A stretch of DNA of 64,000 bases from assembly GCA_045046875.1 (NCBI GenBank), contig JASFYY010000149.1:1-64000 (forward strand). The letters run 5' to 3'. How positions within the stretch are numbered: the stretch's first letter is position 1; each line of letters begins with the position of its first letter. The notes under the pieces were generated by a model that ran no database searches, was not told the DNA's origin, and saw nothing but the letters and a program-made list of their open reading frames with translations. The translations under genes and the position numbers were made by a program. Of this stretch, positions 1 through 64,000 are shown piece after piece. The stretch comes from Verrucomicrobiota bacterium (GTDB taxonomy: Bacteria; Verrucomicrobiota; Verrucomicrobiia; Verrucomicrobiales; DEV007).

Positions 1-81
1 TAGCCCTGACCCGCTCTTCAGCTCTCCCCACACGAAATTATTTCGTTGCACAACGACAAAGCTTTGCTTAATTCATTTATT

Positions 82-1458
82 ATGAAAACGGAAAAACAAT
101 CCCCATTGCAAGCACGTCGCCATTTTTTAAAAGGAGCTGCAGGAATGATCGGCATAGGTGCCGCTGCTCCGATGATCTTACCCTCATCCGTATTGGGAGA
201 TAAAAAACGCAGCGCAGCCAATGAGAGAATCACCGTTGGGGTCGTGGGGCTGGGAGCCCGGGGTTTTGTTAATCTAGAGGGCATGATGAAACTCCCAGAC
301 ACCCAGATCGTCGCCCTTTGTGATGTCGATACTTTTCATTATCGGGAAAATACCGGACGCAAAGGACGCGCTTACGGTCTCGAACCGGCTAAAATGACCG
401 TAGAAAAATATTATGCCCAGAACAGCCCCGCCTCGGCTAAAAGCTGCGACACCTATTCCGACTACCGGGAGTTGTGCGCCCGCGACGACATCGACGCGAT
501 CGTGGTGGCCACTCCTGATCACTGGCACGCTCTATGCACCCTCGAGGCTCTGCGCTCGGGCAAGGATGTTTATTGCGAAAAACCGGTGACTCATCTTTTT
601 GCCGAAGGGCAGGCGGTCTATCGTGAAGTCGCCAAGCAAAAAGCCATTTTCCAAACCGGATCCCAACAGCGCTCGAGCAAAGAATTTCACCAGGCGGTGG
701 AACTCATCATCAATGGAACACTTGGAAAAATCAAATCCGTAGAAGTCGGCCTGCCCACCGGTTACCCGGAAGCCAAAGGCAGTACCGAAATAGAACAGCC
801 CCCCGCCCATCTCGACTACGCCATGTGGTGCGGCCCGAGCCCAGTCCTGCCCTACATGCGTGCCAGACATCACCGCTGGTGGCGGGGCAATCTCGCTTAC
901 GGTGGAGGCAACATCATGGATTTCATCGGCCACCACAATGACATCAACCACTGGGCGCTCGGACTGGATAAAAGCGGACCTCTCAGCGTAGAAGCGGTGA
1001 ATTGGAAATTCCCCTCAACAAAGGTTTACAACACCCCGGTCGACTACGAGATCCGCTGCGAATACCCTGAAGACATCGATGTATCCATCGCTTCATTTCA
1101 TAAAGGCGGCATCAAGTGGATCGGTGAAAACGGCAGCTGGATCTATGTGACCCGAGGCAAACTGGAAGCCTCAGAGCCTGAGTGGGTCGGCAAGGACTAC
1201 CAGAGCGGCTCAAAAAAAGCCTACCTCTCACCCGGTCACCACCGCAATTTTGTCGATGGCATCAAATCCCGCAAGACATGCATCGCCCCGGCGGAAACCG
1301 CGCATCGCTCGGTCACTCCGGGACACCTGGGTTACCTGTCTCAAGTTGTAGGGCGCAAATTAAACTGGGATGCCGACAAGGAGCAAATCATCGGCGATGC
1401 AAAGGCTCAGAATTTATTGGAAGAAGTTCCCTATGTCGGTGACTGGAAATTGAGCTGA
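82..1458 (+). CDS. Gfo/Idh/MocA-family NAD(P)-dependent oxidoreductase, Tat-exported
   Basis: Twin-arginine signal ARRHFLKG, Rossmann GVVGLGARG, ATPDHWH and YCEKP motifs. ATG at 82 preferred to the TTG at 46. Confidence 0.9.
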   Translation: MKTEKQSPLQARRHFLKGAAGMIGIGAAAPMILPSSVLGDKKRSAANERITVGVVGLGARGFVNLEGMMKLPDTQIVALCDVDTFHYRENTGRKGRAYGLEPAKMTVEKYYAQNSPASAKSCDTYSDYRELCARDDIDAIVVATPDHWHALCTLEALRSGKDVYCEKPVTHLFAEGQAVYREVAKQKAIFQTGSQQRSSKEFHQAVELIINGTLGKIKSVEVGLPTGYPEAKGSTEIEQPPAHLDYAMWCGPSPVLPYMRARHHRWWRGNLAYGGGNIMDFIGHHNDINHWALGLDKSGPLSVEAVNWKFPSTKVYNTPVDYEIRCEYPEDIDVSIASFHKGGIKWIGENGSWIYVTRGKLEASEPEWVGKDYQSGSKKAYLSPGHHRNFVDGIKSRKTCIAPAETAHRSVTPGHLGYLSQVVGRKLNWDADKEQIIGDAKAQNLLEEVPYVGDWKLS

Positions 1459-1469
1459 TCACAAACACA

Positions 1470-1501
1470 AAAAACGCCGCTGATCACTCAGCGGCGTTTT
1501 T
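1470..1501. terminator. Bidirectional intrinsic terminator
   Basis: AAAAACGCCGCTGA-TCAC-TCAGCGGCGTTTTT perfect hairpin with A/T tails between convergent genes. Confidence 0.85.
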
Positions 1502-1533
1502 GAAATCAAATTTCGCATCATCTAAAACGTATT

Positions 1534-2679
1534 CTACTGCTCATTACCTGGAGGAAACTCCGGCTCCACAGGAGCAGGCGCAGGCGGTGCTGGTTGCGGA
1601 CGATTACGGCTCGTAGTGCTAGTTGATGTCGAGGTATTATTCGAAGTATTCTCCTCGGTCACGCCACTCGATGTGACCGCAGAGTTTTTACGTCGCACGA
1701 TTTTAAACATCCGCTCTGCCAAGTGGCGGCGACGTGGTTTGAATACACTAGCCAACATGCTACGCATCTCTCCCTTTCCCCAGGGAATCTCGATACTCAC
1801 TGAAGCCAACCAGTTGTCGCGATAAAGCTGCTCACTTTCAAACCAAGTAGTGCCTATCACCAGGTTGGGCACTGGCCGGGCTTCAACCCCTATACGCCAG
1901 CCCTCGATATTAGAGGTCGCCTTACGGTCACCAGTGAAGCCATAATAACCACCGATCAATTGCAGATCCATATACTTGTCGATACCCGGTACCAGAAGTG
2001 CCAGCTCTACATCCCAACCTTCCAAAGCTTCTTCATACGTTTCAAACACACTGCGAGTCGTCGTCGTCGTCTTAGTCGTCCTGACGGCTCTGGATGATGC
2101 ACTCGTGCTCGACGACGTGCTGCTCGAAGTCGTGGTGCGACGGCTGATAACATTTTCATCGCTTAAAGGAATGTAGTAATTTGCCCGAAATTCAATGTAG
2201 CGCGATCCCGCCTCCAAACCCAAACCCGCCTGCCAAAAATTCCCACCATTGCCCGTGCTCGCATAATCGATGAAGGCATTGGCTCCGATAAACACCCCCT
2301 CACCCAACAAACCGGGATCAGTCACGCTCATCGCCTCGCTGACACTTTGATTGCTGAACAAACGGCGATAACCCAAACCTAAAGAAGCTCCCAATTCACC
2401 GCCACTCGCCCATGTATTGTAAGATTCCACAAAAAAGGTCGACCCATCCATGGTGCCCCCTTCCCCAATGGTATTATTCCAAGGATACAAAAAGAACAAG
2501 TTCCCCTCGACAAACTCACCATTGAACTTCACCCCCTTGCCCACATTGCCAGCCGTCCAGGCGGGATCGAGGCTGACTTCTTCAACCGCTTTAGCGCTCA
2601 CCTCTCCGGCTTGCGATGAAGTAACAAATAGAGGGGTCGAGCAAAGAGCAAGCGCCAGAGTAGTACAGATACGTTTCAT
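1534..2679 (-). CDS. Inverse-autotransporter (intimin/invasin-like) beta-barrel domain protein
   Basis: Signal peptide MKRICTTLALAL; barrel-type segments SLGLGYR, FIGANAFIDY, QAGLGLE, FRANYYIP, LEGWDVE; Ser/Thr- and Pro-rich parts; no passenger repeats. Confidence 0.65.
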   Translation of the reverse strand: MKRICTTLALALCSTPLFVTSSQAGEVSAKAVEEVSLDPAWTAGNVGKGVKFNGEFVEGNLFFLYPWNNTIGEGGTMDGSTFFVESYNTWASGGELGASLGLGYRRLFSNQSVSEAMSVTDPGLLGEGVFIGANAFIDYASTGNGGNFWQAGLGLEAGSRYIEFRANYYIPLSDENVISRRTTTSSSTSSSTSASSRAVRTTKTTTTTRSVFETYEEALEGWDVELALLVPGIDKYMDLQLIGGYYGFTGDRKATSNIEGWRIGVEARPVPNLVIGTTWFESEQLYRDNWLASVSIEIPWGKGEMRSMLASVFKPRRRHLAERMFKIVRRKNSAVTSSGVTEENTSNNTSTSTSTTSRNRPQPAPPAPAPVEPEFPPGNEQ

Positions 2680-2837
2680 AGAAGAATTTGGTTCAGGAGA
2701 CAACGAGTTGAACTACAAAAAATCCCACCTTTCACCCCCAGAGTTCGTTGCCATCCAGCTATAAGTAAATTCTCCAACTATGTCAATTTTTTCCTAACAA
2801 TATAAGAGACTAGGAAAAAAAAATCCTTCATTACTCC

Positions 2838-3119
2838 TTATCTTTTTTTCTGCACGATCACGATGATCAAAAGAAAAAGGAAAGCTCCCAGAAAAGCCGC
2901 GATCAAATCCTGCAGACTGACCGCAAAAGTCCCCAAGCCGAGATCTATACGAAATAGCTTGAACAACCCCCCTCCGATCAACGCCCCCACCAGACCAATG
3001 CCCAAGTTTCGCCAGCGACCATAACCTTCCCGGCTACGCTTCACCAACATTCCCACTACCGGCCCCGTCAAAGCACCCACCACAAGCCAGACAATAATTT
3101 CGCTGATAGAAAACTCCAT
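2838..3119 (-). CDS. GlsB/YeaQ/YmgE (transglycosylase-associated) small membrane protein
   Basis: IIVWLVVGALTG...NLGIGLVGALIGG...IAAFLGA pattern; three hydrophobic segments. Confidence 0.8.
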   Translation of the reverse strand: MEFSISEIIVWLVVGALTGPVVGMLVKRSREGYGRWRNLGIGLVGALIGGGLFKLFRIDLGLGTFAVSLQDLIAAFLGAFLFLLIIVIVQKKR

Positions 3120-3448
3120 AGGCCGTGTATCAGAACACAGCTTGCTCAAAAATCCAAACAAGAAAACCCCGCTTTTTCAGTTTTCACTCCCCCTGTTACT
3201 TAATCGCGAATTTGTTAATAAAGTTGCAAAAACATAATCGCAATTTTGCTTGCTTCTCTTGCCCAAAACATGAAATAATCCCATCAAGTTTCCTTGGGGG
3301 GAAATATCAGCCTCACTCAGACGCAAGTCTGGTGGGGCTGTGACTTTTCATCTACCCGCCCTCCTTTCACCGCTGATTCTCTTCAAGAATATGCATGCAG
3401 CGCCAAAAAACACTGGCGATTTCCTCTAAATCGCGCCAAAGTTCCATT

Positions 3449-3811
3449 GTGTTTCAAGTTATTTTTAATGAGATCAGTGCAGCGGAGTTATCTCAACTGC
3501 CTACCCTGACCCAACTGGAGTTACTGGATGAATTCCAGGTCACTCCTGATGATCTGGAAAATCCCGACGGCGAGAAATTCGGGCTATTACAGCGTGACCA
3601 CAAAAACCTGTTCAGATACCGGGCTAAAGATGTACGCATCTATTTTGAAGCCACCGAGGAGGGCATCCTGGTTCATCGGGTGCTCAACAAAAACACCTTC
3701 CAAGACTTTCTCTTTCGCACCAATCTCCCGTTGTCTGAGGATGAAGCTTTGAGCCAGTCGAAGGTTTTCTGGCAGTTGATCGAAGAAGGGGAAAACGCGC
3801 GCCGGGCCTGA
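3449..3811 (+). CDS. RelE/ParE-fold-like protein with C-terminal extension
   Basis: GTG start FQVIFNEISAAELSQL...LFRYRAKDVRIYF...ILVHRV resembles the RelE/ParE pattern; no adjacent antitoxin ORF. Confidence 0.55.
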   Translation: MFQVIFNEISAAELSQLPTLTQLELLDEFQVTPDDLENPDGEKFGLLQRDHKNLFRYRAKDVRIYFEATEEGILVHRVLNKNTFQDFLFRTNLPLSEDEALSQSKVFWQLIEEGENARRA

Positions 3812-3866
3812 ACGCTCCCATTCTGCCGGCCAGGGATTCTCTAAAGCCAAAATAAGCTAAACACTC

Positions 3867-5036
3867 ATGGACTACTTTGATCAATTAGATCGTGACGAAA
3901 CTTTCCGTCAGCAAAACTTCCCTGTCACCCGGGAACGCATTTTTCTCGCCCACGCCGCGATCACGGTTTTGCCTAAAGTAGTGGAACAGGCGATGTCCGA
4001 TTTTAATCACGCTTATGCCACCGGAGATATCGATTTCACCGCCGTGCATCTGGGCGAAATGGATGCCGCCCGTGAATCTGCCGCCCAACTGCTCGGCACA
4101 TCTGCCAATGAGATCGCCCTGCTTGGTCCGACTTCCCTCGGACTGAATCTGGTCGCCAACGGCTTGGACTGGCAGACTGGCGATGAAGTGATCTGTTATC
4201 TCGATGACTACCCCGCCAATGTTTACCCCTGGCAACACCTTCAAGAACAAGGGGTCAAGGTCGTTTACCTCGAGCCCGGACAATCCGGGGAGATCACGCC
4301 CGACCTGGTAGAACGCGCGATCACTCCACGAACCCGACTGGTTTCGCTCGCCTCCTGCCACTTCCTCAGCGGTTACAGGATCGATGTCGATGCGATCGGT
4401 CGCCTTCTTCACCAGCACGACATTCTATTCTGCCTCGACGCCATCCAGACCTGCGGGGCCTTTCCTATTCCCATCGAACACGTGGATTTTCTCTGTGCCG
4501 ACTCCCACAAATGGATGCTCGGCCCGGCCGCCGCCGGTATTTTTTATGTGAAAGAAAAACATTTCGACACATTGAAACCTACCCTGCACGGAGCTTGGAA
4601 CGTGAAATGCCCTGATTTTGTTGCCAAAACACAAATTGAATACGAGGCCGGCGGACGTCGCTACGAACCGGGCGTATTGAATTTTTCCGGTATATTTGGA
4701 ATGAAAGCCGCTATGGATTTGATCAATACTCTCGGAGTGGAAAACATCGCCAAGCGCATTTTATCCCTTAAAGAGCATCTTGTCAGCGGACTGGAACAGC
4801 GCAATTGCCTGATTTTGCCGCCCTCGGAAGGCCAGTCAGCTACAGGGATCACCACTTTCATCAAGCAGGATGCCGCCTGGATGCGGCGTTGTTTTCGCCA
4901 TTTGGCAGAGAAAAATGTCGCCGTATCACTTCGCAGTGACCGCCAAGGGCAGAGCTACATCCGCTTTAGCCACCATTTCTACAATACTACAGCCGATTTC
5001 GACCGTGTATTCGCCTATCTGGACGAAATAAAATAG
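3867..5036 (+). CDS. Class V PLP-dependent aminotransferase / cysteine desulfurase-like protein
   Basis: LDAIQ and DSHKWMLGP (PLP lysine), IRFSHHFYN. Confidence 0.85.
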   Translation: MDYFDQLDRDETFRQQNFPVTRERIFLAHAAITVLPKVVEQAMSDFNHAYATGDIDFTAVHLGEMDAARESAAQLLGTSANEIALLGPTSLGLNLVANGLDWQTGDEVICYLDDYPANVYPWQHLQEQGVKVVYLEPGQSGEITPDLVERAITPRTRLVSLASCHFLSGYRIDVDAIGRLLHQHDILFCLDAIQTCGAFPIPIEHVDFLCADSHKWMLGPAAAGIFYVKEKHFDTLKPTLHGAWNVKCPDFVAKTQIEYEAGGRRYEPGVLNFSGIFGMKAAMDLINTLGVENIAKRILSLKEHLVSGLEQRNCLILPPSEGQSATGITTFIKQDAAWMRRCFRHLAEKNVAVSLRSDRQGQSYIRFSHHFYNTTADFDRVFAYLDEIK

Positions 5037-5176
5037 CTGTGCAGAATGCACGCATAGGGACTTGACGAAGGCGATGACAGAACTAGCTTCCATCGCGTGC
5101 CGTTTTCCTGTATAATGGCGGCGTTAACTGTAGATACTCTACTCATTATTTAACTGAATTCCGCAAGGTCGAAACC

Positions 5177-5650
5177 GTGGATATTAAAGAAATCAAACAA
5201 ATCATCGAGCTCATGAACGAGAATGAGCTCACTCATTTTCACCTTGAGCGAGACGGCGACAAAATCAAATTGCAGAAAGGCGGCGATTTAGAAGCCCTGC
5301 AACAGGCTCTGTCCACCATGGCACCTGCCCCAGTGGCTGCCGCGGCTCCCGCAACCGCAGTCGCTGCTACAGAACCAGCCGCAGCCGATCCCAATGCACT
5401 CGCCGCTGGAGAGGTTGAAATCCCCTCCCCAATGGTGGGCACTTTTTACCGCGCAGCAGACCCCGAAGCCGGCGCTTTTGCTGACATCGGCAGCGAAGTG
5501 GGTGAAAACAGCACGGTATGCATCATCGAAGCCATGAAGGTGATGAACGAAATCAAAGCCGAAATACAAGGTACCGTCACCAAGGTTCTGGTCGAAAACG
5601 GCACCCCTGTTCAATATGGCGAGCCCCTGTTCCGGGTAAAAACCTCCTAG
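5177..5650 (+). CDS. accB: Acetyl-CoA carboxylase biotin carboxyl carrier protein
   Basis: SPMVGTFY, biotinylation motif EAMKVMNEI, Ala/Pro linker. Confidence 0.97.
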   Translation: MDIKEIKQIIELMNENELTHFHLERDGDKIKLQKGGDLEALQQALSTMAPAPVAAAAPATAVAATEPAAADPNALAAGEVEIPSPMVGTFYRAADPEAGAFADIGSEVGENSTVCIIEAMKVMNEIKAEIQGTVTKVLVENGTPVQYGEPLFRVKTS

Positions 5651-5698
5651 TTGGCAACTCGCCGATTCAAGATTCAGCCGCTTCGATCCATCCCAGCC

Positions 5699-7084
5699 AT
5701 GTTTCAAAAAATTCTTGTAGCCAATCGTGGAGAAATCGCCCTCAGGGTGATTCGAGCCTGTAAAGAATTGGGCATCAGCACGGTTGCTGTTTATTCAGAA
5801 GCCGACAGCGATTCGATGCATGTGCAACTGGCCGACGAAGCCATCTGCATCGGACCCGGCCCCAGTGCCGAAAGTTACCTCAAAGTTGACGCCATCATGA
5901 GCGCCGCCGAGATAGCTAACGCCGATGCTATTCATCCCGGCTACGGCTTTCTAGCAGAAAACGCACGCTTCGCAGAAATTTGCGGAAGCTGCAATATAAA
6001 ATTTATCGGACCCTCGCCCGAAGTGATCACCATGATGGGTGACAAAAACATGGCACGAGCCATGGCGGTCAAACACGGCGTGCCTGTGACCCCGGGCAGC
6101 CCAGGCATCGTCCCTACCGTGGAAGAAGCTCTTGTAGTGGCAGAGGACCTGGGTTACCCGGTTATGATCAAAGCCACCGCAGGTGGAGGAGGTCGCGGCA
6201 TGCGACCCGCGCAAAATAAAGATGAGTTGCCATCGATGTATCAAGCAGCCAGAGCTGAGTCCAAAGCTTGTTTTGGTGAAGATGATGTCTACATCGAAAA
6301 GCTGGTTCTCAACCCGCATCACATCGAATTTCAAATCATCGGCGACAGCCATGGCAATGCCGCACAGCTCGGCGAGCGTGACTGCTCACTGCAACGACGC
6401 AACCAGAAAATCATCGAAGAAACGCCTTCTCCCCTGCTCAGCGAAGAATTGCGCCAACGCATGGCAGAGGCCTCGGTCAACCTCACCCGTGAGATTGGCT
6501 ATGAAAACTGCGGCACCATCGAATACCTGGTCGATGATAAAGAAAATTTTTACTTCATGGAAATGAATACTCGGATTCAGGTCGAGCATCCGATCACCGA
6601 AGAGGTCCGGGGATGTGACTTGATCAAGGAACAAATCCATGTCGCTGCAGGTAAACCCATCTCCGATCACGTTCGCAACAGCGTCGTGAGAGGGCACTCG
6701 ATCGAATGCCGGATCAACGCCGAAGATCCCTACAACAACTTCGCTCCCAGCCCTGGAAAAATCGAGCTTTTCTACGCCGCCGGCGGACGCGGCGTCCGGG
6801 TAGACACCCATGTTTACAGTGGATACAGCGTGCCACCCTATTACGACTCGATGATCGCCAAACTGATTGTCACCGCATCCTCCCGTGCAGGCGCCATCGC
6901 CCGCATGAACCGTGCCTTGAACGAATTTTTAGTGGAAGGCATCAAGACAACCATCCCTTTCCAATCTTCGATCCTCAACCACCCCGACTTCAAGGCCGGC
7001 ACCTATGATATCGGTTGGGTAGAAAATTTCATCAACTCGCAACCTGATCCACCTGAAGCATCAGCCGCCGAATTGGATTCCTAA
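5699..7084 (+). CDS. accC: Acetyl-CoA carboxylase biotin carboxylase subunit
   Basis: [46 protein letters not shown]; follows accB. Confidence 0.97.
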
Positions 7085-7130
7085 TATCCCGCCAAACAGT
7101 GCAAAGCAGCGCCGAAATACTTCCTGGCTA

Positions 7131-7754
7131 ATGAAAGCGATCAGCGACTGTTTCCTATACGGCATCCTCGACGGTGATTACACCCCAAGAGAACAAGCCT
7201 GTGAAACTGTGACCAAAATGCTCGACGGCGGAATTGACATCCTGCAGCTGCGTGCCAAAAACTGGTCGATGGATGAAATAACCCAAACTGCCCGCGCCAT
7301 CCACCCGCTAAGCGAGGCTGCCGGAGTACCCCTCATCATCAACGACTACCCTGAAATCGCACGCGACATCGGAGCCGAAGGTGTCCATGTGGGACAGGAC
7401 GATCTTTCAGTGAAAGAAGTTCGTGAAATGCTCGGATCAAAAATACTGCTTGGCCTTTCAACCCACAGCGTGGCACAAGCTCAAGGCGCCGCTACTCAGG
7501 ATGTTGACTATATTGGCTTCGGACCGCTGTTCAGCACCGCAACCAAACCCGACTATCAACCCATCGGCACCAAGGAAATCGCCCGGGTTCATCAAGAGAA
7601 TCCGCACTTGCCTGTTTTCTGCATCGGTGGCATCAAACAACAAAATGCTGCCGCAGTGCTCGAAGCCGGCGCGCGGCGCCTCGTTGTGGTTTCCGGCATT
7701 CTCCAAGCAGCTGATATCGGAGCTTACACCCGCCAGCTCAAATCTTTACTCTAA
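7131..7754 (+). CDS. thiE: Thiamine-phosphate synthase
   Basis: QLRAK, IIND, GVHVGQDD, GLSTH, GPLFSTATK, CIGGI motifs. Confidence 0.92.
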   Translation: MKAISDCFLYGILDGDYTPREQACETVTKMLDGGIDILQLRAKNWSMDEITQTARAIHPLSEAAGVPLIINDYPEIARDIGAEGVHVGQDDLSVKEVREMLGSKILLGLSTHSVAQAQGAATQDVDYIGFGPLFSTATKPDYQPIGTKEIARVHQENPHLPVFCIGGIKQQNAAAVLEAGARRLVVVSGILQAADIGAYTRQLKSLL

Positions 7755-7776
7755 TCAAAAACTTAATCCAACTATC

Positions 7777-8688
7777 ATGAGTGTACTAATATCCGGTTCC
7801 ATCGCCATCGATCACGTCAAGACCCCGCACGACGAACATCAAAATCTGCTTGGAGGATCCGCATCCTTTGCCGCCATCGCGGCCAGTTTTTTCAGCCCGG
7901 TGAATTTGATCAGTATCGTCGGTGCGGATTTTCCAGAAAGACATATCGACCTGTTCAAATCCCGCGACATCAACCTCGACGGGGTGCAATTCTCTGACGG
8001 TGAAACCTTCCGCTGGAGTGGCGAGTATTTCGACGACATGAACACCCGCGAAACCCTCGACGTGGCGCTCAACGTGTTGGAGGAATACCAACCCAAACTA
8101 CCCGAGTCCACCCAGGATTCCCGCATTGTGCTGCTCGCTAATGACAGCCCCGACAACCAACACTCCGTCCTCGACCAGCTCGGTAGCCAACCCAATTTTG
8201 TCATCGCTGACACCATGGACTTGTGGATCACCGTCGCCAGAGAACGCCTATTGGAACTCCTGCCTCGCCTCGACCTGTTAGTGCTCAATGATGGCGAAGC
8301 CAAACTGCTGCTCGAAACCGGTAACCTGGTCGAAGCCGGACACCGCTTGCTTGAAATGGGACCCAAATTTGTCATCATCAAAAAGGGCGAACACGGAGCC
8401 ATGCTGTTTGGAAAAAACCGCTTTTTTACCTGCGGAGCCTACCCGCTGCTCACCCTCCACGACCCAACCGGAGCCGGCGACTCATTCATCGGCAGCATGG
8501 CGGGGTACCTGTGCCAGCTCAATAAATCCGAACTCGACTTCGACCACCTCACCGGAGCCATCGCCCGCGGCACCATCATCGCGGGTTACTCTTGCGAATC
8601 ATTCAGCACCCACCGCCTACAGGAGCTCTCCACCGAGGAATTCGAAACCCGCCTGGAAGAATTCCGTCAATACTCGACCTTTTCATAA
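7777..8688 (+). CDS. PfkB/ribokinase-family carbohydrate kinase
   Basis: GSIAID, GGSA, KKGEHG and DPTGAGDSF signatures; ATG at 7777. Confidence 0.9.
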   Translation: MSVLISGSIAIDHVKTPHDEHQNLLGGSASFAAIAASFFSPVNLISIVGADFPERHIDLFKSRDINLDGVQFSDGETFRWSGEYFDDMNTRETLDVALNVLEEYQPKLPESTQDSRIVLLANDSPDNQHSVLDQLGSQPNFVIADTMDLWITVARERLLELLPRLDLLVLNDGEAKLLLETGNLVEAGHRLLEMGPKFVIIKKGEHGAMLFGKNRFFTCGAYPLLTLHDPTGAGDSFIGSMAGYLCQLNKSELDFDHLTGAIARGTIIAGYSCESFSTHRLQELSTEEFETRLEEFRQYSTFS

Positions 8689-8711
8689 GCTTAGGAGGCG
8701 CGTCCTAAACC

Positions 8712-9464
8712 TCATTGCCCCGTTCCAGAACCAGCCTTTTCCACAGAGGCTGGTTTTTCTGTCAGCGCTTTGCCCGGTTTCCCTTTCAGCTCTTCCTGCT
8801 TGGGCTCCGATACCACCAAAGCTACCGGCTCACCCAATATTTCCGGTTGGGTATCGAAGACATAAAGATCCAATACCACCAGCACCCGGGCCAAATATTC
8901 TCTCAAGCGGGCTTTGAATGAATGTTTCAAATCAACCGGCGTGCTACTGAAGGCAATCGCATCCAAACCCGCATGACGGGCGATGAACAAGGCTCGATAT
9001 ACATGGAAGCCGTCCGAGATGATTGTGATTTTTTCCAACTGGTAAACCTTTTCCGCCCGGATAATGGAATCCAAAGTGCGCAAGCCGGAGTTATCAGAAC
9101 GGATCGCCTGTGGCTCCACCCCCAAGCCAACCAATTTGGCCGTCATATCGCGTGGTTCATTATAATATTTGGAAGCACCGTCACCACTGACCAGCAAAAC
9201 CCTCACTTTGCCCTCTTGGTAAAGTTCCGCCGCCGCTGCCATGCGGTTCTCAAAATGTGGGTTCGGACTGTCAGGAGCCACTTTTTTGGACGTCCCCAAT
9301 ACCAGACCAATGGTATTAATTTTCACCTCATCGATTGAATCATATACCCTCGATTGCGTCGAAAGAAGCACCCACCAATTGCAAAACAAGACGAACAACC
9401 CTATTAGCAATACGAAAATCGTCGCCAGTCTGAATAATAGAGAACGTTTTTTCTTTTGCGACAT
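8712..9464 (-). CDS. SanA/YdcF (ElyC-like, DUF218) family protein
   Basis: N-terminal TM, GLVLGT, LVSGD, YNEP, GLRTLDS, FHVYRALF, REYLAR. Confidence 0.85.
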   Translation of the reverse strand: MSQKKKRSLLFRLATIFVLLIGLFVLFCNWWVLLSTQSRVYDSIDEVKINTIGLVLGTSKKVAPDSPNPHFENRMAAAAELYQEGKVRVLLVSGDGASKYYNEPRDMTAKLVGLGVEPQAIRSDNSGLRTLDSIIRAEKVYQLEKITIISDGFHVYRALFIARHAGLDAIAFSSTPVDLKHSFKARLREYLARVLVVLDLYVFDTQPEILGEPVALVVSEPKQEELKGKPGKALTEKPASVEKAGSGTGQ

Positions 9465-9588
9465 TTTTCCCTTCCAGACAAACAATTGACCCAGCAGCAT
9501 TGAGAAAAACAAATTTCAGCAAAAGCTAAAGAATGATTCCCTACTGGAAACTACACAAGATCTGCCATATTTCATTATTTACCTGCCT

Positions 9589-11346
9589 ATGAATACCACC
9601 TTTCGAGTCTTTTCCTATTTGCGCCGCTACCCCTTGCTCGGCTCGACGCAAATGTTCTGCGCCGTATTGATGACGCTACTGATGTTAGTCTTCCCACAAG
9701 TGACCAAACACATCGTCGGCGAAGTGATCCCCAACGGGAACAGTAGCGACCTGATCACCGCAGCCATGATCGCCCTCGCGGCTTTTGCTGGCACTAATCT
9801 CTTCAACTCCCTACGCATCGTCATCAACAACACTTTCGAGCAACGAGTGATCTACGACATCCGCTCCGATCTCTACCAAAAGTTGCAACGCCTGCCAATG
9901 CGCTGGTTCGACAACAAACGCACCGGAGACGTCATGACTCGTGTCACCGAGGATGTCACCGCCATGGAACGTGTATTGATCGATGGCATCGAGCAAGGTG
10001 TTGTCGCCATCCTCCAGATTATCGCCTTCGGCCTCTGGATGGCGTGGCAAAGCCCGGCACTAGCAGGCATCGCGCTGATCCCGCTGCCCTTACTCATCGC
10101 TGGCGCTTTCATCTACACCCTGACCGCCCCCCAACGCTACCGCCAGGTGCGCAGCGCCACCTCGGATATGAACTCGCTCTTGCACGACAACCTCGACGGC
10201 ATGCAGCAGATCAAAACCTTCACTCGAGAGAAGTCTGAACTGGAAAATTTCAACCAATCCAGCGACCTCGTTCGAAGAGCGGCTCTACGTGTAATGAAAA
10301 TCTGGGCGATCTACAGTCCCGGCATGGAACTCTGTCGCAATCTCGGTTATGTGCTCGTGCTCGGCTTCGGCGGTTACTGGATGATCACCAACGCTCACGG
10401 TTTCACTCCAAGCAGTATCGGAACCCTAACAGGGTTTCTCGTCTCCTTATCACTCTTTTACGATCCCATCACCCGACTGCACCAACTCAACCAGATCATC
10501 CAACAAGGGCGCGCTGCCGGAGAACGGGTTTTTGAAATCATCGACGCCAAAGAAGAGCCCGGTATCGACGAAGGCATCGAACTCCCCCTGCCCGTGCGCG
10601 GACACGTGATGCTGAAATCCGTCGGCTTTTCCTACAACCAAGATTTACCTACCCTGAAAGATGTTTCCATCGAAGCCAAACCCGGACAGACTATCGCCTT
10701 GGTAGGCCACACTGGCGCCGGGAAATCAACCATCATCAACCTGCTCAACCGTTTTTACGAATACGATTCCGGTACTATCAGCATCGACGACCTGGATATC
10801 CACAACGTGAAAAAATCGTCCCTACGCGCTGCCATCGGTTACGTGACCCAGGAGTCCTTCCTGTTTAACGGATCGATCCGCCACAATTTGGAACTCGCCT
10901 GTCCCGAAACCCGTAGTGACGAACAACTCTGGCACGCCCTTGATGTCGCCAATGCGCGTGATTTTGTCGAACGACTGCCCGAAGGGCTCGAAACCAACGT
11001 CGGCGAACGCGGTGTCAAACTCTCCGTCGGTGAAAAACAACGTATCTCCATCGCCCGGGTGGTGCTGAAAGCCCCGCCCATTCTACTGCTCGACGAAGCC
11101 ACTGCGAGTGTCGATACAGAAACCGAAAAGCTCATTCAGGACGCACTGGAAAACCTGATGACCGACCGCACCAGTTTTGTCATCGCTCATCGCCTCTCCA
11201 CCGTACGCAATGCCGACTGCATCTACGTCATGCATCGCGGCCAGGTCATCGAACAAGGCAGCCACGAAGAACTGGTGAAAAAAGGCGGCCACTACGCCAC
11301 CCTCTCCCGCACCTCCCTGATTGCCGAAACCAAAACCGATGGCTGA
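9589..11346 (+). CDS. ABC exporter, fused permease/ATP-binding (MsbA-like)
   Basis: TM domain plus Walker A GHTGAGKS, LSVGEKQR, LLLDEAT, IAHRLST. Confidence 0.93.
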   Translation: MNTTFRVFSYLRRYPLLGSTQMFCAVLMTLLMLVFPQVTKHIVGEVIPNGNSSDLITAAMIALAAFAGTNLFNSLRIVINNTFEQRVIYDIRSDLYQKLQRLPMRWFDNKRTGDVMTRVTEDVTAMERVLIDGIEQGVVAILQIIAFGLWMAWQSPALAGIALIPLPLLIAGAFIYTLTAPQRYRQVRSATSDMNSLLHDNLDGMQQIKTFTREKSELENFNQSSDLVRRAALRVMKIWAIYSPGMELCRNLGYVLVLGFGGYWMITNAHGFTPSSIGTLTGFLVSLSLFYDPITRLHQLNQIIQQGRAAGERVFEIIDAKEEPGIDEGIELPLPVRGHVMLKSVGFSYNQDLPTLKDVSIEAKPGQTIALVGHTGAGKSTIINLLNRFYEYDSGTISIDDLDIHNVKKSSLRAAIGYVTQESFLFNGSIRHNLELACPETRSDEQLWHALDVANARDFVERLPEGLETNVGERGVKLSVGEKQRISIARVVLKAPPILLLDEATASVDTETEKLIQDALENLMTDRTSFVIAHRLSTVRNADCIYVMHRGQVIEQGSHEELVKKGGHYATLSRTSLIAETKTDG

Positions 11347-11373
11347 ACGGTAGTCGCTTTAATCCCGCTCCAG

Positions 11374-11913
11374 ATGTTGCAACAAGTTCCATTAGCCCTG
11401 CAAGCCTACATGCTTGTTTACGCTCTCTTGATGCTAGCCGTCGGCCTGTTGATCATCAAAAATCACACTCGTTACCAGCTATTCACCCCGGACTACTGGC
11501 GTTTCATTTTCACCCCCGTCAAAATAGCCATCTACATTGCTGGAACCCTCGCCCTGCTGCTACCCGTTAACTATCTCAACTTACACTCCTGGGACCACAC
11601 CATCGCCCTGTTCCAACCCTTTTTCACCTACCTCACCGCCCCTTGGGCCGTAGCCGTTTTTTACCGCACTTACAAACGCCGCTCTCCTTGGGACGAGACT
11701 TTTGTAGCCTGCATTTTACTCTTTTTTTGCGGTTCCTGGTCAGTAGAAATTTATCTTTTATTCAGAGACGGCTTCTACATGCCTGATTGGCTCTTCAACA
11801 TTCCCGTCGGAATCACCTGCTACGTAGCCGCCGGATTAGTCTGGAATATACAGTGGCGCAACAGCCAAGGCCGCTACGCCTTCATCGATGACGATGCAAA
11901 GCACCCCCGCTAA
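11374..11913 (+). CDS. Hypothetical polytopic membrane protein
   Basis: 179 aa with about five hydrophobic segments, co-directional with the ABC gene. Confidence 0.65.
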   Translation: MLQQVPLALQAYMLVYALLMLAVGLLIIKNHTRYQLFTPDYWRFIFTPVKIAIYIAGTLALLLPVNYLNLHSWDHTIALFQPFFTYLTAPWAVAVFYRTYKRRSPWDETFVACILLFFCGSWSVEIYLLFRDGFYMPDWLFNIPVGITCYVAAGLVWNIQWRNSQGRYAFIDDDAKHPR

Positions 11914-11958
11914 TCAATCCCGCCATCTCCCCGCCCCCACTCAACTTAAATATGGAGC

Positions 11959-12058
11959 GAGGTCTGACCCTTTACCGACTCATGACCTTTTACGGGCTCA
12001 AGTGAAACCTGCCCATTTGCGGCCCACAACTTTAATATTGCATGAGGTCTGACCCTTT
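11959..12058. repeat. 15-bp direct repeat GAGGTCTGACCCTTT (two copies)
   Basis: Identical copies at 11959-11973 and 12044-12058 in a long intergenic gap. Confidence 0.7.
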
Positions 12059-12372
12059 GCCGCTTTCCCAACCTCCTTGCAACCCAAGCCCAAAGGGCTG
12101 CCCTATGCCAGCCCTGGACAACGTCCGGGGTAAAATACATCCTCATTTTTAGCACCACCGGTGCGGCCCTAATCCTTCCGCCCCTCAATTCTATCTCCAG
12201 CACGCACAAGCATGTTTTTGCTAAGGGAACCTCCCTTGATCTTAATTCCCTCCAAAGCTCCCTCCATAACTGTTCCCAGGGCCATCTCAATTAATCCCAA
12301 ATTGAATTATTCCCGCCAATAAAAAATAACTTTTAAACTGGCAAATTCGGCCGCATCTGACATGATCAGTTT

Positions 12373-12891
12373 ATGAAGCAGGCAATAACCTTTTTACTGA
12401 CCTTTATCCTTTTTCATCTAATCCCCCAGCCAGGTTTTTCGCAAGATCCAACACCCGTTTTCGAAGCCGCTGATGGCCAGGCTATAACAGCCAAGACCGG
12501 TCAAAGAATTACTGTGAGGGGCAAGGTCACCGAAGTTAGAAAAACCAGCAGCGGCACCAACTTCATCAACTTTGAAAATAGCGACTTTTATTTGGTGACC
12601 TTCAAAAGTGATTTGACCGCTTTTGAAAAAGGCGAGCCCGCTGAGCTCTACCAAGGCAGACACCTCGCAGTCACCGGCGTGGTTTCAACCTACAAAGGGA
12701 AACCTCAAATGAAACTCACGCATCCTGACATGGTCAAAATAATCGATGCCGACGCCCCACTGCCGGCAGTCAAAAAACAACCCGACCAAGTGAGCAAAAA
12801 GGCCAAGCCTGAGACTACAAGCTCCAAAAGCAAAAGCAGCGAACAAAAAAAGAAGGCTACCCCCGTCAATGCCAAAAAATATTTCAAATAG
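12373..12891 (+). CDS. Secreted OB-fold-like protein with Lys-rich tail
   Basis: Signal peptide; ITVRGKV...FINF...VTGVVSTYKGKPQM pattern typical of OB folds. Confidence 0.65.
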   Translation: MKQAITFLLTFILFHLIPQPGFSQDPTPVFEAADGQAITAKTGQRITVRGKVTEVRKTSSGTNFINFENSDFYLVTFKSDLTAFEKGEPAELYQGRHLAVTGVVSTYKGKPQMKLTHPDMVKIIDADAPLPAVKKQPDQVSKKAKPETTSSKSKSSEQKKKATPVNAKKYFK

Positions 12892-12938
12892 GTAGTGACC
12901 ACCCCTGCCTCCCCTCTCCCCAAAAAGTAATCCCCTTG

Positions 12939-15392
12939 TTATTTTTTTACAGCATGCGGAGGCTTTGCTTTAGTCTTACCCGCCCCCATCGACAGCCCCC
13001 GGGCGACATCTTGTAAAGTTCCTTCGTCGAGATTGAATATCGTGAAACCTCCGGTGCCCACTTGACGATTCAGCCCAATTTGACCAACCACCCGGTCCGC
13101 ACTCTGGGTTTTACCGCGCAACGAAACCCCTATGCCTGGATACAAGGGAAACCCTTTGGGCAACAGGGCTTTCTGCGCAATGATCCAATCCAGATATTTT
13201 TCATCATTGTCAGTATAATCCATTGGGCAGAGGAAATCGACATAACCCTCTTTAGCCCATAGCGGCCAATCCTGGGCGACCCACTGACGGCATCTGGGAT
13301 AATCACGAAACACCGCCGCCGATATTTTGATACCCGGACGAATGATTCGTGCCTGCTCACTCACCGCTTTAACCAATTTAGTGATTTGCGCACAACGCCA
13401 ATCCGTATAAGCCTCCTTGAGCGCCCCGTCATAACAATCCGCCGGCCAGTTTTTCACCTTATTTCCGGTATCCGTTTCAAATTTTTTGCGGCTGTATTCA
13501 CTGAAGTCATTCCTAGAGTTAGGGTAGCGAATGTAATCAAAGTGAAACCCGTCGATATCATAGTTACGCACCACTTCCAAAATCGACTCCAGCTCCATCT
13601 TGAAATTATCCGGATGCGCCGGATTGAGCCAATCTCCCGGCTCGCCCTCGACATCCACTTGCAAACGGCCAGCCGCACGCAGCTTTTTCACATACGCTTC
13701 AGACACATTATGGCCGAGATTATAATTCACTTTCCACACATGAACCTCGATACCGCTTTTATGGGCAGCCTCGACACATTGCTTGATTTGATCCCCATAG
13801 TTTTCAAAAGTTTTTGACCTGGGCAATACATCGGAAGGGTAATGCGCCACCCCGCCCCACAACATATTGGGCAAGATCATATTCAAACCCGCTGTTGCCA
13901 TTTCATCCGTGGTGCGCTGCCAATCTCCGGGATAGGCTCCGGTGCCAGAATGATTCCAAAACGCACGCGCTTCCACCTCCCTACTAGGTTGTGAACTCAG
14001 ATAAGCATCCGCAAACAAGGCGCGGGCACGCTTGGCAGCTTGCAGCGCAACAAAACCCTGATTACCTGCCAACAACTCTTTCGACCTTGCCATCTCTCCT
14101 TGCGCTTGGACAAACAGCTTCTCTCCCGCCTTGCCTTTCACCACTTCAGCAAGCTCGGCAACTGACTGGCAGTGCCCCGTTTTTTCTGCCAAAACCCAGC
14201 TATTACTCGCCGCCTCTTGCCAAATCTGCGGATACAATTTCCCCAATAAAGCCAACAGCATCGCCTTTTTATTCGACCAATCATCAGCGAGAAGAACATG
14301 ACTGAAAAAGGCACCACGATCGCTGATCAACAGAGCGGCCTTCCCCGTCGCCTTGTCATCACCGTCCAACCAATGCCCAATCACCCGTGCCTGATGCCCA
14401 CTGGGCACCGCCGTTTTTATATTCCATGAAACCTGTCCCACCTTGGCGGGTAAACCAGGCACCTCTTTGTTTTCAAATTGTAAAGCGGCAAAATCACCAG
14501 GCTTCTTTTGAGCAAAATAATCGGCTATTTTAAATCCCAGAATCTCGCCCAACCCAGCATCCAGACTGTAACAGGCAAAGATTTTTCCACCCTTCTCAAC
14601 CAATTGTTCGAGTGCGGCCAGAGCCTCGTCCCCCATCCGGGGATTATGCGGCAGAATAACAAGCGGTCGTTCGCCCAAAGCTCCCGCAGCCAAAGATTTC
14701 TTACTAATAAAATCACTGCCCACCCCGCTCTCTCGCAGCATCTGGGCGATACGCTCAGCAACGGCTTGCGATGTTTTAAATTCCGGATTTTCTGCATCAG
14801 GCAATACAATGGCGACCTGATTCCAAAGAGCTTCCAGCTTGCCCAGATCAAAAACACCGTCCTTGGGATTTTTTTCAGAACGCCAGATCGATAAACGAAC
14901 ACTGTCAATCTGATCCCAACCCGCCGGCGCTCCTTCACTAGCAAAATCCTCCTTGTTAAAAGTCAACGTGCGCCAGCCCGGTTTACGCAGGTAGGCTCCC
15001 CCGCTGTACCAACCCTTGCCACTATGAAAATACAAACTGACTCTCACATCCACTTGTTCTCCATCGCCCTTCATCTGCATCGCAAACGAAGTCGCAGCTG
15101 CCAGATCCAGATCTATCTTCCGGTCCATGGTGATCCGGGCACTTTCCTTTTTTGCAGCGAACGGAGCGGCCCAACGAACCCGCTTCCCCCCCTCCACCGA
15201 CATCACCTCCGCAAGCGGATCCCCACTGTGCATCGCTTGCCAGTTTTTTTGCAATGCTGCCGTATCAGGATATTCAAAACTCTCAAGCGACAATGATACG
15301 GTCGGCTCCAGCGCCAGCGCTTGATGCAAGCTCATCACAAAGGTGAAAATGAAGGCGCTGATCAAATGGGGTGAGTAAAAGTGGTGTTTCAT
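12939..15392 (-). CDS. Glycoside hydrolase-like family 10 (GHL10/DUF187) secreted protein
   Basis: Signal peptide; GIEVHVW, WLNPAHP, YDIDGFHFDYIRYP, QDWPLW, PMDY. Confidence 0.85.
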   Translation of the reverse strand: MKHHFYSPHLISAFIFTFVMSLHQALALEPTVSLSLESFEYPDTAALQKNWQAMHSGDPLAEVMSVEGGKRVRWAAPFAAKKESARITMDRKIDLDLAAATSFAMQMKGDGEQVDVRVSLYFHSGKGWYSGGAYLRKPGWRTLTFNKEDFASEGAPAGWDQIDSVRLSIWRSEKNPKDGVFDLGKLEALWNQVAIVLPDAENPEFKTSQAVAERIAQMLRESGVGSDFISKKSLAAGALGERPLVILPHNPRMGDEALAALEQLVEKGGKIFACYSLDAGLGEILGFKIADYFAQKKPGDFAALQFENKEVPGLPAKVGQVSWNIKTAVPSGHQARVIGHWLDGDDKATGKAALLISDRGAFFSHVLLADDWSNKKAMLLALLGKLYPQIWQEAASNSWVLAEKTGHCQSVAELAEVVKGKAGEKLFVQAQGEMARSKELLAGNQGFVALQAAKRARALFADAYLSSQPSREVEARAFWNHSGTGAYPGDWQRTTDEMATAGLNMILPNMLWGGVAHYPSDVLPRSKTFENYGDQIKQCVEAAHKSGIEVHVWKVNYNLGHNVSEAYVKKLRAAGRLQVDVEGEPGDWLNPAHPDNFKMELESILEVVRNYDIDGFHFDYIRYPNSRNDFSEYSRKKFETDTGNKVKNWPADCYDGALKEAYTDWRCAQITKLVKAVSEQARIIRPGIKISAAVFRDYPRCRQWVAQDWPLWAKEGYVDFLCPMDYTDNDEKYLDWIIAQKALLPKGFPLYPGIGVSLRGKTQSADRVVGQIGLNRQVGTGGFTIFNLDEGTLQDVARGLSMGAGKTKAKPPHAVKK

Positions 15393-15414
15393 AAAAAGGG
15401 TTATTGATTAGTAT

Positions 15415-16308
15415 TTATTCTAACGATCTTAATCTTTGCTCGATTTTTTTTACCAGCTCAGGTTTTTTTGACAATGAGCGTAGCAACTCCCGCTTCACAC
15501 CTTCCATTCTCATCACCTCACCAGCCGATTTCAAATCCTCCGCGTGATTTGCCAAATCAGCATGGTAAACTGACAACCCTGTCTGAGCAGCGCTTAATCT
15601 AGCATTACGTTTGACAGTCTTCGCATGACCTCCATATATGCGCACCCCTTGGATAAACCAAGCTTCCTTTCCCGACGCCGAAAACGCCAACCAAATAACT
15701 GACGCGTCAGACATCACCAATTCGAACACTCTCCTATTAGCGATCACGGGAGACAATTTCTCCATCTGCCACTCGCTGCCTTTTTTCACCCCAAACTCCA
15801 ATGTGCTCCCATCCCACCGTATTTTCGTGGGATTCAGCCCTCGTTCATCTGGCTTCGATTCCCATACCACCGCCTTGATGTCTTCCGGAAACTTCCGAAT
15901 ACGCTTTGGCTCCACCCCCTCGACCAACTCAAAAGCAATCTCTCCAGATGCTTTAACAGGGGTCACCCATTTGAGATCATCACTGAAGAAATACCAGCCG
16001 GTATAAGAACTGCTATAATTCAGTCTAATAACACCAGTATCAACTACCGCCGTATCATATGGTCGGCCCGCCTGATTGCGTCTATTCAAACCGCTGATAA
16101 CTCCTCCGTCGTAGCGTATCCGCTTCAGAGAAGATGTGCCACGAAGATCCCAAATAACCCCAGTAATATCTTCTGCAAATCTCTCCACATCACTTTTATC
16201 TGTCGCCTTGTTTATTTCATCAGCTCTTCCCTCACTCGATAACAACAAAACCACTACAAGCAGCCATTTCGTTTCAAATATTATTTTCATCTGTTTTTCA
16301 CTTCTCAT
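15415..16308 (-). CDS. Hypothetical secreted protein with an internal domain duplication
   Basis: Signal-like N-terminus; FAEDITGVIW...KRIRYDG recurs as FPEDIKAVVW...TKIRWDG. The start may be the ATG at 16290. Confidence 0.7.
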   Translation of the reverse strand: MRSEKQMKIIFETKWLLVVVLLLSSEGRADEINKATDKSDVERFAEDITGVIWDLRGTSSLKRIRYDGGVISGLNRRNQAGRPYDTAVVDTGVIRLNYSSSYTGWYFFSDDLKWVTPVKASGEIAFELVEGVEPKRIRKFPEDIKAVVWESKPDERGLNPTKIRWDGSTLEFGVKKGSEWQMEKLSPVIANRRVFELVMSDASVIWLAFSASGKEAWFIQGVRIYGGHAKTVKRNARLSAAQTGLSVYHADLANHAEDLKSAGEVMRMEGVKRELLRSLSKKPELVKKIEQRLRSLE

Positions 16309-16397
16309 TCAACTGGATTCCCTGATCCATACCTTACCCCTACCGTATCTCTCTCCCGTGACATATCACTTTATTAAAAAGCTCCTTGATGGCGTCA

Positions 16398-17153
16398 TCA
16401 GAGCCAATCCAAAAACAACTGATCCAGATCCTGCCAACTCTTCTTTTGACTACCGCTCAAGCTCTCCGAACTCTTTTCAAATCGTGTTATCTCAGAGCCG
16501 ATCCATTGCTGCAGGATCTGGGGTATTTCTGTAACATGACCCTCCATAGCTGTTTCCTTCTGTTTACGAATCGCACATATCGCCTCAATGAGGTCGTTAG
16601 GAGCAAGCCCCTCATCAAGTAAATCCTGAAAGACCGTAGGAGGCATGCTGTTATTCCTCTCGATCCATGAACAGCAAAAAAGTGGACGCACAACGTAAAA
16701 AAGCTTTTTGATACCTATCCTCCCCTTGTCGTTATTTTGCGCATACACCTTTTTTGCCATGCTCAAATAGTGATGCATAGCCTTTCGAGGATTAAAAAAA
16801 CGCGCCACCATCGCTGTAACTTGCCGATCAAAACCATCCACTGAATAATAAACTTCTGGACTACCCAACCTCTCATTCAAAGACAAATTACAGTCATAAA
16901 AAAGCCGCAGAGCTTTTCGCAGATCCCAGCCCACCAAGTCCAAGTCGCCAGGTAAAAACCTATCTATAAAGTCCTTTTTCTCCTTCAAGCCCAGATACCA
17001 ATTTTTTGGATGGGTATAGATCAGCCGAATGTCGTAATCGCTGTCTGGAGATGCAAAACCCCACGCACGCGATCCTGTTTCACACGCATGAAGAATACGA
17101 ATATCAGCCTCAGACTCCAAGTCGTGAATAACTTTTACAATTTTCTCTTTCAT
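16398..17153 (-). CDS. Pol-beta superfamily nucleotidyltransferase (YcgL/RlaP-like)
   Basis: ETGSRAWGFASPDSDYDIR, GWDLRKAL, KKLFYVVRP; ATGA overlap with the upstream paralogue. Confidence 0.88.
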   Translation of the reverse strand: MKEKIVKVIHDLESEADIRILHACETGSRAWGFASPDSDYDIRLIYTHPKNWYLGLKEKKDFIDRFLPGDLDLVGWDLRKALRLFYDCNLSLNERLGSPEVYYSVDGFDRQVTAMVARFFNPRKAMHHYLSMAKKVYAQNNDKGRIGIKKLFYVVRPLFCCSWIERNNSMPPTVFQDLLDEGLAPNDLIEAICAIRKQKETAMEGHVTEIPQILQQWIGSEITRFEKSSESLSGSQKKSWQDLDQLFLDWL

Positions 17154-18244
17154 ATGTTTTCCGCCTCCCATTCCTCGGTGATTTCTTTTAACAATGCCTC
17201 TGCCCTTGCCTTGTCCGCCTCCTCAGGCAAGTTGCTTTGCCCGCAAAGCCCTCCCAGCTCAACTATTTTTTCTTCCGCCTGCTCAATCAAATCCTGATAA
17301 GTGAACTTCCCATTCCTGATATCCATGAGAAACCGTCGCTGCTCCCCCGCAAAGCGCACCAAGGGCGCGCCGTTGCGCAAAATAGCTTCCCCGCTCAGCA
17401 ACAAACGAAAGGTGTGCATCATGTTTTTGCTGTCATAGTCGATCAAGCCATCCTCCTGAGCCTGCCAACGTTTCTCATTACGATGGTCACGCCAGTCCCA
17501 ATAATGCTGGTGATCACGAACCGCCCGATCATACGCCGCCTGATTGTCGCTCAATAATCCAACAAAGCGCGCTTTTTCATCATCGATCGGAATCGATTCG
17601 CAAACCACGGCCCCCCCTCTAAACACCCCTTTGGCCTGCGAACCATAATGATATATGCGATACATGCCGCCGGCATGCTCCAAAGCCGTTGCGTGACAAT
17701 CTGCAAGCTCGATGCCCACCTTGGCAAGCGGCTGAGGCCGCATGGGCATACCCGCACACTGTTCATCACGCATATCGATGAACCAACAAAAGTCTCCACG
17801 CTCAGGCCGCAGCTTCGGCTGGGGATTATTGATCCATTTGTTCTGCCCGCGTGCTTTTTTGATCTGCGCCTGAGCATAACCCACATGAGAGTCGTAAGCT
17901 TTTTTTGTGATAAACAAGTCCCGCTGCTGCTGCAACTTTTCAAAATGTCGCGTGCTTTTCCTCACACAATCGTCCGGCATATACAGCAGCTCAATTATGT
18001 TCGGATTCGCACTCAACGCCAATCCCAAAAAACGCAGCAGAGAATAATAAACCACATCGTTTTTCGCATCCGCAAGCTGGCACACTGGCGCATCCAAACT
18101 CAAATAAGCTATTCCCGGCAAAACAAACAAACCCTTGATATCCTCATCGCTCTCCGGCGTATTCAAAGCATACGAATGACTGCCTGAAAGGCATTCGAAA
18201 ATTATCGAATCAGTTTGTTCTGACAATAATAATTGCAGGTCCAT
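17150..18244 (-). CDS. Pol-beta superfamily nucleotidyltransferase (RlaP-like), second paralogue
   Basis: SGSHSYALNTPESDEDIKG, NPNIIELL, YDSKNMMHTFRLL. Confidence 0.88.
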   Translation of the reverse strand: MDLQLLLSEQTDSIIFECLSGSHSYALNTPESDEDIKGLFVLPGIAYLSLDAPVCQLADAKNDVVYYSLLRFLGLALSANPNIIELLYMPDDCVRKSTRHFEKLQQQRDLFITKKAYDSHVGYAQAQIKKARGQNKWINNPQPKLRPERGDFCWFIDMRDEQCAGMPMRPQPLAKVGIELADCHATALEHAGGMYRIYHYGSQAKGVFRGGAVVCESIPIDDEKARFVGLLSDNQAAYDRAVRDHQHYWDWRDHRNEKRWQAQEDGLIDYDSKNMMHTFRLLLSGEAILRNGAPLVRFAGEQRRFLMDIRNGKFTYQDLIEQAEEKIVELGGLCGQSNLPEEADKARAEALLKEITEEWEAENI

Positions 18245-18355
18245 ATTCTATGCTCACCAAGATTTATAGCTATCCTGCGTTCTTTTGGCAAAAATGACAA
18301 CTTTGTAATTTTTTCGTTCATCAAACTGTTATCTTTCTATGAGATCTTGATTGGT

Positions 18356-20188
18356 ATGAAAAATCACAACCCACCTATTCAGCATCGTTACTCCTCATGG
18401 AAAACTTACAAAGCGCTTCTTTTCATCATCGTTACACTCAGCGGTATTATCCTCTCCAGTCAAGCTGAAGAAAAACCGCATCAAGGGTCGCCCAACGATT
18501 TTCGCAAAAAGAACAAACGAGGGCCGGAAACTTCCAAATCTGTCACCGGCCCTTCCGGAACGATACGAATGGGTATCCGTTCGGTCGAGTTTCCCGAAGA
18601 GTTCCGAACCATTGATGGCTCTGGCAACAATTCCACCCATCTTGAATGGGGGGCCACCGAAATTCCTTTTCTGCGTAAAACCACGGTGGATTATGCCGAC
18701 GGGGTCGACGCCCCCTCGGGAGCCGAACGCCCCAACGCGCGTGCTATCAGCAATGCGGTTTGCGCTCAAGAATACCCCATCTTTAACCGCCACGGAGCTT
18801 CCGACTACTTATGGCAATGGGGACAATTCCTCGATCACGACATCACTCTCACCCCAATCTCCGATATCAGCGATCCTTTTAATATCAAAGTGCCTTCAGG
18901 AGATCCTTATTTCGACCCTCAAGGCAGTGGCACCGTTGAGATTTCTTTAGACCGGTCCTACAACGAACTCATAGACGGTGTTCGCGAACAACTCAACGAA
19001 ATCACCGCCTACATCGATGCCTCTAATGTGTATGGATCGGATACTGAACGAGCTGAAGAACTGCGACAGCTTGACGGCAGTGGCCAATTGAAAAGCAGCA
19101 AAGGGAATTTGTTGCCATTCAATGTCAACGGCCTGCCCAATGCCCCATCCGATGATGCCCCTGACTTTTTCCTTGCTGGAGATTTTCGCGCCAACGAACA
19201 AAGCGGACTCACCGCCATGCACACTTTATTCATGCGCGAACACAACTACTGGGCAAAAAGTATTGCCAAAGCCAATTCCAGTTTGAATGGTGATCAAATT
19301 TACCAACTGGCTCGATCCATTGTCGGAGCGGAGATTCAAATCATCACCTACCGAGAATTCCTACCCTTTCTACTGGGTCCAAAATCCCTACCTCCTTATC
19401 AAGGCTATCGAGATGATGTGAACCCTGGCATCTCCAATGTATTCGCTAGCGCATCCTATCGCTTTGGCCACAGCATGTTGTCTGCCAGCATACTGCGTTT
19501 GGATAGGCGGTTGGAAGAAATCGACGAGGGCCATCTTGATCTGGCCTCGGCATTTTTCAACCCCGATGCTATTCTCAACGAAGGCGGCATCGACCCAATC
19601 CTACGAGGCCTCGCCCATCAACCCGCTCAAGAGATCGACACGCTCGTCGTAAATGATGTGCGTAATTTCCTTTTTGGTCCTCCCGGAGCAGGCGGCCTCG
19701 ATCTTGCGGCACTCAATATCCAGCGCGGACGCGATCACGGTCTGCCCGGCTATAATGAAGTGAGACGCAATTTTGGATTGCCCGCCGCAATTAGCTTTTC
19801 TGACATCACACCTGACGTCAGTTTGCAGCAGCGCTTGGCAGCAATATACGGAGACATCGAAAAAGTGGACGCCTGGGTCGGCGGACTGGCCGAACCGCAC
19901 TTGCCAGATGCCCTGGTTGGAGAAACCAACTCCGCCGTGTTGCGGGATCAATTTCTCAGACTTCGAGACGGCGATCGTTTTTGGTATCAAAACCATCTGA
20001 ACAAAAAATTGCAAAAATTACTCGAAAGCCAAACCCTCTCCAAAATCATTCACCGCAATACCAAGATCGGACGCGAACTTCCTACTAATGTTTTTGTGAC
20101 CCGCCGTCCACCCACTCATTCAAAAATGGGTGCCGGACACGGCCCTCCTCCCTCTCATCGCGGCAACGACAAACGCCGTCGCAGATAA
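18356..20188 (+). CDS. Animal-type heme peroxidase (peroxidase-cyclooxygenase superfamily), probably secreted
   Basis: RTIDGSGNN, WGQFLDHD (distal His), GDFRANEQ (distal Arg), YRFGHS (proximal His), NIQRGRDHG, LRDGDRFWY; hydrophobic N-terminal segment. Confidence 0.92.
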   Translation: MKNHNPPIQHRYSSWKTYKALLFIIVTLSGIILSSQAEEKPHQGSPNDFRKKNKRGPETSKSVTGPSGTIRMGIRSVEFPEEFRTIDGSGNNSTHLEWGATEIPFLRKTTVDYADGVDAPSGAERPNARAISNAVCAQEYPIFNRHGASDYLWQWGQFLDHDITLTPISDISDPFNIKVPSGDPYFDPQGSGTVEISLDRSYNELIDGVREQLNEITAYIDASNVYGSDTERAEELRQLDGSGQLKSSKGNLLPFNVNGLPNAPSDDAPDFFLAGDFRANEQSGLTAMHTLFMREHNYWAKSIAKANSSLNGDQIYQLARSIVGAEIQIITYREFLPFLLGPKSLPPYQGYRDDVNPGISNVFASASYRFGHSMLSASILRLDRRLEEIDEGHLDLASAFFNPDAILNEGGIDPILRGLAHQPAQEIDTLVVNDVRNFLFGPPGAGGLDLAALNIQRGRDHGLPGYNEVRRNFGLPAAISFSDITPDVSLQQRLAAIYGDIEKVDAWVGGLAEPHLPDALVGETNSAVLRDQFLRLRDGDRFWYQNHLNKKLQKLLESQTLSKIIHRNTKIGRELPTNVFVTRRPPTHSKMGAGHGPPPSHRGNDKRRRR

Positions 20189-20284
20189 ACCGCCCTATTT
20201 TCTCCTACGATGAATCATCTGATTTCACTTGAAGAAAAGACACCTGTCGACCAATCTGTAAGTCCCCTCGAATCGGGGGGACTT

Positions 20285-20962
20285 ATGAAAGTGCTGGTAG
20301 TCGAAGATCATGAACGAATCGCCTCCTTTGTCAAAAAAGGCCTCAAGGAGCAAGGTTTTGTCGTGGATACGGCAAACAATGGTGACGATGGTTACGCACT
20401 GGCCCTGACCGAGCCCTACGACGCAATCGTGCTCGACATCATGCTGCCCGGTCGGGACGGGCTTAGCATTCTGAAAAATATCCGCAAAAAGGGCAACTCG
20501 GTTCCTGTCATTTTATTGACCGCCCGCAGTGAATTGGATGAAAGGCTCGAAGGTCTGAATCTGGGTGCAGACGACTATTTGACCAAACCTTTTTATATAG
20601 AAGAACTGATTGCCCGGCTGCACACCGTGGTGAGACGATCTAGCGGAAAAGCCACTCACCTGCTAAAAGTGGACGACCTTTGCATGAACCTAGTCGCTCA
20701 TACCGTGGTTCGGGCTAATGAAGAAATCAATCTCACCATGAGGGAATTCTCCTTGCTCGAATTCCTACTACGGTCTCCGGGACGGGTCCTGAGCCGAATG
20801 CAAATTTGCGAACACGTCTGGAATTACACTTTTGATCCTGATACCAATTTGGTCGATGTTTACATTCAGCGCATTCGCAAAAAAGTGGACAAGCAATTTC
20901 AAGTAAAGCTGATCGAAACCGTTCGCGGCATGGGTTACCGCATTCGCAGCGATAAAAAATAG
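20285..20962 (+). CDS. OmpR/CusR-family response regulator
   Basis: VLVVED, LDIMLPG, GADDYLTKPF, winged-helix end ETVRGMGY. Confidence 0.93.
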   Translation: MKVLVVEDHERIASFVKKGLKEQGFVVDTANNGDDGYALALTEPYDAIVLDIMLPGRDGLSILKNIRKKGNSVPVILLTARSELDERLEGLNLGADDYLTKPFYIEELIARLHTVVRRSSGKATHLLKVDDLCMNLVAHTVVRANEEINLTMREFSLLEFLLRSPGRVLSRMQICEHVWNYTFDPDTNLVDVYIQRIRKKVDKQFQVKLIETVRGMGYRIRSDKK

Positions 20963-20989
20963 CCACGCAACCGCCCTCCTCCATCCTGC

Positions 20990-22552
20990 ATGCGCTCTCT
21001 CCGTACAAAACTCGTAGTCCTGTCCACTCTGATATCCGGAGTAACGATCATCGGTTTAGGTGCGCTCTCCTGGATCTCAACGGCGAACACTTATCGCCAC
21101 AGCATAGACCTGCAACTGGAGGAAAAAGTTCGCCGGGTCATGCGAGGCTTACATCCACGGATGGACCAAGCTCAATTGCGCGATCATCTGCAGATCAGTT
21201 TCGGCGATGAGATCGAAGAGGGTCTGCGTTTTATCAGAGTGGTAGACGAAATTGATGAAACCGTGCTTTTTGAAGGGCCCTCCCAGCAAATCTGGGTGAA
21301 ACAACTTCCCCTTATTTTTCAAAAATCTGACCACGAACTGCCTGCGCGCTCCGAACAAATGGCCGCATCGCCCCCCCCCCAACATAGAATGAGAAGGCGC
21401 CTGCGTCTGGGTCACCAGGATTCACAAAACAGACACCATCCGCCCTTCCCCCCGGACAAAGCACCTCCTCCACATGGAGAAAACGAATCCATCACTCATT
21501 TTGAAACCAGCCGCATCAATGGTGATCTCTGGCGCTTCGCGATTAATCGCCAGCGCGGTTACGCCGTGCTGATGGGCCTCGAACTCAGTCGGGCTCAATC
21601 GGACTTGAATCAACTCGGCACCCTCTATTTGATATCCATCCCCATTGCTCTTTGCCTGATAGGGATCGGCGGATGGTTGGTCGCCGACCGCACACTGCGT
21701 CCGCTTCGTTTGATCACAAAAACGGCACGCCTCATTTCTGCGGAAGAACTCAATTCAAGGATCCCTGAAAACCCTCGCAACGATGCCGAAATAGCTGAGC
21801 TGACCAGTGTTCTGAACGCCATGATGGAACGTTTGGAAAAAAGTTTTTTCCTCGCCAATCGTTTCAGTGCCGATGTTTCCCATGAACTCAAAACCCCGAT
21901 TGCCATTATGCAAGGCGAGGTGGAATCCGCTTTGAAAGAATGCGACGCAGAATCAAGACACGAGCAAAACCTCACTGTGATCCGTGACGAAATTCAACGT
22001 CTTAAAGCCATCACCAGGGAACTCATGCTGCTCGCGCAAGCAGATATCGGTCAACTGATTCGAAAAATGGAAGTATTCGATTTATCAGAAGAAGTCGAAG
22101 CTCTTGCCGAAGACGCTCGTATTCTCACAAAAGAAGCCAACCTCACTCTGGATTCCCAAATCGAAGCCCAAATCCAAATCAAAGGAGACTCGGTGTTAAT
22201 CCGTCAAGCTTTGCTTAATCTTATTGTCAACGCGATCAAATACAATCACCCCGAGGGCACCGTACGAATTATCTTAACCTTGGAAAAACCAGACCTCCTC
22301 CTTTTTGCAGTGGAAAATACCGGCCCGGGAATTCCCGTTGATGACCGGGAAAAGGTATTTCAACGCTTTCACCGAGGAGACAAAGCCCGCACCCGGGACG
22401 TCGAAGGTTTTGGACTGGGGCTCTGTCTCGCTTTGGAGATTATCCGGGGACACTCGGGTGAATTAAAATTAAGCCAGGCAGATGAAAAAATCACCCGCTT
22501 CGAAATCACCTTGCCAACCGTACCTTCCGAGCTCCCTGAAAATAAAATTTAA
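20990..22552 (+). CDS. Sensor histidine kinase (2 TM, HAMP, HisKA, HATPase)
   Basis: SHELKTP, NLIVNAIKY, NTGPGI, FQRFHR, GFGLGL. Confidence 0.93.
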   Translation: MRSLRTKLVVLSTLISGVTIIGLGALSWISTANTYRHSIDLQLEEKVRRVMRGLHPRMDQAQLRDHLQISFGDEIEEGLRFIRVVDEIDETVLFEGPSQQIWVKQLPLIFQKSDHELPARSEQMAASPPPQHRMRRRLRLGHQDSQNRHHPPFPPDKAPPPHGENESITHFETSRINGDLWRFAINRQRGYAVLMGLELSRAQSDLNQLGTLYLISIPIALCLIGIGGWLVADRTLRPLRLITKTARLISAEELNSRIPENPRNDAEIAELTSVLNAMMERLEKSFFLANRFSADVSHELKTPIAIMQGEVESALKECDAESRHEQNLTVIRDEIQRLKAITRELMLLAQADIGQLIRKMEVFDLSEEVEALAEDARILTKEANLTLDSQIEAQIQIKGDSVLIRQALLNLIVNAIKYNHPEGTVRIILTLEKPDLLLFAVENTGPGIPVDDREKVFQRFHRGDKARTRDVEGFGLGLCLALEIIRGHSGELKLSQADEKITRFEITLPTVPSELPENKI

Positions 22553-22620
22553 CCTTTCTATCATTTTAATCTTTGCATCCGTGGCGTGATGTTGTTGTCT
22601 AAGGAAATTCTGATTATATA

Positions 22621-23340
22621 ATGCAAAGACAGTTCAAGCGTGTGGTTCTGAAACTGAGTGGTGAAGCCTTACGAGAGGAGGGCAGTCAGGATAATATTTC
22701 CCCGGAGATTGTCGAGGCCATCGCCGAACAAATCAAAGCCGCCCAACAAACCGGCCTCGAAATCGCTCTGGTGGTGGGAGGTGGCAACTTCTGGCGCGGC
22801 ATCAGCGCCAGCAACCGTGGCATGGAACGTGCCACTGCAGACTACATGGGCATGCTGGCGACCGTGATGAATGCGCTCGCCCTGCAAAGCATGCTCGAAG
22901 CTCTCGGCGTCCCTACCCGGGTTCAATCCGCGATCGAAATGAAAAACGTCGCCGAGACTTTTATCCGCCGCGAAGCGATCCGCCATCTGGAACTCGGTCG
23001 CATCGTTATTTTCGCCGCCGGTACCGGCAATCCTTTTTTCTCCACCGATACCACCGCCGCCCTGCGGGCGAATGAGATCGGTGCCGACGCCATCCTCAAA
23101 GCCACCAAGGTCGATGGCATCTACGACAAAGACCCCAACAAACACCCCGACGCCAAGCGCTACGAAAAAATCACCTTCACCGAAGCCTTGACCCAGGGAT
23201 TGCAAGTGATGGACTCCACCGCCTTCAGCTTGTGCCGCGACAACAACAAACCGGTCATTATTTTTGACATGACAAAACCGGAAAACATCCGCCTCGCATT
23301 GACCGGAGAGCCATTGGGGTCATTAGTATATGCAGACTAA
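22621..23340 (+). CDS. pyrH: Uridylate kinase
   Basis: [32 protein letters not shown]; adjacent to frr. Confidence 0.98.
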
Positions 23341-23399
23341 AAGGGCGACAGCGCCCAATAAATTATTTTTTGCCATTTATAACCAATCCTGATCAAACC

Positions 23400-23966
23400 A
23401 TGGAAGCTGATGAAATCCTACTCGTAACCGAAGACGCTATGCAAAAAGGCGTCGACTATGTGCTGCATGAAATGTCCACCGTGCGCACTGGTAAAGCCAA
23501 CCCCAGCCTGGTCGAGGGCATTGATGTGCATGTGGCCAGTTACGGCTCATCGATGAAACTCAAACAGTTGGCGATGATCTCGACCCCCGATCCTCGCATG
23601 ATCATGGTCAATCCCTTTGACCCCAGCACCCTGCAGGAAATCGAAAAAGCGATCTCCGAATCAAAGCTCGGCATCAATCCTGCCGTCGATGGCAAAATTA
23701 TCCGCCTGCCAATTCCCGAGCTTTCCCATGAACGACGTCAGAACCTGGTCAAAGTCGTCAAGGATATGGCCGAACAGGGGCGCGTCCGCGTCCGTGCCTC
23801 GCGTCACGAAGGCATGGACAAACTCAAATCCGGCCAGAAATCGGGCGATATCACTGAAGACAATTTCCACGATATGGAAAAAGAGGTGCAAAAGCTGACC
23901 GACAAATACGTCAAAGCGATCAACGACCACTTCGACCACAAGGAAAAAGAAATCCTGACGGTTTAG
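23400..23966 (+). CDS. frr: Ribosome recycling factor
   Basis: RTGKANP, LGINP, IPELSHERR, HKEKEIL; pyrH-frr synteny. Confidence 0.97.
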   Translation: MEADEILLVTEDAMQKGVDYVLHEMSTVRTGKANPSLVEGIDVHVASYGSSMKLKQLAMISTPDPRMIMVNPFDPSTLQEIEKAISESKLGINPAVDGKIIRLPIPELSHERRQNLVKVVKDMAEQGRVRVRASRHEGMDKLKSGQKSGDITEDNFHDMEKEVQKLTDKYVKAINDHFDHKEKEILTV

Positions 23967-23969
23967 GAA

Positions 23970-24641
23970 ATGAATTCGAGCTTTGCTGCCAGTCAATACC
24001 TCGACCTCGATCACTGCGAACACAGTGACTTGTTCGTCGAAGGCGAGCCAGCTTGGACCGCCATATCACGCATCGCAGACTATCTGCAATCAGCTCTCGC
24101 CAAACTCAACGGTGAGCGCCTGAATGGTGATATCCACCCGCGTGCGATCATCGGGAACGACGTTTACATCGGCCCCGGCACGGTGGTGGAAGCCAACGCC
24201 ATCATCAATGGCCCGGCTCTAATCGGCAGCAACTGCACCGTGCGCAGTGGAGCTTATATACGCGAAAACGTCATCGCCGGCGATGGCGTGATGATGGGCA
24301 ATTCCTCGGAATTTAAAAACTGCCTGCTATTTGATCAAAGCGCTGTGCCTCACTTCAACTATGTCGGGGACTCGATCCTCGGTTACAAAGCCCACCTCGG
24401 GGCTGGCGTGGTTTTATCCAACGTACGCCTGGATCGCGTTGAAGTTAAAGTGCGTTTACCGGAAGGCGGACAAATCAATACCGGTCTAAAAAAGTTTGCT
24501 GCCATCATCGGCGACCAGTCAGAGATTGGTTGCAACTCGGTCCTGAGCCCCGGCAGCCTGATCGGTAAAAATTGCGTAATTTACCCCTGCACCCATTGGA
24601 TAGGAGTGCTGGCCGAAGGAAGAACCGTGAAAAACCCCTAA
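23970..24641 (+). CDS. Hexapeptide-repeat acyltransferase (GlmU C-terminal-like)
   Basis: Left-handed beta-helix repeats, PHFNYVGDSILG, IIGDQSEIGCNSVL. Confidence 0.85.
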   Translation: MNSSFAASQYLDLDHCEHSDLFVEGEPAWTAISRIADYLQSALAKLNGERLNGDIHPRAIIGNDVYIGPGTVVEANAIINGPALIGSNCTVRSGAYIRENVIAGDGVMMGNSSEFKNCLLFDQSAVPHFNYVGDSILGYKAHLGAGVVLSNVRLDRVEVKVRLPEGGQINTGLKKFAAIIGDQSEIGCNSVLSPGSLIGKNCVIYPCTHWIGVLAEGRTVKNP

Positions 24642-24667
24642 CTTCTCACCTTATACCTAGTTTCACC

Positions 24668-25768
24668 TTGCCGGATCCGCTCACCTCTTTTCTCACGGAT
24701 CTGTTTGATAATCAAACCGGGCTCATCTCATTCGAGCGTTTCATGCAAGAAGCGCTTTACCATCCTCAATTTGGATATTACACCGCACAGATCCGCAGCC
24801 TCGGCGGACGCAGTGGAGACTTCACCACCACCCCTGAACTATCAAAACTGCCCGCCCAAGCCATCGCTGCGTGGGTCATGGGAGAAGCCAACGCTTCACC
24901 CGTTTTTCAACAAGCCAAAACCCTGCACGTTATCGAAATCGGCTGTGGTGACGGATCTCTGGCTCACGAAATTTTTCAATCGTGGAGCTGGTGGCAGCGA
25001 CGACGCATTCGCTACCATCTGGTCGAGATCTCTCCTGTGCTGCGCTCGCGCCAGCAAGAAAAACTGCGGCGACAAAAAAAACGCTGTCAATGGCATGACA
25101 ACATCCACAGCGCATTGGAAGCTGCCAACGGACAAGCCCTGGTATTTTCCAACGAATTGATCGATGCCTTTCCCGTCACCGCCATACGCTGGGATGCAGA
25201 TGAGCAACAATGGAATGAACTGCATTTGCGATTTGATCAAAAAACGGGTTTGCAGGAGGTCTTCGTCCCGCTCGCAAAAAGCCTCTCAAACGAGCAAAAA
25301 AAAACCTGCTCGATTTTACAGGAATCAACCGACAAACTCAAAAACGGCGAGCGCAGGGAGTTTCACGCCAGCGCCCGCAAGTGGCTGGAATCTTGGGCCG
25401 ACCAGTTGCGACACGGATCCTTACTGACCATCGACTACGGAGAACAAGTAGGTTCTCTATACCACCGTCGGCCCGCTGGCACCCTCAGAGCATACTATCA
25501 ACACCAACATCTCACCGGCCCCGCCATCTACCAGCGCTTTGGTCGTCAGGATCTGACCGCCGACGTAAACTTCACCGACTTGGAAAATTGGGGACAGGAT
25601 TTAGATCTGCAACCGATCCGACTTGAAACGCTGGGCCAATTCATCCAGCGCCATGCCGCTCCAGCAAACACAAAATCCCCGCGGCAATCCCTCGATGCCG
25701 ACCGCTTTGTGATAGATCCCATCGGCAGCGGCGGATCCTTCCAAACTCTACTGCAACGTAAATCGTGA
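24668..25768 (+). CDS. MidA/NDUFAF7-family SAM-dependent methyltransferase
   Basis: FMQEALYHP.GYY, GDFTT, EIGCGDG, SNELIDAFP, IDYG, QDLTADVNF. Start uncertain (TTG 24668). Confidence 0.85.
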   Translation: MPDPLTSFLTDLFDNQTGLISFERFMQEALYHPQFGYYTAQIRSLGGRSGDFTTTPELSKLPAQAIAAWVMGEANASPVFQQAKTLHVIEIGCGDGSLAHEIFQSWSWWQRRRIRYHLVEISPVLRSRQQEKLRRQKKRCQWHDNIHSALEAANGQALVFSNELIDAFPVTAIRWDADEQQWNELHLRFDQKTGLQEVFVPLAKSLSNEQKKTCSILQESTDKLKNGERREFHASARKWLESWADQLRHGSLLTIDYGEQVGSLYHRRPAGTLRAYYQHQHLTGPAIYQRFGRQDLTADVNFTDLENWGQDLDLQPIRLETLGQFIQRHAAPANTKSPRQSLDADRFVIDPIGSGGSFQTLLQRKS

Positions 25769-25826
25769 ATTCACTTGCCTCTCTGCCCATCAATAGCCAG
25801 TATAACGCCCCGATTCATTCCATACT

Positions 25827-26561
25827 GTGAGCTCTCCAGACTACCATCGCAATCCCCTGCCTCCCGTGCCAGGTGCCACCGCGCCTCTCGCAGACGTCCC
25901 TTCGCAATCTCTACAAACCGCCCCGGCGCAACATCTCCCTCAAGCGCGCAAAACTCCCCGCTCCGCAGTCCTCAGTCTGCTCTGCGGTCTGATGGCTTTT
26001 TTTACCATCCTCATTTTTGTCGGTGCTTTTTTTGCCCTCATCGCCGTCATCTCCGGTCACGTGGCGCTCAACCGCATCCGCCATTCCTCCGGACGTCTCG
26101 CAGGAGACGGCCTGGCCATGACCGGAATCGTAATGGGCTATCTCGCTCTGGTCGCCACTTCCGGATTAATGCTACTGGTCTTGTTTTTTTATCAACCGGC
26201 AGGTCATTATCTGACTCAATACCAACAACAACAAAGCATGCGCCACGCCTCACGGCTCTACTTCGCTGCCGAGTCCTACGCCCGCGACCACCGCGGAGCT
26301 TATCCCAAACAATGGGACGATCTACAAGGCCGCTACATCAATGCCCTCGATCTCGAAGATTGCCTGGACAGCGTTTATTCCTTCAAAAAATCACCTCAAC
26401 CGCAAGCCGCCTTCAAAATAGTCAGTCATCAGCGCCCGGTATTGCCCGCCGCATCCACCCAAGTCGTTGTCATTCAGGAAATCGCCCCAGCTCACATCGA
26501 CTCGATCACCGTCGTTTATGCCGATGGCAATACTGAACTCATCGCCAACCCCAACCGCTAA
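25827..26561 (+). CDS. DUF4190-domain membrane protein
   Basis: AVLSLLCG...AVISGHVALNRI...GDGLAMTGIVMGY, followed by a pilin-like periplasmic part. Confidence 0.75.
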   Translation: MSSPDYHRNPLPPVPGATAPLADVPSQSLQTAPAQHLPQARKTPRSAVLSLLCGLMAFFTILIFVGAFFALIAVISGHVALNRIRHSSGRLAGDGLAMTGIVMGYLALVATSGLMLLVLFFYQPAGHYLTQYQQQQSMRHASRLYFAAESYARDHRGAYPKQWDDLQGRYINALDLEDCLDSVYSFKKSPQPQAAFKIVSHQRPVLPAASTQVVVIQEIAPAHIDSITVVYADGNTELIANPNR

Positions 26562-26597
26562 TTATCAATTGATAATTAATAATTAATCACTAATAAT
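26559..26597. repeat. 20-bp perfect AT-rich palindrome within a heptamer-periodic tract
   Basis: TAATTATCAATTGATAATTA (26559-26578) is its own reverse complement and continues as AATTAAT-like units up to the lysA start region. Confidence 0.75.
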
Positions 26598-26605
26598 TGC
26601 TCCTC

Positions 26606-27910
26606 ATGCACTCTTTTTGTTACAACACCGGCAGCCTGCACTGTGAAGACGTCGATCTCCAGGATCTGGTCAAACAGCACGGCACCCCGCTTTACGTTTA
26701 CAGCCAGGCAACCATTGTCGATCACTTCACTCGACTCGACTCAGCTCTCGACGGCGTGGATCACCAGATCTGTTATGCCACCAAAGCCAATTCCAACCTC
26801 GCCGTGCTGAATCTGCTCGCCCAACGCGGAGCTGGATTTGACATCGTTTCCGGTGGTGAACTTTTTCGTATCATCAAAGCAGGTGGAGACCCGGCAAAAT
26901 GCACCTTTGCCGGAGTAGGCAAAACCCGCAGCGAAATCGAATACGCACTGGAACAAGGTATCGGCTGTTTTAACGCCGAATCAGAAGCCGAAGTGAGACG
27001 ACTCAATCAAATCGCCGGAGAGATGGGGAAAAAAGCTCCTATCGCGCTGCGAGTGAACCCCAACGTCGATGCCAAAACCCACAAATACATTTCCACTGGC
27101 AAAAGTGACAATAAATTCGGCATCAATTTCGAATCCATTCCCGACGCCTACGCGCGGGCAGCCGAGCTTCCCAACATCACCCTGCGTGGAGTTCAGATGC
27201 ACATCGGATCCCAACTGACTTCCGTTGATCCCTTTATCGAAGCAATCAAAAAAGTCACGCCTTTAGTCAAAGACCTGAAAGCCAAATACGGCATCGAATT
27301 TTTCTCCATCGGCGGCGGCATTGGCATCGTTTACGAGGACACCCTCAGCAGTCATGACCAATCCTGGTGGGCACCGGATTCTTCCGACGAGGGCAAAAGC
27401 ACCCCCATCACCATCGAAGCCTACGCCCAAGCCGTGCTTCCTCTGCTCAAACCACTCGACCTGACCATCTTCCTCGAACCCGGTCGACTGATCGCCGGCA
27501 ATGCAGGGGTATTGCTCACCGAAGTGCTTTACGAAAAAAAGGGTGGTAGCAAAACTTTCGAAATTATCGACGCTGGCATGAACGATCTCATCCGCCCGGC
27601 TCTCTACCAAGGTCACCACGACATCGTTCCGGTCAAAGAACCCTCGTCACCCGACACTGCCCCTGTGGACATCGTTGGACCGGTCTGCGAAAGCGGTGAT
27701 TTTTTCGCCCAGGATCGCGAATTACCCAAGCTGGCCGAGGGCGACGTGATCGCTGTGCTCAGTGCCGGAGCCTACGGTTTTGTGATGGCGTCCAACTACA
27801 ACTCACGCCCCTTCCCCGCCGAAATCCTGGTCGATGGTGCCCAGTCCCACGTGATCCGCCAACGCCAGACTTACGACGATCTCATCGCCGGTGAAATTAT
27901 CCCTGAATAA
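26606..27910 (+). CDS. lysA: Diaminopimelate decarboxylase
   Basis: YATKAN (PLP Lys), HIGSQ, EPGR, GPVCESGD, GAYG, SNYNSR. Confidence 0.95.
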   Translation: MHSFCYNTGSLHCEDVDLQDLVKQHGTPLYVYSQATIVDHFTRLDSALDGVDHQICYATKANSNLAVLNLLAQRGAGFDIVSGGELFRIIKAGGDPAKCTFAGVGKTRSEIEYALEQGIGCFNAESEAEVRRLNQIAGEMGKKAPIALRVNPNVDAKTHKYISTGKSDNKFGINFESIPDAYARAAELPNITLRGVQMHIGSQLTSVDPFIEAIKKVTPLVKDLKAKYGIEFFSIGGGIGIVYEDTLSSHDQSWWAPDSSDEGKSTPITIEAYAQAVLPLLKPLDLTIFLEPGRLIAGNAGVLLTEVLYEKKGGSKTFEIIDAGMNDLIRPALYQGHHDIVPVKEPSSPDTAPVDIVGPVCESGDFFAQDRELPKLAEGDVIAVLSAGAYGFVMASNYNSRPFPAEILVDGAQSHVIRQRQTYDDLIAGEIIPE

Positions 27911-28878
27911 TGGGCAGCAGCTTATCAAGCTGTCCATACCAAATCGTTCCTCTCATGAAAAAGCTGCTCGAAGAATCCCCCCTCATTCTTGCCGAGGCAG
28001 CGATTGCCGAGCGTCTGCGACGCATGGAAGACGTGACCCTGCACCCATTACTTTTTAATACCCCCTTGATTTACGATCCTGTTGGCGCTCAAAAAATGAG
28101 TGCTCTTTATTTCCAATACATCGACCTGGCCCGGCACCACCAACTCCCCCTATTGCTGGCAGCCCCCACCTGGCGACTGGATCAAGATCGCATCACACAA
28201 GCCGACGTTCCATCCACCATCAATACCGACGCAGTTAACTACATGCTCACGCTGCGTGACCAGGCGCTGAAAAAAACCGTAAGTCCTCCGATCAAAGTCG
28301 GTGGACTGCTCGGACCAAAAAACGATTGTTACTCCCCCGAACAAGCTCTTTCCATCGAAGAAGCCGGAGCCTTCCACCAAAAACAAGCCCGGGAACTGAG
28401 CGCAGCTGGAGTGGACTTTCTCGACGCCCAAACCCTGCCGTCCGTAAGTGAAGCCCTGGGGCTGGCCCGTGCGATGACCGCCACCGGGACGCCTTCCATC
28501 GTCAGCTTCTGCATCAATCGCCAGGGACAAGTGCTCGACGGCCACTCTCTTGAAGAAGCCATTCGCCTGATTGATTCCCAACTCGACCAGCCACTGCTCG
28601 GGTACATGGTCAACTGCGCCTACCCCGCCTTTCTCTGCCCCGAGCAACAAAGCGAATTTGTCTTCTCCCGACTGATCGGCTTCCAAGCCAACGCCTCCTC
28701 CCTCGACACCTGCGATCTCGAAAAAGCCAGCGAAACGCAGCAGGATTCTCTCGAAGACTGGGGTGACCGGATGATCCAGCTCAATCAAAAATACCGCCTA
28801 CCCATCCTCGGTGGTTGCTGCGGAACCACCGACGAACACTTGCGTTACATAGCCGAAAACACAAGTTGCTCGACCTGA
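27910..28878 (+). CDS. Homocysteine S-methyltransferase family protein
   Basis: VNCAYP and GGCCGT Zn-ligand motifs. Start either overlaps the lysA stop (TAATG) or is at 27955. Confidence 0.85.
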   Translation: MGSSLSSCPYQIVPLMKKLLEESPLILAEAAIAERLRRMEDVTLHPLLFNTPLIYDPVGAQKMSALYFQYIDLARHHQLPLLLAAPTWRLDQDRITQADVPSTINTDAVNYMLTLRDQALKKTVSPPIKVGGLLGPKNDCYSPEQALSIEEAGAFHQKQARELSAAGVDFLDAQTLPSVSEALGLARAMTATGTPSIVSFCINRQGQVLDGHSLEEAIRLIDSQLDQPLLGYMVNCAYPAFLCPEQQSEFVFSRLIGFQANASSLDTCDLEKASETQQDSLEDWGDRMIQLNQKYRLPILGGCCGTTDEHLRYIAENTSCST

Positions 28879-28913
28879 CTCCCCGCTAGTAGTAGGTGCA
28901 ACCGCCCCTACCA

Positions 28914-30422
28914 TTAACCATTATTCCCCACCCTCACCTGCAGGTGATAGTTCGCGCTCTGCCCGTTGGCAAACTTGCGCATCACCGTCACCACATAGTG
29001 CCCGTCTTTTTTATAACGATGCTGGGTGACCGCATAACCCTCCTCGGCATGTTTTACCTGATTGCCATCCGAGTGCACGCTCACTTTTTCCGATCCATCA
29101 CCAAAATCCCACAGCTCATCACTCTTATCATCCGCCGCGGCACCAAAAGAACGCACCTTGAAAGTAACCGGATCTCCTGCCTTGATCCCCAAGGTTGGCC
29201 AATAGGAAGCGTGCATGCCTATCGGATATTTATCAGACCGCTCTTTTGCAACCACCTTGATCACCGTAAAATCATAATCTACATTGCCTTCAGAGTCAGT
29301 GATTTTCAATGCCTCGTGATAAAATCCTGGCTGGGGATAAAGGCGATCCACTTTTACCCCTTCCGCCTTTTCTCCTTCACTGAAAACCCATTCATATTTA
29401 GTGATCTTGCCATTCGCTGCCCACGAATGTGATCCGTCCAAGGTGGTGCTTTCTCCCTGCATCACCAGCATGCCAGGACGCGCGCAAGCTAACAACTTGG
29501 GATGATATTGGGCAATATAAGCCTGCCGCAAAAAAGCATACCCCGCCTGAGTGCCCCACTTCCCGGAAGGCTGACGTGCCTTGATTTCAAAATGCAAATG
29601 CGTCCAGCCGCCACTGCCGCCTTCTTTACCAAGCAAACCGATCGCATCTCCCTGCTTGATGCGATCCCCCAGTTTGATCGTATCCGCAATTTCATGCAAA
29701 TGACTGTAACGATAATACCAGCCGCGCGAATCCAACACATAAACCACATCATAACGCTCGGCGACAGGGCTATTGCCATCCTTTTTTTCATGCCCTTCGA
29801 GAACTTTGCCGCCCGTGGACACCACCAGCCCATCGGTCGCCGCGATCACCTCCGTCAAAGCCTCCGCCCCGCCAATATCAAGACCACTGTGATAATAAAT
29901 CTTGGGCAAAATCGAAGCTCCACCATCCACCGTTTCATTGTCATACCAAGTTCCGGTAGCCAACCACCGCTGCTTGACCGGATAGATAAAACTACCCGGC
30001 TCGATCAACGGAGAACCCGCCGGCCACAAACGAATACGTGCCGCTTTAGCGAGTCCCCAGAATGAGGGAGTGCCGTTTTTATTCAAACCACTGGTCGCCG
30101 AACAGTCAACCTGCACCTTGCTCACCGTTTGCGGAAGATTATACATTCCCGATGGCAAAACCACCAAATCCCCGTTTACCTCCAGGCTTACCGCGGCACG
30201 CCTCACTGCCTGACGAATAGGATCCCTGTATTCCTCAAGATCTCGCAAGATAAGTGCCACCTCACTGCCATCAGACAATGTAACCCTTTTTTCCTCGCCC
30301 AATTCCAGATCTACTACCGTCACCAACGACTTGGTGGCAGAAGGAGCTCCACAGGCCATTGAGACCACAGAGACCAAAGTGAAAAACAACGGCAATAAAA
30401 ACAAGTTGTTTGATAATTTCAT
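28914..30422 (-). CDS. M23-family metallopeptidase with PKD domains, secreted or lipoprotein
   Basis: HSGLD (HxxxD), YSHL and HLHFE (HxH); PKD-like YEWVF and WDFGDGS. Confidence 0.85.
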   Translation of the reverse strand: MKLSNNLFLLPLFFTLVSVVSMACGAPSATKSLVTVVDLELGEEKRVTLSDGSEVALILRDLEEYRDPIRQAVRRAAVSLEVNGDLVVLPSGMYNLPQTVSKVQVDCSATSGLNKNGTPSFWGLAKAARIRLWPAGSPLIEPGSFIYPVKQRWLATGTWYDNETVDGGASILPKIYYHSGLDIGGAEALTEVIAATDGLVVSTGGKVLEGHEKKDGNSPVAERYDVVYVLDSRGWYYRYSHLHEIADTIKLGDRIKQGDAIGLLGKEGGSGGWTHLHFEIKARQPSGKWGTQAGYAFLRQAYIAQYHPKLLACARPGMLVMQGESTTLDGSHSWAANGKITKYEWVFSEGEKAEGVKVDRLYPQPGFYHEALKITDSEGNVDYDFTVIKVVAKERSDKYPIGMHASYWPTLGIKAGDPVTFKVRSFGAAADDKSDELWDFGDGSEKVSVHSDGNQVKHAEEGYAVTQHRYKKDGHYVVTVMRKFANGQSANYHLQVRVGNNG

Positions 30423-30541
30423 CCCAGCAACCTTCCCTTCACCCCTAACGATTGCAAGCTTGCTTAATTATTGTCGATTGCCGAATCCCCCCCATCCTGT
30501 AAATTCACATCAGACTCGCACATAACCAGCGGCAGCATAAA

Positions 30542-31030
30542 GTGAACGCCTCCCCTCCATCAATAGAAAAAATCACCGCATTGTTGCTGCAATTGCTTGA
30601 TCCCATCCGCCACAGTGCTGACACTCTTTTGCACTCTGAAATCGACAGCCGTGCCCTTGCCGATCCGATTTGGGAAAATTTTGTCGCATCCCTCAGTCAA
30701 ACTGAACTGCGTGAATTTAAATCCTGGCCCACTGTCGAATCCATACTATCCACCCTGCTTGACGACACCCTCTGGCCGGGCAACTCAACTGCTGAGCACG
30801 GCTCAACCACCCCTCCGCCAGCCACAGGTTCGCTTGCCGAATGGTTGGATCGCCTGCTTAAAATAATGCAGGCTATCGACCATCGCGCGCTACCCATCCT
30901 CGCCCTACGCCTCGAAGGCTTCGACCAACGGGACGTCTCCGAGCAACTGGAAACCGGGTTGCGCTGCATCCAGGCCATCACCCGGGAAATGCAACTGGCT
31001 TGGAGTGAACAAAAACTACCTGCCACCTGA
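30542..31030 (+). CDS. Degenerate ECF-sigma-like protein (region-4 HTH only)
   Basis: C-terminal ILALRLEGFDQRDVSEQLETGLRCIQ resembles region 4 of kinase-linked ECFs; no clear region 2; overlaps the kinase gene. Confidence 0.5.
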   Translation: MNASPPSIEKITALLLQLLDPIRHSADTLLHSEIDSRALADPIWENFVASLSQTELREFKSWPTVESILSTLLDDTLWPGNSTAEHGSTTPPPATGSLAEWLDRLLKIMQAIDHRALPILALRLEGFDQRDVSEQLETGLRCIQAITREMQLAWSEQKLPAT

Positions 31031-32372
31031 TTCCATGCTCGTCTCCATAGTCGCCAAATTTCAAGAAAAAGCACAACGGGATGCCGATCGTTACGAAGCA
31101 TGGACCGCCAGCCTGCTGCGTCTGCGTCAAGCTTTCGCAGAAGAACAAAATCCCAAAATTAAAGACCTGCGCGATTTCCTCGATTGCATTCCCGAAGAAC
31201 AACAGCTCGACACCTTGCAAGATCTCATCGCAGAACATTTGAGAATCACTTGGCAAAAGCAAAAAGGCGAACTCTTGGAAGCCTATTTTGCAGAATACGG
31301 CGAGGCATTCGAAGCACTGCGCGATTCAAGCCAGGTTCCTGTAGACCTAGTCGAAGATGAATTTCTCGCCCGCTACCAATCCCCCCATGGGGACACCCCT
31401 TCGATCAAAGAATATCAACAGCGTTTTCCGCAACGCAAAAACATCATCACCCGATTGCAGACGAGAGCCTTAGACCGCGGCCAATATATCAAATTGAAAA
31501 AAATCGGCCACGGTGCCATGGCAAACATCTGGAAAAGCTATGATTGCCGCAATAAAAAATTCATCGCCATTAAAGAGGCTGAAAACGATAATGCGCTTAA
31601 CAGCTTGGCTAAAGAGCATAGCGCCTGTGAGAAGCTCAACCATCAGGGCATCACCACCCTCCGCCCACTGCCACAGGAAAACAGCGCAGCTGCCCCCATT
31701 TATGGGATGGAATTAATTGACGGCCCCTCTCTCGCCCAAGCCATCGGCAAATACCACAGCCCTTCCGAGTATCTCAACAAAAATGCCCGACGCGAACTGT
31801 TGGAACAACTTCTTCACTCGCTCATCAACATCAGTGATGCCCTGAACCACGCCCACAATGAAGGCATTCTGCATCGTGACCTCAAACCGGGAAATGTTCT
31901 ACTTAACAAAGATGATCGTCCTTACATCATCGACTGGGGAATGACCATGTCTCTCAAACCCGAATCAGACTCTGCGTCTCCTAAAGATGTCATCATTGCG
32001 GGTACCCCGGAATACATGCCGCCAGAACAAAGTGTCGGTTCTGCCGATACCAGAAGCGACATTTTTTCGCTCGGGGCGATCCTCTACGAAATCCTCTGTG
32101 GCACCTCTCCCCATAACTGGGACCATCCGCTTCCACCGACGAATTGGGTGCAAATCGTCAAACAATGTCAGATCATAGCTCCGATAAAAGTCAATCGTAG
32201 CACTCCTGCCGCGCTCAATGCGATTTGTCTCAAGGCTCTCAATGCTGATCCGGATTTACGTTACCAAAGTGCTGGTGAGTTAGCTCGGGACATCGATCGT
32301 TATCTGAAAAAACAAACCGTTTCCGCTTACCCTGAAACTCTGTTCTACAAAATAAGACGCGGTCTGAGCTAG
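31005..32372 (+). CDS. Hanks-type Ser/Thr protein kinase, cytoplasmic
   Basis: IGHGAMA, IAIKE, HRDLKPGN, DWG, GTPEYMPPEQ, SDIFSLG, RYQSA; no TM segment. Confidence 0.92.
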   Translation: MNKNYLPPDSMLVSIVAKFQEKAQRDADRYEAWTASLLRLRQAFAEEQNPKIKDLRDFLDCIPEEQQLDTLQDLIAEHLRITWQKQKGELLEAYFAEYGEAFEALRDSSQVPVDLVEDEFLARYQSPHGDTPSIKEYQQRFPQRKNIITRLQTRALDRGQYIKLKKIGHGAMANIWKSYDCRNKKFIAIKEAENDNALNSLAKEHSACEKLNHQGITTLRPLPQENSAAAPIYGMELIDGPSLAQAIGKYHSPSEYLNKNARRELLEQLLHSLINISDALNHAHNEGILHRDLKPGNVLLNKDDRPYIIDWGMTMSLKPESDSASPKDVIIAGTPEYMPPEQSVGSADTRSDIFSLGAILYEILCGTSPHNWDHPLPPTNWVQIVKQCQIIAPIKVNRSTPAALNAICLKALNADPDLRYQSAGELARDIDRYLKKQTVSAYPETLFYKIRRGLS

Positions 32373-32525
32373 CCCTCGCGACTCGCGGTTTTTCCCAAGC
32401 AATTCGACCCGCCAAAAACCAGCAACCTCTCTTTTATTGCTGGCATCAGGTCCTTTTTTGCGCCCATTTCGGCATTTTCACAGCAAGCCTTGACGCTGCG
32501 CCTCTTTTATGAAAATATCCATGAA

Positions 32526-32574
32526 CCACTATATATTGTGCTTACAGGAACAAGTGAACCACACTATATAGTAG
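32526..32574. promoter_or_regulatory. Tandem NrdR boxes
   Basis: CCACTATATATTGTGC (32526-32541) and CCACACTATATAGTAG (32559-32574) resemble the NrdR consensus acaCwAtATaTwGtgt; 33 bp apart, upstream of an RNR gene and just downstream of a TTGACG at 32490. Confidence 0.85.
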
Positions 32575-32742
32575 ATAATTAATTAAACTTAATTACCTGC
32601 CGGTTTTTTTAGCTTTTATCGCCAGTCAACGAAAACAATTTTTGCCAGACCGACCTAATCGCTGATTTCCTCACTCCTATCCCGGTCACTGCCTAATTCC
32701 GGGGCTGTTTGTTTCACGTCCAACCTACAAAAAAGAATCAAA

Positions 32743-34800
32743 ATGAACAGTGCCGTATTAAAACCAAACCAGATAAAAACAGTCGCCCTGCCCTCTGCCA
32801 TCATCAAACGCAATGGGTCACAGGCTCGCTTTGATCCCGAGAAAATTTACCTGGCCATTGCCCAAGCGGGAGCCGCCACCGATGAATTTGCCCATGACGA
32901 AGCCCGACTGCTTTCTGGTCAAGTGATCAAGGTCCTGGGGCATCGTTTTAAAGACCTCTCTCCAAACATAGAACACATCCAAGACATCGTTGAGCAGGTT
33001 CTCATCACCGCCAATCACTTTCAAACTGCCCGTGCCTACATTGTCTATCGAGAGCAACACAAGACCCTGCGCCAAGACCATAAAACCGTCGTCGACGTAG
33101 CCAGCTCAGTGAACGAATACCTGGATCGCCTCGACTGGCGGGTAAACGCCAATGCTAATCAAGGCTATTCACTAGGAGGCATGATTTTAAATGTATCCGG
33201 GAAAGTGATTGCCAACTACTGGCTCAGCCATGTTTATCCTCCGGAAATCGGCTTGGCTCACCGCGAGGGAGACCTCCATATTCACGACCTCGACATGCTG
33301 GCCGGATACTGCGCCGGATGGTCATTGCGCACGCTGCTCAATGAGGGGCTCAATGGAGTTCCCGGCAAAGTTGAATCAGGCCCTCCCAAACACCTCAGCA
33401 GTGCGGTGGCACAAATCGTCAATTTCCTCGGCACTCTGCAAAATGAATGGGCAGGCGCCCAAGCCTTCAGCTCCTTTGACACTTATCTAGCCCCCTATAT
33501 CAGAAACGAATCACTCTCTTACACCCAGGTGAAGCAGAGCATGCAAGAGCTCATCTACAACCTCAATGTGCCTTCACGTTGGGGAACCCAGACTCCATTT
33601 ACCAACATCACCTTCGACTGGGTATGCCCGGAAGACCTTCGTAACGAGATCCCTGTCATCGGCGGAGAGGCTATGCCGTTCAACTATGGAGAACTGCAGA
33701 CGGAGATGGAAATGATCAACAAGGCTTACATAGAAGTCATGACAGCGGGAGACGCCAAAGGAAGGGTCTTCACCTTTCCTATCCCAACTTACAACATCAC
33801 TGAGGACTTCCCATGGGAGAGTGAAAATGCGCAACTGCTCTTTGACATGACGGCAAAGTACGGTCTGCCCTACTTCCAGAACTTCATCAACTCCGAGCTC
33901 AAGCCCAATATGATCCGCTCGATGTGTTGCCGTTTGCAATTGGATCTCACCGAATTACTCAAACGCGGCAACGGACTCTTCGGCTCCGCTGAGCAAACCG
34001 GCTCCCTGGGTGTGGTGACTATTTCCTGCGCTCGTCTGGGGCATGTTTATAAAGGGGATGAAAGCGGACTTTTTGAAAAATTGGACTACTTGATGGAGCT
34101 TGCAAAAAACAGTCTGGAAATCAAACGCAAGGAAATACAACGCCACATGGATGCTGGCCTTTTCCCCTACACCAAGCGCTACCTTGGCACCGTGCGAAAT
34201 CATTTTTCGACTATTGGCATCAACGGCGTGAATGAAATGATTCGCAACTTCACCGATGACGAGCATGACATCACCAGTGAGTGGGGGCACGCTTTTGCCT
34301 GCCGATTGCTTGACCATATCAGGGCTAACATGGTTACCTTTCAGGAGCAGACCGGCAACATGTATAACCTGGAGGCAACTCCCGCGGAAGGCACGACCTA
34401 CCGCTTTGCCAAGGAGGATAGGAAAAAATTTCCTGGAATTTTGCAAGCGGGAACAGACGACAATCCTTATTACACCAATTCCTCCCAGCTTCCCGTCGGG
34501 TTCACTGATGACCCCTTCGAAGCCTTGACGCGTCAAGATGAACTCCAGTGCAAATACACCGGAGGCACCGTTTTACATCTTTATATGAGCGAGCGTATAT
34601 CAAGTGCCGACGCATGCAGGAAACTGGTGCAGCGATCCCTGCAACGTTTCCGACTGCCCTACATCACAATAACTCCCACTTTTTCCATCTGCCCGAAACA
34701 CGGCTACCTATCAGGAGAGCATGCATATTGCCCCAAGTGCGATGAGCAAATTTTAACACAGAAAAGAAAAACATCTGAAACAGAATCCTCCTCTAAATAA
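32743..34800 (+). CDS. nrdD: Anaerobic (class III) ribonucleoside-triphosphate reductase, large part lacking the glycyl-radical loop
   Basis: ATP cone (IIKRNG), HIHDL, YCAGW, FTFPIPT, SMCCRL, EATPAEG, YTGGT, Zn motif CPKH...CPKC; ends with no RxxGY. Confidence 0.93.
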   Translation: MNSAVLKPNQIKTVALPSAIIKRNGSQARFDPEKIYLAIAQAGAATDEFAHDEARLLSGQVIKVLGHRFKDLSPNIEHIQDIVEQVLITANHFQTARAYIVYREQHKTLRQDHKTVVDVASSVNEYLDRLDWRVNANANQGYSLGGMILNVSGKVIANYWLSHVYPPEIGLAHREGDLHIHDLDMLAGYCAGWSLRTLLNEGLNGVPGKVESGPPKHLSSAVAQIVNFLGTLQNEWAGAQAFSSFDTYLAPYIRNESLSYTQVKQSMQELIYNLNVPSRWGTQTPFTNITFDWVCPEDLRNEIPVIGGEAMPFNYGELQTEMEMINKAYIEVMTAGDAKGRVFTFPIPTYNITEDFPWESENAQLLFDMTAKYGLPYFQNFINSELKPNMIRSMCCRLQLDLTELLKRGNGLFGSAEQTGSLGVVTISCARLGHVYKGDESGLFEKLDYLMELAKNSLEIKRKEIQRHMDAGLFPYTKRYLGTVRNHFSTIGINGVNEMIRNFTDDEHDITSEWGHAFACRLLDHIRANMVTFQEQTGNMYNLEATPAEGTTYRFAKEDRKKFPGILQAGTDDNPYYTNSSQLPVGFTDDPFEALTRQDELQCKYTGGTVLHLYMSERISSADACRKLVQRSLQRFRLPYITITPTFSICPKHGYLSGEHAYCPKCDEQILTQKRKTSETESSSK

Positions 34801-34818
34801 AAACAAACCATTAAAAAA

Positions 34819-34989
34819 ATGAAAACCACCGAAAAAATAGAACTCACTGAAGAAGAACGCCAACCCTGTGAAATTTGGACCCGGGTGATGGGATACCACC
34901 GCCCTGTTTCCGCGTTCAATAAAGGAAAAAAGGGAGAACATGCAGAAAGAGTCCATTTCAAGGAAGAAGCCAGCAAGGGGCATTGCTGA
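34819..34989 (+). CDS. Stand-alone NrdD glycyl-radical peptide, 56 aa (not in the ORF track)
   Basis: Hand translation MKTTEKIELTEEERQPCEIWTRVMGYHRPVSAFNKGKKGEHAERVHFKEEASKGHC*, containing RVMGY and FNKGKKGE. Confidence 0.9.
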   Translation: MKTTEKIELTEEERQPCEIWTRVMGYHRPVSAFNKGKKGEHAERVHFKEEASKGHC

Positions 34990-35026
34990 CCAGCCAAATC
35001 TCTAAGGGAAAGGTTAAGGGGAGGTT

Positions 35027-35701
35027 ATGTCCGTATTAAAAGTCGGAGGGCTCACCGCCCTGACTACGATTGATTTCCCCGGGCACCTGGCAGCTGTTGT
35101 GTTCTGCCAGGGATGCCCGTGGCGTTGCCCTTACTGTCATAACCCCCACTTACTTCCGGGCACCGGCAGTGAGGATTTGCAATGGGATCAGGTGCTCTCA
35201 TTCATGCAAGAGCGCAAAGGCTTGCTCGATGGGGTGGTGTTCAGCGGCGGAGAACCAACTTCACAATCCTGTTTACTCCAAGCCATTCAGGAAATCAAAC
35301 AGCTGGACTTCTCCGTAGGCCTGCACACAGCAGGCCCCTACCCTGACCGCTTGTCAGAATTGCTGCCCCATCTCGATTGGGTTGCACTTGATATCAAGGC
35401 TCCCTTTGACTCTTATGAAAAAATAACCGGGATACCCCATAGCGGCGAAAAAGCAAAACAAAGCGCTCTTCTGATACTGGAATCCGGATTGCCCTACGAG
35501 TTCCGCACCACGGTCCATCCCGGATTGATCGATGATATTTCCCTTTTCATTTTGGCCGAAAATCTAAAGCAAATGGGCGTTAAAAATTTTGCCCTGCAGA
35601 ACTTTCGCCCGACCACCACTCTACCCATTCCAGAAAACCCGCTTAGTCCCGACACCATCGAGACGATCAGCGCCATGTTTCCCCAATTCGAAGTCAGGTG
35701 A
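35027..35701 (+). CDS. nrdG: Class III RNR activating radical-SAM enzyme
   Basis: GCPWRCPYCHN (CxxxCxxC), SGGEPT; follows nrdD. Confidence 0.92.
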   Translation: MSVLKVGGLTALTTIDFPGHLAAVVFCQGCPWRCPYCHNPHLLPGTGSEDLQWDQVLSFMQERKGLLDGVVFSGGEPTSQSCLLQAIQEIKQLDFSVGLHTAGPYPDRLSELLPHLDWVALDIKAPFDSYEKITGIPHSGEKAKQSALLILESGLPYEFRTTVHPGLIDDISLFILAENLKQMGVKNFALQNFRPTTTLPIPENPLSPDTIETISAMFPQFEVR

Positions 35702-35850
35702 TAGTTCCCCTTTGCCAATACGATGCGAAACAACCACAAGATCGACACATAAAATATCCAGATCTAGGTAGCTCCACCACTTCCCCCTGAACTAGAGTGT
35801 CCTCACCACTGAGACAATTCTCAGCAAGCCTTCAACCGAATAATATCCAC

Positions 35851-36210
35851 ATGAATCAGCTATCCCTTTATCAACGCCTTGGAGGCTATCAAGCAATTTC
35901 CAGGTTTGCCAATAACTTGCTTCCTCGTTTAATGAATGACTCTCAATTAGGAAGATTCTGGAAAAACCCTAATAGCCAAAGCCGAAAGAAAGGGCCCAAT
36001 GGACTGATTAGATACTTATGCTCTTGCGCAGGTTGGCCTGCTTATCTGCCAGGCCATTACAGGGATGATATTAAAATCACTGAACTCGATTGGTCAAAAT
36101 TCATGGTACACGCCGGAGCCACCATGGAAGCCCTGCAAGTGCCTGACCGGGAAGTAGAAGAAGTTATTTCTTTTGTGATCAGCATGAAGAGCAAAGTGGT
36201 TAAATACTAG
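35851..36210 (+). CDS. Group I truncated (2/2) globin-like protein, divergent
   Basis: SLYQRLGGY...LGRFW...YLCSCAGWP...ITELDW; the F-helix region is atypical. Confidence 0.7.
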   Translation: MNQLSLYQRLGGYQAISRFANNLLPRLMNDSQLGRFWKNPNSQSRKKGPNGLIRYLCSCAGWPAYLPGHYRDDIKITELDWSKFMVHAGATMEALQVPDREVEEVISFVISMKSKVVKY

Positions 36211-36267
36211 ATCCTTATTTAAGGCGCACCCCAAAGAGGGTAAGCTAATCACACAACAAGCGGACAA

Positions 36268-36948
36268 ATGAATATTGAAATACAAACACACGTTGCAGAA
36301 ATCGCTACCCTTTACCCATTGGCAACCCGGGTTCTAGATCGTTATCAAATCGGCTATTGTTGCGAAGGAGGCAAAACGCTTAATGAAGCATGTGAGCGCC
36401 GAGGGTTGAATCCCGAAGCCATCATAGCAGAAATCCAACAGGAGCTGGAGAAAACCGACGACTCACCCACCCGCTGGGATCAAGCATCTCTGGAGGAACT
36501 GATCAAACACATTCTGGCCACCTACCATGAACCCCTGCGTGAAGAACTTCCCCGACTGGAAGCCATGGCTCTCAGGGTAGAGCAAGTCCACGGCGAAAAA
36601 ATGCCTCTGGTGTTGCCCGAACTTGCCCGTGTCATGACAGCCCTCAGAGCAGAACTGGAACAACACATGATGAAAGAAGAACAGATCCTTTTTCCTTTGG
36701 TTCTACAAGGTGAAAAGATCATGATCGACTGTCCGATCAAAGTAATGGAACAAGAGCACGATAGCGCTAGCCACGCGCTGCAACGACTGCGGCTATTGAC
36801 CAATAACTACCAAGTGCCCGATGGCGCATGCAATACTTGGCGTGCCTTGTGGCATGGACTGGCAGACCTGGAGTCCGAGTTACAACACCACATCCACCTT
36901 GAGAACAATATTTTGTTTCCTCGCGCTTTAAAACCAGACGCGGCATAA
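36268..36948 (+). CDS. ric: Iron-sulfur cluster repair di-iron protein (Ric/YtfE/ScdA/DnrN)
   Basis: IGYCCEGG, YHEPLR, VHG, HMMKEEQILFP, MEQEHD, GACNTW, HIHLENNILFP. Confidence 0.95.
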   Translation: MNIEIQTHVAEIATLYPLATRVLDRYQIGYCCEGGKTLNEACERRGLNPEAIIAEIQQELEKTDDSPTRWDQASLEELIKHILATYHEPLREELPRLEAMALRVEQVHGEKMPLVLPELARVMTALRAELEQHMMKEEQILFPLVLQGEKIMIDCPIKVMEQEHDSASHALQRLRLLTNNYQVPDGACNTWRALWHGLADLESELQHHIHLENNILFPRALKPDAA

Positions 36949-37028
36949 CCCATCCCTTATTTCGGTTTTTACCACGGGAAACCGCCTACTCGAATGCTGG
37001 TGAAAACACACCACGAGGACGAAACTTC

Positions 37029-37066
37029 GTTAAAATTCTTGCTGCTTAATCAGCAAGAATTTTAAC
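37029..37066. terminator. 16-bp perfect hairpin between convergent genes (probable bidirectional terminator)
   Basis: GTTAAAATTCTTGCTG-CTTAAT-CAGCAAGAATTTTAAC. Confidence 0.75.
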
Positions 37067-37101
37067 CCGTTTTGAACAGGATGAAATTTCCGTAGGAAAG
37101 C

Positions 37102-38400
37102 CTATGCAAAAAATCCAAGCTTCTCAAAATCCCCACCGACCACAGGCTTTGCGCTTCCCTCCATCCAGTCATCGATGACGGTGGTGTAAACACTTCTAAA
37201 ATCGACCTTGTATTTCAAATCCCCTTTGTCTAAGTCGGTGAGACTCGGATACTCGCCGTAAAGGCCACCTTTCACCGGTTTGCCTGCAACAAAGAGACAC
37301 GAGCCTTTACCATGGTCTGTTCCGGCACTGGCATTCTCACCTACCCGTCGACCAAATTCGGAAAAAGTCATCAGCGTCACCCGCTCATCGTTTCCCTGTT
37401 GCTTCAAATCTGTGAAGAACGACTTCAAGGCATCATCGAGCTGCGAAAGCAGTTGATCATGGCGCCCCTCCTGCCCCTGATGAGTGTCGAAACCTCCATG
37501 GCTCACATAATACACCCGGGTCGGCAACCCGCCCGCTATCATACGTGAGACGAGATTCAGACTGCGTGAAATCGGGATGCCGGAATACGACACCTTAGAC
37601 TTATACTTCGAGGCAAGATTGAGGATTTTTTCGGAGCTGACACGAGCATTCATTGCGACACGTTCCAGAAAAGCAATATTGCTTTCGCCCACCAGTCCGC
37701 CGGCCTTGCCAAGCTCCTCAATCGAGCTGCCCGTCGCTTCATGCGGTGAATTCAGATCGGCGAAAAATTCCTCTGCCAGATCCTCATCCCCGCCACCATG
37801 AATCCAACGATAGAGCTCCGGCGTCGACAAGCTAATGCCAGGATTTTTCAATGCACCAAATGACTCTGGCTGCGTTTTTTTGAGGCTCACCCCCACCGTC
37901 GGATCTGCGCCAGGGCAATCATTGTCAAAGTAACGACCCAACCATCCGGTGTTCGACCGGTTCTTGATATCACTGGTTTCCCACACCGAAGTCGAGACAA
38001 AGTGGGAGCGATTTGGATTAGGGTAACCCACCCCCTGAACCACCGCCAGCTGCCCCTCCTCATGCAGACTGTGCATGAACGGTAGCTGATCGTTCAACCC
38101 TACCTGATCATTCAATTTTAAAATATCCTTGGCCGACTTTCCTATCTTCGGACGAGCTTTGTGATACGCATCATCCGTATAGGGAACCAGCGTATTCAGC
38201 CCGTCATTCCCGCCTGCCATTTGCAATACCACCAGAATGCGACCGTCCTTGCCGGATTCAGACTGCACCTCTGAATCACTCGCATCCTTATTCAGCTCTG
38301 CAAAAGTCTGCCCCAAAAACATCGGAACGGTTCCGAGTGCCGAAGCCCCCATGGCTGACGTCCGTAAAAAATCACGCCGCGTTTTTAAAAACTTATTCAT
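37102..38400 (-). CDS. DUF1501 family Tat-exported protein
   Basis: TRRDFL, GGNDGLN, NRSHF, GGFDTH, FSEFGRR, GTDHG. Confidence 0.9.
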   Translation of the reverse strand: MNKFLKTRRDFLRTSAMGASALGTVPMFLGQTFAELNKDASDSEVQSESGKDGRILVVLQMAGGNDGLNTLVPYTDDAYHKARPKIGKSAKDILKLNDQVGLNDQLPFMHSLHEEGQLAVVQGVGYPNPNRSHFVSTSVWETSDIKNRSNTGWLGRYFDNDCPGADPTVGVSLKKTQPESFGALKNPGISLSTPELYRWIHGGGDEDLAEEFFADLNSPHEATGSSIEELGKAGGLVGESNIAFLERVAMNARVSSEKILNLASKYKSKVSYSGIPISRSLNLVSRMIAGGLPTRVYYVSHGGFDTHQGQEGRHDQLLSQLDDALKSFFTDLKQQGNDERVTLMTFSEFGRRVGENASAGTDHGKGSCLFVAGKPVKGGLYGEYPSLTDLDKGDLKYKVDFRSVYTTVIDDWMEGSAKPVVGGDFEKLGFFA

Positions 38401-38442
38401 ATCTGCCTCCTTCTATTAAATAATCAGTCCTTTGAAAAAAAA

Positions 38443-39954
38443 CTAGCCGAGTTGGTAATAAGGGGTGCTCATCATCAGGTGAAGCAATTCGGCCACCTCC
38501 CTATCAGTGAACCCCTCACTCCCCTTGGCTTTGGCATATTCCTCAAAAATCTCCTGCTGGAGCGGTTTGAGTTCATCCTGAAAAAGACGATTGCTTAGGT
38601 CTTTTACCAGTTCCAACGGATCCTGGCGCAGTTTTGCAGGAGCAATAGTTTTATAATCAGGCCCCTTCCATGAAGCTCCACCCTGTTTCCGCTTGCGCTT
38701 GGACTTTCCACGTCCACCACCCATCATCGGCGATTTCCCACCGCTCCCCTTGGTCACAAAGCCCGCCACATTGTACCGTGTCAGCAGGCTATTGGTATTG
38801 ATCCAGGCCTTTCCCCAATCCCAGCCAGCCACGTTAGGCGGCATCAGCAGTTGTTGACCCAACTGAATCTGTATCAGCCTCAAATAGCGTTCGGGAACGA
38901 CTTCCTCAATCTCGAGTTGGCGCAACATCTGGACGAGAAACTCCACCGGACTCTTGATCCGCGTCCGGATTGCCTGTGATGAATAAAACTCTTGCGAAAG
39001 GAATATTTTACGCAACAACGGTGCCACCTCGAAACCTCCTGCTAAAAAATCCGCTGCCAAAACATCCTTCATTTCCTGCGAAGGATTTTCGTAAGCGAAG
39101 TACTGCCAAAGTTTTGTTGGCACATAACCGGCGCAGGCCTCTTGTTCAAAAAGGATATTGATGATGTCCTTGCCCTCAAAGGCACCGGTCTGTCCCATGA
39201 AAGTTTTCTCACCTTCATCCCATGTTTTTTTGACATGCTTCACCTTGCCCGACCAGCGGTCGAGAGTGTAACCCGTAAAAGCTCTCGCCCCCTCCTTGAT
39301 ATCCTGTTCGCTGTAGTTCCCCTCCCCCAAAGTAAAAAGTTCCAGCAGCTCTCTGGCAAAGTTTTCATTGGGTTTGCCTTTTTTGGACTGTGGCGTATCG
39401 AGGTAGCGCATCATCGCAGGGTTAATCGCGATCCTTTGAGTCAGCTCTTTAAAATTTCCTGTCGCAAATTCCCGGAACAACGCATTTTGCTGATAGAGCA
39501 GCCGGGGATCCCGAACCTTCTGCAGACTGCTGGGAAAATGGTCGTGCCAGAAAAAAGTCATCTTCTCCTGTAAGGGCGCCTTGGTTTTTTGCATCCGGGT
39601 GAACCACCACTGCTGCAGCTCACCGCCCGCCGCCCGCATGGTCTTGCGCACCCGCTGGCGAAACTTCCTCTGCTTCTTCTCATACTCCTCGGCGCTCATT
39701 TCGCTGCGACTGTTGCGCAGCTGCTTCATTTGCTGACGAATTTCCTTACCTTTCCCATCGTCGTTCTCAAGTGTCCACTCCGGCGGTTCAAAAGCATCCA
39801 GACCCTCTGGAGGATTCAAAAGCAAGTCCACCGCCGGCTCCCGCCCCAGCGCATGAAATTCAACAAACTGCTTCGGCGAGCCACCGAAGCCGGCTCGATT
39901 CAGGAGATGCGCAGCCTCTCGCTGCGTCCATTCGTTTTGTGCGGGTAAAAGCAT
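38443..39954 (-). CDS. DUF1800 family protein
   Basis: AAHLLNRAGFG, FWHDHF, PNENFARELLELFTLG, PPNVAGW; usual partner of DUF1501. Confidence 0.9.
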   Translation of the reverse strand: MLLPAQNEWTQREAAHLLNRAGFGGSPKQFVEFHALGREPAVDLLLNPPEGLDAFEPPEWTLENDDGKGKEIRQQMKQLRNSRSEMSAEEYEKKQRKFRQRVRKTMRAAGGELQQWWFTRMQKTKAPLQEKMTFFWHDHFPSSLQKVRDPRLLYQQNALFREFATGNFKELTQRIAINPAMMRYLDTPQSKKGKPNENFARELLELFTLGEGNYSEQDIKEGARAFTGYTLDRWSGKVKHVKKTWDEGEKTFMGQTGAFEGKDIINILFEQEACAGYVPTKLWQYFAYENPSQEMKDVLAADFLAGGFEVAPLLRKIFLSQEFYSSQAIRTRIKSPVEFLVQMLRQLEIEEVVPERYLRLIQIQLGQQLLMPPNVAGWDWGKAWINTNSLLTRYNVAGFVTKGSGGKSPMMGGGRGKSKRKRKQGGASWKGPDYKTIAPAKLRQDPLELVKDLSNRLFQDELKPLQQEIFEEYAKAKGSEGFTDREVAELLHLMMSTPYYQLG

Positions 39955-40112
39955 AACCTGGTTATTTAATGTCTAATAATGAAACTCCCTGTTTTTAAAA
40001 AAGTTGCTCGCTCACCAAAAAAAATCACTTTTCCCAGCTATTGCCTGACCTCCTCCGCCCCCTGCAAATAATTGAATAGCTACGCACTCAATGCCTATTC
40101 ATTAACAAGCTT

Positions 40113-40523
40113 TTATTCCTTTTTGAGAACCATGCACCACTGCCCGGATTTGGTTTCGAAACTACTAGGCCGGGGTTTTCCAGGATCTCCAACACACCAT
40201 ATAAGCGTGCCATCTTTCACCGTGACGATCCCTTCGTAAATTTTCTTTCCCCCGCTCTTGATACCATTCAAATGATAAGGTTCCGTTGATGTGTCCAAAC
40301 TAATATCACCTCCGCCTGCCTTGTTGCTATCCACCTTGCTCCCTGAAATAGTGATAGTGAGTTGAGGTCCATCGTTAGGTTTATCCATACCGCCCGCCAG
40401 ACGGTGTCCAGACCAGGTTCCTGCCAACTCGGCTAAAGAAGCTTCCTTCTTGTCCTTAGCATGGGTAAAGGTGATCGCTAAGGAAACGAATAAAATCACT
40501 ATGTAAGTCAGGGGATTTTTCAT
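40113..40523 (-). CDS. TIGR03067-like (Planctomycete-type) small secreted protein
   Basis: Signal peptide; LAGTW...GIVTVKDGTLIWC...PRPSSF. Confidence 0.65.
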   Translation of the reverse strand: MKNPLTYIVILFVSLAITFTHAKDKKEASLAELAGTWSGHRLAGGMDKPNDGPQLTITISGSKVDSNKAGGGDISLDTSTEPYHLNGIKSGGKKIYEGIVTVKDGTLIWCVGDPGKPRPSSFETKSGQWCMVLKKE

Positions 40524-40797
40524 ACCACAACAGTAATTTAGTGCCAAAAGAGCGTCAAGCAGTTCGAACGGGTGGAGACAGCCCCACATCCGGACTCTTC
40601 ACCGGCTAGAACCCCCATGCTAAAACCAACCCAGCTTCAAATGCCCGCATTCTGATGCTCGACAAAGGGAATTAAACCGCAATTTAAACACAGGAAATAT
40701 CAAAATCCGAGTAGTAGAGACACCATAGTCTGCCTGAAAGTAATTAAACCCATAACAACGCTAAGATTGAAACACTCTCCACCTCGACTGCAAGCCT

Positions 40798-42213
40798 GTG
40801 CTTGTTACGCCTATTCCCCACAATACAACTCCAACTCCCCCCCTAATAATTACTTCTAAAAAGATATTGTTGACCCTTTTCTTGATTGCTGCGAGCGCCC
40901 TCCACCTGCTGGCTGACGACCCGCAAGGATTGATCCAATTGAATGACGACGGAGCGTGGTGCTGGTTTCAGGATGAGCGAGCTCTGATTCATAAAAACAA
41001 ACTGATATTCGGATCGGTAGCGGGCGGGGTGAAGGACAAATCCCGACGTGGAGACATTGATCTCACTGTGTTTGATCTTAAAACCAAAACCATTACCCGA
41101 ACAAAGCTTCACCACCGCTTGCAAGCAGATGATCACAACGTAGCAGGCTTGTTATTACGACCCGACGGAAGACTGCTGGCAATCTATTCAAAGCACGGCC
41201 CGGAAAATAAGTTTTACTACAGAATCAGCCAAAATGACGATTTCACCCAATGGGGGGCGATTAATGAATTTACGCCATCGGAAAAATCACAGATCACCTA
41301 TTCAAATCCACATTTTCTAAAAGAAGAAAACCAGACAACAGGCAGGGTTTACAACTTTTTCCGAGGCCTTGACGGAACCAACAAACCTTCTTACGTCTTC
41401 TCCGATGACTTGGGACAAACGTGGGCAACGGGAAATATCGTTATCTCTTTCCCCTCCTCATTCAAACACCGCCCCTACGTAAAATATTCCTCTGATGGTA
41501 AAAATACTATCCACCTCCTTTACACCGATGCCCATCCACGAAATTTCAACAACAACGTTTACCACATTTTTTATCGCAACGGATTCCTGCATAGATCCGA
41601 CGGCTCGAAAATTCGCAGCCTAAAAAAGGGGCTCAAAAACCCAGGTGAGGGCACTCTCATTTTCCGGGGAAATTCCAACAACATCGGTTGGACGAGCGAT
41701 TTACATTTGAGTCCTGACGGACGCCCTTATGCAGTCTGCACCGTTCGGAAAAATTCGGAAGGGCAATCCGTAGAACAGTTTGGCAATGATCTCCGCTACC
41801 ATTATGCATGGTGGGACGGCAACGCCTGGCATAATCAGGAAATCGCCTATGCAGGTAGCCGGCTCTATCCTCGCGAGTTTGACTACACCGGCAATATTTG
41901 TCTCGATCCTGACAACTTGAACCATGTCTTCATTTCGACAAATGCCGACCCTGTCACGGGAGATCCGCTCATTAGCCAAACCGACGGCAAACGCCATTAC
42001 GAAATTTTTCACGGAATCACCAAAGACAAAGGTAACCATTTCAGCTGGAAAGCAATCACCAAAAATTCAACCGGCGATAATCTGCGCCCACTTGTCCCAA
42101 CGTGGAATGTGAAACAGTCAATGTTACTCTGGTATCGAGGCAGTTACCGAACCTATACCGATTTTGACACCGAGGTCGTAGGCATAATTCTAAAGAATAC
42201 CTCCAATGACTAA
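40798..42213 (+). CDS. BNR-repeat (Asp-box) beta-propeller protein, possibly carbohydrate-active
   Basis: GAWCWFQDERA, DDHN, Asp-box SDDLGQTW, RPYVKY, DAHPR. Start codon uncertain. Confidence 0.75.
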   Translation: MLVTPIPHNTTPTPPLIITSKKILLTLFLIAASALHLLADDPQGLIQLNDDGAWCWFQDERALIHKNKLIFGSVAGGVKDKSRRGDIDLTVFDLKTKTITRTKLHHRLQADDHNVAGLLLRPDGRLLAIYSKHGPENKFYYRISQNDDFTQWGAINEFTPSEKSQITYSNPHFLKEENQTTGRVYNFFRGLDGTNKPSYVFSDDLGQTWATGNIVISFPSSFKHRPYVKYSSDGKNTIHLLYTDAHPRNFNNNVYHIFYRNGFLHRSDGSKIRSLKKGLKNPGEGTLIFRGNSNNIGWTSDLHLSPDGRPYAVCTVRKNSEGQSVEQFGNDLRYHYAWWDGNAWHNQEIAYAGSRLYPREFDYTGNICLDPDNLNHVFISTNADPVTGDPLISQTDGKRHYEIFHGITKDKGNHFSWKAITKNSTGDNLRPLVPTWNVKQSMLLWYRGSYRTYTDFDTEVVGIILKNTSND

Positions 42214-42261
42214 AAGCAGAAAAAAACATCCGCACAATAATTCCTTGGAAAATAGCCAGCT

Positions 42262-42882
42262 ATGAACACCATTCAGATTCTACTGAGCTTAGTCTTGCTT
42301 GCATCAACGAGCAGCCTTGCCTCGGCACTTGAATATGAAAAGGACATCATGCCTATCTTCAAAAAAAAGTGCTTCAAATGCCACAGTGACAAAGCCAAAA
42401 AACCCAAGGGTGGTCTACGCTTCGATGATCCGGCCAAGTTTCATGGCCGCTTCGAAAAAGACGAACTTGTCCAACCCGGCAATCCAAAGATGAGCAACCT
42501 TTATTATTCCCTCACCCGCCCACGTTATGACAAAGGAGCCATGCCGCCCGAAGACAAAGGCAAGCAACTCACCGAAGAAGAGGTCTTGAAAATCCGCAAC
42601 TGGATCATAGCAGGGGCTCCCATCAATGGCACCCGGGGGAAACGCGGGAAATTACCCAAAGAAGAAAAATCCCAGGACAAATCTACCCTCCACATTCCAC
42701 GGGAACGAGAATGGACCAATAAACAGGGGAAAACCATACTTGCTACTTTTCTAAAAATCGAAGCTGACTCCGCATGGCTCCGCCTCAAAAACGGAAAAAT
42801 TTATCCTTACCCCATCAACCAACTCTCTGAGAAAAGTCAGGACTTATTAAAAAAGCTAGACTCAGAAAACAAGATAAAGTGA
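42262..42882 (+). CDS. Planctomycete-type cytochrome c domain fused to an SHD1-like domain
   Basis: Signal peptide, CFKCH heme motif, KGGLR, MPP, WIIAGA; C-terminal REWTNKQGKTI...LSEKSQ. Confidence 0.8.
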   Translation: MNTIQILLSLVLLASTSSLASALEYEKDIMPIFKKKCFKCHSDKAKKPKGGLRFDDPAKFHGRFEKDELVQPGNPKMSNLYYSLTRPRYDKGAMPPEDKGKQLTEEEVLKIRNWIIAGAPINGTRGKRGKLPKEEKSQDKSTLHIPREREWTNKQGKTILATFLKIEADSAWLRLKNGKIYPYPINQLSEKSQDLLKKLDSENKIK

Positions 42883-42894
42883 TAAAGTGATAAA
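42873..42894 (+). repeat. Short tandem repeat (GATAAAGT) x about 3
   Basis: GATAAAGT GATAAAGT GATAAA overlapping the stop of the cytochrome gene. Confidence 0.6.
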
Positions 42895-42978
42895 ATTTTG
42901 ATCCTTCTTAAATAATCTTTTGAGCACCAGCCAGTGCTGCGGCTCAATCACAATCACTGCTCTTAAGGCCCGTTACAA

Positions 42979-44400
42979 TTAACTTATAGGTAAAAGGAAA
43001 TCGATCACGTCAGACGAAGTGTAAAGAGGGTCTTGCAAACTCGAAAGGCGCTGAATCCCCTCCAAATCATCTCCGCAAGTCACCAGCGGTAACTCCTGAT
43101 ACGCATCACTCCTAATTTGAGCCAGACCTATGTTGGCCATCAAGCCATTGCAAAGACATTTTTTTCCGACACTGTCCTCCAACTTGCCTCCACTTTTGAC
43201 ATAATGTTCCGGATTTTCCGCCCGGCACCTCCAACCAACACCTCCGTCCGGCAATTCGTAAGCTTCCCGCAAATAACCCAAATCGCACATCCTGTGACGC
43301 CTGGTATAATCCTCCTCCTCCGAAAGGGTATCTGGAATAGATATCACTTTAAAAGGGAAGCCCGTCGGAGAAGCGATTGGATCCGTCTTGATCTGCACCC
43401 GTCCCTGATGACAACTCTTGATCACATCACTTTTTATATCCGCACGCAAACCTGACTCCTCACAGAAAGCAAATATCGTTCCCACTTGGACTCCCGATGC
43501 ACCTGCATCAATAGCCTTTTGAAGTTCCTCCGGCTTGCCATAGGAACCCGCCAACCAAAACGGCAAGCCCAAGCGACGGATCTGCTCAAGATCCACTTCA
43601 TCCCGCCGTCCATATAGAGGTTCACCTTCCTCACTGAACACCGCTTTCCCCCGCGGCGGAGCATTGTGCCCGCCCGCACTTGGCCCTTCGATGATCAAAC
43701 CATCGACCTGACCTTTGCATTTTTTAACCATCACCATGGCCAGCGTCGCTGAAGCCACAATAGGTAAAAATAGCGGCTTTGGCATTACCTCACAAGCAGC
43801 TCCCATCACGTCAGCAGGATCAAAAGAGAGCTTGTGCCCTCCGCTTCCTTCCTCGCCTTGCACATACAAATCAAATTCAGCCGCTTCACCACGACAAAGA
43901 TTATCTATGATAGTGGGAATCTGCAATGGGATTCCAGCCCCCACAATCACCACATCCACCCCTGCTAAAATCGCTCCATAAAGAGAAGGCATGATCGGGG
44001 TCTGAATCTTATGCAAAAAATTAATACCTACCAAGCCATCATGCCCCTCCTTGGCTAAAAACACCTCCACAAAATTCGCCACCACGAGTAACTCCTGAAT
44101 AGAACGGCTAAGTTTATGTCCCACCATAGCCTTGTTCGCATAAGGCTCCGCATGCCCCTTTCCTCCCGGGATATAATATTTATCAAGGATAGATTGAGCC
44201 ATCTCAGAATCAGGAAACGCGGCAAGCCCCCGCCTCATATCGCCACCAGGATCTCCCTGCTGCAATCGCCTCACAAAAATGAGATCCAAGGCTGTTCCGC
44301 TCACCACCCCCAGCTGCTTGCATAAAGAAACCGCACGCGCCAGACGCCAATCTGATACGCCCAAGCCCATCCCTCCTTGTATTATTTTGGTAGAATTCAT
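42979..44400 (-). CDS. Nitronate monooxygenase / FabK-FabX-family FMN enzyme with a four-Cys C-terminal region
   Basis: IIQGGMG, GAGIP, EGPSAGGH (catalytic His), GVQVGT, SPTGFPF; Cys in CDLGYL, WRCRAE, CLCNG; GGGGAG upstream of ATG 44400. Confidence 0.85.
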   Translation of the reverse strand: MNSTKIIQGGMGLGVSDWRLARAVSLCKQLGVVSGTALDLIFVRRLQQGDPGGDMRRGLAAFPDSEMAQSILDKYYIPGGKGHAEPYANKAMVGHKLSRSIQELLVVANFVEVFLAKEGHDGLVGINFLHKIQTPIMPSLYGAILAGVDVVIVGAGIPLQIPTIIDNLCRGEAAEFDLYVQGEEGSGGHKLSFDPADVMGAACEVMPKPLFLPIVASATLAMVMVKKCKGQVDGLIIEGPSAGGHNAPPRGKAVFSEEGEPLYGRRDEVDLEQIRRLGLPFWLAGSYGKPEELQKAIDAGASGVQVGTIFAFCEESGLRADIKSDVIKSCHQGRVQIKTDPIASPTGFPFKVISIPDTLSEEEDYTRRHRMCDLGYLREAYELPDGGVGWRCRAENPEHYVKSGGKLEDSVGKKCLCNGLMANIGLAQIRSDAYQELPLVTCGDDLEGIQRLSSLQDPLYTSSDVIDFLLPIS

Positions 44401-44455
44401 AAGCACATTACTCCCCTTGTATCCGGAGAGCTAAATTTGTGAAACAAGTCTGCTT

Positions 44456-44812
44456 CTAATCAGAATTCTTGCCTAGCTTCGGCGAAGAGGCATACTCGTC
44501 CTGCATTGTCGAGTTGCCAAAAATACCCATAACAATGGACATCAATCCTTTTTTCACCGGCTTCGGAGGATTATCACACCATTCCCCTACCTCCACATCA
44601 CCCTTCATTTTAACCCATTTCATGTGAATCGCATCATCTTCGCAAACTACAGTGCAGTCGCCCACACCAAGACATGTGTCAGGTGCCACTAGCGTTGCAA
44701 AATCCCAAACAGGTTTCAGGCAGGCGTGAGGGCAAGCCTCTACACACTTGCCGCAGCCAGTGCAATAATCAGTGATCACCGGCACCCATTTGTGGCTTAG
44801 TTTTTTGCTCAT
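44456..44812 (-). CDS. Dicluster-type ferredoxin with C-terminal extension
   Basis: CTGCGKCVEACP and a second motif CLGVGDCTVVC. Confidence 0.85.
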   Translation of the reverse strand: MSKKLSHKWVPVITDYCTGCGKCVEACPHACLKPVWDFATLVAPDTCLGVGDCTVVCEDDAIHMKWVKMKGDVEVGEWCDNPPKPVKKGLMSIVMGIFGNSTMQDEYASSPKLGKNSD

Positions 44813-44827
44813 AATTCGTTTATATAT

Positions 44828-44851
44828 CCCCCGCCCAAAATTAGGCAGGGG
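44828..44851 (-). promoter_or_regulatory. Intercistronic RNA hairpin without a U-tract
   Basis: Minus strand CCCCUGCCUA-AUUU-UGGGCGGGGG pairs fully only with G-U pairs, so it folds best in the minus-strand transcript. Confidence 0.5.
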
Positions 44852-44869
44852 CACTTACCTCACGTTTGT

Positions 44870-47359
44870 CTACTCTTCTTCCTCTTCCTCTTCTTCTTCC
44901 TCCTCCTCTTCTTCCTCGAGCCTACCTGCGGCCACTTCAAGCAAATCACTGGTTCCGGCAAAAGGATCCACATCACCCGCAAGGGCTAATACGGATTTTG
45001 GCACCACAAACTGCTCCTTCGGAGATTGGGTGACCCGTAGATCAAACCAACGACTGATCATGAACCAAATCAATGGCAACACCCCGCCCACAATAAAGAC
45101 GATCACTCCGACACTACGCATCCACGTGAACAGCTGGAAAGTATCTCCTTCAAGAAAGGCCTGCGAGCGCCCATAAGCATAACCTTTATCCATGATGGCT
45201 ATCAATTGATGGACTCCCACTGGGAACAAGTCCATCGCAACCATCAACGCGAGGCCTAAATTCAGAGACCAAAACGAAGTGCGCAACATTTTGTCATTCC
45301 ATCGCTCAGGATGCACATTCCATCTAGCGCAAAACAGCATGGCTGCGATGCCCAGGTTTCCATACACTCCGAACAAAGCGGCATGCGCATGGTTCACCGT
45401 CAGGTAGCTGCCATGCTGATAATAATTCACAATAGGCAAATTCACCGAAAAACCAAGCACCCCGGCACCGAAGAAGTTCCAGAAGTTCACCCCGACAAGG
45501 AACAAAAACGCCGTCCCCAGTCCGAAAGTTGCATTAACTCCCTTATCCTTCTTCAACTGAGCGAGTGCGCTCTGCGGCATATTACGGAACCTCCAAGCTG
45601 ATACCGTCAACAATACCAAGGGAGCCACTTGCAGGCTTGAAAGCACCCCACCCAAAGCAATCGTCTCAATCGACTTGGCGTTCCAATAGAAGTTATGCGC
45701 GATACCAATCAGACCTGAGCCGAGGAACAACAAACACGCCAAATACACCACTCGCGCCGCCATTCGATGACTGACAAAACCCATCAGATATAAGAAGTAG
45801 GCCACAATGATCGTGGTGAACACTTCGAAAAAAGCCTCCACCCACATGTGAATCGTGCACCACCTCCAGAAATCGGCGATCACAAAACTTGTATCCGTCG
45901 ATGCCACAAACGAAGCCGTGAACATGAAAATCATTCCTGCGATGGCATACACCATCCAGTTTGGTAATGACCAAGTCTGCTTTTGTTTCAAGGCAGGCCA
46001 CAACCCGCGCATGACGATCACTAACCACATAGCAAATGATACAAAAAGCAGATACTGATAAAAACGCCCGATCGTCATGAACTCCCACCCCTGGATGCCG
46101 AACCAACGGTTCATTTCTCCTTCAAAAACCCTGGCGATTCCAAGTGGAATACCAATCGCTCCACCAACCCCTACCACCAACAACACCCAGAACAGGGCAT
46201 TCACCCATTTGAGTTGACCCGTAGGCTCAGGGCGGCAGATCAGAGGCAATACCCAGATGGTGGCAGCAAACCAACACACCGCAATCCACAACACCGATAT
46301 TTGCTCATGCCAGGCCCGTGTCACCGTGACCGGCAGCAAATGATTGATCTGCAGTCCCATTTTATCAAAAATGTGAACAAAATCCATCACCGTCAACAAA
46401 CCTGCCAACACCTGAATCCCAAACAATATACAAGCCACGGCAAAATACTTATAAGTCGCCCTTTGTGTGGGAGTTGGTTTAAATTTGTCCAGAAAGTCAC
46501 TGGTAGCCAAAGGGGGCATCTTGCCCTTCTCCTGCTCAAACTCCGCATCCGGATCCAATTTGCCGTAGTAGTAAAAAATGGTTCCGATAAACCAGATCAC
46601 AATGATCACCCCAATAATGCTCCATAGCACCAAGCCTCCATGCGGCAAATTTCCCGCCAGAGGATCATAAGGCCAGTTTTGGGTATAACTGTATTCATAC
46701 CCTGGTCGCGCAGCACCACACAACCAACCGCCCCAATAGAAAAAAGCGGTCAATTCTCTAATATCCTGTTCATCGGTGATATAATTCGGAGGATTAAAGG
46801 TCTCTTGCCCCACCAGATCCCCGCCGCGTCCAAACATCTGGGTGTAATAAGTTAACATCTTTTTGGCTGCATAAACCTGCCCGTCCGTCATCACAATAGC
46901 ACCAGGCTCAAACTTACTCTGCTCGTCCCCCTGTTTGGTGTAGTAGTCCGCCACATAGGTGTTTTTCTTGATCTCCTTCTGCACCAAAGCACGAACAATA
47001 GTTTCTCTCACCTCGGCATCCGGTTCCCTCGCCTGCCAATCCCTTTCATAATATTCATTCATCCACTTGGCGGTATTGTTAAGCGCCTCCCCAGTGAAAT
47101 CCGGCCCTCTCATTCCTCCATCTCCCAGGTAACTGCCATAATCCATCAAGCCCCTACTGAGGAAAACCTTCTGACCCTCTTGAATCTCTTCAGCTGTAAA
47201 TATAATAGCACCTTTACTGTCTACAAAATTAGACCTGGGCGGCGCATACTCGTATGTCTTATAGCCGATGTAACCGACAACGCAGATACTGACCGCAAAA
47301 ATAATAACGAATATTTTCCACCAGTTTTTACGTTGATCGATTATTTTTAGAATGTTCAT
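44870..47359 (-). CDS. qNor-family heme-copper oxidoreductase with NO-dismutase (Nod)-like substitutions
   Basis: qNor architecture (heme-less N-terminal domain, YTQNWPYDP, RAWH, IHMWVEAFFE, NHAHAALFGVYG), but GIAHNFYW instead of HH, SSLQV instead of SALEV, and no quinol-site His/Asp. Confidence 0.85.
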   Translation of the reverse strand: MNILKIIDQRKNWWKIFVIIFAVSICVVGYIGYKTYEYAPPRSNFVDSKGAIIFTAEEIQEGQKVFLSRGLMDYGSYLGDGGMRGPDFTGEALNNTAKWMNEYYERDWQAREPDAEVRETIVRALVQKEIKKNTYVADYYTKQGDEQSKFEPGAIVMTDGQVYAAKKMLTYYTQMFGRGGDLVGQETFNPPNYITDEQDIRELTAFFYWGGWLCGAARPGYEYSYTQNWPYDPLAGNLPHGGLVLWSIIGVIIVIWFIGTIFYYYGKLDPDAEFEQEKGKMPPLATSDFLDKFKPTPTQRATYKYFAVACILFGIQVLAGLLTVMDFVHIFDKMGLQINHLLPVTVTRAWHEQISVLWIAVCWFAATIWVLPLICRPEPTGQLKWVNALFWVLLVVGVGGAIGIPLGIARVFEGEMNRWFGIQGWEFMTIGRFYQYLLFVSFAMWLVIVMRGLWPALKQKQTWSLPNWMVYAIAGMIFMFTASFVASTDTSFVIADFWRWCTIHMWVEAFFEVFTTIIVAYFLYLMGFVSHRMAARVVYLACLLFLGSGLIGIAHNFYWNAKSIETIALGGVLSSLQVAPLVLLTVSAWRFRNMPQSALAQLKKDKGVNATFGLGTAFLFLVGVNFWNFFGAGVLGFSVNLPIVNYYQHGSYLTVNHAHAALFGVYGNLGIAAMLFCARWNVHPERWNDKMLRTSFWSLNLGLALMVAMDLFPVGVHQLIAIMDKGYAYGRSQAFLEGDTFQLFTWMRSVGVIVFIVGGVLPLIWFMISRWFDLRVTQSPKEQFVVPKSVLALAGDVDPFAGTSDLLEVAAGRLEEEEEEEEEEEEEEE

Positions 47360-47558
47360 AGATGATCCTTTCTTGTTTGGGGGTTAGGAAACAGAAACCT
47401 GCGTTTTCACAGATTAGTTATTCCCGTGCATTACTATCACGTCAGAATCTTCACTCCCACCACCCGAATGCTGTTATTCCCTGCGCATAACTTGCCTCGA
47501 TTGTTTTTTATGATAATATTCCCCCTCTTTAACAATGCCATACAGCGTGTTCCCCCCC

Positions 47559-49148
47559 ATGAAACCTCACCCCTCACACACTCCCCGAGCCCTTGTTTCC
47601 TTAGGTTTACAGCTCATTCCCCTTATAATTTCCATGCTCTGCCTAGGGCCCTCATCTGGCTTCAGTCAATCCCACAGCCTGTCAGCCGGCGCCCACTCCA
47701 TCGACATCAGCCCCCGTCAACTGCCCGCTATCCGCAACGGTGGTTTTACCCAACGAACTTATGACAAGGTTCTCGACAAATTACACTCACGTAACTTCGT
47801 TCTAAAATCCGGAGATACCACTATAGCCATCGCCGTGGTCGATTCCTGCATGATCCCTCGAGACATATGCAATCTAGCTAAAGAGCTAGCCAACAAAAAA
47901 ACCGGCATCCCCCTTAATCGTATTCTCATTGCCTCCACTCACACCCACAGCGCACCCAGCGTAATGAACCTCTGCCTCGGTACTAGCAGTGATCCTAATT
48001 ATGAAAAATTCCTGCCCGGAAAGATAGCCGAAGGAATCGCTCTCGCCCATGCCAAGCTCGAACCCGCCCGCGTCGGGGTAACCGTAGTTGACGCGCCGGA
48101 TCACACTCACTGCCGTCGCTGGTTGAAACATCCGGATAAATATGCCAACGATCCATTTGGCGAAAAAACCGTGCGCGCCATGATGCATCCCGGCTATCAG
48201 AATCCAGACTACATCGGCGAAGCTGGCCCCGTCGACAGCGGACTGTCACTTCTCAGCATCCAATCCGCAGACGGCAAACGTCAAATTGCTCTTCTGGCAA
48301 ACTACTCCATGCACTACTTCGGTGTTGGCGGAGGTTTTTCCGCCGACTACTACGGCCGTTTCTGTGACCTGATGGAGGGAAAAATCGCCTCAGCCAGTTC
48401 CCGCTCCAGCTCTGACTCCGACCAAGCACCCTTTGTCACCGCGATGTCACAGGGCACTTCCGGCGACCTGCATTGGATGGATTATTCCCAGCCGAAAAAA
48501 GAAAACTATGGCATCGATAAATACACCACTGAACTTGCGACCATCGCTTTTGATGCTTTCCAAAAAATCGACTACCCGACCAACGATCCAAAACTGGACA
48601 TGGCGCAAAGCACCCTCACTCTCGGTCGCCGACTGCCCAGCAAAAAACGCACCGCCTGGGCCAGGCAAGTCAATGCCAAGCGCGGCGACCGCCGCCCCAA
48701 GGATCGCCCTGAAGTTTACGCCGAACAAGCGGCCTGGTTTGTTAAAAACCCCAAAGAAGAGCTCATCCTGCAGACCATCCGCATTGGTGACCTGGCCATC
48801 ACCACCCTGCCACACGAAGTCTATGGCATCACCGGCCTGAAACTCAAAGCGCAAAGCCCCTTCAAGACCACCTTCAACATGGAGCTCGCTAACGGAGCCG
48901 CTGGATACATCCCTCCACCGGGACAACACTACCTCGGAGGTTACACCACCTGGCCCTCCCGCACTGCCGGCATGGTGCCCGAAGCCGAACCACAAATCGT
49001 CGACACCCTACTCGGCATGCTGGAGAAATTATCCGGCAAAAAACGCAAAACCCTCAGCACCGATTTCTACAACGAGCAACAGCGCGAAGCGATCAAAAAA
49101 GCCAAGGCCGACGACAACAACCGAGCCAATCGTGGATTAGAACCCTGA
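47559..49148 (+). CDS. Neutral/alkaline ceramidase-like secreted hydrolase
   Basis: Signal peptide; ASTHTHSAP, NYSMHY, SADYYG, QGTSGD, ELANGAAGYIP. Confidence 0.75.
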   Translation: MKPHPSHTPRALVSLGLQLIPLIISMLCLGPSSGFSQSHSLSAGAHSIDISPRQLPAIRNGGFTQRTYDKVLDKLHSRNFVLKSGDTTIAIAVVDSCMIPRDICNLAKELANKKTGIPLNRILIASTHTHSAPSVMNLCLGTSSDPNYEKFLPGKIAEGIALAHAKLEPARVGVTVVDAPDHTHCRRWLKHPDKYANDPFGEKTVRAMMHPGYQNPDYIGEAGPVDSGLSLLSIQSADGKRQIALLANYSMHYFGVGGGFSADYYGRFCDLMEGKIASASSRSSSDSDQAPFVTAMSQGTSGDLHWMDYSQPKKENYGIDKYTTELATIAFDAFQKIDYPTNDPKLDMAQSTLTLGRRLPSKKRTAWARQVNAKRGDRRPKDRPEVYAEQAAWFVKNPKEELILQTIRIGDLAITTLPHEVYGITGLKLKAQSPFKTTFNMELANGAAGYIPPPGQHYLGGYTTWPSRTAGMVPEAEPQIVDTLLGMLEKLSGKKRKTLSTDFYNEQQREAIKKAKADDNNRANRGLEP

Positions 49149-49530
49149 GCCAAGCCCCTCCCCACAACGAGAAAATACAATTCACCAATGATCATTCCAT
49201 GTGGAATGGATTGGCAATCCGTTTTCTCCCGCCTTCGCGTTTATCAACGTTTCACCTCAAGCGCCGAAACCCGAACGAAGGCCTGACTTCTACGAACCCA
49301 CGCCCCCTCTTTCGCCTTACCTTATCCGTATTCACCCGTGTGGCCTGGGATCAATACGATTCAGTGATTATCTACGATGGCTATATTAGTAGAATTTGAT
49401 GAAGAGAGCCTTCCAAAACCATCATGAATGTAGCAAATGCTCCAATGGCCCTTTCGGCAAACAAGATATTTCCCAACGGTTTGCCAATTTGCAGCGGCTT
49501 CAACAAGGACAACATTATCAGAAATGGATT

Positions 49531-49902
49531 TTAATCTTTTGATTTTTTTATTTCAGTTCTCTCAAAACCGTAACCAATGTCATTCGTTTCATCTATTCCT
49601 GAATCAAGCAAACACTCGTAAAACCATTCTTGCTGGCTTTTAGATAATTTTAAATCCCCCCCTAGAACACTTTCCACGAAATCCAGTGACACTTCTGAAA
49701 TCTCATCATTCTCCAACCCCATTTCCACAGAGACATACAGCTTTATGTCTCGATGCGAAAACCTGAGCTTTGCATTATTGTAATACCAATCATTACTGTC
49801 AGATGAATGAAAACAACCGCAATCGTGCAGCCTCTTATCAGCTTCATTATTCGAGTCATAATATGACTGGAGTAAATCCAAGGCTTCCTTAGGCGTTATC
49901 AC
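49531..49902 (-). CDS. Hypothetical acidic protein (accessory array)
   Basis: 123-aa ORF; 4-bp overlap with the upstream ORF. Confidence 0.6.
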   Translation of the reverse strand: MITPKEALDLLQSYYDSNNEADKRLHDCGCFHSSDSNDWYYNNAKLRFSHRDIKLYVSVEMGLENDEISEVSLDFVESVLGGDLKLSKSQQEWFYECLLDSGIDETNDIGYGFERTEIKKSKD

Positions 49903-50483
49903 TTTGGTTTACCCTCCCCAGTCGCCCGCCGATCGCATTCAACATGCCGCACGATGTACTGAATCAAATCATCGATGACAAACATCTCTTCAGCTTCCTC
50001 TGATTTTATCGGCTCTAGTCCAAACTCTTCCTCAACCGCCATAACAACTTCTACAGGCTCAAGATCTGTCATATCCAAATCCTCCATGAATCTAGTCCGA
50101 GGCTCACACACCGCCACAGAAGCTCCAACCTGTTCGCTTAGTATTTCAATAAATTTAGCGGCTACCCCCTTCTCTCTGTCCACTTTCTCGCCATAATACT
50201 TTTCAGCCCATTCCAAAGCTTCTTGTATTTTTTTATTTGAGTTTTGCTCAAGCCGCCACGGAATATAAATACTCAATCCCGCAAAAATAAAAGCTGCCGC
50301 CACCTGAACGAACACAACTTCTCCCCCCGTCAGCCTAACCCCGGAAATGCTTCCAAACAATGAAGAGCCCTCGCTAACTTCAGACATTATGTATTCATGC
50401 CCTGCGTCCATAAATAGATAAAGTGATGCGAGCAATCCCATCACACTGGCTAATTTATACTTTGTAAGAAAAGCTATTTTCAT
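49899..50483 (-). CDS. Membrane protein with a C-terminal acyl-carrier-protein-like domain lacking the Ppant Ser
   Basis: Two hydrophobic segments, then FMEDLDMTDLEPVEVVMAVEEEFG...IDDLIQYI. Confidence 0.65.
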   Translation of the reverse strand: MKIAFLTKYKLASVMGLLASLYLFMDAGHEYIMSEVSEGSSLFGSISGVRLTGGEVVFVQVAAAFIFAGLSIYIPWRLEQNSNKKIQEALEWAEKYYGEKVDREKGVAAKFIEILSEQVGASVAVCEPRTRFMEDLDMTDLEPVEVVMAVEEEFGLEPIKSEEAEEMFVIDDLIQYIVRHVECDRRATGEGKPK

Positions 50484-50505
50484 TAAACGTTTATAGCTAT
50501 CACTC

Positions 50506-51255
50506 TTAGCTAGAACCCTTCTTCGGAGTCAATCCTGACAATATAGATTCACCATGCATCAGGAAATAATTAACTGTTCGCCAGACCCCTTCACCTAGTT
50601 CTTCAGTTGAAATACCATCCTTACACCAAAAAGCTTGCCCATTATGCAAGCCCAGCCAATTCTGCATAGAAAAGTCGTTATCGAACAAAGTCTCATCATC
50701 TTTCCAATAAATTGAATGCTCATACTCGCAATTATAGTAACGCTGGTCCGTAGTAATGGAAGTGACAACCTCCCATCCTCTGAAGTCCTGAGTAATCATC
50801 AACCAGCTCCGTTCTCGATGTCTTACATGAAGCCCGGATTCCTTTGATTTGGTTTCAATATAATCTAGCAACCCCTGCCTATCTGTCCGAATCGTTGTGT
50901 AAGGAGGCGAAGGCAAAGCTTTGAACAACAAACCATTAATTCCCTTCAACATCTGCCTTTCTTCGTCTGTAATACCTATTTTTTTTCGCCCATTCCACCC
51001 TTACTGGATTTTTTTGCCCCACTGGCACACGCGGAAACAGATCAATGATGGGCACTATATAATTTTTGCGATTATCTCTGCTAATTACCGTTGCTCATCT
51101 TTGCTGTGATTTTGAAAGTATGAAATAACAGTCTCAGTAAAACTGCTTTGACAATGCTTCAAATCTTCAAAATCAGATTCGATCAATTCGCTAAAATGCT
51201 CCTTACCAAAGACAAAAAGCCTCTCTTCAAATTTTGCTATTGCAACGTGATCCAT
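50506..51255 (-). pseudogene. Interrupted hypothetical gene
   Basis: ATG at 51255 (MDHVAIAKFEERLF...) is in frame with ORF 50506-50952, but three stops (TAA, TAG, TAA) lie between them. Confidence 0.5.
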
Positions 51256-51360
51256 ACCCACCGCTTATTTTAGTCCAATCACCCAGCGAGATGCAACGAA
51301 TTTTTTCCTCATAAAAGTGCCCTTCATAAAAATGAAACTCGGGCTTTATAATTGCAGATA

Positions 51361-51780
51361 TCAATTTTGGGCTTTTTCCCAAGGTTGATCAATCATTTTA
51401 ATCACACCACCGCATTCATATTTTGGCATCTCTGAAAACACTCTCAAAGCACCCTCAGCCCCTTCGGTTTCTTTCCCATAAAAAAATAACACGGCTCCAT
51501 TGAAGCCCAATTGTTTTTGACCTTCATCGTTCAACTCGAGCAAAACCTCTGACTCTTTAATTTCGATTTTATCAGCACCTCGGTACCCACCCAGGGATTG
51601 ATCAGATCGTTCCAGATAAATCCCTTCCATACCATAGCTCCGGTCTTGATCATCCGTTTTTTTATCGCAGACAATATGCAACACATCGCAAGACTCCAAT
51701 TCCGAGGCGAAGCCAAGAGTCACCCAAAGGCAGTCCTCATCACTACCTGACATCAATTCCTTGAGTTCGCGAACTTCCAT
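51361..51780 (-). CDS. Imm10-like putative polymorphic-toxin immunity protein
   Basis: TLGFA...DDQDRSYGMEGIYLERSDQSLGGYRG..KIEI resembles the Imm10 pattern as recalled; not searched. Confidence 0.5.
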   Translation of the reverse strand: MEVRELKELMSGSDEDCLWVTLGFASELESCDVLHIVCDKKTDDQDRSYGMEGIYLERSDQSLGGYRGADKIEIKESEVLLELNDEGQKQLGFNGAVLFFYGKETEGAEGALRVFSEMPKYECGGVIKMIDQPWEKAQN

Positions 51781-51782
51781 TT

Positions 51783-52610
51783 TTATCTGCCGGTTTTTCC
51801 GAGTAAACCCTTGCCAAATCTTTCCCCTACCCAATTAGGCAAGTCCTCCGTGACATATGGATCCCCTAAAAGCCAATGCAAATACGCATCACAATCCAGA
51901 GCAAGCCCGTCTGTATTCCTAAGGATCAGCTCACGATTGTTTTTAAAAAACTCATCCAAATCATCAATAATAGATTTTAACGTTTCTTCATCCCCCCCCA
52001 GATCTTCATCATGATAACTCATGACTCGTAGCGTCAATGCAGATATGATTTCCCGTCGTTTACTGGACAAAATATCATCTCGCAGCACAAATTCCTTCAA
52101 CACGGGGATGCTGGCCTCCTCAGCAAGCCAAGCGTCATCGTCCTGGCCGATGAACGATACTTTCTCATCGTATCCCCACAACTCCATTAATTCCAGAGTT
52201 GGGATAGAACCGAGCAACTTTACATTCATCATTCTAGGTATGACATACTGAAGGAGAATGAATGGAATAGCAAAGGCCGCGATTGGAATGATCGCAGGGA
52301 GAATCGAATCTATCCTTCTAGCTACGATAAAGAAAGCCATCACCCCAATGAGTCCTGCCACGGCTCCAGTGAAAATCAAATACCACTCCCATTGAGGAGA
52401 TCTTTTCAGTAGCTTGTCAATTCCTCCGGTTTCTTCTTTTGTCGGCAACAAGGCGTGGAGAAACACTTCATTTCCCAATAGGAAAATTGCCACAATACCA
52501 AAACCCATCATGGCAAGGTCTTCGATAAATCCTACTTTTGGAACTAATACCACCAACAATGCTGATGACAAAAGCGCCACTGCCACATAACTGATAATAT
52601 AACGCCACAT
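51783..52610 (-). CDS. Hypothetical protein, 4 TM plus acidic helical C-terminal domain
   Basis: Hydrophobic first half, acidic second half; ends 2 bp before the next ORF. Confidence 0.65.
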   Translation of the reverse strand: MWRYIISYVAVALLSSALLVVLVPKVGFIEDLAMMGFGIVAIFLLGNEVFLHALLPTKEETGGIDKLLKRSPQWEWYLIFTGAVAGLIGVMAFFIVARRIDSILPAIIPIAAFAIPFILLQYVIPRMMNVKLLGSIPTLELMELWGYDEKVSFIGQDDDAWLAEEASIPVLKEFVLRDDILSSKRREIISALTLRVMSYHDEDLGGDEETLKSIIDDLDEFFKNNRELILRNTDGLALDCDAYLHWLLGDPYVTEDLPNWVGERFGKGLLGKTGR

Positions 52611-53067
52611 CGATCAAAAATTGGATCCGAATAAATCTATAATCACAGTGACAGGAGATCAATAAAATCTCGCTCAATCCCAGTTATTAAAAATGATGTC
52701 TCCTACCGTTTTTGGCTGTCAGTATTCCAACTCACCCTTCTCCGACTCTTCAAGCTCCTCTAATAATTCATCTGTGCCTTTCTATAATCCAACCAAAGCA
52801 GTTCACAATTCATCGTGTGTATCACAAATTTTCGTATCTTCCCCGTCTGCCCCCCTGATTTGAGAAAGCTTTCATACGCTTCTTCCAATCGCCGGAGCCT
52901 ACCCGAATCAACGCCTAATCCCACTTCTTACTGACCTCCTGTAGCTGAAAATACAACCCACCTGTCAGCCTTGGGGGAAGTTCTGCAAAGCTCGTCAATT
53001 ATGCCATTTACAAGCAAATCACATGCGTCGAGTGCTTTGCTGATAGATTTCTGGTGGCGCTTGCTAG

Positions 53068-53487
53068 TCATCCTGATGATTCAATCCTTACAGTTCCGCC
53101 GTCGGGTGTCGTAAATGTGTAATAGCGACCGTATAAACCATCCTCCGCCTTATACTGCCCGATTTTCTCTGCAATGCCCCTCAGTTTTTTCTCCGGGTAA
53201 CCTCCCGCTATCAAGAGAGATAAATAGGGAGCGGACTCCAACTCCGTATTCTCCTCTAGATTAACAATCAACTCGGGAAATCTTAAGGTGGCGCCACGCT
53301 GATTGCTAAATAACGGGCAAAATTGATCATGTTTTGAATCTTTCACCTCAACAGCAATTTGCTCAAAAAACTCCACCATCGCATCGAATTTTGGTGTGGC
53401 GATGGCTATGCAAACAGAAGTCCCGGTAAGGTCATCCAAATTAACATATTTTAACTTTTTTCTAAACGGCCGCATTGCAAATTTCAT
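53068..53487 (-). CDS. VOC/glyoxalase-fold-like protein
   Basis: IAIATPKFDAMVEFF...YGRYYTFTTPDGGTVRIE pattern. Confidence 0.55.
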   Translation of the reverse strand: MKFAMRPFRKKLKYVNLDDLTGTSVCIAIATPKFDAMVEFFEQIAVEVKDSKHDQFCPLFSNQRGATLRFPELIVNLEENTELESAPYLSLLIAGGYPEKKLRGIAEKIGQYKAEDGLYGRYYTFTTPDGGTVRIESSG

Positions 53488-53655
53488 TATGTCTGATCGT
53501 CACCGCAGGTGTTAAGATCGTTATTCCCCCTAATAGTAAGCGACTATTCTTGTAAACGGCTGATAAAAACCGTTCTCCGGAAGTTCGATACCAATTCCAT
53601 CCGTGATTTTCTGAAATCAGGATGCTTATCGAATCTGTTTTGAGTGAATTCCATT

Positions 53656-54069
53656 TCAGCTTCTTTTTTCTCCGAATTCATAATCAGCCCAATACCTCTC
53701 ATCATCAGGTGGAATGGAGATTTGCTCTTCTCCAGTGTATTCACGAAACTGCCATTGGCATTGATCACATTTTGACAACATGAAGAAAAAATCACCATCA
53801 ATAGAATCACAACACGCCTGTTCTGCCCGCAAATTTTTCGTCCCGCAATGGGGACAAAGACCTCGACAAAAAAATGTCGCATAGCTCGCCATAAGACCGA
53901 GGAAAGTCATTACAAGGATAATCTGCCCGAAATATGAAACCACTAATCCAAGAATAAGCACAGTGCCCCAGTCTAATTCGGTGGAAGTTTTCAATGAATA
54001 AATGACAAGCCAAAAGATCCCAATAGACGGACCCAGTATTATGATAAGCGATTTTGCTGCTGGTTTCAT
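53656..54069 (-). CDS. Hypothetical 2-TM protein with a C-terminal zinc ribbon
   Basis: Two hydrophobic helices, then CPHC...CDQC. Confidence 0.6.
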   Translation of the reverse strand: MKPAAKSLIIILGPSIGIFWLVIYSLKTSTELDWGTVLILGLVVSYFGQIILVMTFLGLMASYATFFCRGLCPHCGTKNLRAEQACCDSIDGDFFFMLSKCDQCQWQFREYTGEEQISIPPDDERYWADYEFGEKRS

Positions 54070-54079
54070 AGCACAATTT

Positions 54080-54979
54080 TCAATTCCCGGATACATTATC
54101 CTCATTGTATTCTTCTACCCATTTATGCCCACAAAAACGGCAGATTTTATAGTCCTCAACAGCTCTAGAATATTCGTCCTTGAACCATCCTTTAGTCTTA
54201 AAAAAATACTTTTGGATTTCTACTCGCGATTTTTTTGAAGAAAAATACTTTTTGCAATTTGGGCAGCGGGTTTGATCGAGTATCCCCCAAATCACCACCA
54301 TCAAAAAAATAGAAAATAATCCGAACCCCCAAAATTCTTCACTAAACGTTTCCACCAGAAAACTTTTGTAAATAAAAAAAAGCAATAAGATGAAACAGCT
54401 GAGCAGAAAGAGTTTGTCACGCGCGATTTTATAATAAGCAGGTTTTACCCTCGGCACAAAATCTTCTCCATACTCTTTTTTTGTGTCGTCACCCTTCTCT
54501 CCACCATTCAGAACATCATATTCTGATTGACGAGCGCGCTTCACCCAAAAACCAAAATAAAAAGCGGGGATCTCCTCATCAATCTCTGCCCAGGGTTTTT
54601 CAGAGTCAAATCTAACAGATAAAATGATCTGCTTATCACGATATTGATATAAGCCCATTTCAGTGATGGGAATCTTACAACTCTCTTCCAGCATCGAGCG
54701 AAATTGCTCAAATATAGGCACTGCCATTTCATACCTTTCGTGCGATTGACTGGGATGCGTCCCTCTCTCCAATTCAGCACTGATATCTGGTGGAAGGCTT
54801 GCAAAATGCTGCTTACTAAAATAAACTTTGGCTTTTCTCAAAACATCAAAAGCATGATTCCGTTCATCAACAGTGGCTTTTGCGTCAAATCTTAATGGCA
54901 TTGATAATGATTCCTGATAAGCCTGCCAGGATTTGTGATCACCAAAATTCATACCGATGCCAAACTCTGTCAGATTCAC
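54080..54979 (-). CDS. Hypothetical protein: soluble domain, 2 TM and zinc ribbon
   Basis: CPNC...CRFC after two TM helices; may be a fusion of two short genes. Confidence 0.6.
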   Translation of the reverse strand: MNLTEFGIGMNFGDHKSWQAYQESLSMPLRFDAKATVDERNHAFDVLRKAKVYFSKQHFASLPPDISAELERGTHPSQSHERYEMAVPIFEQFRSMLEESCKIPITEMGLYQYRDKQIILSVRFDSEKPWAEIDEEIPAFYFGFWVKRARQSEYDVLNGGEKGDDTKKEYGEDFVPRVKPAYYKIARDKLFLLSCFILLLFFIYKSFLVETFSEEFWGFGLFSIFLMVVIWGILDQTRCPNCKKYFSSKKSRVEIQKYFFKTKGWFKDEYSRAVEDYKICRFCGHKWVEEYNEDNVSGN

Positions 54980-55016
54980 AGGCCAGAGTCAACATCAGAG
55001 AAAAAAACGCCATACC

Positions 55017-55577
55017 CTACTCGCTCCTCACCTCTCCCTCTGCTTCAGGCTTGCTAAGACGATCAAGCACTCTGCTCATAGATGCGACTCCTTCGAAGAT
55101 AGAACCTTCGTCATCTTTCCGTAAATGTCGGATAATTTTGATCAGAGGCTTCAATTCTGACAATCCGCTACCGGCTGAAAGAGCATGAAGCATAAAAAGT
55201 TGCGTGACGATTTCAATCGACTGGAATTGAATATATTCATTGCTGAGCACTAAGCGAAACAATGGTTGCGGATAAAAAATCCAGCGTGACCATGATTCAT
55301 CACAATCAGGTGCTAACAAAACAACCTCATCTTCTACGGTTCTGCCCCAATGAGCACACCCTGCAATAACCATAACATTCGCCCACACCAAAGATGCTTT
55401 TGAATAATCAGAATCTGGAAATCCGGTCTCGTATTCACAATACCCCAGATTATCGAGATCATCCGCGCACCCGCTGAAAGAGCGATTCGCAAAAGGGAAA
55501 AACTTGCAATGCTCACGATAAACAGACAAAGCCTCAGCAATCTCTCTAGGTGGATCTATCCGATATTTCGGCTTCAT
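55017..55577 (-). CDS. Hypothetical protein (accessory array)
   Basis: 186-aa ORF, co-oriented with its neighbours; no recognised motif. Confidence 0.6.
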   Translation of the reverse strand: MKPKYRIDPPREIAEALSVYREHCKFFPFANRSFSGCADDLDNLGYCEYETGFPDSDYSKASLVWANVMVIAGCAHWGRTVEDEVVLLAPDCDESWSRWIFYPQPLFRLVLSNEYIQFQSIEIVTQLFMLHALSAGSGLSELKPLIKIIRHLRKDDEGSIFEGVASMSRVLDRLSKPEAEGEVRSE

Positions 55578-55631
55578 AATTCCGTGTCAGTTTGATCGAT
55601 CATCACAGCCGCTGTCCAAATGCTTGTTTTG

Positions 55632-56201
55632 CTATTTTTTTGCAGCCTTGAGCAACTTATCAGCAAGAGAATCCAATCCCGCTCCCAATATCGTTCTACC
55701 AACAACTAGCTCTGATTCAATTTCAGATTTTTTCCATGTTCGCACTGCATAACGAGGGTCTTTCACCGTAATGGCTGAAGTCCCAAAACGAGAGACCTCA
55801 ATGTTTCCAGCATTGTCGGTTCTTTCATGCCGATCACCATCCTTCGTATGGATAATCAATGCGGCAAAAGGCAGACCATGCCCATCCTCCGCGAGCAGGG
55901 TGATATTTTGATTCAGAACCTTCGGCGCATAAAGAACCCACGCAAGCATGCCCACAATAAGAAGTAACGCAACAAAGCCGCCGACAGCAAAAGCCGGCGA
56001 TTTAGGTTTACGCTGCTTCTTTTCGATTCGCCCCATGCTAAAACCTTCGATGAATAAACCCAAAACCAATTCAACACCACCGAAAACCAAATTGAGCAAC
56101 ACAATGAACAAATTTGCAACAGGCACAACAACCAACGGCACCCCCTCAGTGAGAACACTGAAAAGCGACATAAACAAACCGATAATAACGTCTAAAATCA
56201 T
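55632..56201 (-). CDS. Hypothetical membrane protein
   Basis: Three hydrophobic segments, then a beta-rich domain (TDNAGNI). Confidence 0.65.
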   Translation of the reverse strand: MILDVIIGLFMSLFSVLTEGVPLVVVPVANLFIVLLNLVFGGVELVLGLFIEGFSMGRIEKKQRKPKSPAFAVGGFVALLLIVGMLAWVLYAPKVLNQNITLLAEDGHGLPFAALIIHTKDGDRHERTDNAGNIEVSRFGTSAITVKDPRYAVRTWKKSEIESELVVGRTILGAGLDSLADKLLKAAKK

Positions 56202-56375
56202 TTAACAACCAAACTATCATGCCCAGCTACAAGGGTCAATTTTGCTATAAGCAGAAATTATTCATTATTATAGGAATCCCCCTAGCTTAATTAAAATGCA
56301 ATCCCTTTTCTGTTTAGCGCCGTGCGATATTTAATATTACTATATGTTCTTGAAAAATCCATCCTCTCGCTTCTG

Positions 56376-56915
56376 CTAATCCGAATGATGAGCGCCTATA
56401 ACCTGGGTTTTAATAATTTGATTAAGCAAGGTTCTAAAAGTGTCACTGTCTCCCCTGCCAGTCTCTCTTCCAACCCATTTCCCATCTACAGAAGAAATCC
56501 AACCCCACGCCACCCAACCCTCCTCCCAGGATCCAGGCTGCTCATACACAATCCACATCCCTCCCTGACACTCCGCTAAGCAATAGATCGACTCCGCATC
56601 GACCGTTCCAGGAGAAGCCGACTTTAGCTCAGGCTTCCGATTTATTTCTTTCAAAAAAAGCTGGCCTTCATCCTTGTGAATATAATTTGGCATCAGCTGA
56701 GACCATTTCTCAGGAAATTTTGAGCCCTTATCATTGGCATAAGCCTCAACCGCCAGTGCTATTTGCCTCACATCATTCACTCTTCTGGTTAAACGTGCGC
56801 TTTGCAATGAACATGGCTCATAAGTAAAATAAGCCAAAGCCGTAACAATGACCATGACGACCAAAAACTCAGTGAACGTAAATCCTTTAAACAATTGATT
56901 ACTTCTTTGCCACAT
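56376..56915 (-). CDS. Prepilin-type N-terminal cleavage/methylation domain protein
   Basis: KGFTFTEFLVVMVIV class III signal; QIALAVEAYAND. Confidence 0.75.
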   Translation of the reverse strand: MWQRSNQLFKGFTFTEFLVVMVIVTALAYFTYEPCSLQSARLTRRVNDVRQIALAVEAYANDKGSKFPEKWSQLMPNYIHKDEGQLFLKEINRKPELKSASPGTVDAESIYCLAECQGGMWIVYEQPGSWEEGWVAWGWISSVDGKWVGRETGRGDSDTFRTLLNQIIKTQVIGAHHSD

Positions 56916-57180
56916 TATTCGACCACCATCCTACCAAACTCCACGACATTTGGTCAATGGCAGAGAAACTCATTAACTATTTCCTTCGATCCCAGCCCCT
57001 ATAACCATCAACCTGCTCAACCCTCACTGCTGCCGTGCTCCATTGAAGACGTATTACGATATATTTCCATTATCTCATCAAAAAAACGATGGTCTTAGCT
57101 CAGGATTTTTCACCCTTCGAACAACCTCATCTGTTCCCCAACAATATTTACTGCTCCACCCCTGTTACTCCCCTTCCTCA

Positions 57181-57212
57181 CTTTCGTGTTTTTCGTATCT
57201 TTCGTGGTTCAA
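57181..57212. repeat. 9-bp periodic TTTCGTG-type extragenic repeat
   Basis: CTTTCGTGT TTTTCGTAT CTTTCGTGG TTC just beyond the helicase stop. Confidence 0.6.
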
Positions 57213-57220
57213 ATCCCCCC

Positions 57221-59140
57221 TCACATCACCTGCGCCTCAGCAATCGACAGCACCTCCTCATACGGCAATCTTCTCAACAAACCCCAATCATCCTTGAAAT
57301 ACAATCTCCAGCGATTCATCGCCGGGCTGTTAATACCACACAAAAACCTCGCCAAGCGCTGCGGGGATGCTAACGCCGCATGACGAGTGGCCACCAGCGC
57401 CTGAATTTTCTCGATCTCTTCCAAGCTCACCTCCTCTATTTCCGATCTCGGCAAGTTGCGCAACCGTTTTCCCCCGATGCAACTCGAACAAGTTCCGCAT
57501 GGCTGCTCCAATTTTTCTCCAAAGTGTTTCAACAAAGCCGAAGTGATACAAGCCCGTGTCGTCGCCGTGTGGAACACCGCATTGATGCGTTCAAGATCGC
57601 GCTCGGTATGTTTCTTAAAAGTAACATATAATTCCTCCGCCAGATCAGGGACGGATTGCGGTGCTCTTACGATCCGGTAAAGATGCAAACGATGTGTGCG
57701 CCGTAAGCCAATATCGCCCCCCAATTCCAGATCTTCCAACAGATCATTCAAAACCTCGATTTTCATCTCAAGCTGACCAGCTAATTCCAACAAATCCAGA
57801 TTACCCTTCAGCTCAAATAAAGTCACAATCGCTTTGCGTTTTTTCCCAACATAGGCGGACAGAATATCTTCAGCGTCAAACAAAGGGCGAACCCTCCCAC
57901 GTTTCCACGAACGACTCTTCAGTTTCAAAAATCCGGCGATCTCAAGCCGTGCCAGTAAAATATCCACCACCGCCTCCGGCAGATCGTGCATCGTTTGCAA
58001 ATCGTAGCGCGAAACCACCGCTGTTGAGCCCTGAGAAAAAATCGCCCGTAACACGCTCTCGATCACTCTGGCTGAAGGTCTATTCGCTTGCACAAAATTC
58101 TCCAGCACCCGCCGATCATCTTCACAAGCCAGCAGTTCACAATACGCCACCTCCCCATCCCGCCCGGCCCGGCCACTTTCCTGCATCCAGCCCTCCGGGG
58201 ATTTGGGAGCATGATAATGCACCACCGAACGGATATCCGGCATATCCACACCCATTCCAAAAGCGATGGTCGCACAAATAACCGGGAATTCGTGATTCAT
58301 GAAACCATCCTGCACCTCCGCCCGTCCCTCGGCATTCATTCCTGCATGATAGGACCGGGTTTGCAATCCCTGTTCGCAGAGAAAAGCCGCAATGTTTTCC
58401 ACATCCTCGCGCCGCGTTGCATAGACCACTGCTGGCAAGCGACCGTTCTGCTGCAACAATTCAAACAAACGGCCATCACGTTGCCCGCCACCCACTGGAT
58501 GAATCCGATATTGAAGATTTTCCCGGTGAAAAGGCGTGCGCACTTCGTCAGCTTTTTTAATCCCAAAAACCTTGCGCACCTCTCTCGCCACCTGGGTGGT
58601 CGCGGTCGCCGTCAAAGCCAGCACTGCTGCTGGTTTTAATTTTCCCACTATTTTAGGCAGGCGCAAATAAGCCGGGCGAAAACTATGTCCCCACTCCGAA
58701 ACACAATGCGCCTCGTCCACCGCCACCAAGGCCACCTCCACGCCACGCAAAGCTTGCAACAATTCTTCATCCGCCAAACCCTCTGGCGACACATACAACA
58801 AAGCCAGTTGCCGTTCGCAGACCGCCTGCAGCACCCTCGCCCGCTCCTGCGGCGAACAAGAAGAATCCAATCGCGCCGCCGCCAAACCCTTCTCGAGCAG
58901 CGCATCCACCTGATCCCGCATCAAAGCAATCAGTGGTGATATCACCACCGTCAAAGCTCCATCTTCTCGAATCACGGCCGGATACTGATAACACAGCGAC
59001 TTGCCGCCCCCCGTCGGAAAAATCGCCAGAGTGTTCACCCCAGCCAACAATTGTCCAATCACGGCTTCCTGCCCTGGACGAAACTGCCCAAAGCCGAAGT
59101 GTGTTTGCAGAGCGACTGTATCGGCCATCATGTCTTTCAT
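57221..59140 (-). CDS. recQ: RecQ-family ATP-dependent DNA helicase
   Basis: PTGGGKSLCYQ, VDEAHCVSEWGHSFRP, ATIAFGMG, QESGRAGRDG, Zn motif CGTCSSC. Confidence 0.92.
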   Translation of the reverse strand: MKDMMADTVALQTHFGFGQFRPGQEAVIGQLLAGVNTLAIFPTGGGKSLCYQYPAVIREDGALTVVISPLIALMRDQVDALLEKGLAAARLDSSCSPQERARVLQAVCERQLALLYVSPEGLADEELLQALRGVEVALVAVDEAHCVSEWGHSFRPAYLRLPKIVGKLKPAAVLALTATATTQVAREVRKVFGIKKADEVRTPFHRENLQYRIHPVGGGQRDGRLFELLQQNGRLPAVVYATRREDVENIAAFLCEQGLQTRSYHAGMNAEGRAEVQDGFMNHEFPVICATIAFGMGVDMPDIRSVVHYHAPKSPEGWMQESGRAGRDGEVAYCELLACEDDRRVLENFVQANRPSARVIESVLRAIFSQGSTAVVSRYDLQTMHDLPEAVVDILLARLEIAGFLKLKSRSWKRGRVRPLFDAEDILSAYVGKKRKAIVTLFELKGNLDLLELAGQLEMKIEVLNDLLEDLELGGDIGLRRTHRLHLYRIVRAPQSVPDLAEELYVTFKKHTERDLERINAVFHTATTRACITSALLKHFGEKLEQPCGTCSSCIGGKRLRNLPRSEIEEVSLEEIEKIQALVATRHAALASPQRLARFLCGINSPAMNRWRLYFKDDWGLLRRLPYEEVLSIAEAQVM

Positions 59141-59196
59141 CCAAATGCAGTCTTAACAATCACCACCCTATCTCTATTACTTGATTTTTTCACCCG

Positions 59197-60333
59197 TCAT
59201 TTTAAAAAAAGCTGGTAATACTCCTTAAAGAAAAACACCCGGTTCCTTCGCTGCCCGGTAAGCTCGTCTAACACCTTGTTTTTCATCAGCAAGGCAATAA
59301 GCCGATCCGCCGTAGTCTGACTAACCCCAAGCTTTCCCGCAATCTCTACAGAGGTGATAATCGGGTTACTATAGAGATAGTTAACAAATTTTGTAGCGTT
59401 CGGAGTGGCACGCCCAAAAGTCTCCAACAGAGCCGTCGTGCGATTACGCAGTTCGAAAATATTACGGAAAGTATCAACCGCATTTTTGGAAGTTTCGATG
59501 ATACCTACAAGAAAAAAACGGATCCAGTGGGTCAAGTCATGTGTATTTCTAACCTGAGTTAAAGCGTCGTAATAATGACTTCGATGTTTTTCCAGATACG
59601 ACGAAAGATACAGGCAAGGGTAATCCAGCAGTCCCTTGTCCACGAGGTAAAGAGTGATCAGCAAACGCCCAATTCGCCCGTTGCCGTCGAGAAATGGGTG
59701 GATAGTCTCAAACTGGTAGTGGCTGATCGCAATCCGAATAAGATGCGGAACATGTATCGACTCATTGTGCCAGAAAGCTTCAAGGTCACCTAGCAACACG
59801 GGGAGATCTTCATGATGAGGAGGAATAAACACGGCATCCTGAATCGAAGCGCCACCAACCCAGTTCTGACTGCGCCGAAATTCTCCCGGCGATTTTTTTT
59901 CGCCGCGCGTCCCCTGAAGCAAAATTCCATGCGTATCGCAAAGTAAACGATTGCAAAGTGGCAGAGAGTTGAGTTTAACAAGTGCCCGTTTCATAGCTTC
60001 GACATAGTTTCTCACCTCTTGCCAATCGTCGCGCTTTTCAGGTGCAATGTCCGCTGGGTCTTCCCGTAATGCCTCTGCCATCCCAGTTTCAGTGCCCTCA
60101 ATGCGACTGGAACTTTGAGCCTCTTTCACCACATGCATTTGGATAAAGCGATCGAGATCAGGAACAACAATGGACAAACCGTTGAGCTCTCCCAGCCTGC
60201 GATTTGCTTCGGCAAGAAGCGTATCAAGCTCTGGCAGATCCCAGCTCCACTGCGTATTAACCAAAGAGGGAAAAAAGCTCTTATACCGATACTGGTCCTG
60301 CCAAATGCCCGAGCGATATTCAGTGATATTCAT
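59197..60333 (-). CDS. Fic-family AMP transferase with an internal inhibitory helix and C-terminal HTH
   Basis: HPFLDGNGRIGR catalytic motif; SSRIEG inhibitory motif. Confidence 0.93.
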   Translation of the reverse strand: MNITEYRSGIWQDQYRYKSFFPSLVNTQWSWDLPELDTLLAEANRRLGELNGLSIVVPDLDRFIQMHVVKEAQSSSRIEGTETGMAEALREDPADIAPEKRDDWQEVRNYVEAMKRALVKLNSLPLCNRLLCDTHGILLQGTRGEKKSPGEFRRSQNWVGGASIQDAVFIPPHHEDLPVLLGDLEAFWHNESIHVPHLIRIAISHYQFETIHPFLDGNGRIGRLLITLYLVDKGLLDYPCLYLSSYLEKHRSHYYDALTQVRNTHDLTHWIRFFLVGIIETSKNAVDTFRNIFELRNRTTALLETFGRATPNATKFVNYLYSNPIITSVEIAGKLGVSQTTADRLIALLMKNKVLDELTGQRRNRVFFFKEYYQLFLK

Positions 60334-60452
60334 CCGACTTTAAGTAAAAACATAAATGCGAATAACAGATTAATCGACTTTAAATGTATTGTAAAATGCT
60401 GATATCGACCTAGACGCATTTACAGGGCGATTAAAGCAACTTCAATCCCTCC

Positions 60453-61847
60453 CTACCCGAACACCAACTTACAGATCACCACCGCCGCTATAATCCCCGC
60501 CGCATCAGCACACAATCCCGCTGCCAGGGCATGCCGGGTTCGCCTAATCCCCACACTGCCAAAATACACCGCCAACACATAAAAAGTCGTCTCAGTCGAA
60601 CCAAACATCGTCGCCGCTGTGTATTTCAGGGTATCGCCAATGCCCTCATTGGTCAAAATCTCCACCAACACCCCCTGACTTCCACTGCCACTGAGCGGAC
60701 GCATCAGGGCCATCGGTACCAACTCAACGGGAAAGCTCACCAGATCCAAAAGCGGACGCAGCACGTTCTGCAAAACCAACAGCGCTCCCGAATCTCGAAA
60801 AATAGCCAGAGCCACCAGCATCGTCACTAAAAACGGCATGATGCGCACCGCCACCCCAAAACCCTCCTTCGCCCCTTCGACAAATTCTTCGTAAACCTTC
60901 ACCCCGCGCACCCAGGCATAGACGATAAAAAACAACCAGATGAAAGGAATGGCCGTCAGCGAAAAAGCGAACATCCAGCGCCGCCATCCGGGCATTTCAC
61001 CCGCTACTTCAGCATGCTCAAGCGTCTCTTTTTCAGCGGCCAACTGATCCAGGATTCCCTGCAAATGCAACTTGTCGATCACCGCCTGATGAAAGTCCGG
61101 CATCGCCGCGATGCAGACAAAAAATCCCGTCGCCACCAACACCGCACACAAGATCAGCGCTCCCCACAGGCCTATCTTTCTCAAACCCTGCTCGCCATCC
61201 TTTCCCTCACCTCCCCCATCTTCTCCCGCCGCAACATCCGAAGCGCCCTTATCTCGAAACACCGGCACCTTTTCAAATAACTTCACCGAAATGATGGCGA
61301 CCAAAGTCGAGATCAAAGTCGCCCCAATCACCGTGCCCATGATCTGATAAGGGTCCGGAATCCCTGCACTGCTCAGCAAGGCAATCGCCGTTACCGGAAT
61401 CAAAGTCACCGAACTGGTATTAATCGCCAAAAAAGTACACATCGCGTTGCTCGCCGTGCCTTTATTCGGATTCAAATCATCCAAATGCTGCATCGCCTTC
61501 AAGCCGAGCGGGGTCGCCGAGTTCCCCAGGCCCAGCACATTGGCCGCCATGTTCATGATCATCGCCCCCATCGCCGGATGATCCGCCGGCACATCAGGGA
61601 ACAACCACTTCATCACCGGACGCACCGCCCGCGCCACCAGATCGATCATGCCCGATTTCTCCGCCAGACGCATCACTCCCAACCAAATCATCATGATCGC
61701 CGCCAATGGCAGAGCGATATTCATCACCCCGATCCGCGCCATCGCAAAAGCCCCGTCGATAATTCCATCCTCACCACCAAAACGCCCTAACAAACCCGCT
61801 ACGCAGATCCCGATGATTATCAAAGTAGCCCAGATGTAGTTAAGCAT
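60453..61847 (-). CDS. Fused SpmA/SpmB nucleoside-recognition (gate) membrane protein
   Basis: MLNYIW, LGLGNSATPLGLKAM, FVEGAKEG, RPLSGSG, GSTETTFYV. Confidence 0.9.
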   Translation of the reverse strand: MLNYIWATLIIIGICVAGLLGRFGGEDGIIDGAFAMARIGVMNIALPLAAIMMIWLGVMRLAEKSGMIDLVARAVRPVMKWLFPDVPADHPAMGAMIMNMAANVLGLGNSATPLGLKAMQHLDDLNPNKGTASNAMCTFLAINTSSVTLIPVTAIALLSSAGIPDPYQIMGTVIGATLISTLVAIISVKLFEKVPVFRDKGASDVAAGEDGGGEGKDGEQGLRKIGLWGALILCAVLVATGFFVCIAAMPDFHQAVIDKLHLQGILDQLAAEKETLEHAEVAGEMPGWRRWMFAFSLTAIPFIWLFFIVYAWVRGVKVYEEFVEGAKEGFGVAVRIMPFLVTMLVALAIFRDSGALLVLQNVLRPLLDLVSFPVELVPMALMRPLSGSGSQGVLVEILTNEGIGDTLKYTAATMFGSTETTFYVLAVYFGSVGIRRTRHALAAGLCADAAGIIAAVVICKLVFG

Positions 61848-61893
61848 GAGGAGTCAGAAGTTAAAAGTCCGGAGCAAGAATACAGAAGGCAGA
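61848..61893. repeat. Degenerate heptamer array (purine-rich on +)
   Basis: AGTCAGA AGTTAAA AGTCCGG AGCAAGA ATACAGA AGGCAGA. Confidence 0.6.
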
Positions 61894-62205
61894 TCATCTC
61901 CTGCCCACCTTACGGTTACTTTCCTGTTTGAGAAACAATGGCAGCAAATTTTCTTCGATCCAAGCAAAACCTGCTTCCATTCCCTGATTCTGATAAATCA
62001 CTCCGATCTCCGCCTCCACCACGGTTGGATTACCCACAGCAGAAAGGAATTGATTGCAAGTCATGCGCGCCAGCATTTCACCATCCATCGCTCCTTTTAA
62101 TTTCAAAATATAAGACCTCGCATACAAATCGAGTACCGTATCACCGATCCACGCCTCAGCACGAACCTGCGGATCACGCGCATTTCTTTTTTCTAGTTTT
62201 CCCAT
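61894..62205 (-). CDS. Minimal RNase III-domain-like protein (no dsRBD)
   Basis: EAWIGDTVLDLYAR and VEAEIGVIY...G resemble the RNase III/Mini-III signature helices. Confidence 0.55.
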   Translation of the reverse strand: MGKLEKRNARDPQVRAEAWIGDTVLDLYARSYILKLKGAMDGEMLARMTCNQFLSAVGNPTVVEAEIGVIYQNQGMEAGFAWIEENLLPLFLKQESNRKVGRR

Positions 62206-62240
62206 TCTATCTCCTTACTTCTTACTCCTATCTCCTGCCC
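62206..62240. repeat. Degenerate heptamer array (pyrimidine-rich on +), inverted relative to 61848-61893
   Basis: TCTATC TCCTTAC TTCTTAC TCCTATC TCCTGCC. Confidence 0.6.
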
Positions 62241-62241
62241 T

Positions 62242-63297
62242 TCAAAGCAACTCCATCTGAGCCTCATTTTCACCCTCTTTTTCTTTTGCCACAAAACGCA
62301 CCCCACTGCCGATCAAGCGCACCGCCTTGCCGTCACCACGATGCCAGGCTTCACGCAACAACTCAAAAAAGGCCTCCCGCTGCACCACCTTCATCGCTCG
62401 TTGTGCTGTCGTCACACTAAAATCATCAAACTTCAACTTCACAAATCCCTCGCGAATATGGCGCTCACGATGCCCCTTTTCGTAGTCCGCCGCCAAGTCG
62501 TCCAACAAATCCACCAAGCGCAGTTCGCCCTGCTCGACATCTTTTACATCTTCGGAAAAAGTCCGCTCATTGCTCACCGATTTGCGCTCCCGATCCGGGT
62601 TCACCTCCCGCTTATCAATACCGCGACAGAGCTCGTGCAACTGTTGACCAAATTTCCCAAACCGCTGATCCAATTCCACCAAGCTGCGCTGTTGCAAATC
62701 CCCACAGGTTTTCAAATCCAACCGATGCAGTTTTTCCGCCGTGCGCTTGCCCACTCCCCATATCTTTTCCACCGGCAAATCCTGCATAAATACCGCCACC
62801 TCATCCTTGTGAATCTCATACTGACCATCCGGCTTTTCCCAATCACTGGCGATCTTGGCCAAAAACTTATTCGGCGCGATGCCCGCCGAAGCCGTCAACC
62901 GGGTCGCTTCCTTGATCCTTGCCCGCACCTCCGCTGCCACCGACCCACCCTCGGAATACAAGTGACTCACATCCAGATACGCTTCGTCCAATGACAAAGG
63001 CTCCACCAAATCCGTAAACTCCTCGAACACCCGCCGAATCAGCTGTGAAGTCTCACGATACAATTCAGAATTCACCGGCACCACCACCAGTTGGGGACAT
63101 TTGCGCAGCGCCAGATAGGTAGGCATCGCCGAGTGACATCCAAACTTGCGTGCTTCGTAATTACAAGTCGTCAACACTCCACGATCCCGTCCTCCCACCG
63201 CCAGGGGCCTGCCCGCTAATTCCGGGCGCTCGCGCATCTCGATCGCCGCATAAAAGCAATCCATATCGATGTGCAATATTTTCCTCTCCCGCTCCAT
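62242..63297 (-). CDS. dinB: DNA polymerase IV
   Basis: HIDMDCFYA, NYEARKFG, SLDEAYLD, KFLAKIASD, WGVG, VRLIG. Confidence 0.96.
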   Translation of the reverse strand: MERERKILHIDMDCFYAAIEMRERPELAGRPLAVGGRDRGVLTTCNYEARKFGCHSAMPTYLALRKCPQLVVVPVNSELYRETSQLIRRVFEEFTDLVEPLSLDEAYLDVSHLYSEGGSVAAEVRARIKEATRLTASAGIAPNKFLAKIASDWEKPDGQYEIHKDEVAVFMQDLPVEKIWGVGKRTAEKLHRLDLKTCGDLQQRSLVELDQRFGKFGQQLHELCRGIDKREVNPDRERKSVSNERTFSEDVKDVEQGELRLVDLLDDLAADYEKGHRERHIREGFVKLKFDDFSVTTAQRAMKVVQREAFFELLREAWHRGDGKAVRLIGSGVRFVAKEKEGENEAQMELL

Positions 63298-63334
63298 GAC
63301 TACAGCCTAACGCCTACCTTCCTACCATCTTCCC

Positions 63335-64000
63335 TCATCGCTGCACTGGATGCCGCCGCGTCAAAACCTCCTCATCTTCCGTGCGCTTGATTCCACGGAA
63401 CAAAAATACGATCACCAACAAAGCCGCCACCCCCAAAGATCCCGAATAGTAAAACAAGGTCGTTAAACTCCGCTCAGCCACCATACCCGCAATCAAACCA
63501 CCAATCACCCGCGAACAGCCTCCAACCATCATCGTGTAAACGCCTTGAATTGAATTGCGAAACTCATTGCCTGCCAACCGGTTGAAAAACATCACCGGCA
63601 CCACATACAGAGCCAACGCCTCAATGCCATGCCCCACTTGAGTGATCAATACCACGCGAATATCTGGATAGACCGCCAGCAACAACATCCTCAGAGCCAT
63701 AAAAAACAAACCCGCCACCAGAATCCCCTTCAAGCGAATCAAGCGTTGCAGCCTCGGCATCATCAGGGTAAAACCGATTTCCAACACCACCCCGATACTC
63801 AAATACAAACCTATTTGCGACGACTTGATCCCTATCACCTCGGAATAATACAACGAGATATAACCGTAATAGGCCGTTGAAGCGGCAAAGGCCAATATCA
63901 AACCCAGAGATAAAAACCTCGCTTCCGGCGATACCAAAACCTTCAGGGCTGCCACGGTAGGAAGCCCTTTCCTTTTCCCTCCTGCCCCCTCTTCATCCTG
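63335..64000 (-). CDS. MFS transporter, C-terminal half (5' end outside the window)
   Basis: Six hydrophobic helices; the frame stays open from 63955 to the window edge. Confidence 0.8.
   Translation of the reverse strand, partial: QDEEGAGGKRKGLPTVAALKVLVSPEARFLSLGLILAFAASTAYYGYISLYYSEVIGIKSSQIGLYLSIGVVLEIGFTLMMPRLQRLIRLKGILVAGLFFMALRMLLLAVYPDIRVVLITQVGHGIEALALYVVPVMFFNRLAGNEFRNSIQGVYTMMVGGCSRVIGGLIAGMVAERSLTTLFYYSGSLGVAALLVIVFLFRGIKRTEDEEVLTRRHPVQR

What the first reader, a model, noticed from the sequence alone, without database searches (positions are those of the whole stretch)
44870..47359. Putative nitric oxide dismutase (Nod-like) in a probable Verrucomicrobiota genome
Seen: a full-length qNor scaffold with heme ligands intact (RAWH, NHAH) and HMWVE. 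The FeB His-His pair is His-Asn (GIAHNFYW, codons at 45692-45697). The conserved Glu of SALEV is Gln (SSLQV, 45629-45631). The quinol-site His (usually AHY) and Asp (usually R..GD) are absent (LTVMDF, WMRSVGV). Known: this combination is the signature reported for putative Nod of Methylomirabilis (NC10) and strain HdN1, and for related uncharacterised Nor-like proteins; to my knowledge dismutase activity has not been shown for a purified enzyme. Inference: potential light-independent O2 production in a heterotroph-looking PVC organism. The VEAFFE and YWNAK variants may place it in the Nod-related sister group rather than with NC10 Nod. No nitrite reductase is in this window.
Basis: partly seen in the sequence, partly recalled or inferred. 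Interest (0 to 1): 0.9.

Follow-up and report, generated by a model that had tools for sequence, protein, structure and literature searches.

The report
Putative NO dismutase with linked ferredoxin
This gene belongs to an already described family of membrane enzymes proposed, but never shown with purified protein, to split nitric oxide into nitrogen and oxygen; here it is the bacterium's only recognisable way to dispose of the nitric oxide it makes.

Summary
Every residue call is correct. The 829-aa minus-strand gene has a qNor fold with His560→Asn, Glu581→Gln and no quinol site, and its 120 best-scoring homologues share these changes. Trees place it firmly in the Nod clade, in the 'Planctomycetia/Scalindua-type' branch, sister to Bacteroidota Nods and only 41% identical to HdN1 Nod. 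It is not new: Ruff et al. 2024 already list NOD in three Verrucomicrobiales species, and this scan met the family before in other genomes. Added here: the genome (94.7% complete) has nirK and a NapA-like gene, while nosZ, nirS, any other Nor, Hmp, Hcp and flavodiiron were not found, so Nod is its sole recognised NO sink. A specific 2[4Fe-4S] ferredoxin follows nod in this genus and in 9 of 19 same-branch loci. Chemistry is unproven: N2+O2 dismutation about 45%, NO reductase with a non-quinol donor about 35% (congeners pair Nod with NosZ; neighbours are NO-stress genes), N2O+O2 dismutation about 10%. New member of a known kind; a useful test case.

The parts
44870..47359 (-). Nod-family (qNor-derived) membrane enzyme, 829 aa, Planctomycetia/Scalindua-type branch
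45692..45697 (-). His555-Asn556: the FeB His-His pair changed to His-Asn
45629..45631 (-). Gln577 in place of the conserved Glu (qNor Glu581)
46385..46387 (-). Met325 in place of the quinol-binding His328
45104..45106 (-). Val752 in place of the quinol-binding Asp746
47108..47122 (-). Altered Ca2+-site loop D80-G-G-M83-R84; the Ca ligand Tyr (AxqNOR Tyr78) is replaced by Met83, and Asp80 and Arg84 are invariant in Nod rows
44873..44917 (-). C-terminal run of 15 Glu; an acidic tail was seen in 3 of the 29 tails printed and in the congeners' copies
44456..44812 (-). Nod-linked small 2[4Fe-4S] ferredoxin (118 aa, no signal peptide evident), 57 bases after the nod stop
42979..44406 (-). Nitronate-monooxygenase/FabK-like flavoprotein, third gene of the probable operon (also after the ferredoxin in G005 and G001)
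36268..36948 (+). Iron-sulfur cluster repair di-iron protein (RIC/YtfE), an NO-stress gene 8 kb from nod
   Evidence: TIGR03652 242.8 bits, over cut-off
35851..36210 (+). Probable truncated globin; no Pfam hit itself, but 38-41% identical to Bac_globin proteins beside nod in two other loci
32743..35701 (+). Anaerobic (class III) ribonucleotide reductase nrdD and activase nrdG
30542..32372 (+). ECF-sigma-like gene plus Ser/Thr kinase pair, which recurs next to nod in this branch

Best explanation
It is an intact Nod-family enzyme that removes the NO made by this bacterium's own copper nitrite reductase when oxygen runs low. Shown: the fold, heme b and b3 ligands, two of three non-heme-metal histidines, the His→Asn and Glu→Gln changes, loss of the quinol site, no CxxCH, Nod-clade membership, and nirK in a genome with no other recognised NO sink. 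Inferred, most likely chemistry: two NO bind at the altered heme b3/metal centre and are dismutated without outside electrons to N2 and O2, as proposed for Methylomirabilis. The O2 would be scavenged at once by the cbb3 or A-type oxidase. The main benefit would be NO disposal with some respiration, not supply of a methane or alkane oxygenase. The linked ferredoxin may prime or re-reduce the hemes, or repair NO damage (speculative).
For: Same diagnostic changes as the proposed NODs. One clade with HdN1 Nod, 100/100 support on a long branch (FastTree 0.989). 19 positions are at least 95% conserved in 57 Nod rows and in at most 10% of 26 qNor rows (position 556 is circular, being the grouping criterion), which suggests one shared chemistry. 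The quinol His is absent in 54 of 57 Nod rows (His remains at that column in 3 of 7 Bacteroidota-type rows) and the quinol Asp is absent in all that cover the site. Genome: nirK with Cu-ligand motifs; nosZ, nirS and eNOR-like not found by HMM or tblastn; the nos site of the close congener G005 holds 5.7 kb of unrelated genes inside a continuous contig; only one Nor-like protein among 4 COX1 matches; Hcp, flavodiiron and Hmp-type globin found in 0 of 5 genomes while controls rang; cbb3 and A-type oxidases present. Labelled O2 and N2O bypass were reported for M. oxyfera enrichments (PMC3413370).
Against: No Nod has been purified (PMC13386854). The physiological evidence concerns the other subclade (HdN1 Nod is 41% identical; Ruff et al. 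note biochemical differences may separate the subclades). Congeners G003 and G005 have NapA-like + NirK + Nod + NosZ (TAT-type in G003) with no other Nor found, so Nod fills the Nor slot of an N2O-producing chain. In the Allomuricauda genus sample 5 of 5 Nod carriers have nosZ (24 of 36 non-carriers; Fisher p 0.30, not significant) and in 3 of 5 it lies about 17-20 kb from nod. Fuchsman et al. argue such genes make N2O in an oxygen-deficient zone (PMC5723336). Neighbours are NO-stress and anoxia genes, including an O2-sensitive glycyl-radical reductase (sensitivity from established knowledge). No Rieske ring-hydroxylating oxygenase was found.
Confidence: 0.45

Rival explanations
1. It is an NO reductase (2 NO + 2 e- + 2 H+ → N2O + H2O) that swapped quinol for another donor, for example the co-encoded ferredoxin or a cytochrome. 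It serves as the Nor step of partial denitrification and as an NO-detoxifying enzyme.
For: Nod sits in the Nor slot beside NosZ in two congeners, and nod lies near nosZ in 3 of 5 Allomuricauda-genus carriers. A ferredoxin subfamily tracks nod: 5 of 41 relatives, all in the nod-bearing genus; 9 of 19 same-branch loci; only weak generic hits (58 bits or less, against 128 for the window's own, which is in the model) in 400 phylum genomes without Nod. Glu508, Glu512 and Glu426 are kept. Rrf2 regulators occur in 37 of 92 Nod loci; RIC, globin, NnrS and Crp genes lie nearby. PMC5723336.
Against: The ferredoxin is missing from 10 of 19 same-branch loci, from 57 of 57 other VEAFFE-type loci and from 5 of 5 other Nod genomes tested, so it cannot be the general donor. 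It looks cytoplasmic, while heme b lies toward the outer face (established knowledge). One FeB His and one catalytic Glu are lost. cNor lies within 5 kb of Nod in 2 of the 57 loci, hinting at non-redundant roles. M. oxyfera makes little N2O despite abundant Nod.
Confidence: 0.35
2. It is an electron-neutral dismutase that yields N2O rather than N2 (4 NO → 2 N2O + O2), the stoichiometry reported for ammonia-oxidising archaea, whose enzyme is unknown.
For: This would reconcile the lost electron-entry site with co-occurrence and linkage of nosZ. The reaction is reported in whole cells (PMC11549561, PMC13464753).
Against: Those organisms carry no nod gene. For M. oxyfera N2O is reported to be bypassed. 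No direct evidence.
Confidence: 0.1
3. It is an ordinary, degenerate or misassembled qNor.
For: Best structural match is qNor 3AYF (TM 0.84), and public sources often name relatives 'nitric oxide reductase subunit B'.
Against: The substitutions are invariant in 121 of 121 close rows. The protein lies outside every canonical qNor on the trees. The 9 qNors found in 400 phylum genomes keep His-His, Glu and the quinol His and Asp, and are only 33-36% identical. Intact copies occur in congeners.
Confidence: 0.02

Closest known systems
'Planctomycetia-type Nod' (OTU I of Fuchsman et al. 2017; Elbon et al., bioRxiv 10.1101/2023.11.21.568154), including Scalindua
   Same: Groups with proteins labelled Scalindua (71%), Planctomycetes and Verrucomicrobiales at 100/100 support. 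About 41-43% identical to HdN1/Alpha-type Nods, in line with the ~40% reported.
   Different: Elbon et al. saw no recognisable neighbours for this type; here a specific ferredoxin and an ECF-like/kinase pair recur. The published OTU I sequences themselves were not in my trees.
NOD of Verrucomicrobiales listed in Ruff et al. 2024 (PMC11549561 Suppl. Table 1: family DEV007, two species; family V1-33, one species)
   Same: Same order by homologue labels and same family of enzyme.
   Different: A table entry only in what I saw; no genome context given. Whether this genome is among or near those three was not determined.
Putative NO dismutases of Ca. Methylomirabilis oxyfera (DAMO_2434/2437) and gammaproteobacterium HdN1 (Ettwig et al. 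2012, PMC3413370)
   Same: His560→Asn, Glu581→Gln, lost quinol site, heme ligands kept; one clade with HdN1.
   Different: Sister subclade (VEAFFE/YWNAK against VEVTFE/YWIAK; 41% to HdN1). Single copy, NirK as NO source, no methane or alkane lifestyle evident. No M. oxyfera sequence was in my trees; its place with HdN1 is taken from the papers.
Bacteroidota (Muricauda-type, 'unknown Nor-related') Nod
   Same: Same VEAFFE and YWNAK motifs; sister branch, 99/98 support.
   Different: 45-49% identical; usually beside Rrf2 regulators and without this ferredoxin.
Quinol-dependent NO reductase qNor (3AYF, 6QQ5, 8BGW)
   Same: Fold (TM 0.84), heme-less cytochrome-c-like domain, heme ligands.
   Different: One FeB His, one catalytic Glu, the quinol site and the Ca-ligand Tyr are all replaced.

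Membership tests
Putative NO dismutase (Nod/NOD) | qNor architecture with heme-less N-terminal cytochrome-c-like domain | tested here: met
   PF22085 + PF00115; model pLDDT 79.3, pTM 0.83; best fold match 3AYF, TM 0.84; no CxxCH in the sequence
Putative NO dismutase (Nod/NOD) | Heme b and b3 histidines and two of three non-heme-metal histidines kept | tested here: met
   H351, H657, H659, H504, H555
Putative NO dismutase (Nod/NOD) | Third metal His replaced by Asn | tested here: met
   Asn556, AAC at 45692-45694; criterion
Putative NO dismutase (Nod/NOD) | Active-site Glu replaced by Gln | tested here: met
   Gln577 against qNor Glu581
Putative NO dismutase (Nod/NOD) | Quinol-binding site lost (His328, Glu332, Phe336, Asp746) | tested here: met
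   M325, H329, K333, V752; residue list
Putative NO dismutase (Nod/NOD) | Branches in the Nod clade, apart from canonical qNor | tested here: met
   FastTree 0.989 on 85 rows; IQ-TREE 100/100 on 34 rows
Putative NO dismutase (Nod/NOD) | Hit to the published NOD HMM of Murali et al. | not testable with these tools
   That HMM is not among the libraries; NCBIfam has no family for the protein
Putative NO dismutase (Nod/NOD) | Catalyses 2 NO → N2 + O2 | not testable with these tools
   Not shown for any purified member (PMC13386854)
HdN1/NC10-type Nod subclade | Groups with HdN1 Nod; VEVTFE and YWIAK motifs | tested here: not met
   VEAFFE/YWNAK, 41% to HdN1, sister branch
Planctomycetia/Scalindua-type Nod subclade | Groups with Scalindua and Planctomycetota Nods; about 40% to Alpha/Gamma types | tested here: met
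   100/100 branch with source-labelled Scalindua and Planctomycetes proteins; published reference sequences not included
Canonical qNor | Six conserved histidines, Glu581 and quinol site | tested here: not met

The most novel reading that the evidence does not exclude
A sulfatase-rich Verrucomicrobiales heterotroph runs nitrate → nitrite → NO → N2 + O2 with no N2O step and respires its self-made oxygen. In this branch the working unit is Nod plus a dedicated 2[4Fe-4S] ferredoxin that primes or rescues the hemes, a partner that attempts to reconstitute Nod would need.
Probability: 0.12. Interest if true: 0.85.

Novelty: new member of a known kind. Interest (0 to 1): 0.4.

Why it matters
Whether Nod enzymes really make O2 in the dark has been open since 2010-2012. 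It bears on 'dark oxygen' and on N2O budgets, because a dismutase skips the greenhouse gas and a reductase makes it. This gene does not widen the known range of the family. Its context does sharpen the test: a genome with NirK, Nod as the only recognised NO sink and no NosZ predicts either N2 or N2O from labelled nitrite, and congeners with NosZ form a natural comparison. The linked ferredoxin is a concrete candidate to co-express.

Tried and rejected
Complex prediction of Nod (residues 8-786) with the ferredoxin (4-100) and two 4Fe-4S clusters gave no answer (scores 0.03 and 0.01, mark 0.32); it is not evidence either way. No RNA holder was listed for the locus, so expression is untested. The first metagenome scan returned no relatives, probably because the poly-Glu pattern filled the candidate list; a scan with an alignment worked. 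A regex count of ferredoxins near nod (1 of 23) undercounted and was replaced by tblastn and an HMM. Promoter, terminator and FNR-box scans were at chance level (the FNR motif is recalled). pMMO/AMO and soluble di-iron monooxygenase searches found nothing in 6 genomes, but their controls were silent, so absence is not shown. NrfA was not found, only weak multiheme hits. The NapA-like protein is under the NapA cut-off (359 against 904 bits) and is called NapA-like only. Enrichment of nosZ in Allomuricauda-genus Nod carriers is not significant, and only 1 of those 5 has nirK (nirS not searched). Base composition gave no clear sign of recent transfer (gene GC 48% against contig 50%). No Methylomirabilis-labelled protein turned up. 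Paper searches for a purified Nod or a tested isolate listed none by title or abstract. Rejected: canonical qNor, sequencing error, pseudogene.

Full report
Observation. The finding's coordinates hold one uninterrupted minus-strand ORF, 47359→44870, of 829 aa. Pfam gives the NorB cytochrome-c-like domain and COX1. The best solved relative is G. stearothermophilus qNor (3AYF, E 1e-135), and an AlphaFold model (pLDDT 79.3, pTM 0.83) matches it best (TM 0.84). All motif and codon calls are right. Counting along the alignment, His560 is Asn556, Glu581 is Gln577, and the quinol-site residues His328, Glu332, Phe336 and Asp746 are Met325, His329, Lys333 and Val752. The heme ligands, two metal histidines, Glu508, Glu512 and Glu426 are kept. 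Asn556 and Gln577 occur in 121 of 121 rows, the query plus the 120 listed best of 1513 hits, so they are a family trait.

Placement. I aligned 87 chosen sequences and built a FastTree on 85, dropping two aberrant representatives, then an IQ-TREE on 34 of them. All His-Asn proteins form one clade (0.989; 100/100), apart from every canonical qNor. It splits into an HdN1-type branch (VEVTFE, YWIAK; contains the protein labelled gammaproteobacterium HdN1, 41% identical to the query) and a VEAFFE/YWNAK branch (99/98). The latter holds Bacteroidota-type proteins (45-49%) and a mostly PVC branch (100/100), where the query sits with proteins labelled Verrucomicrobiales (91%, 77%), Scalindua (71%) and Planctomycetes. 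No Methylomirabilis sequence was available; that it goes with HdN1 is taken from PMC3413370 and Elbon et al. The diagnostic columns were left in the trees (about 750 columns). Nineteen positions separate 57 Nod rows from 26 qNor rows, among them Asp80 and Arg84 in the Ca2+ loop, where the Ca-ligand Tyr (Tyr78 of AxqNOR, PMC10256718) is lost in all 56 Nod rows that cover it. I did not search for whether that change is in print.

Distribution. Full or partial copies occur in 3 of 5 congeners, contig-end fragments in a fourth, and none in a 73%-complete fifth; no Nod-level match was found in the other 35 relatives. In 400 genomes drawn from the phylum none had Nod and 9 had canonical qNor. The gene is therefore patchy, and its closeness to Scalindua and Planctomycetes proteins suggests transfer within PVC bacteria (inference; direction not tested).

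Genome context (G000, 94.7% complete, 0.19% contaminated). Present: nirK over cut-off, with Cu-ligand motifs and a fused cytochrome c; a TAT-type NapA-like molybdoenzyme, under the cut-off; an A-type oxidase, a cbb3 oxidase and a ccoN-like protein; 6 P450 and 5 desaturase-family matches; about 42 ORFs with a sulfatase motif (rough count). Not found: nirS, nosZ, any second Nor or eNOR-like protein, Hcp, flavodiiron protein, Hmp-type globin, Rieske ring-hydroxylating oxygenase. The nos cluster of the close congener G005 lies at a site that in G000 is a continuous contig carrying 5.7 kb of unrelated ORFs, so nosZ is truly absent there; an unassembled copy elsewhere cannot be excluded. Against a simple N2-forming reading, nosZ is present in 3 of 4 congeners tested (the G003 copy is TAT-dependent). 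G003 and G005 combine it with NirK and Nod, and no other Nor appears among their COX1 matches (some matches were assigned by score and frame length, 8 by motif).

Neighbourhood. nod is followed after 57 bases by a 118-aa 2[4Fe-4S] ferredoxin and then a nitronate-monooxygenase-like gene. The ferredoxin belongs to a distinct subfamily. It was found in 5 of 41 relatives, exactly those with nod or its fragments. Of 80 metagenome loci, 23 are 62-72% identical to the query. Four of these have under 100 bases downstream and were dropped; 9 of the remaining 19 (two are duplicates) carry this ferredoxin, its core starting within 130 bases of the nod stop in 8. It was absent from 57 of 57 more distant loci and from 5 of 5 other Nod genomes. 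An ECF-sigma-like gene plus Ser/Thr kinase recurs in 6 of the 23 loci and in G003. Within 14 kb of nod the window also has ric, a probable truncated globin and nrdDG; nrdD lies near nod in 11 of the 57 other loci, and Rrf2-type regulators in 37 of 92 loci. This is an NO-stress and low-oxygen island, not an oxygenase operon.

Mechanism. The best-supported role is disposal of NirK-derived NO. For the chemistry I put N2 + O2 dismutation at 0.45: the enzyme has no evident electron entry, and its active site matches the proteins implicated in M. oxyfera. NO reduction with a non-quinol donor is at 0.35, given Nod in the Nor slot beside NosZ, nod about 17-20 kb from nosZ in 3 of 5 Allomuricauda-genus carriers, the ferredoxin, and Fuchsman et al.. 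Dismutation to N2O + O2 is at 0.10 and the remainder covers other chemistry. Sequence cannot decide among them.

What is known. Ettwig et al. 2012 (PMC3413370; parts 2-3 of 5 read) defined the signature and called the function speculation. Ruff et al. 2024 (PMC11549561; passages, section 6 and supplement rows) report NOD in 16 phyla and four subclades, and list three Verrucomicrobiales species and many Planctomycetota including Scalindua. Elbon et al. (bioRxiv 10.1101/2023.11.21.568154; passages; supplements closed and may hold more on neighbourhoods) name the Planctomycetia-type, note ferredoxins beside Gamma-type nod and suggest NO detoxification. PMC11828985 (passages) notes a 4Fe-4S dicluster gene by UBA1135 nod and a nos cluster by Cecembia nod. 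PMC13386854 (abstract, passages, references) states in 2026 that NOD has not been isolated. PMC11214002, PMC10286720, PMC5723336, PMC10256718 and PMC13464753 were seen as passages. One search on nod plus ferredoxin (15 of 132 papers listed) showed no paper devoted to this ferredoxin subfamily; that is weak evidence of absence. Earlier notes of this scan describe the same family in other genomes.

Verdict. Observation confirmed; new member of a known, functionally unresolved family; interest 0.4. The value lies in a clean genomic test case and a candidate partner, not in the discovery of the gene type.

Noticed in passing
G001:C97, C132, C86, C26 (L024, L184, L185): Congener G001 has nod residues 1-40 at two contig ends and the ferredoxin's C-terminal half at two other contig ends, which suggests two near-identical nod-ferredoxin copies that broke the assembly.
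   Followed up: partly
G001:C19 (L068:1381-3120, L094): A heme-copper protein with GHNSQQ at the active site, resembling eNOR (motif recalled), next to a nirS cluster in a congener; not found in G000.
   Followed up: partly
G004:C224 (L067:1177-2889): A ccoN-like protein with a YMHQGVGM motif in the congener where nosZ was not found; possibly the putative 'N2O red' family of Murali et al. (recalled, untested).
   Followed up: no
L001:3594-7751: A Deltaproteobacteria MAG carries an HdN1-type nod and a PVC-type nod in tandem, preceded by two small ferredoxins of another kind.
   Followed up: partly
L091, L093, L095: The nos cluster sits at different chromosomal sites in G003, G005 and G001, so it behaves as a mobile cassette in this genus.
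   Followed up: partly
window 37102-39954: A DUF1501/DUF1800 gene pair near nod; one or both genes also lie within 5 kb of nod in 8 of 23 same-branch loci. The genome has five such pairs, so the link may be weak.
   Followed up: partly
window 30542-32372: ECF-sigma-like gene with no Pfam hit, overlapping a Ser/Thr kinase with an unusual N-terminal domain; a possible regulator of nod in this branch.
   Followed up: partly
window residues 785-796 of the Nod protein (about 44972-45007): A conserved C-terminal FVVP/YVVP segment in 94 of 121 proteins of this branch, function unknown.
   Followed up: no
window 49531-56915: A low-GC (42-45%) run of small unannotated minus-strand ORFs downstream of the ceramidase-like gene.
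   Followed up: no
L099:3203-3370 against many G000 contigs: A repeat of about 170 bases is dispersed over more than 40 contigs of the genome.
   Followed up: no
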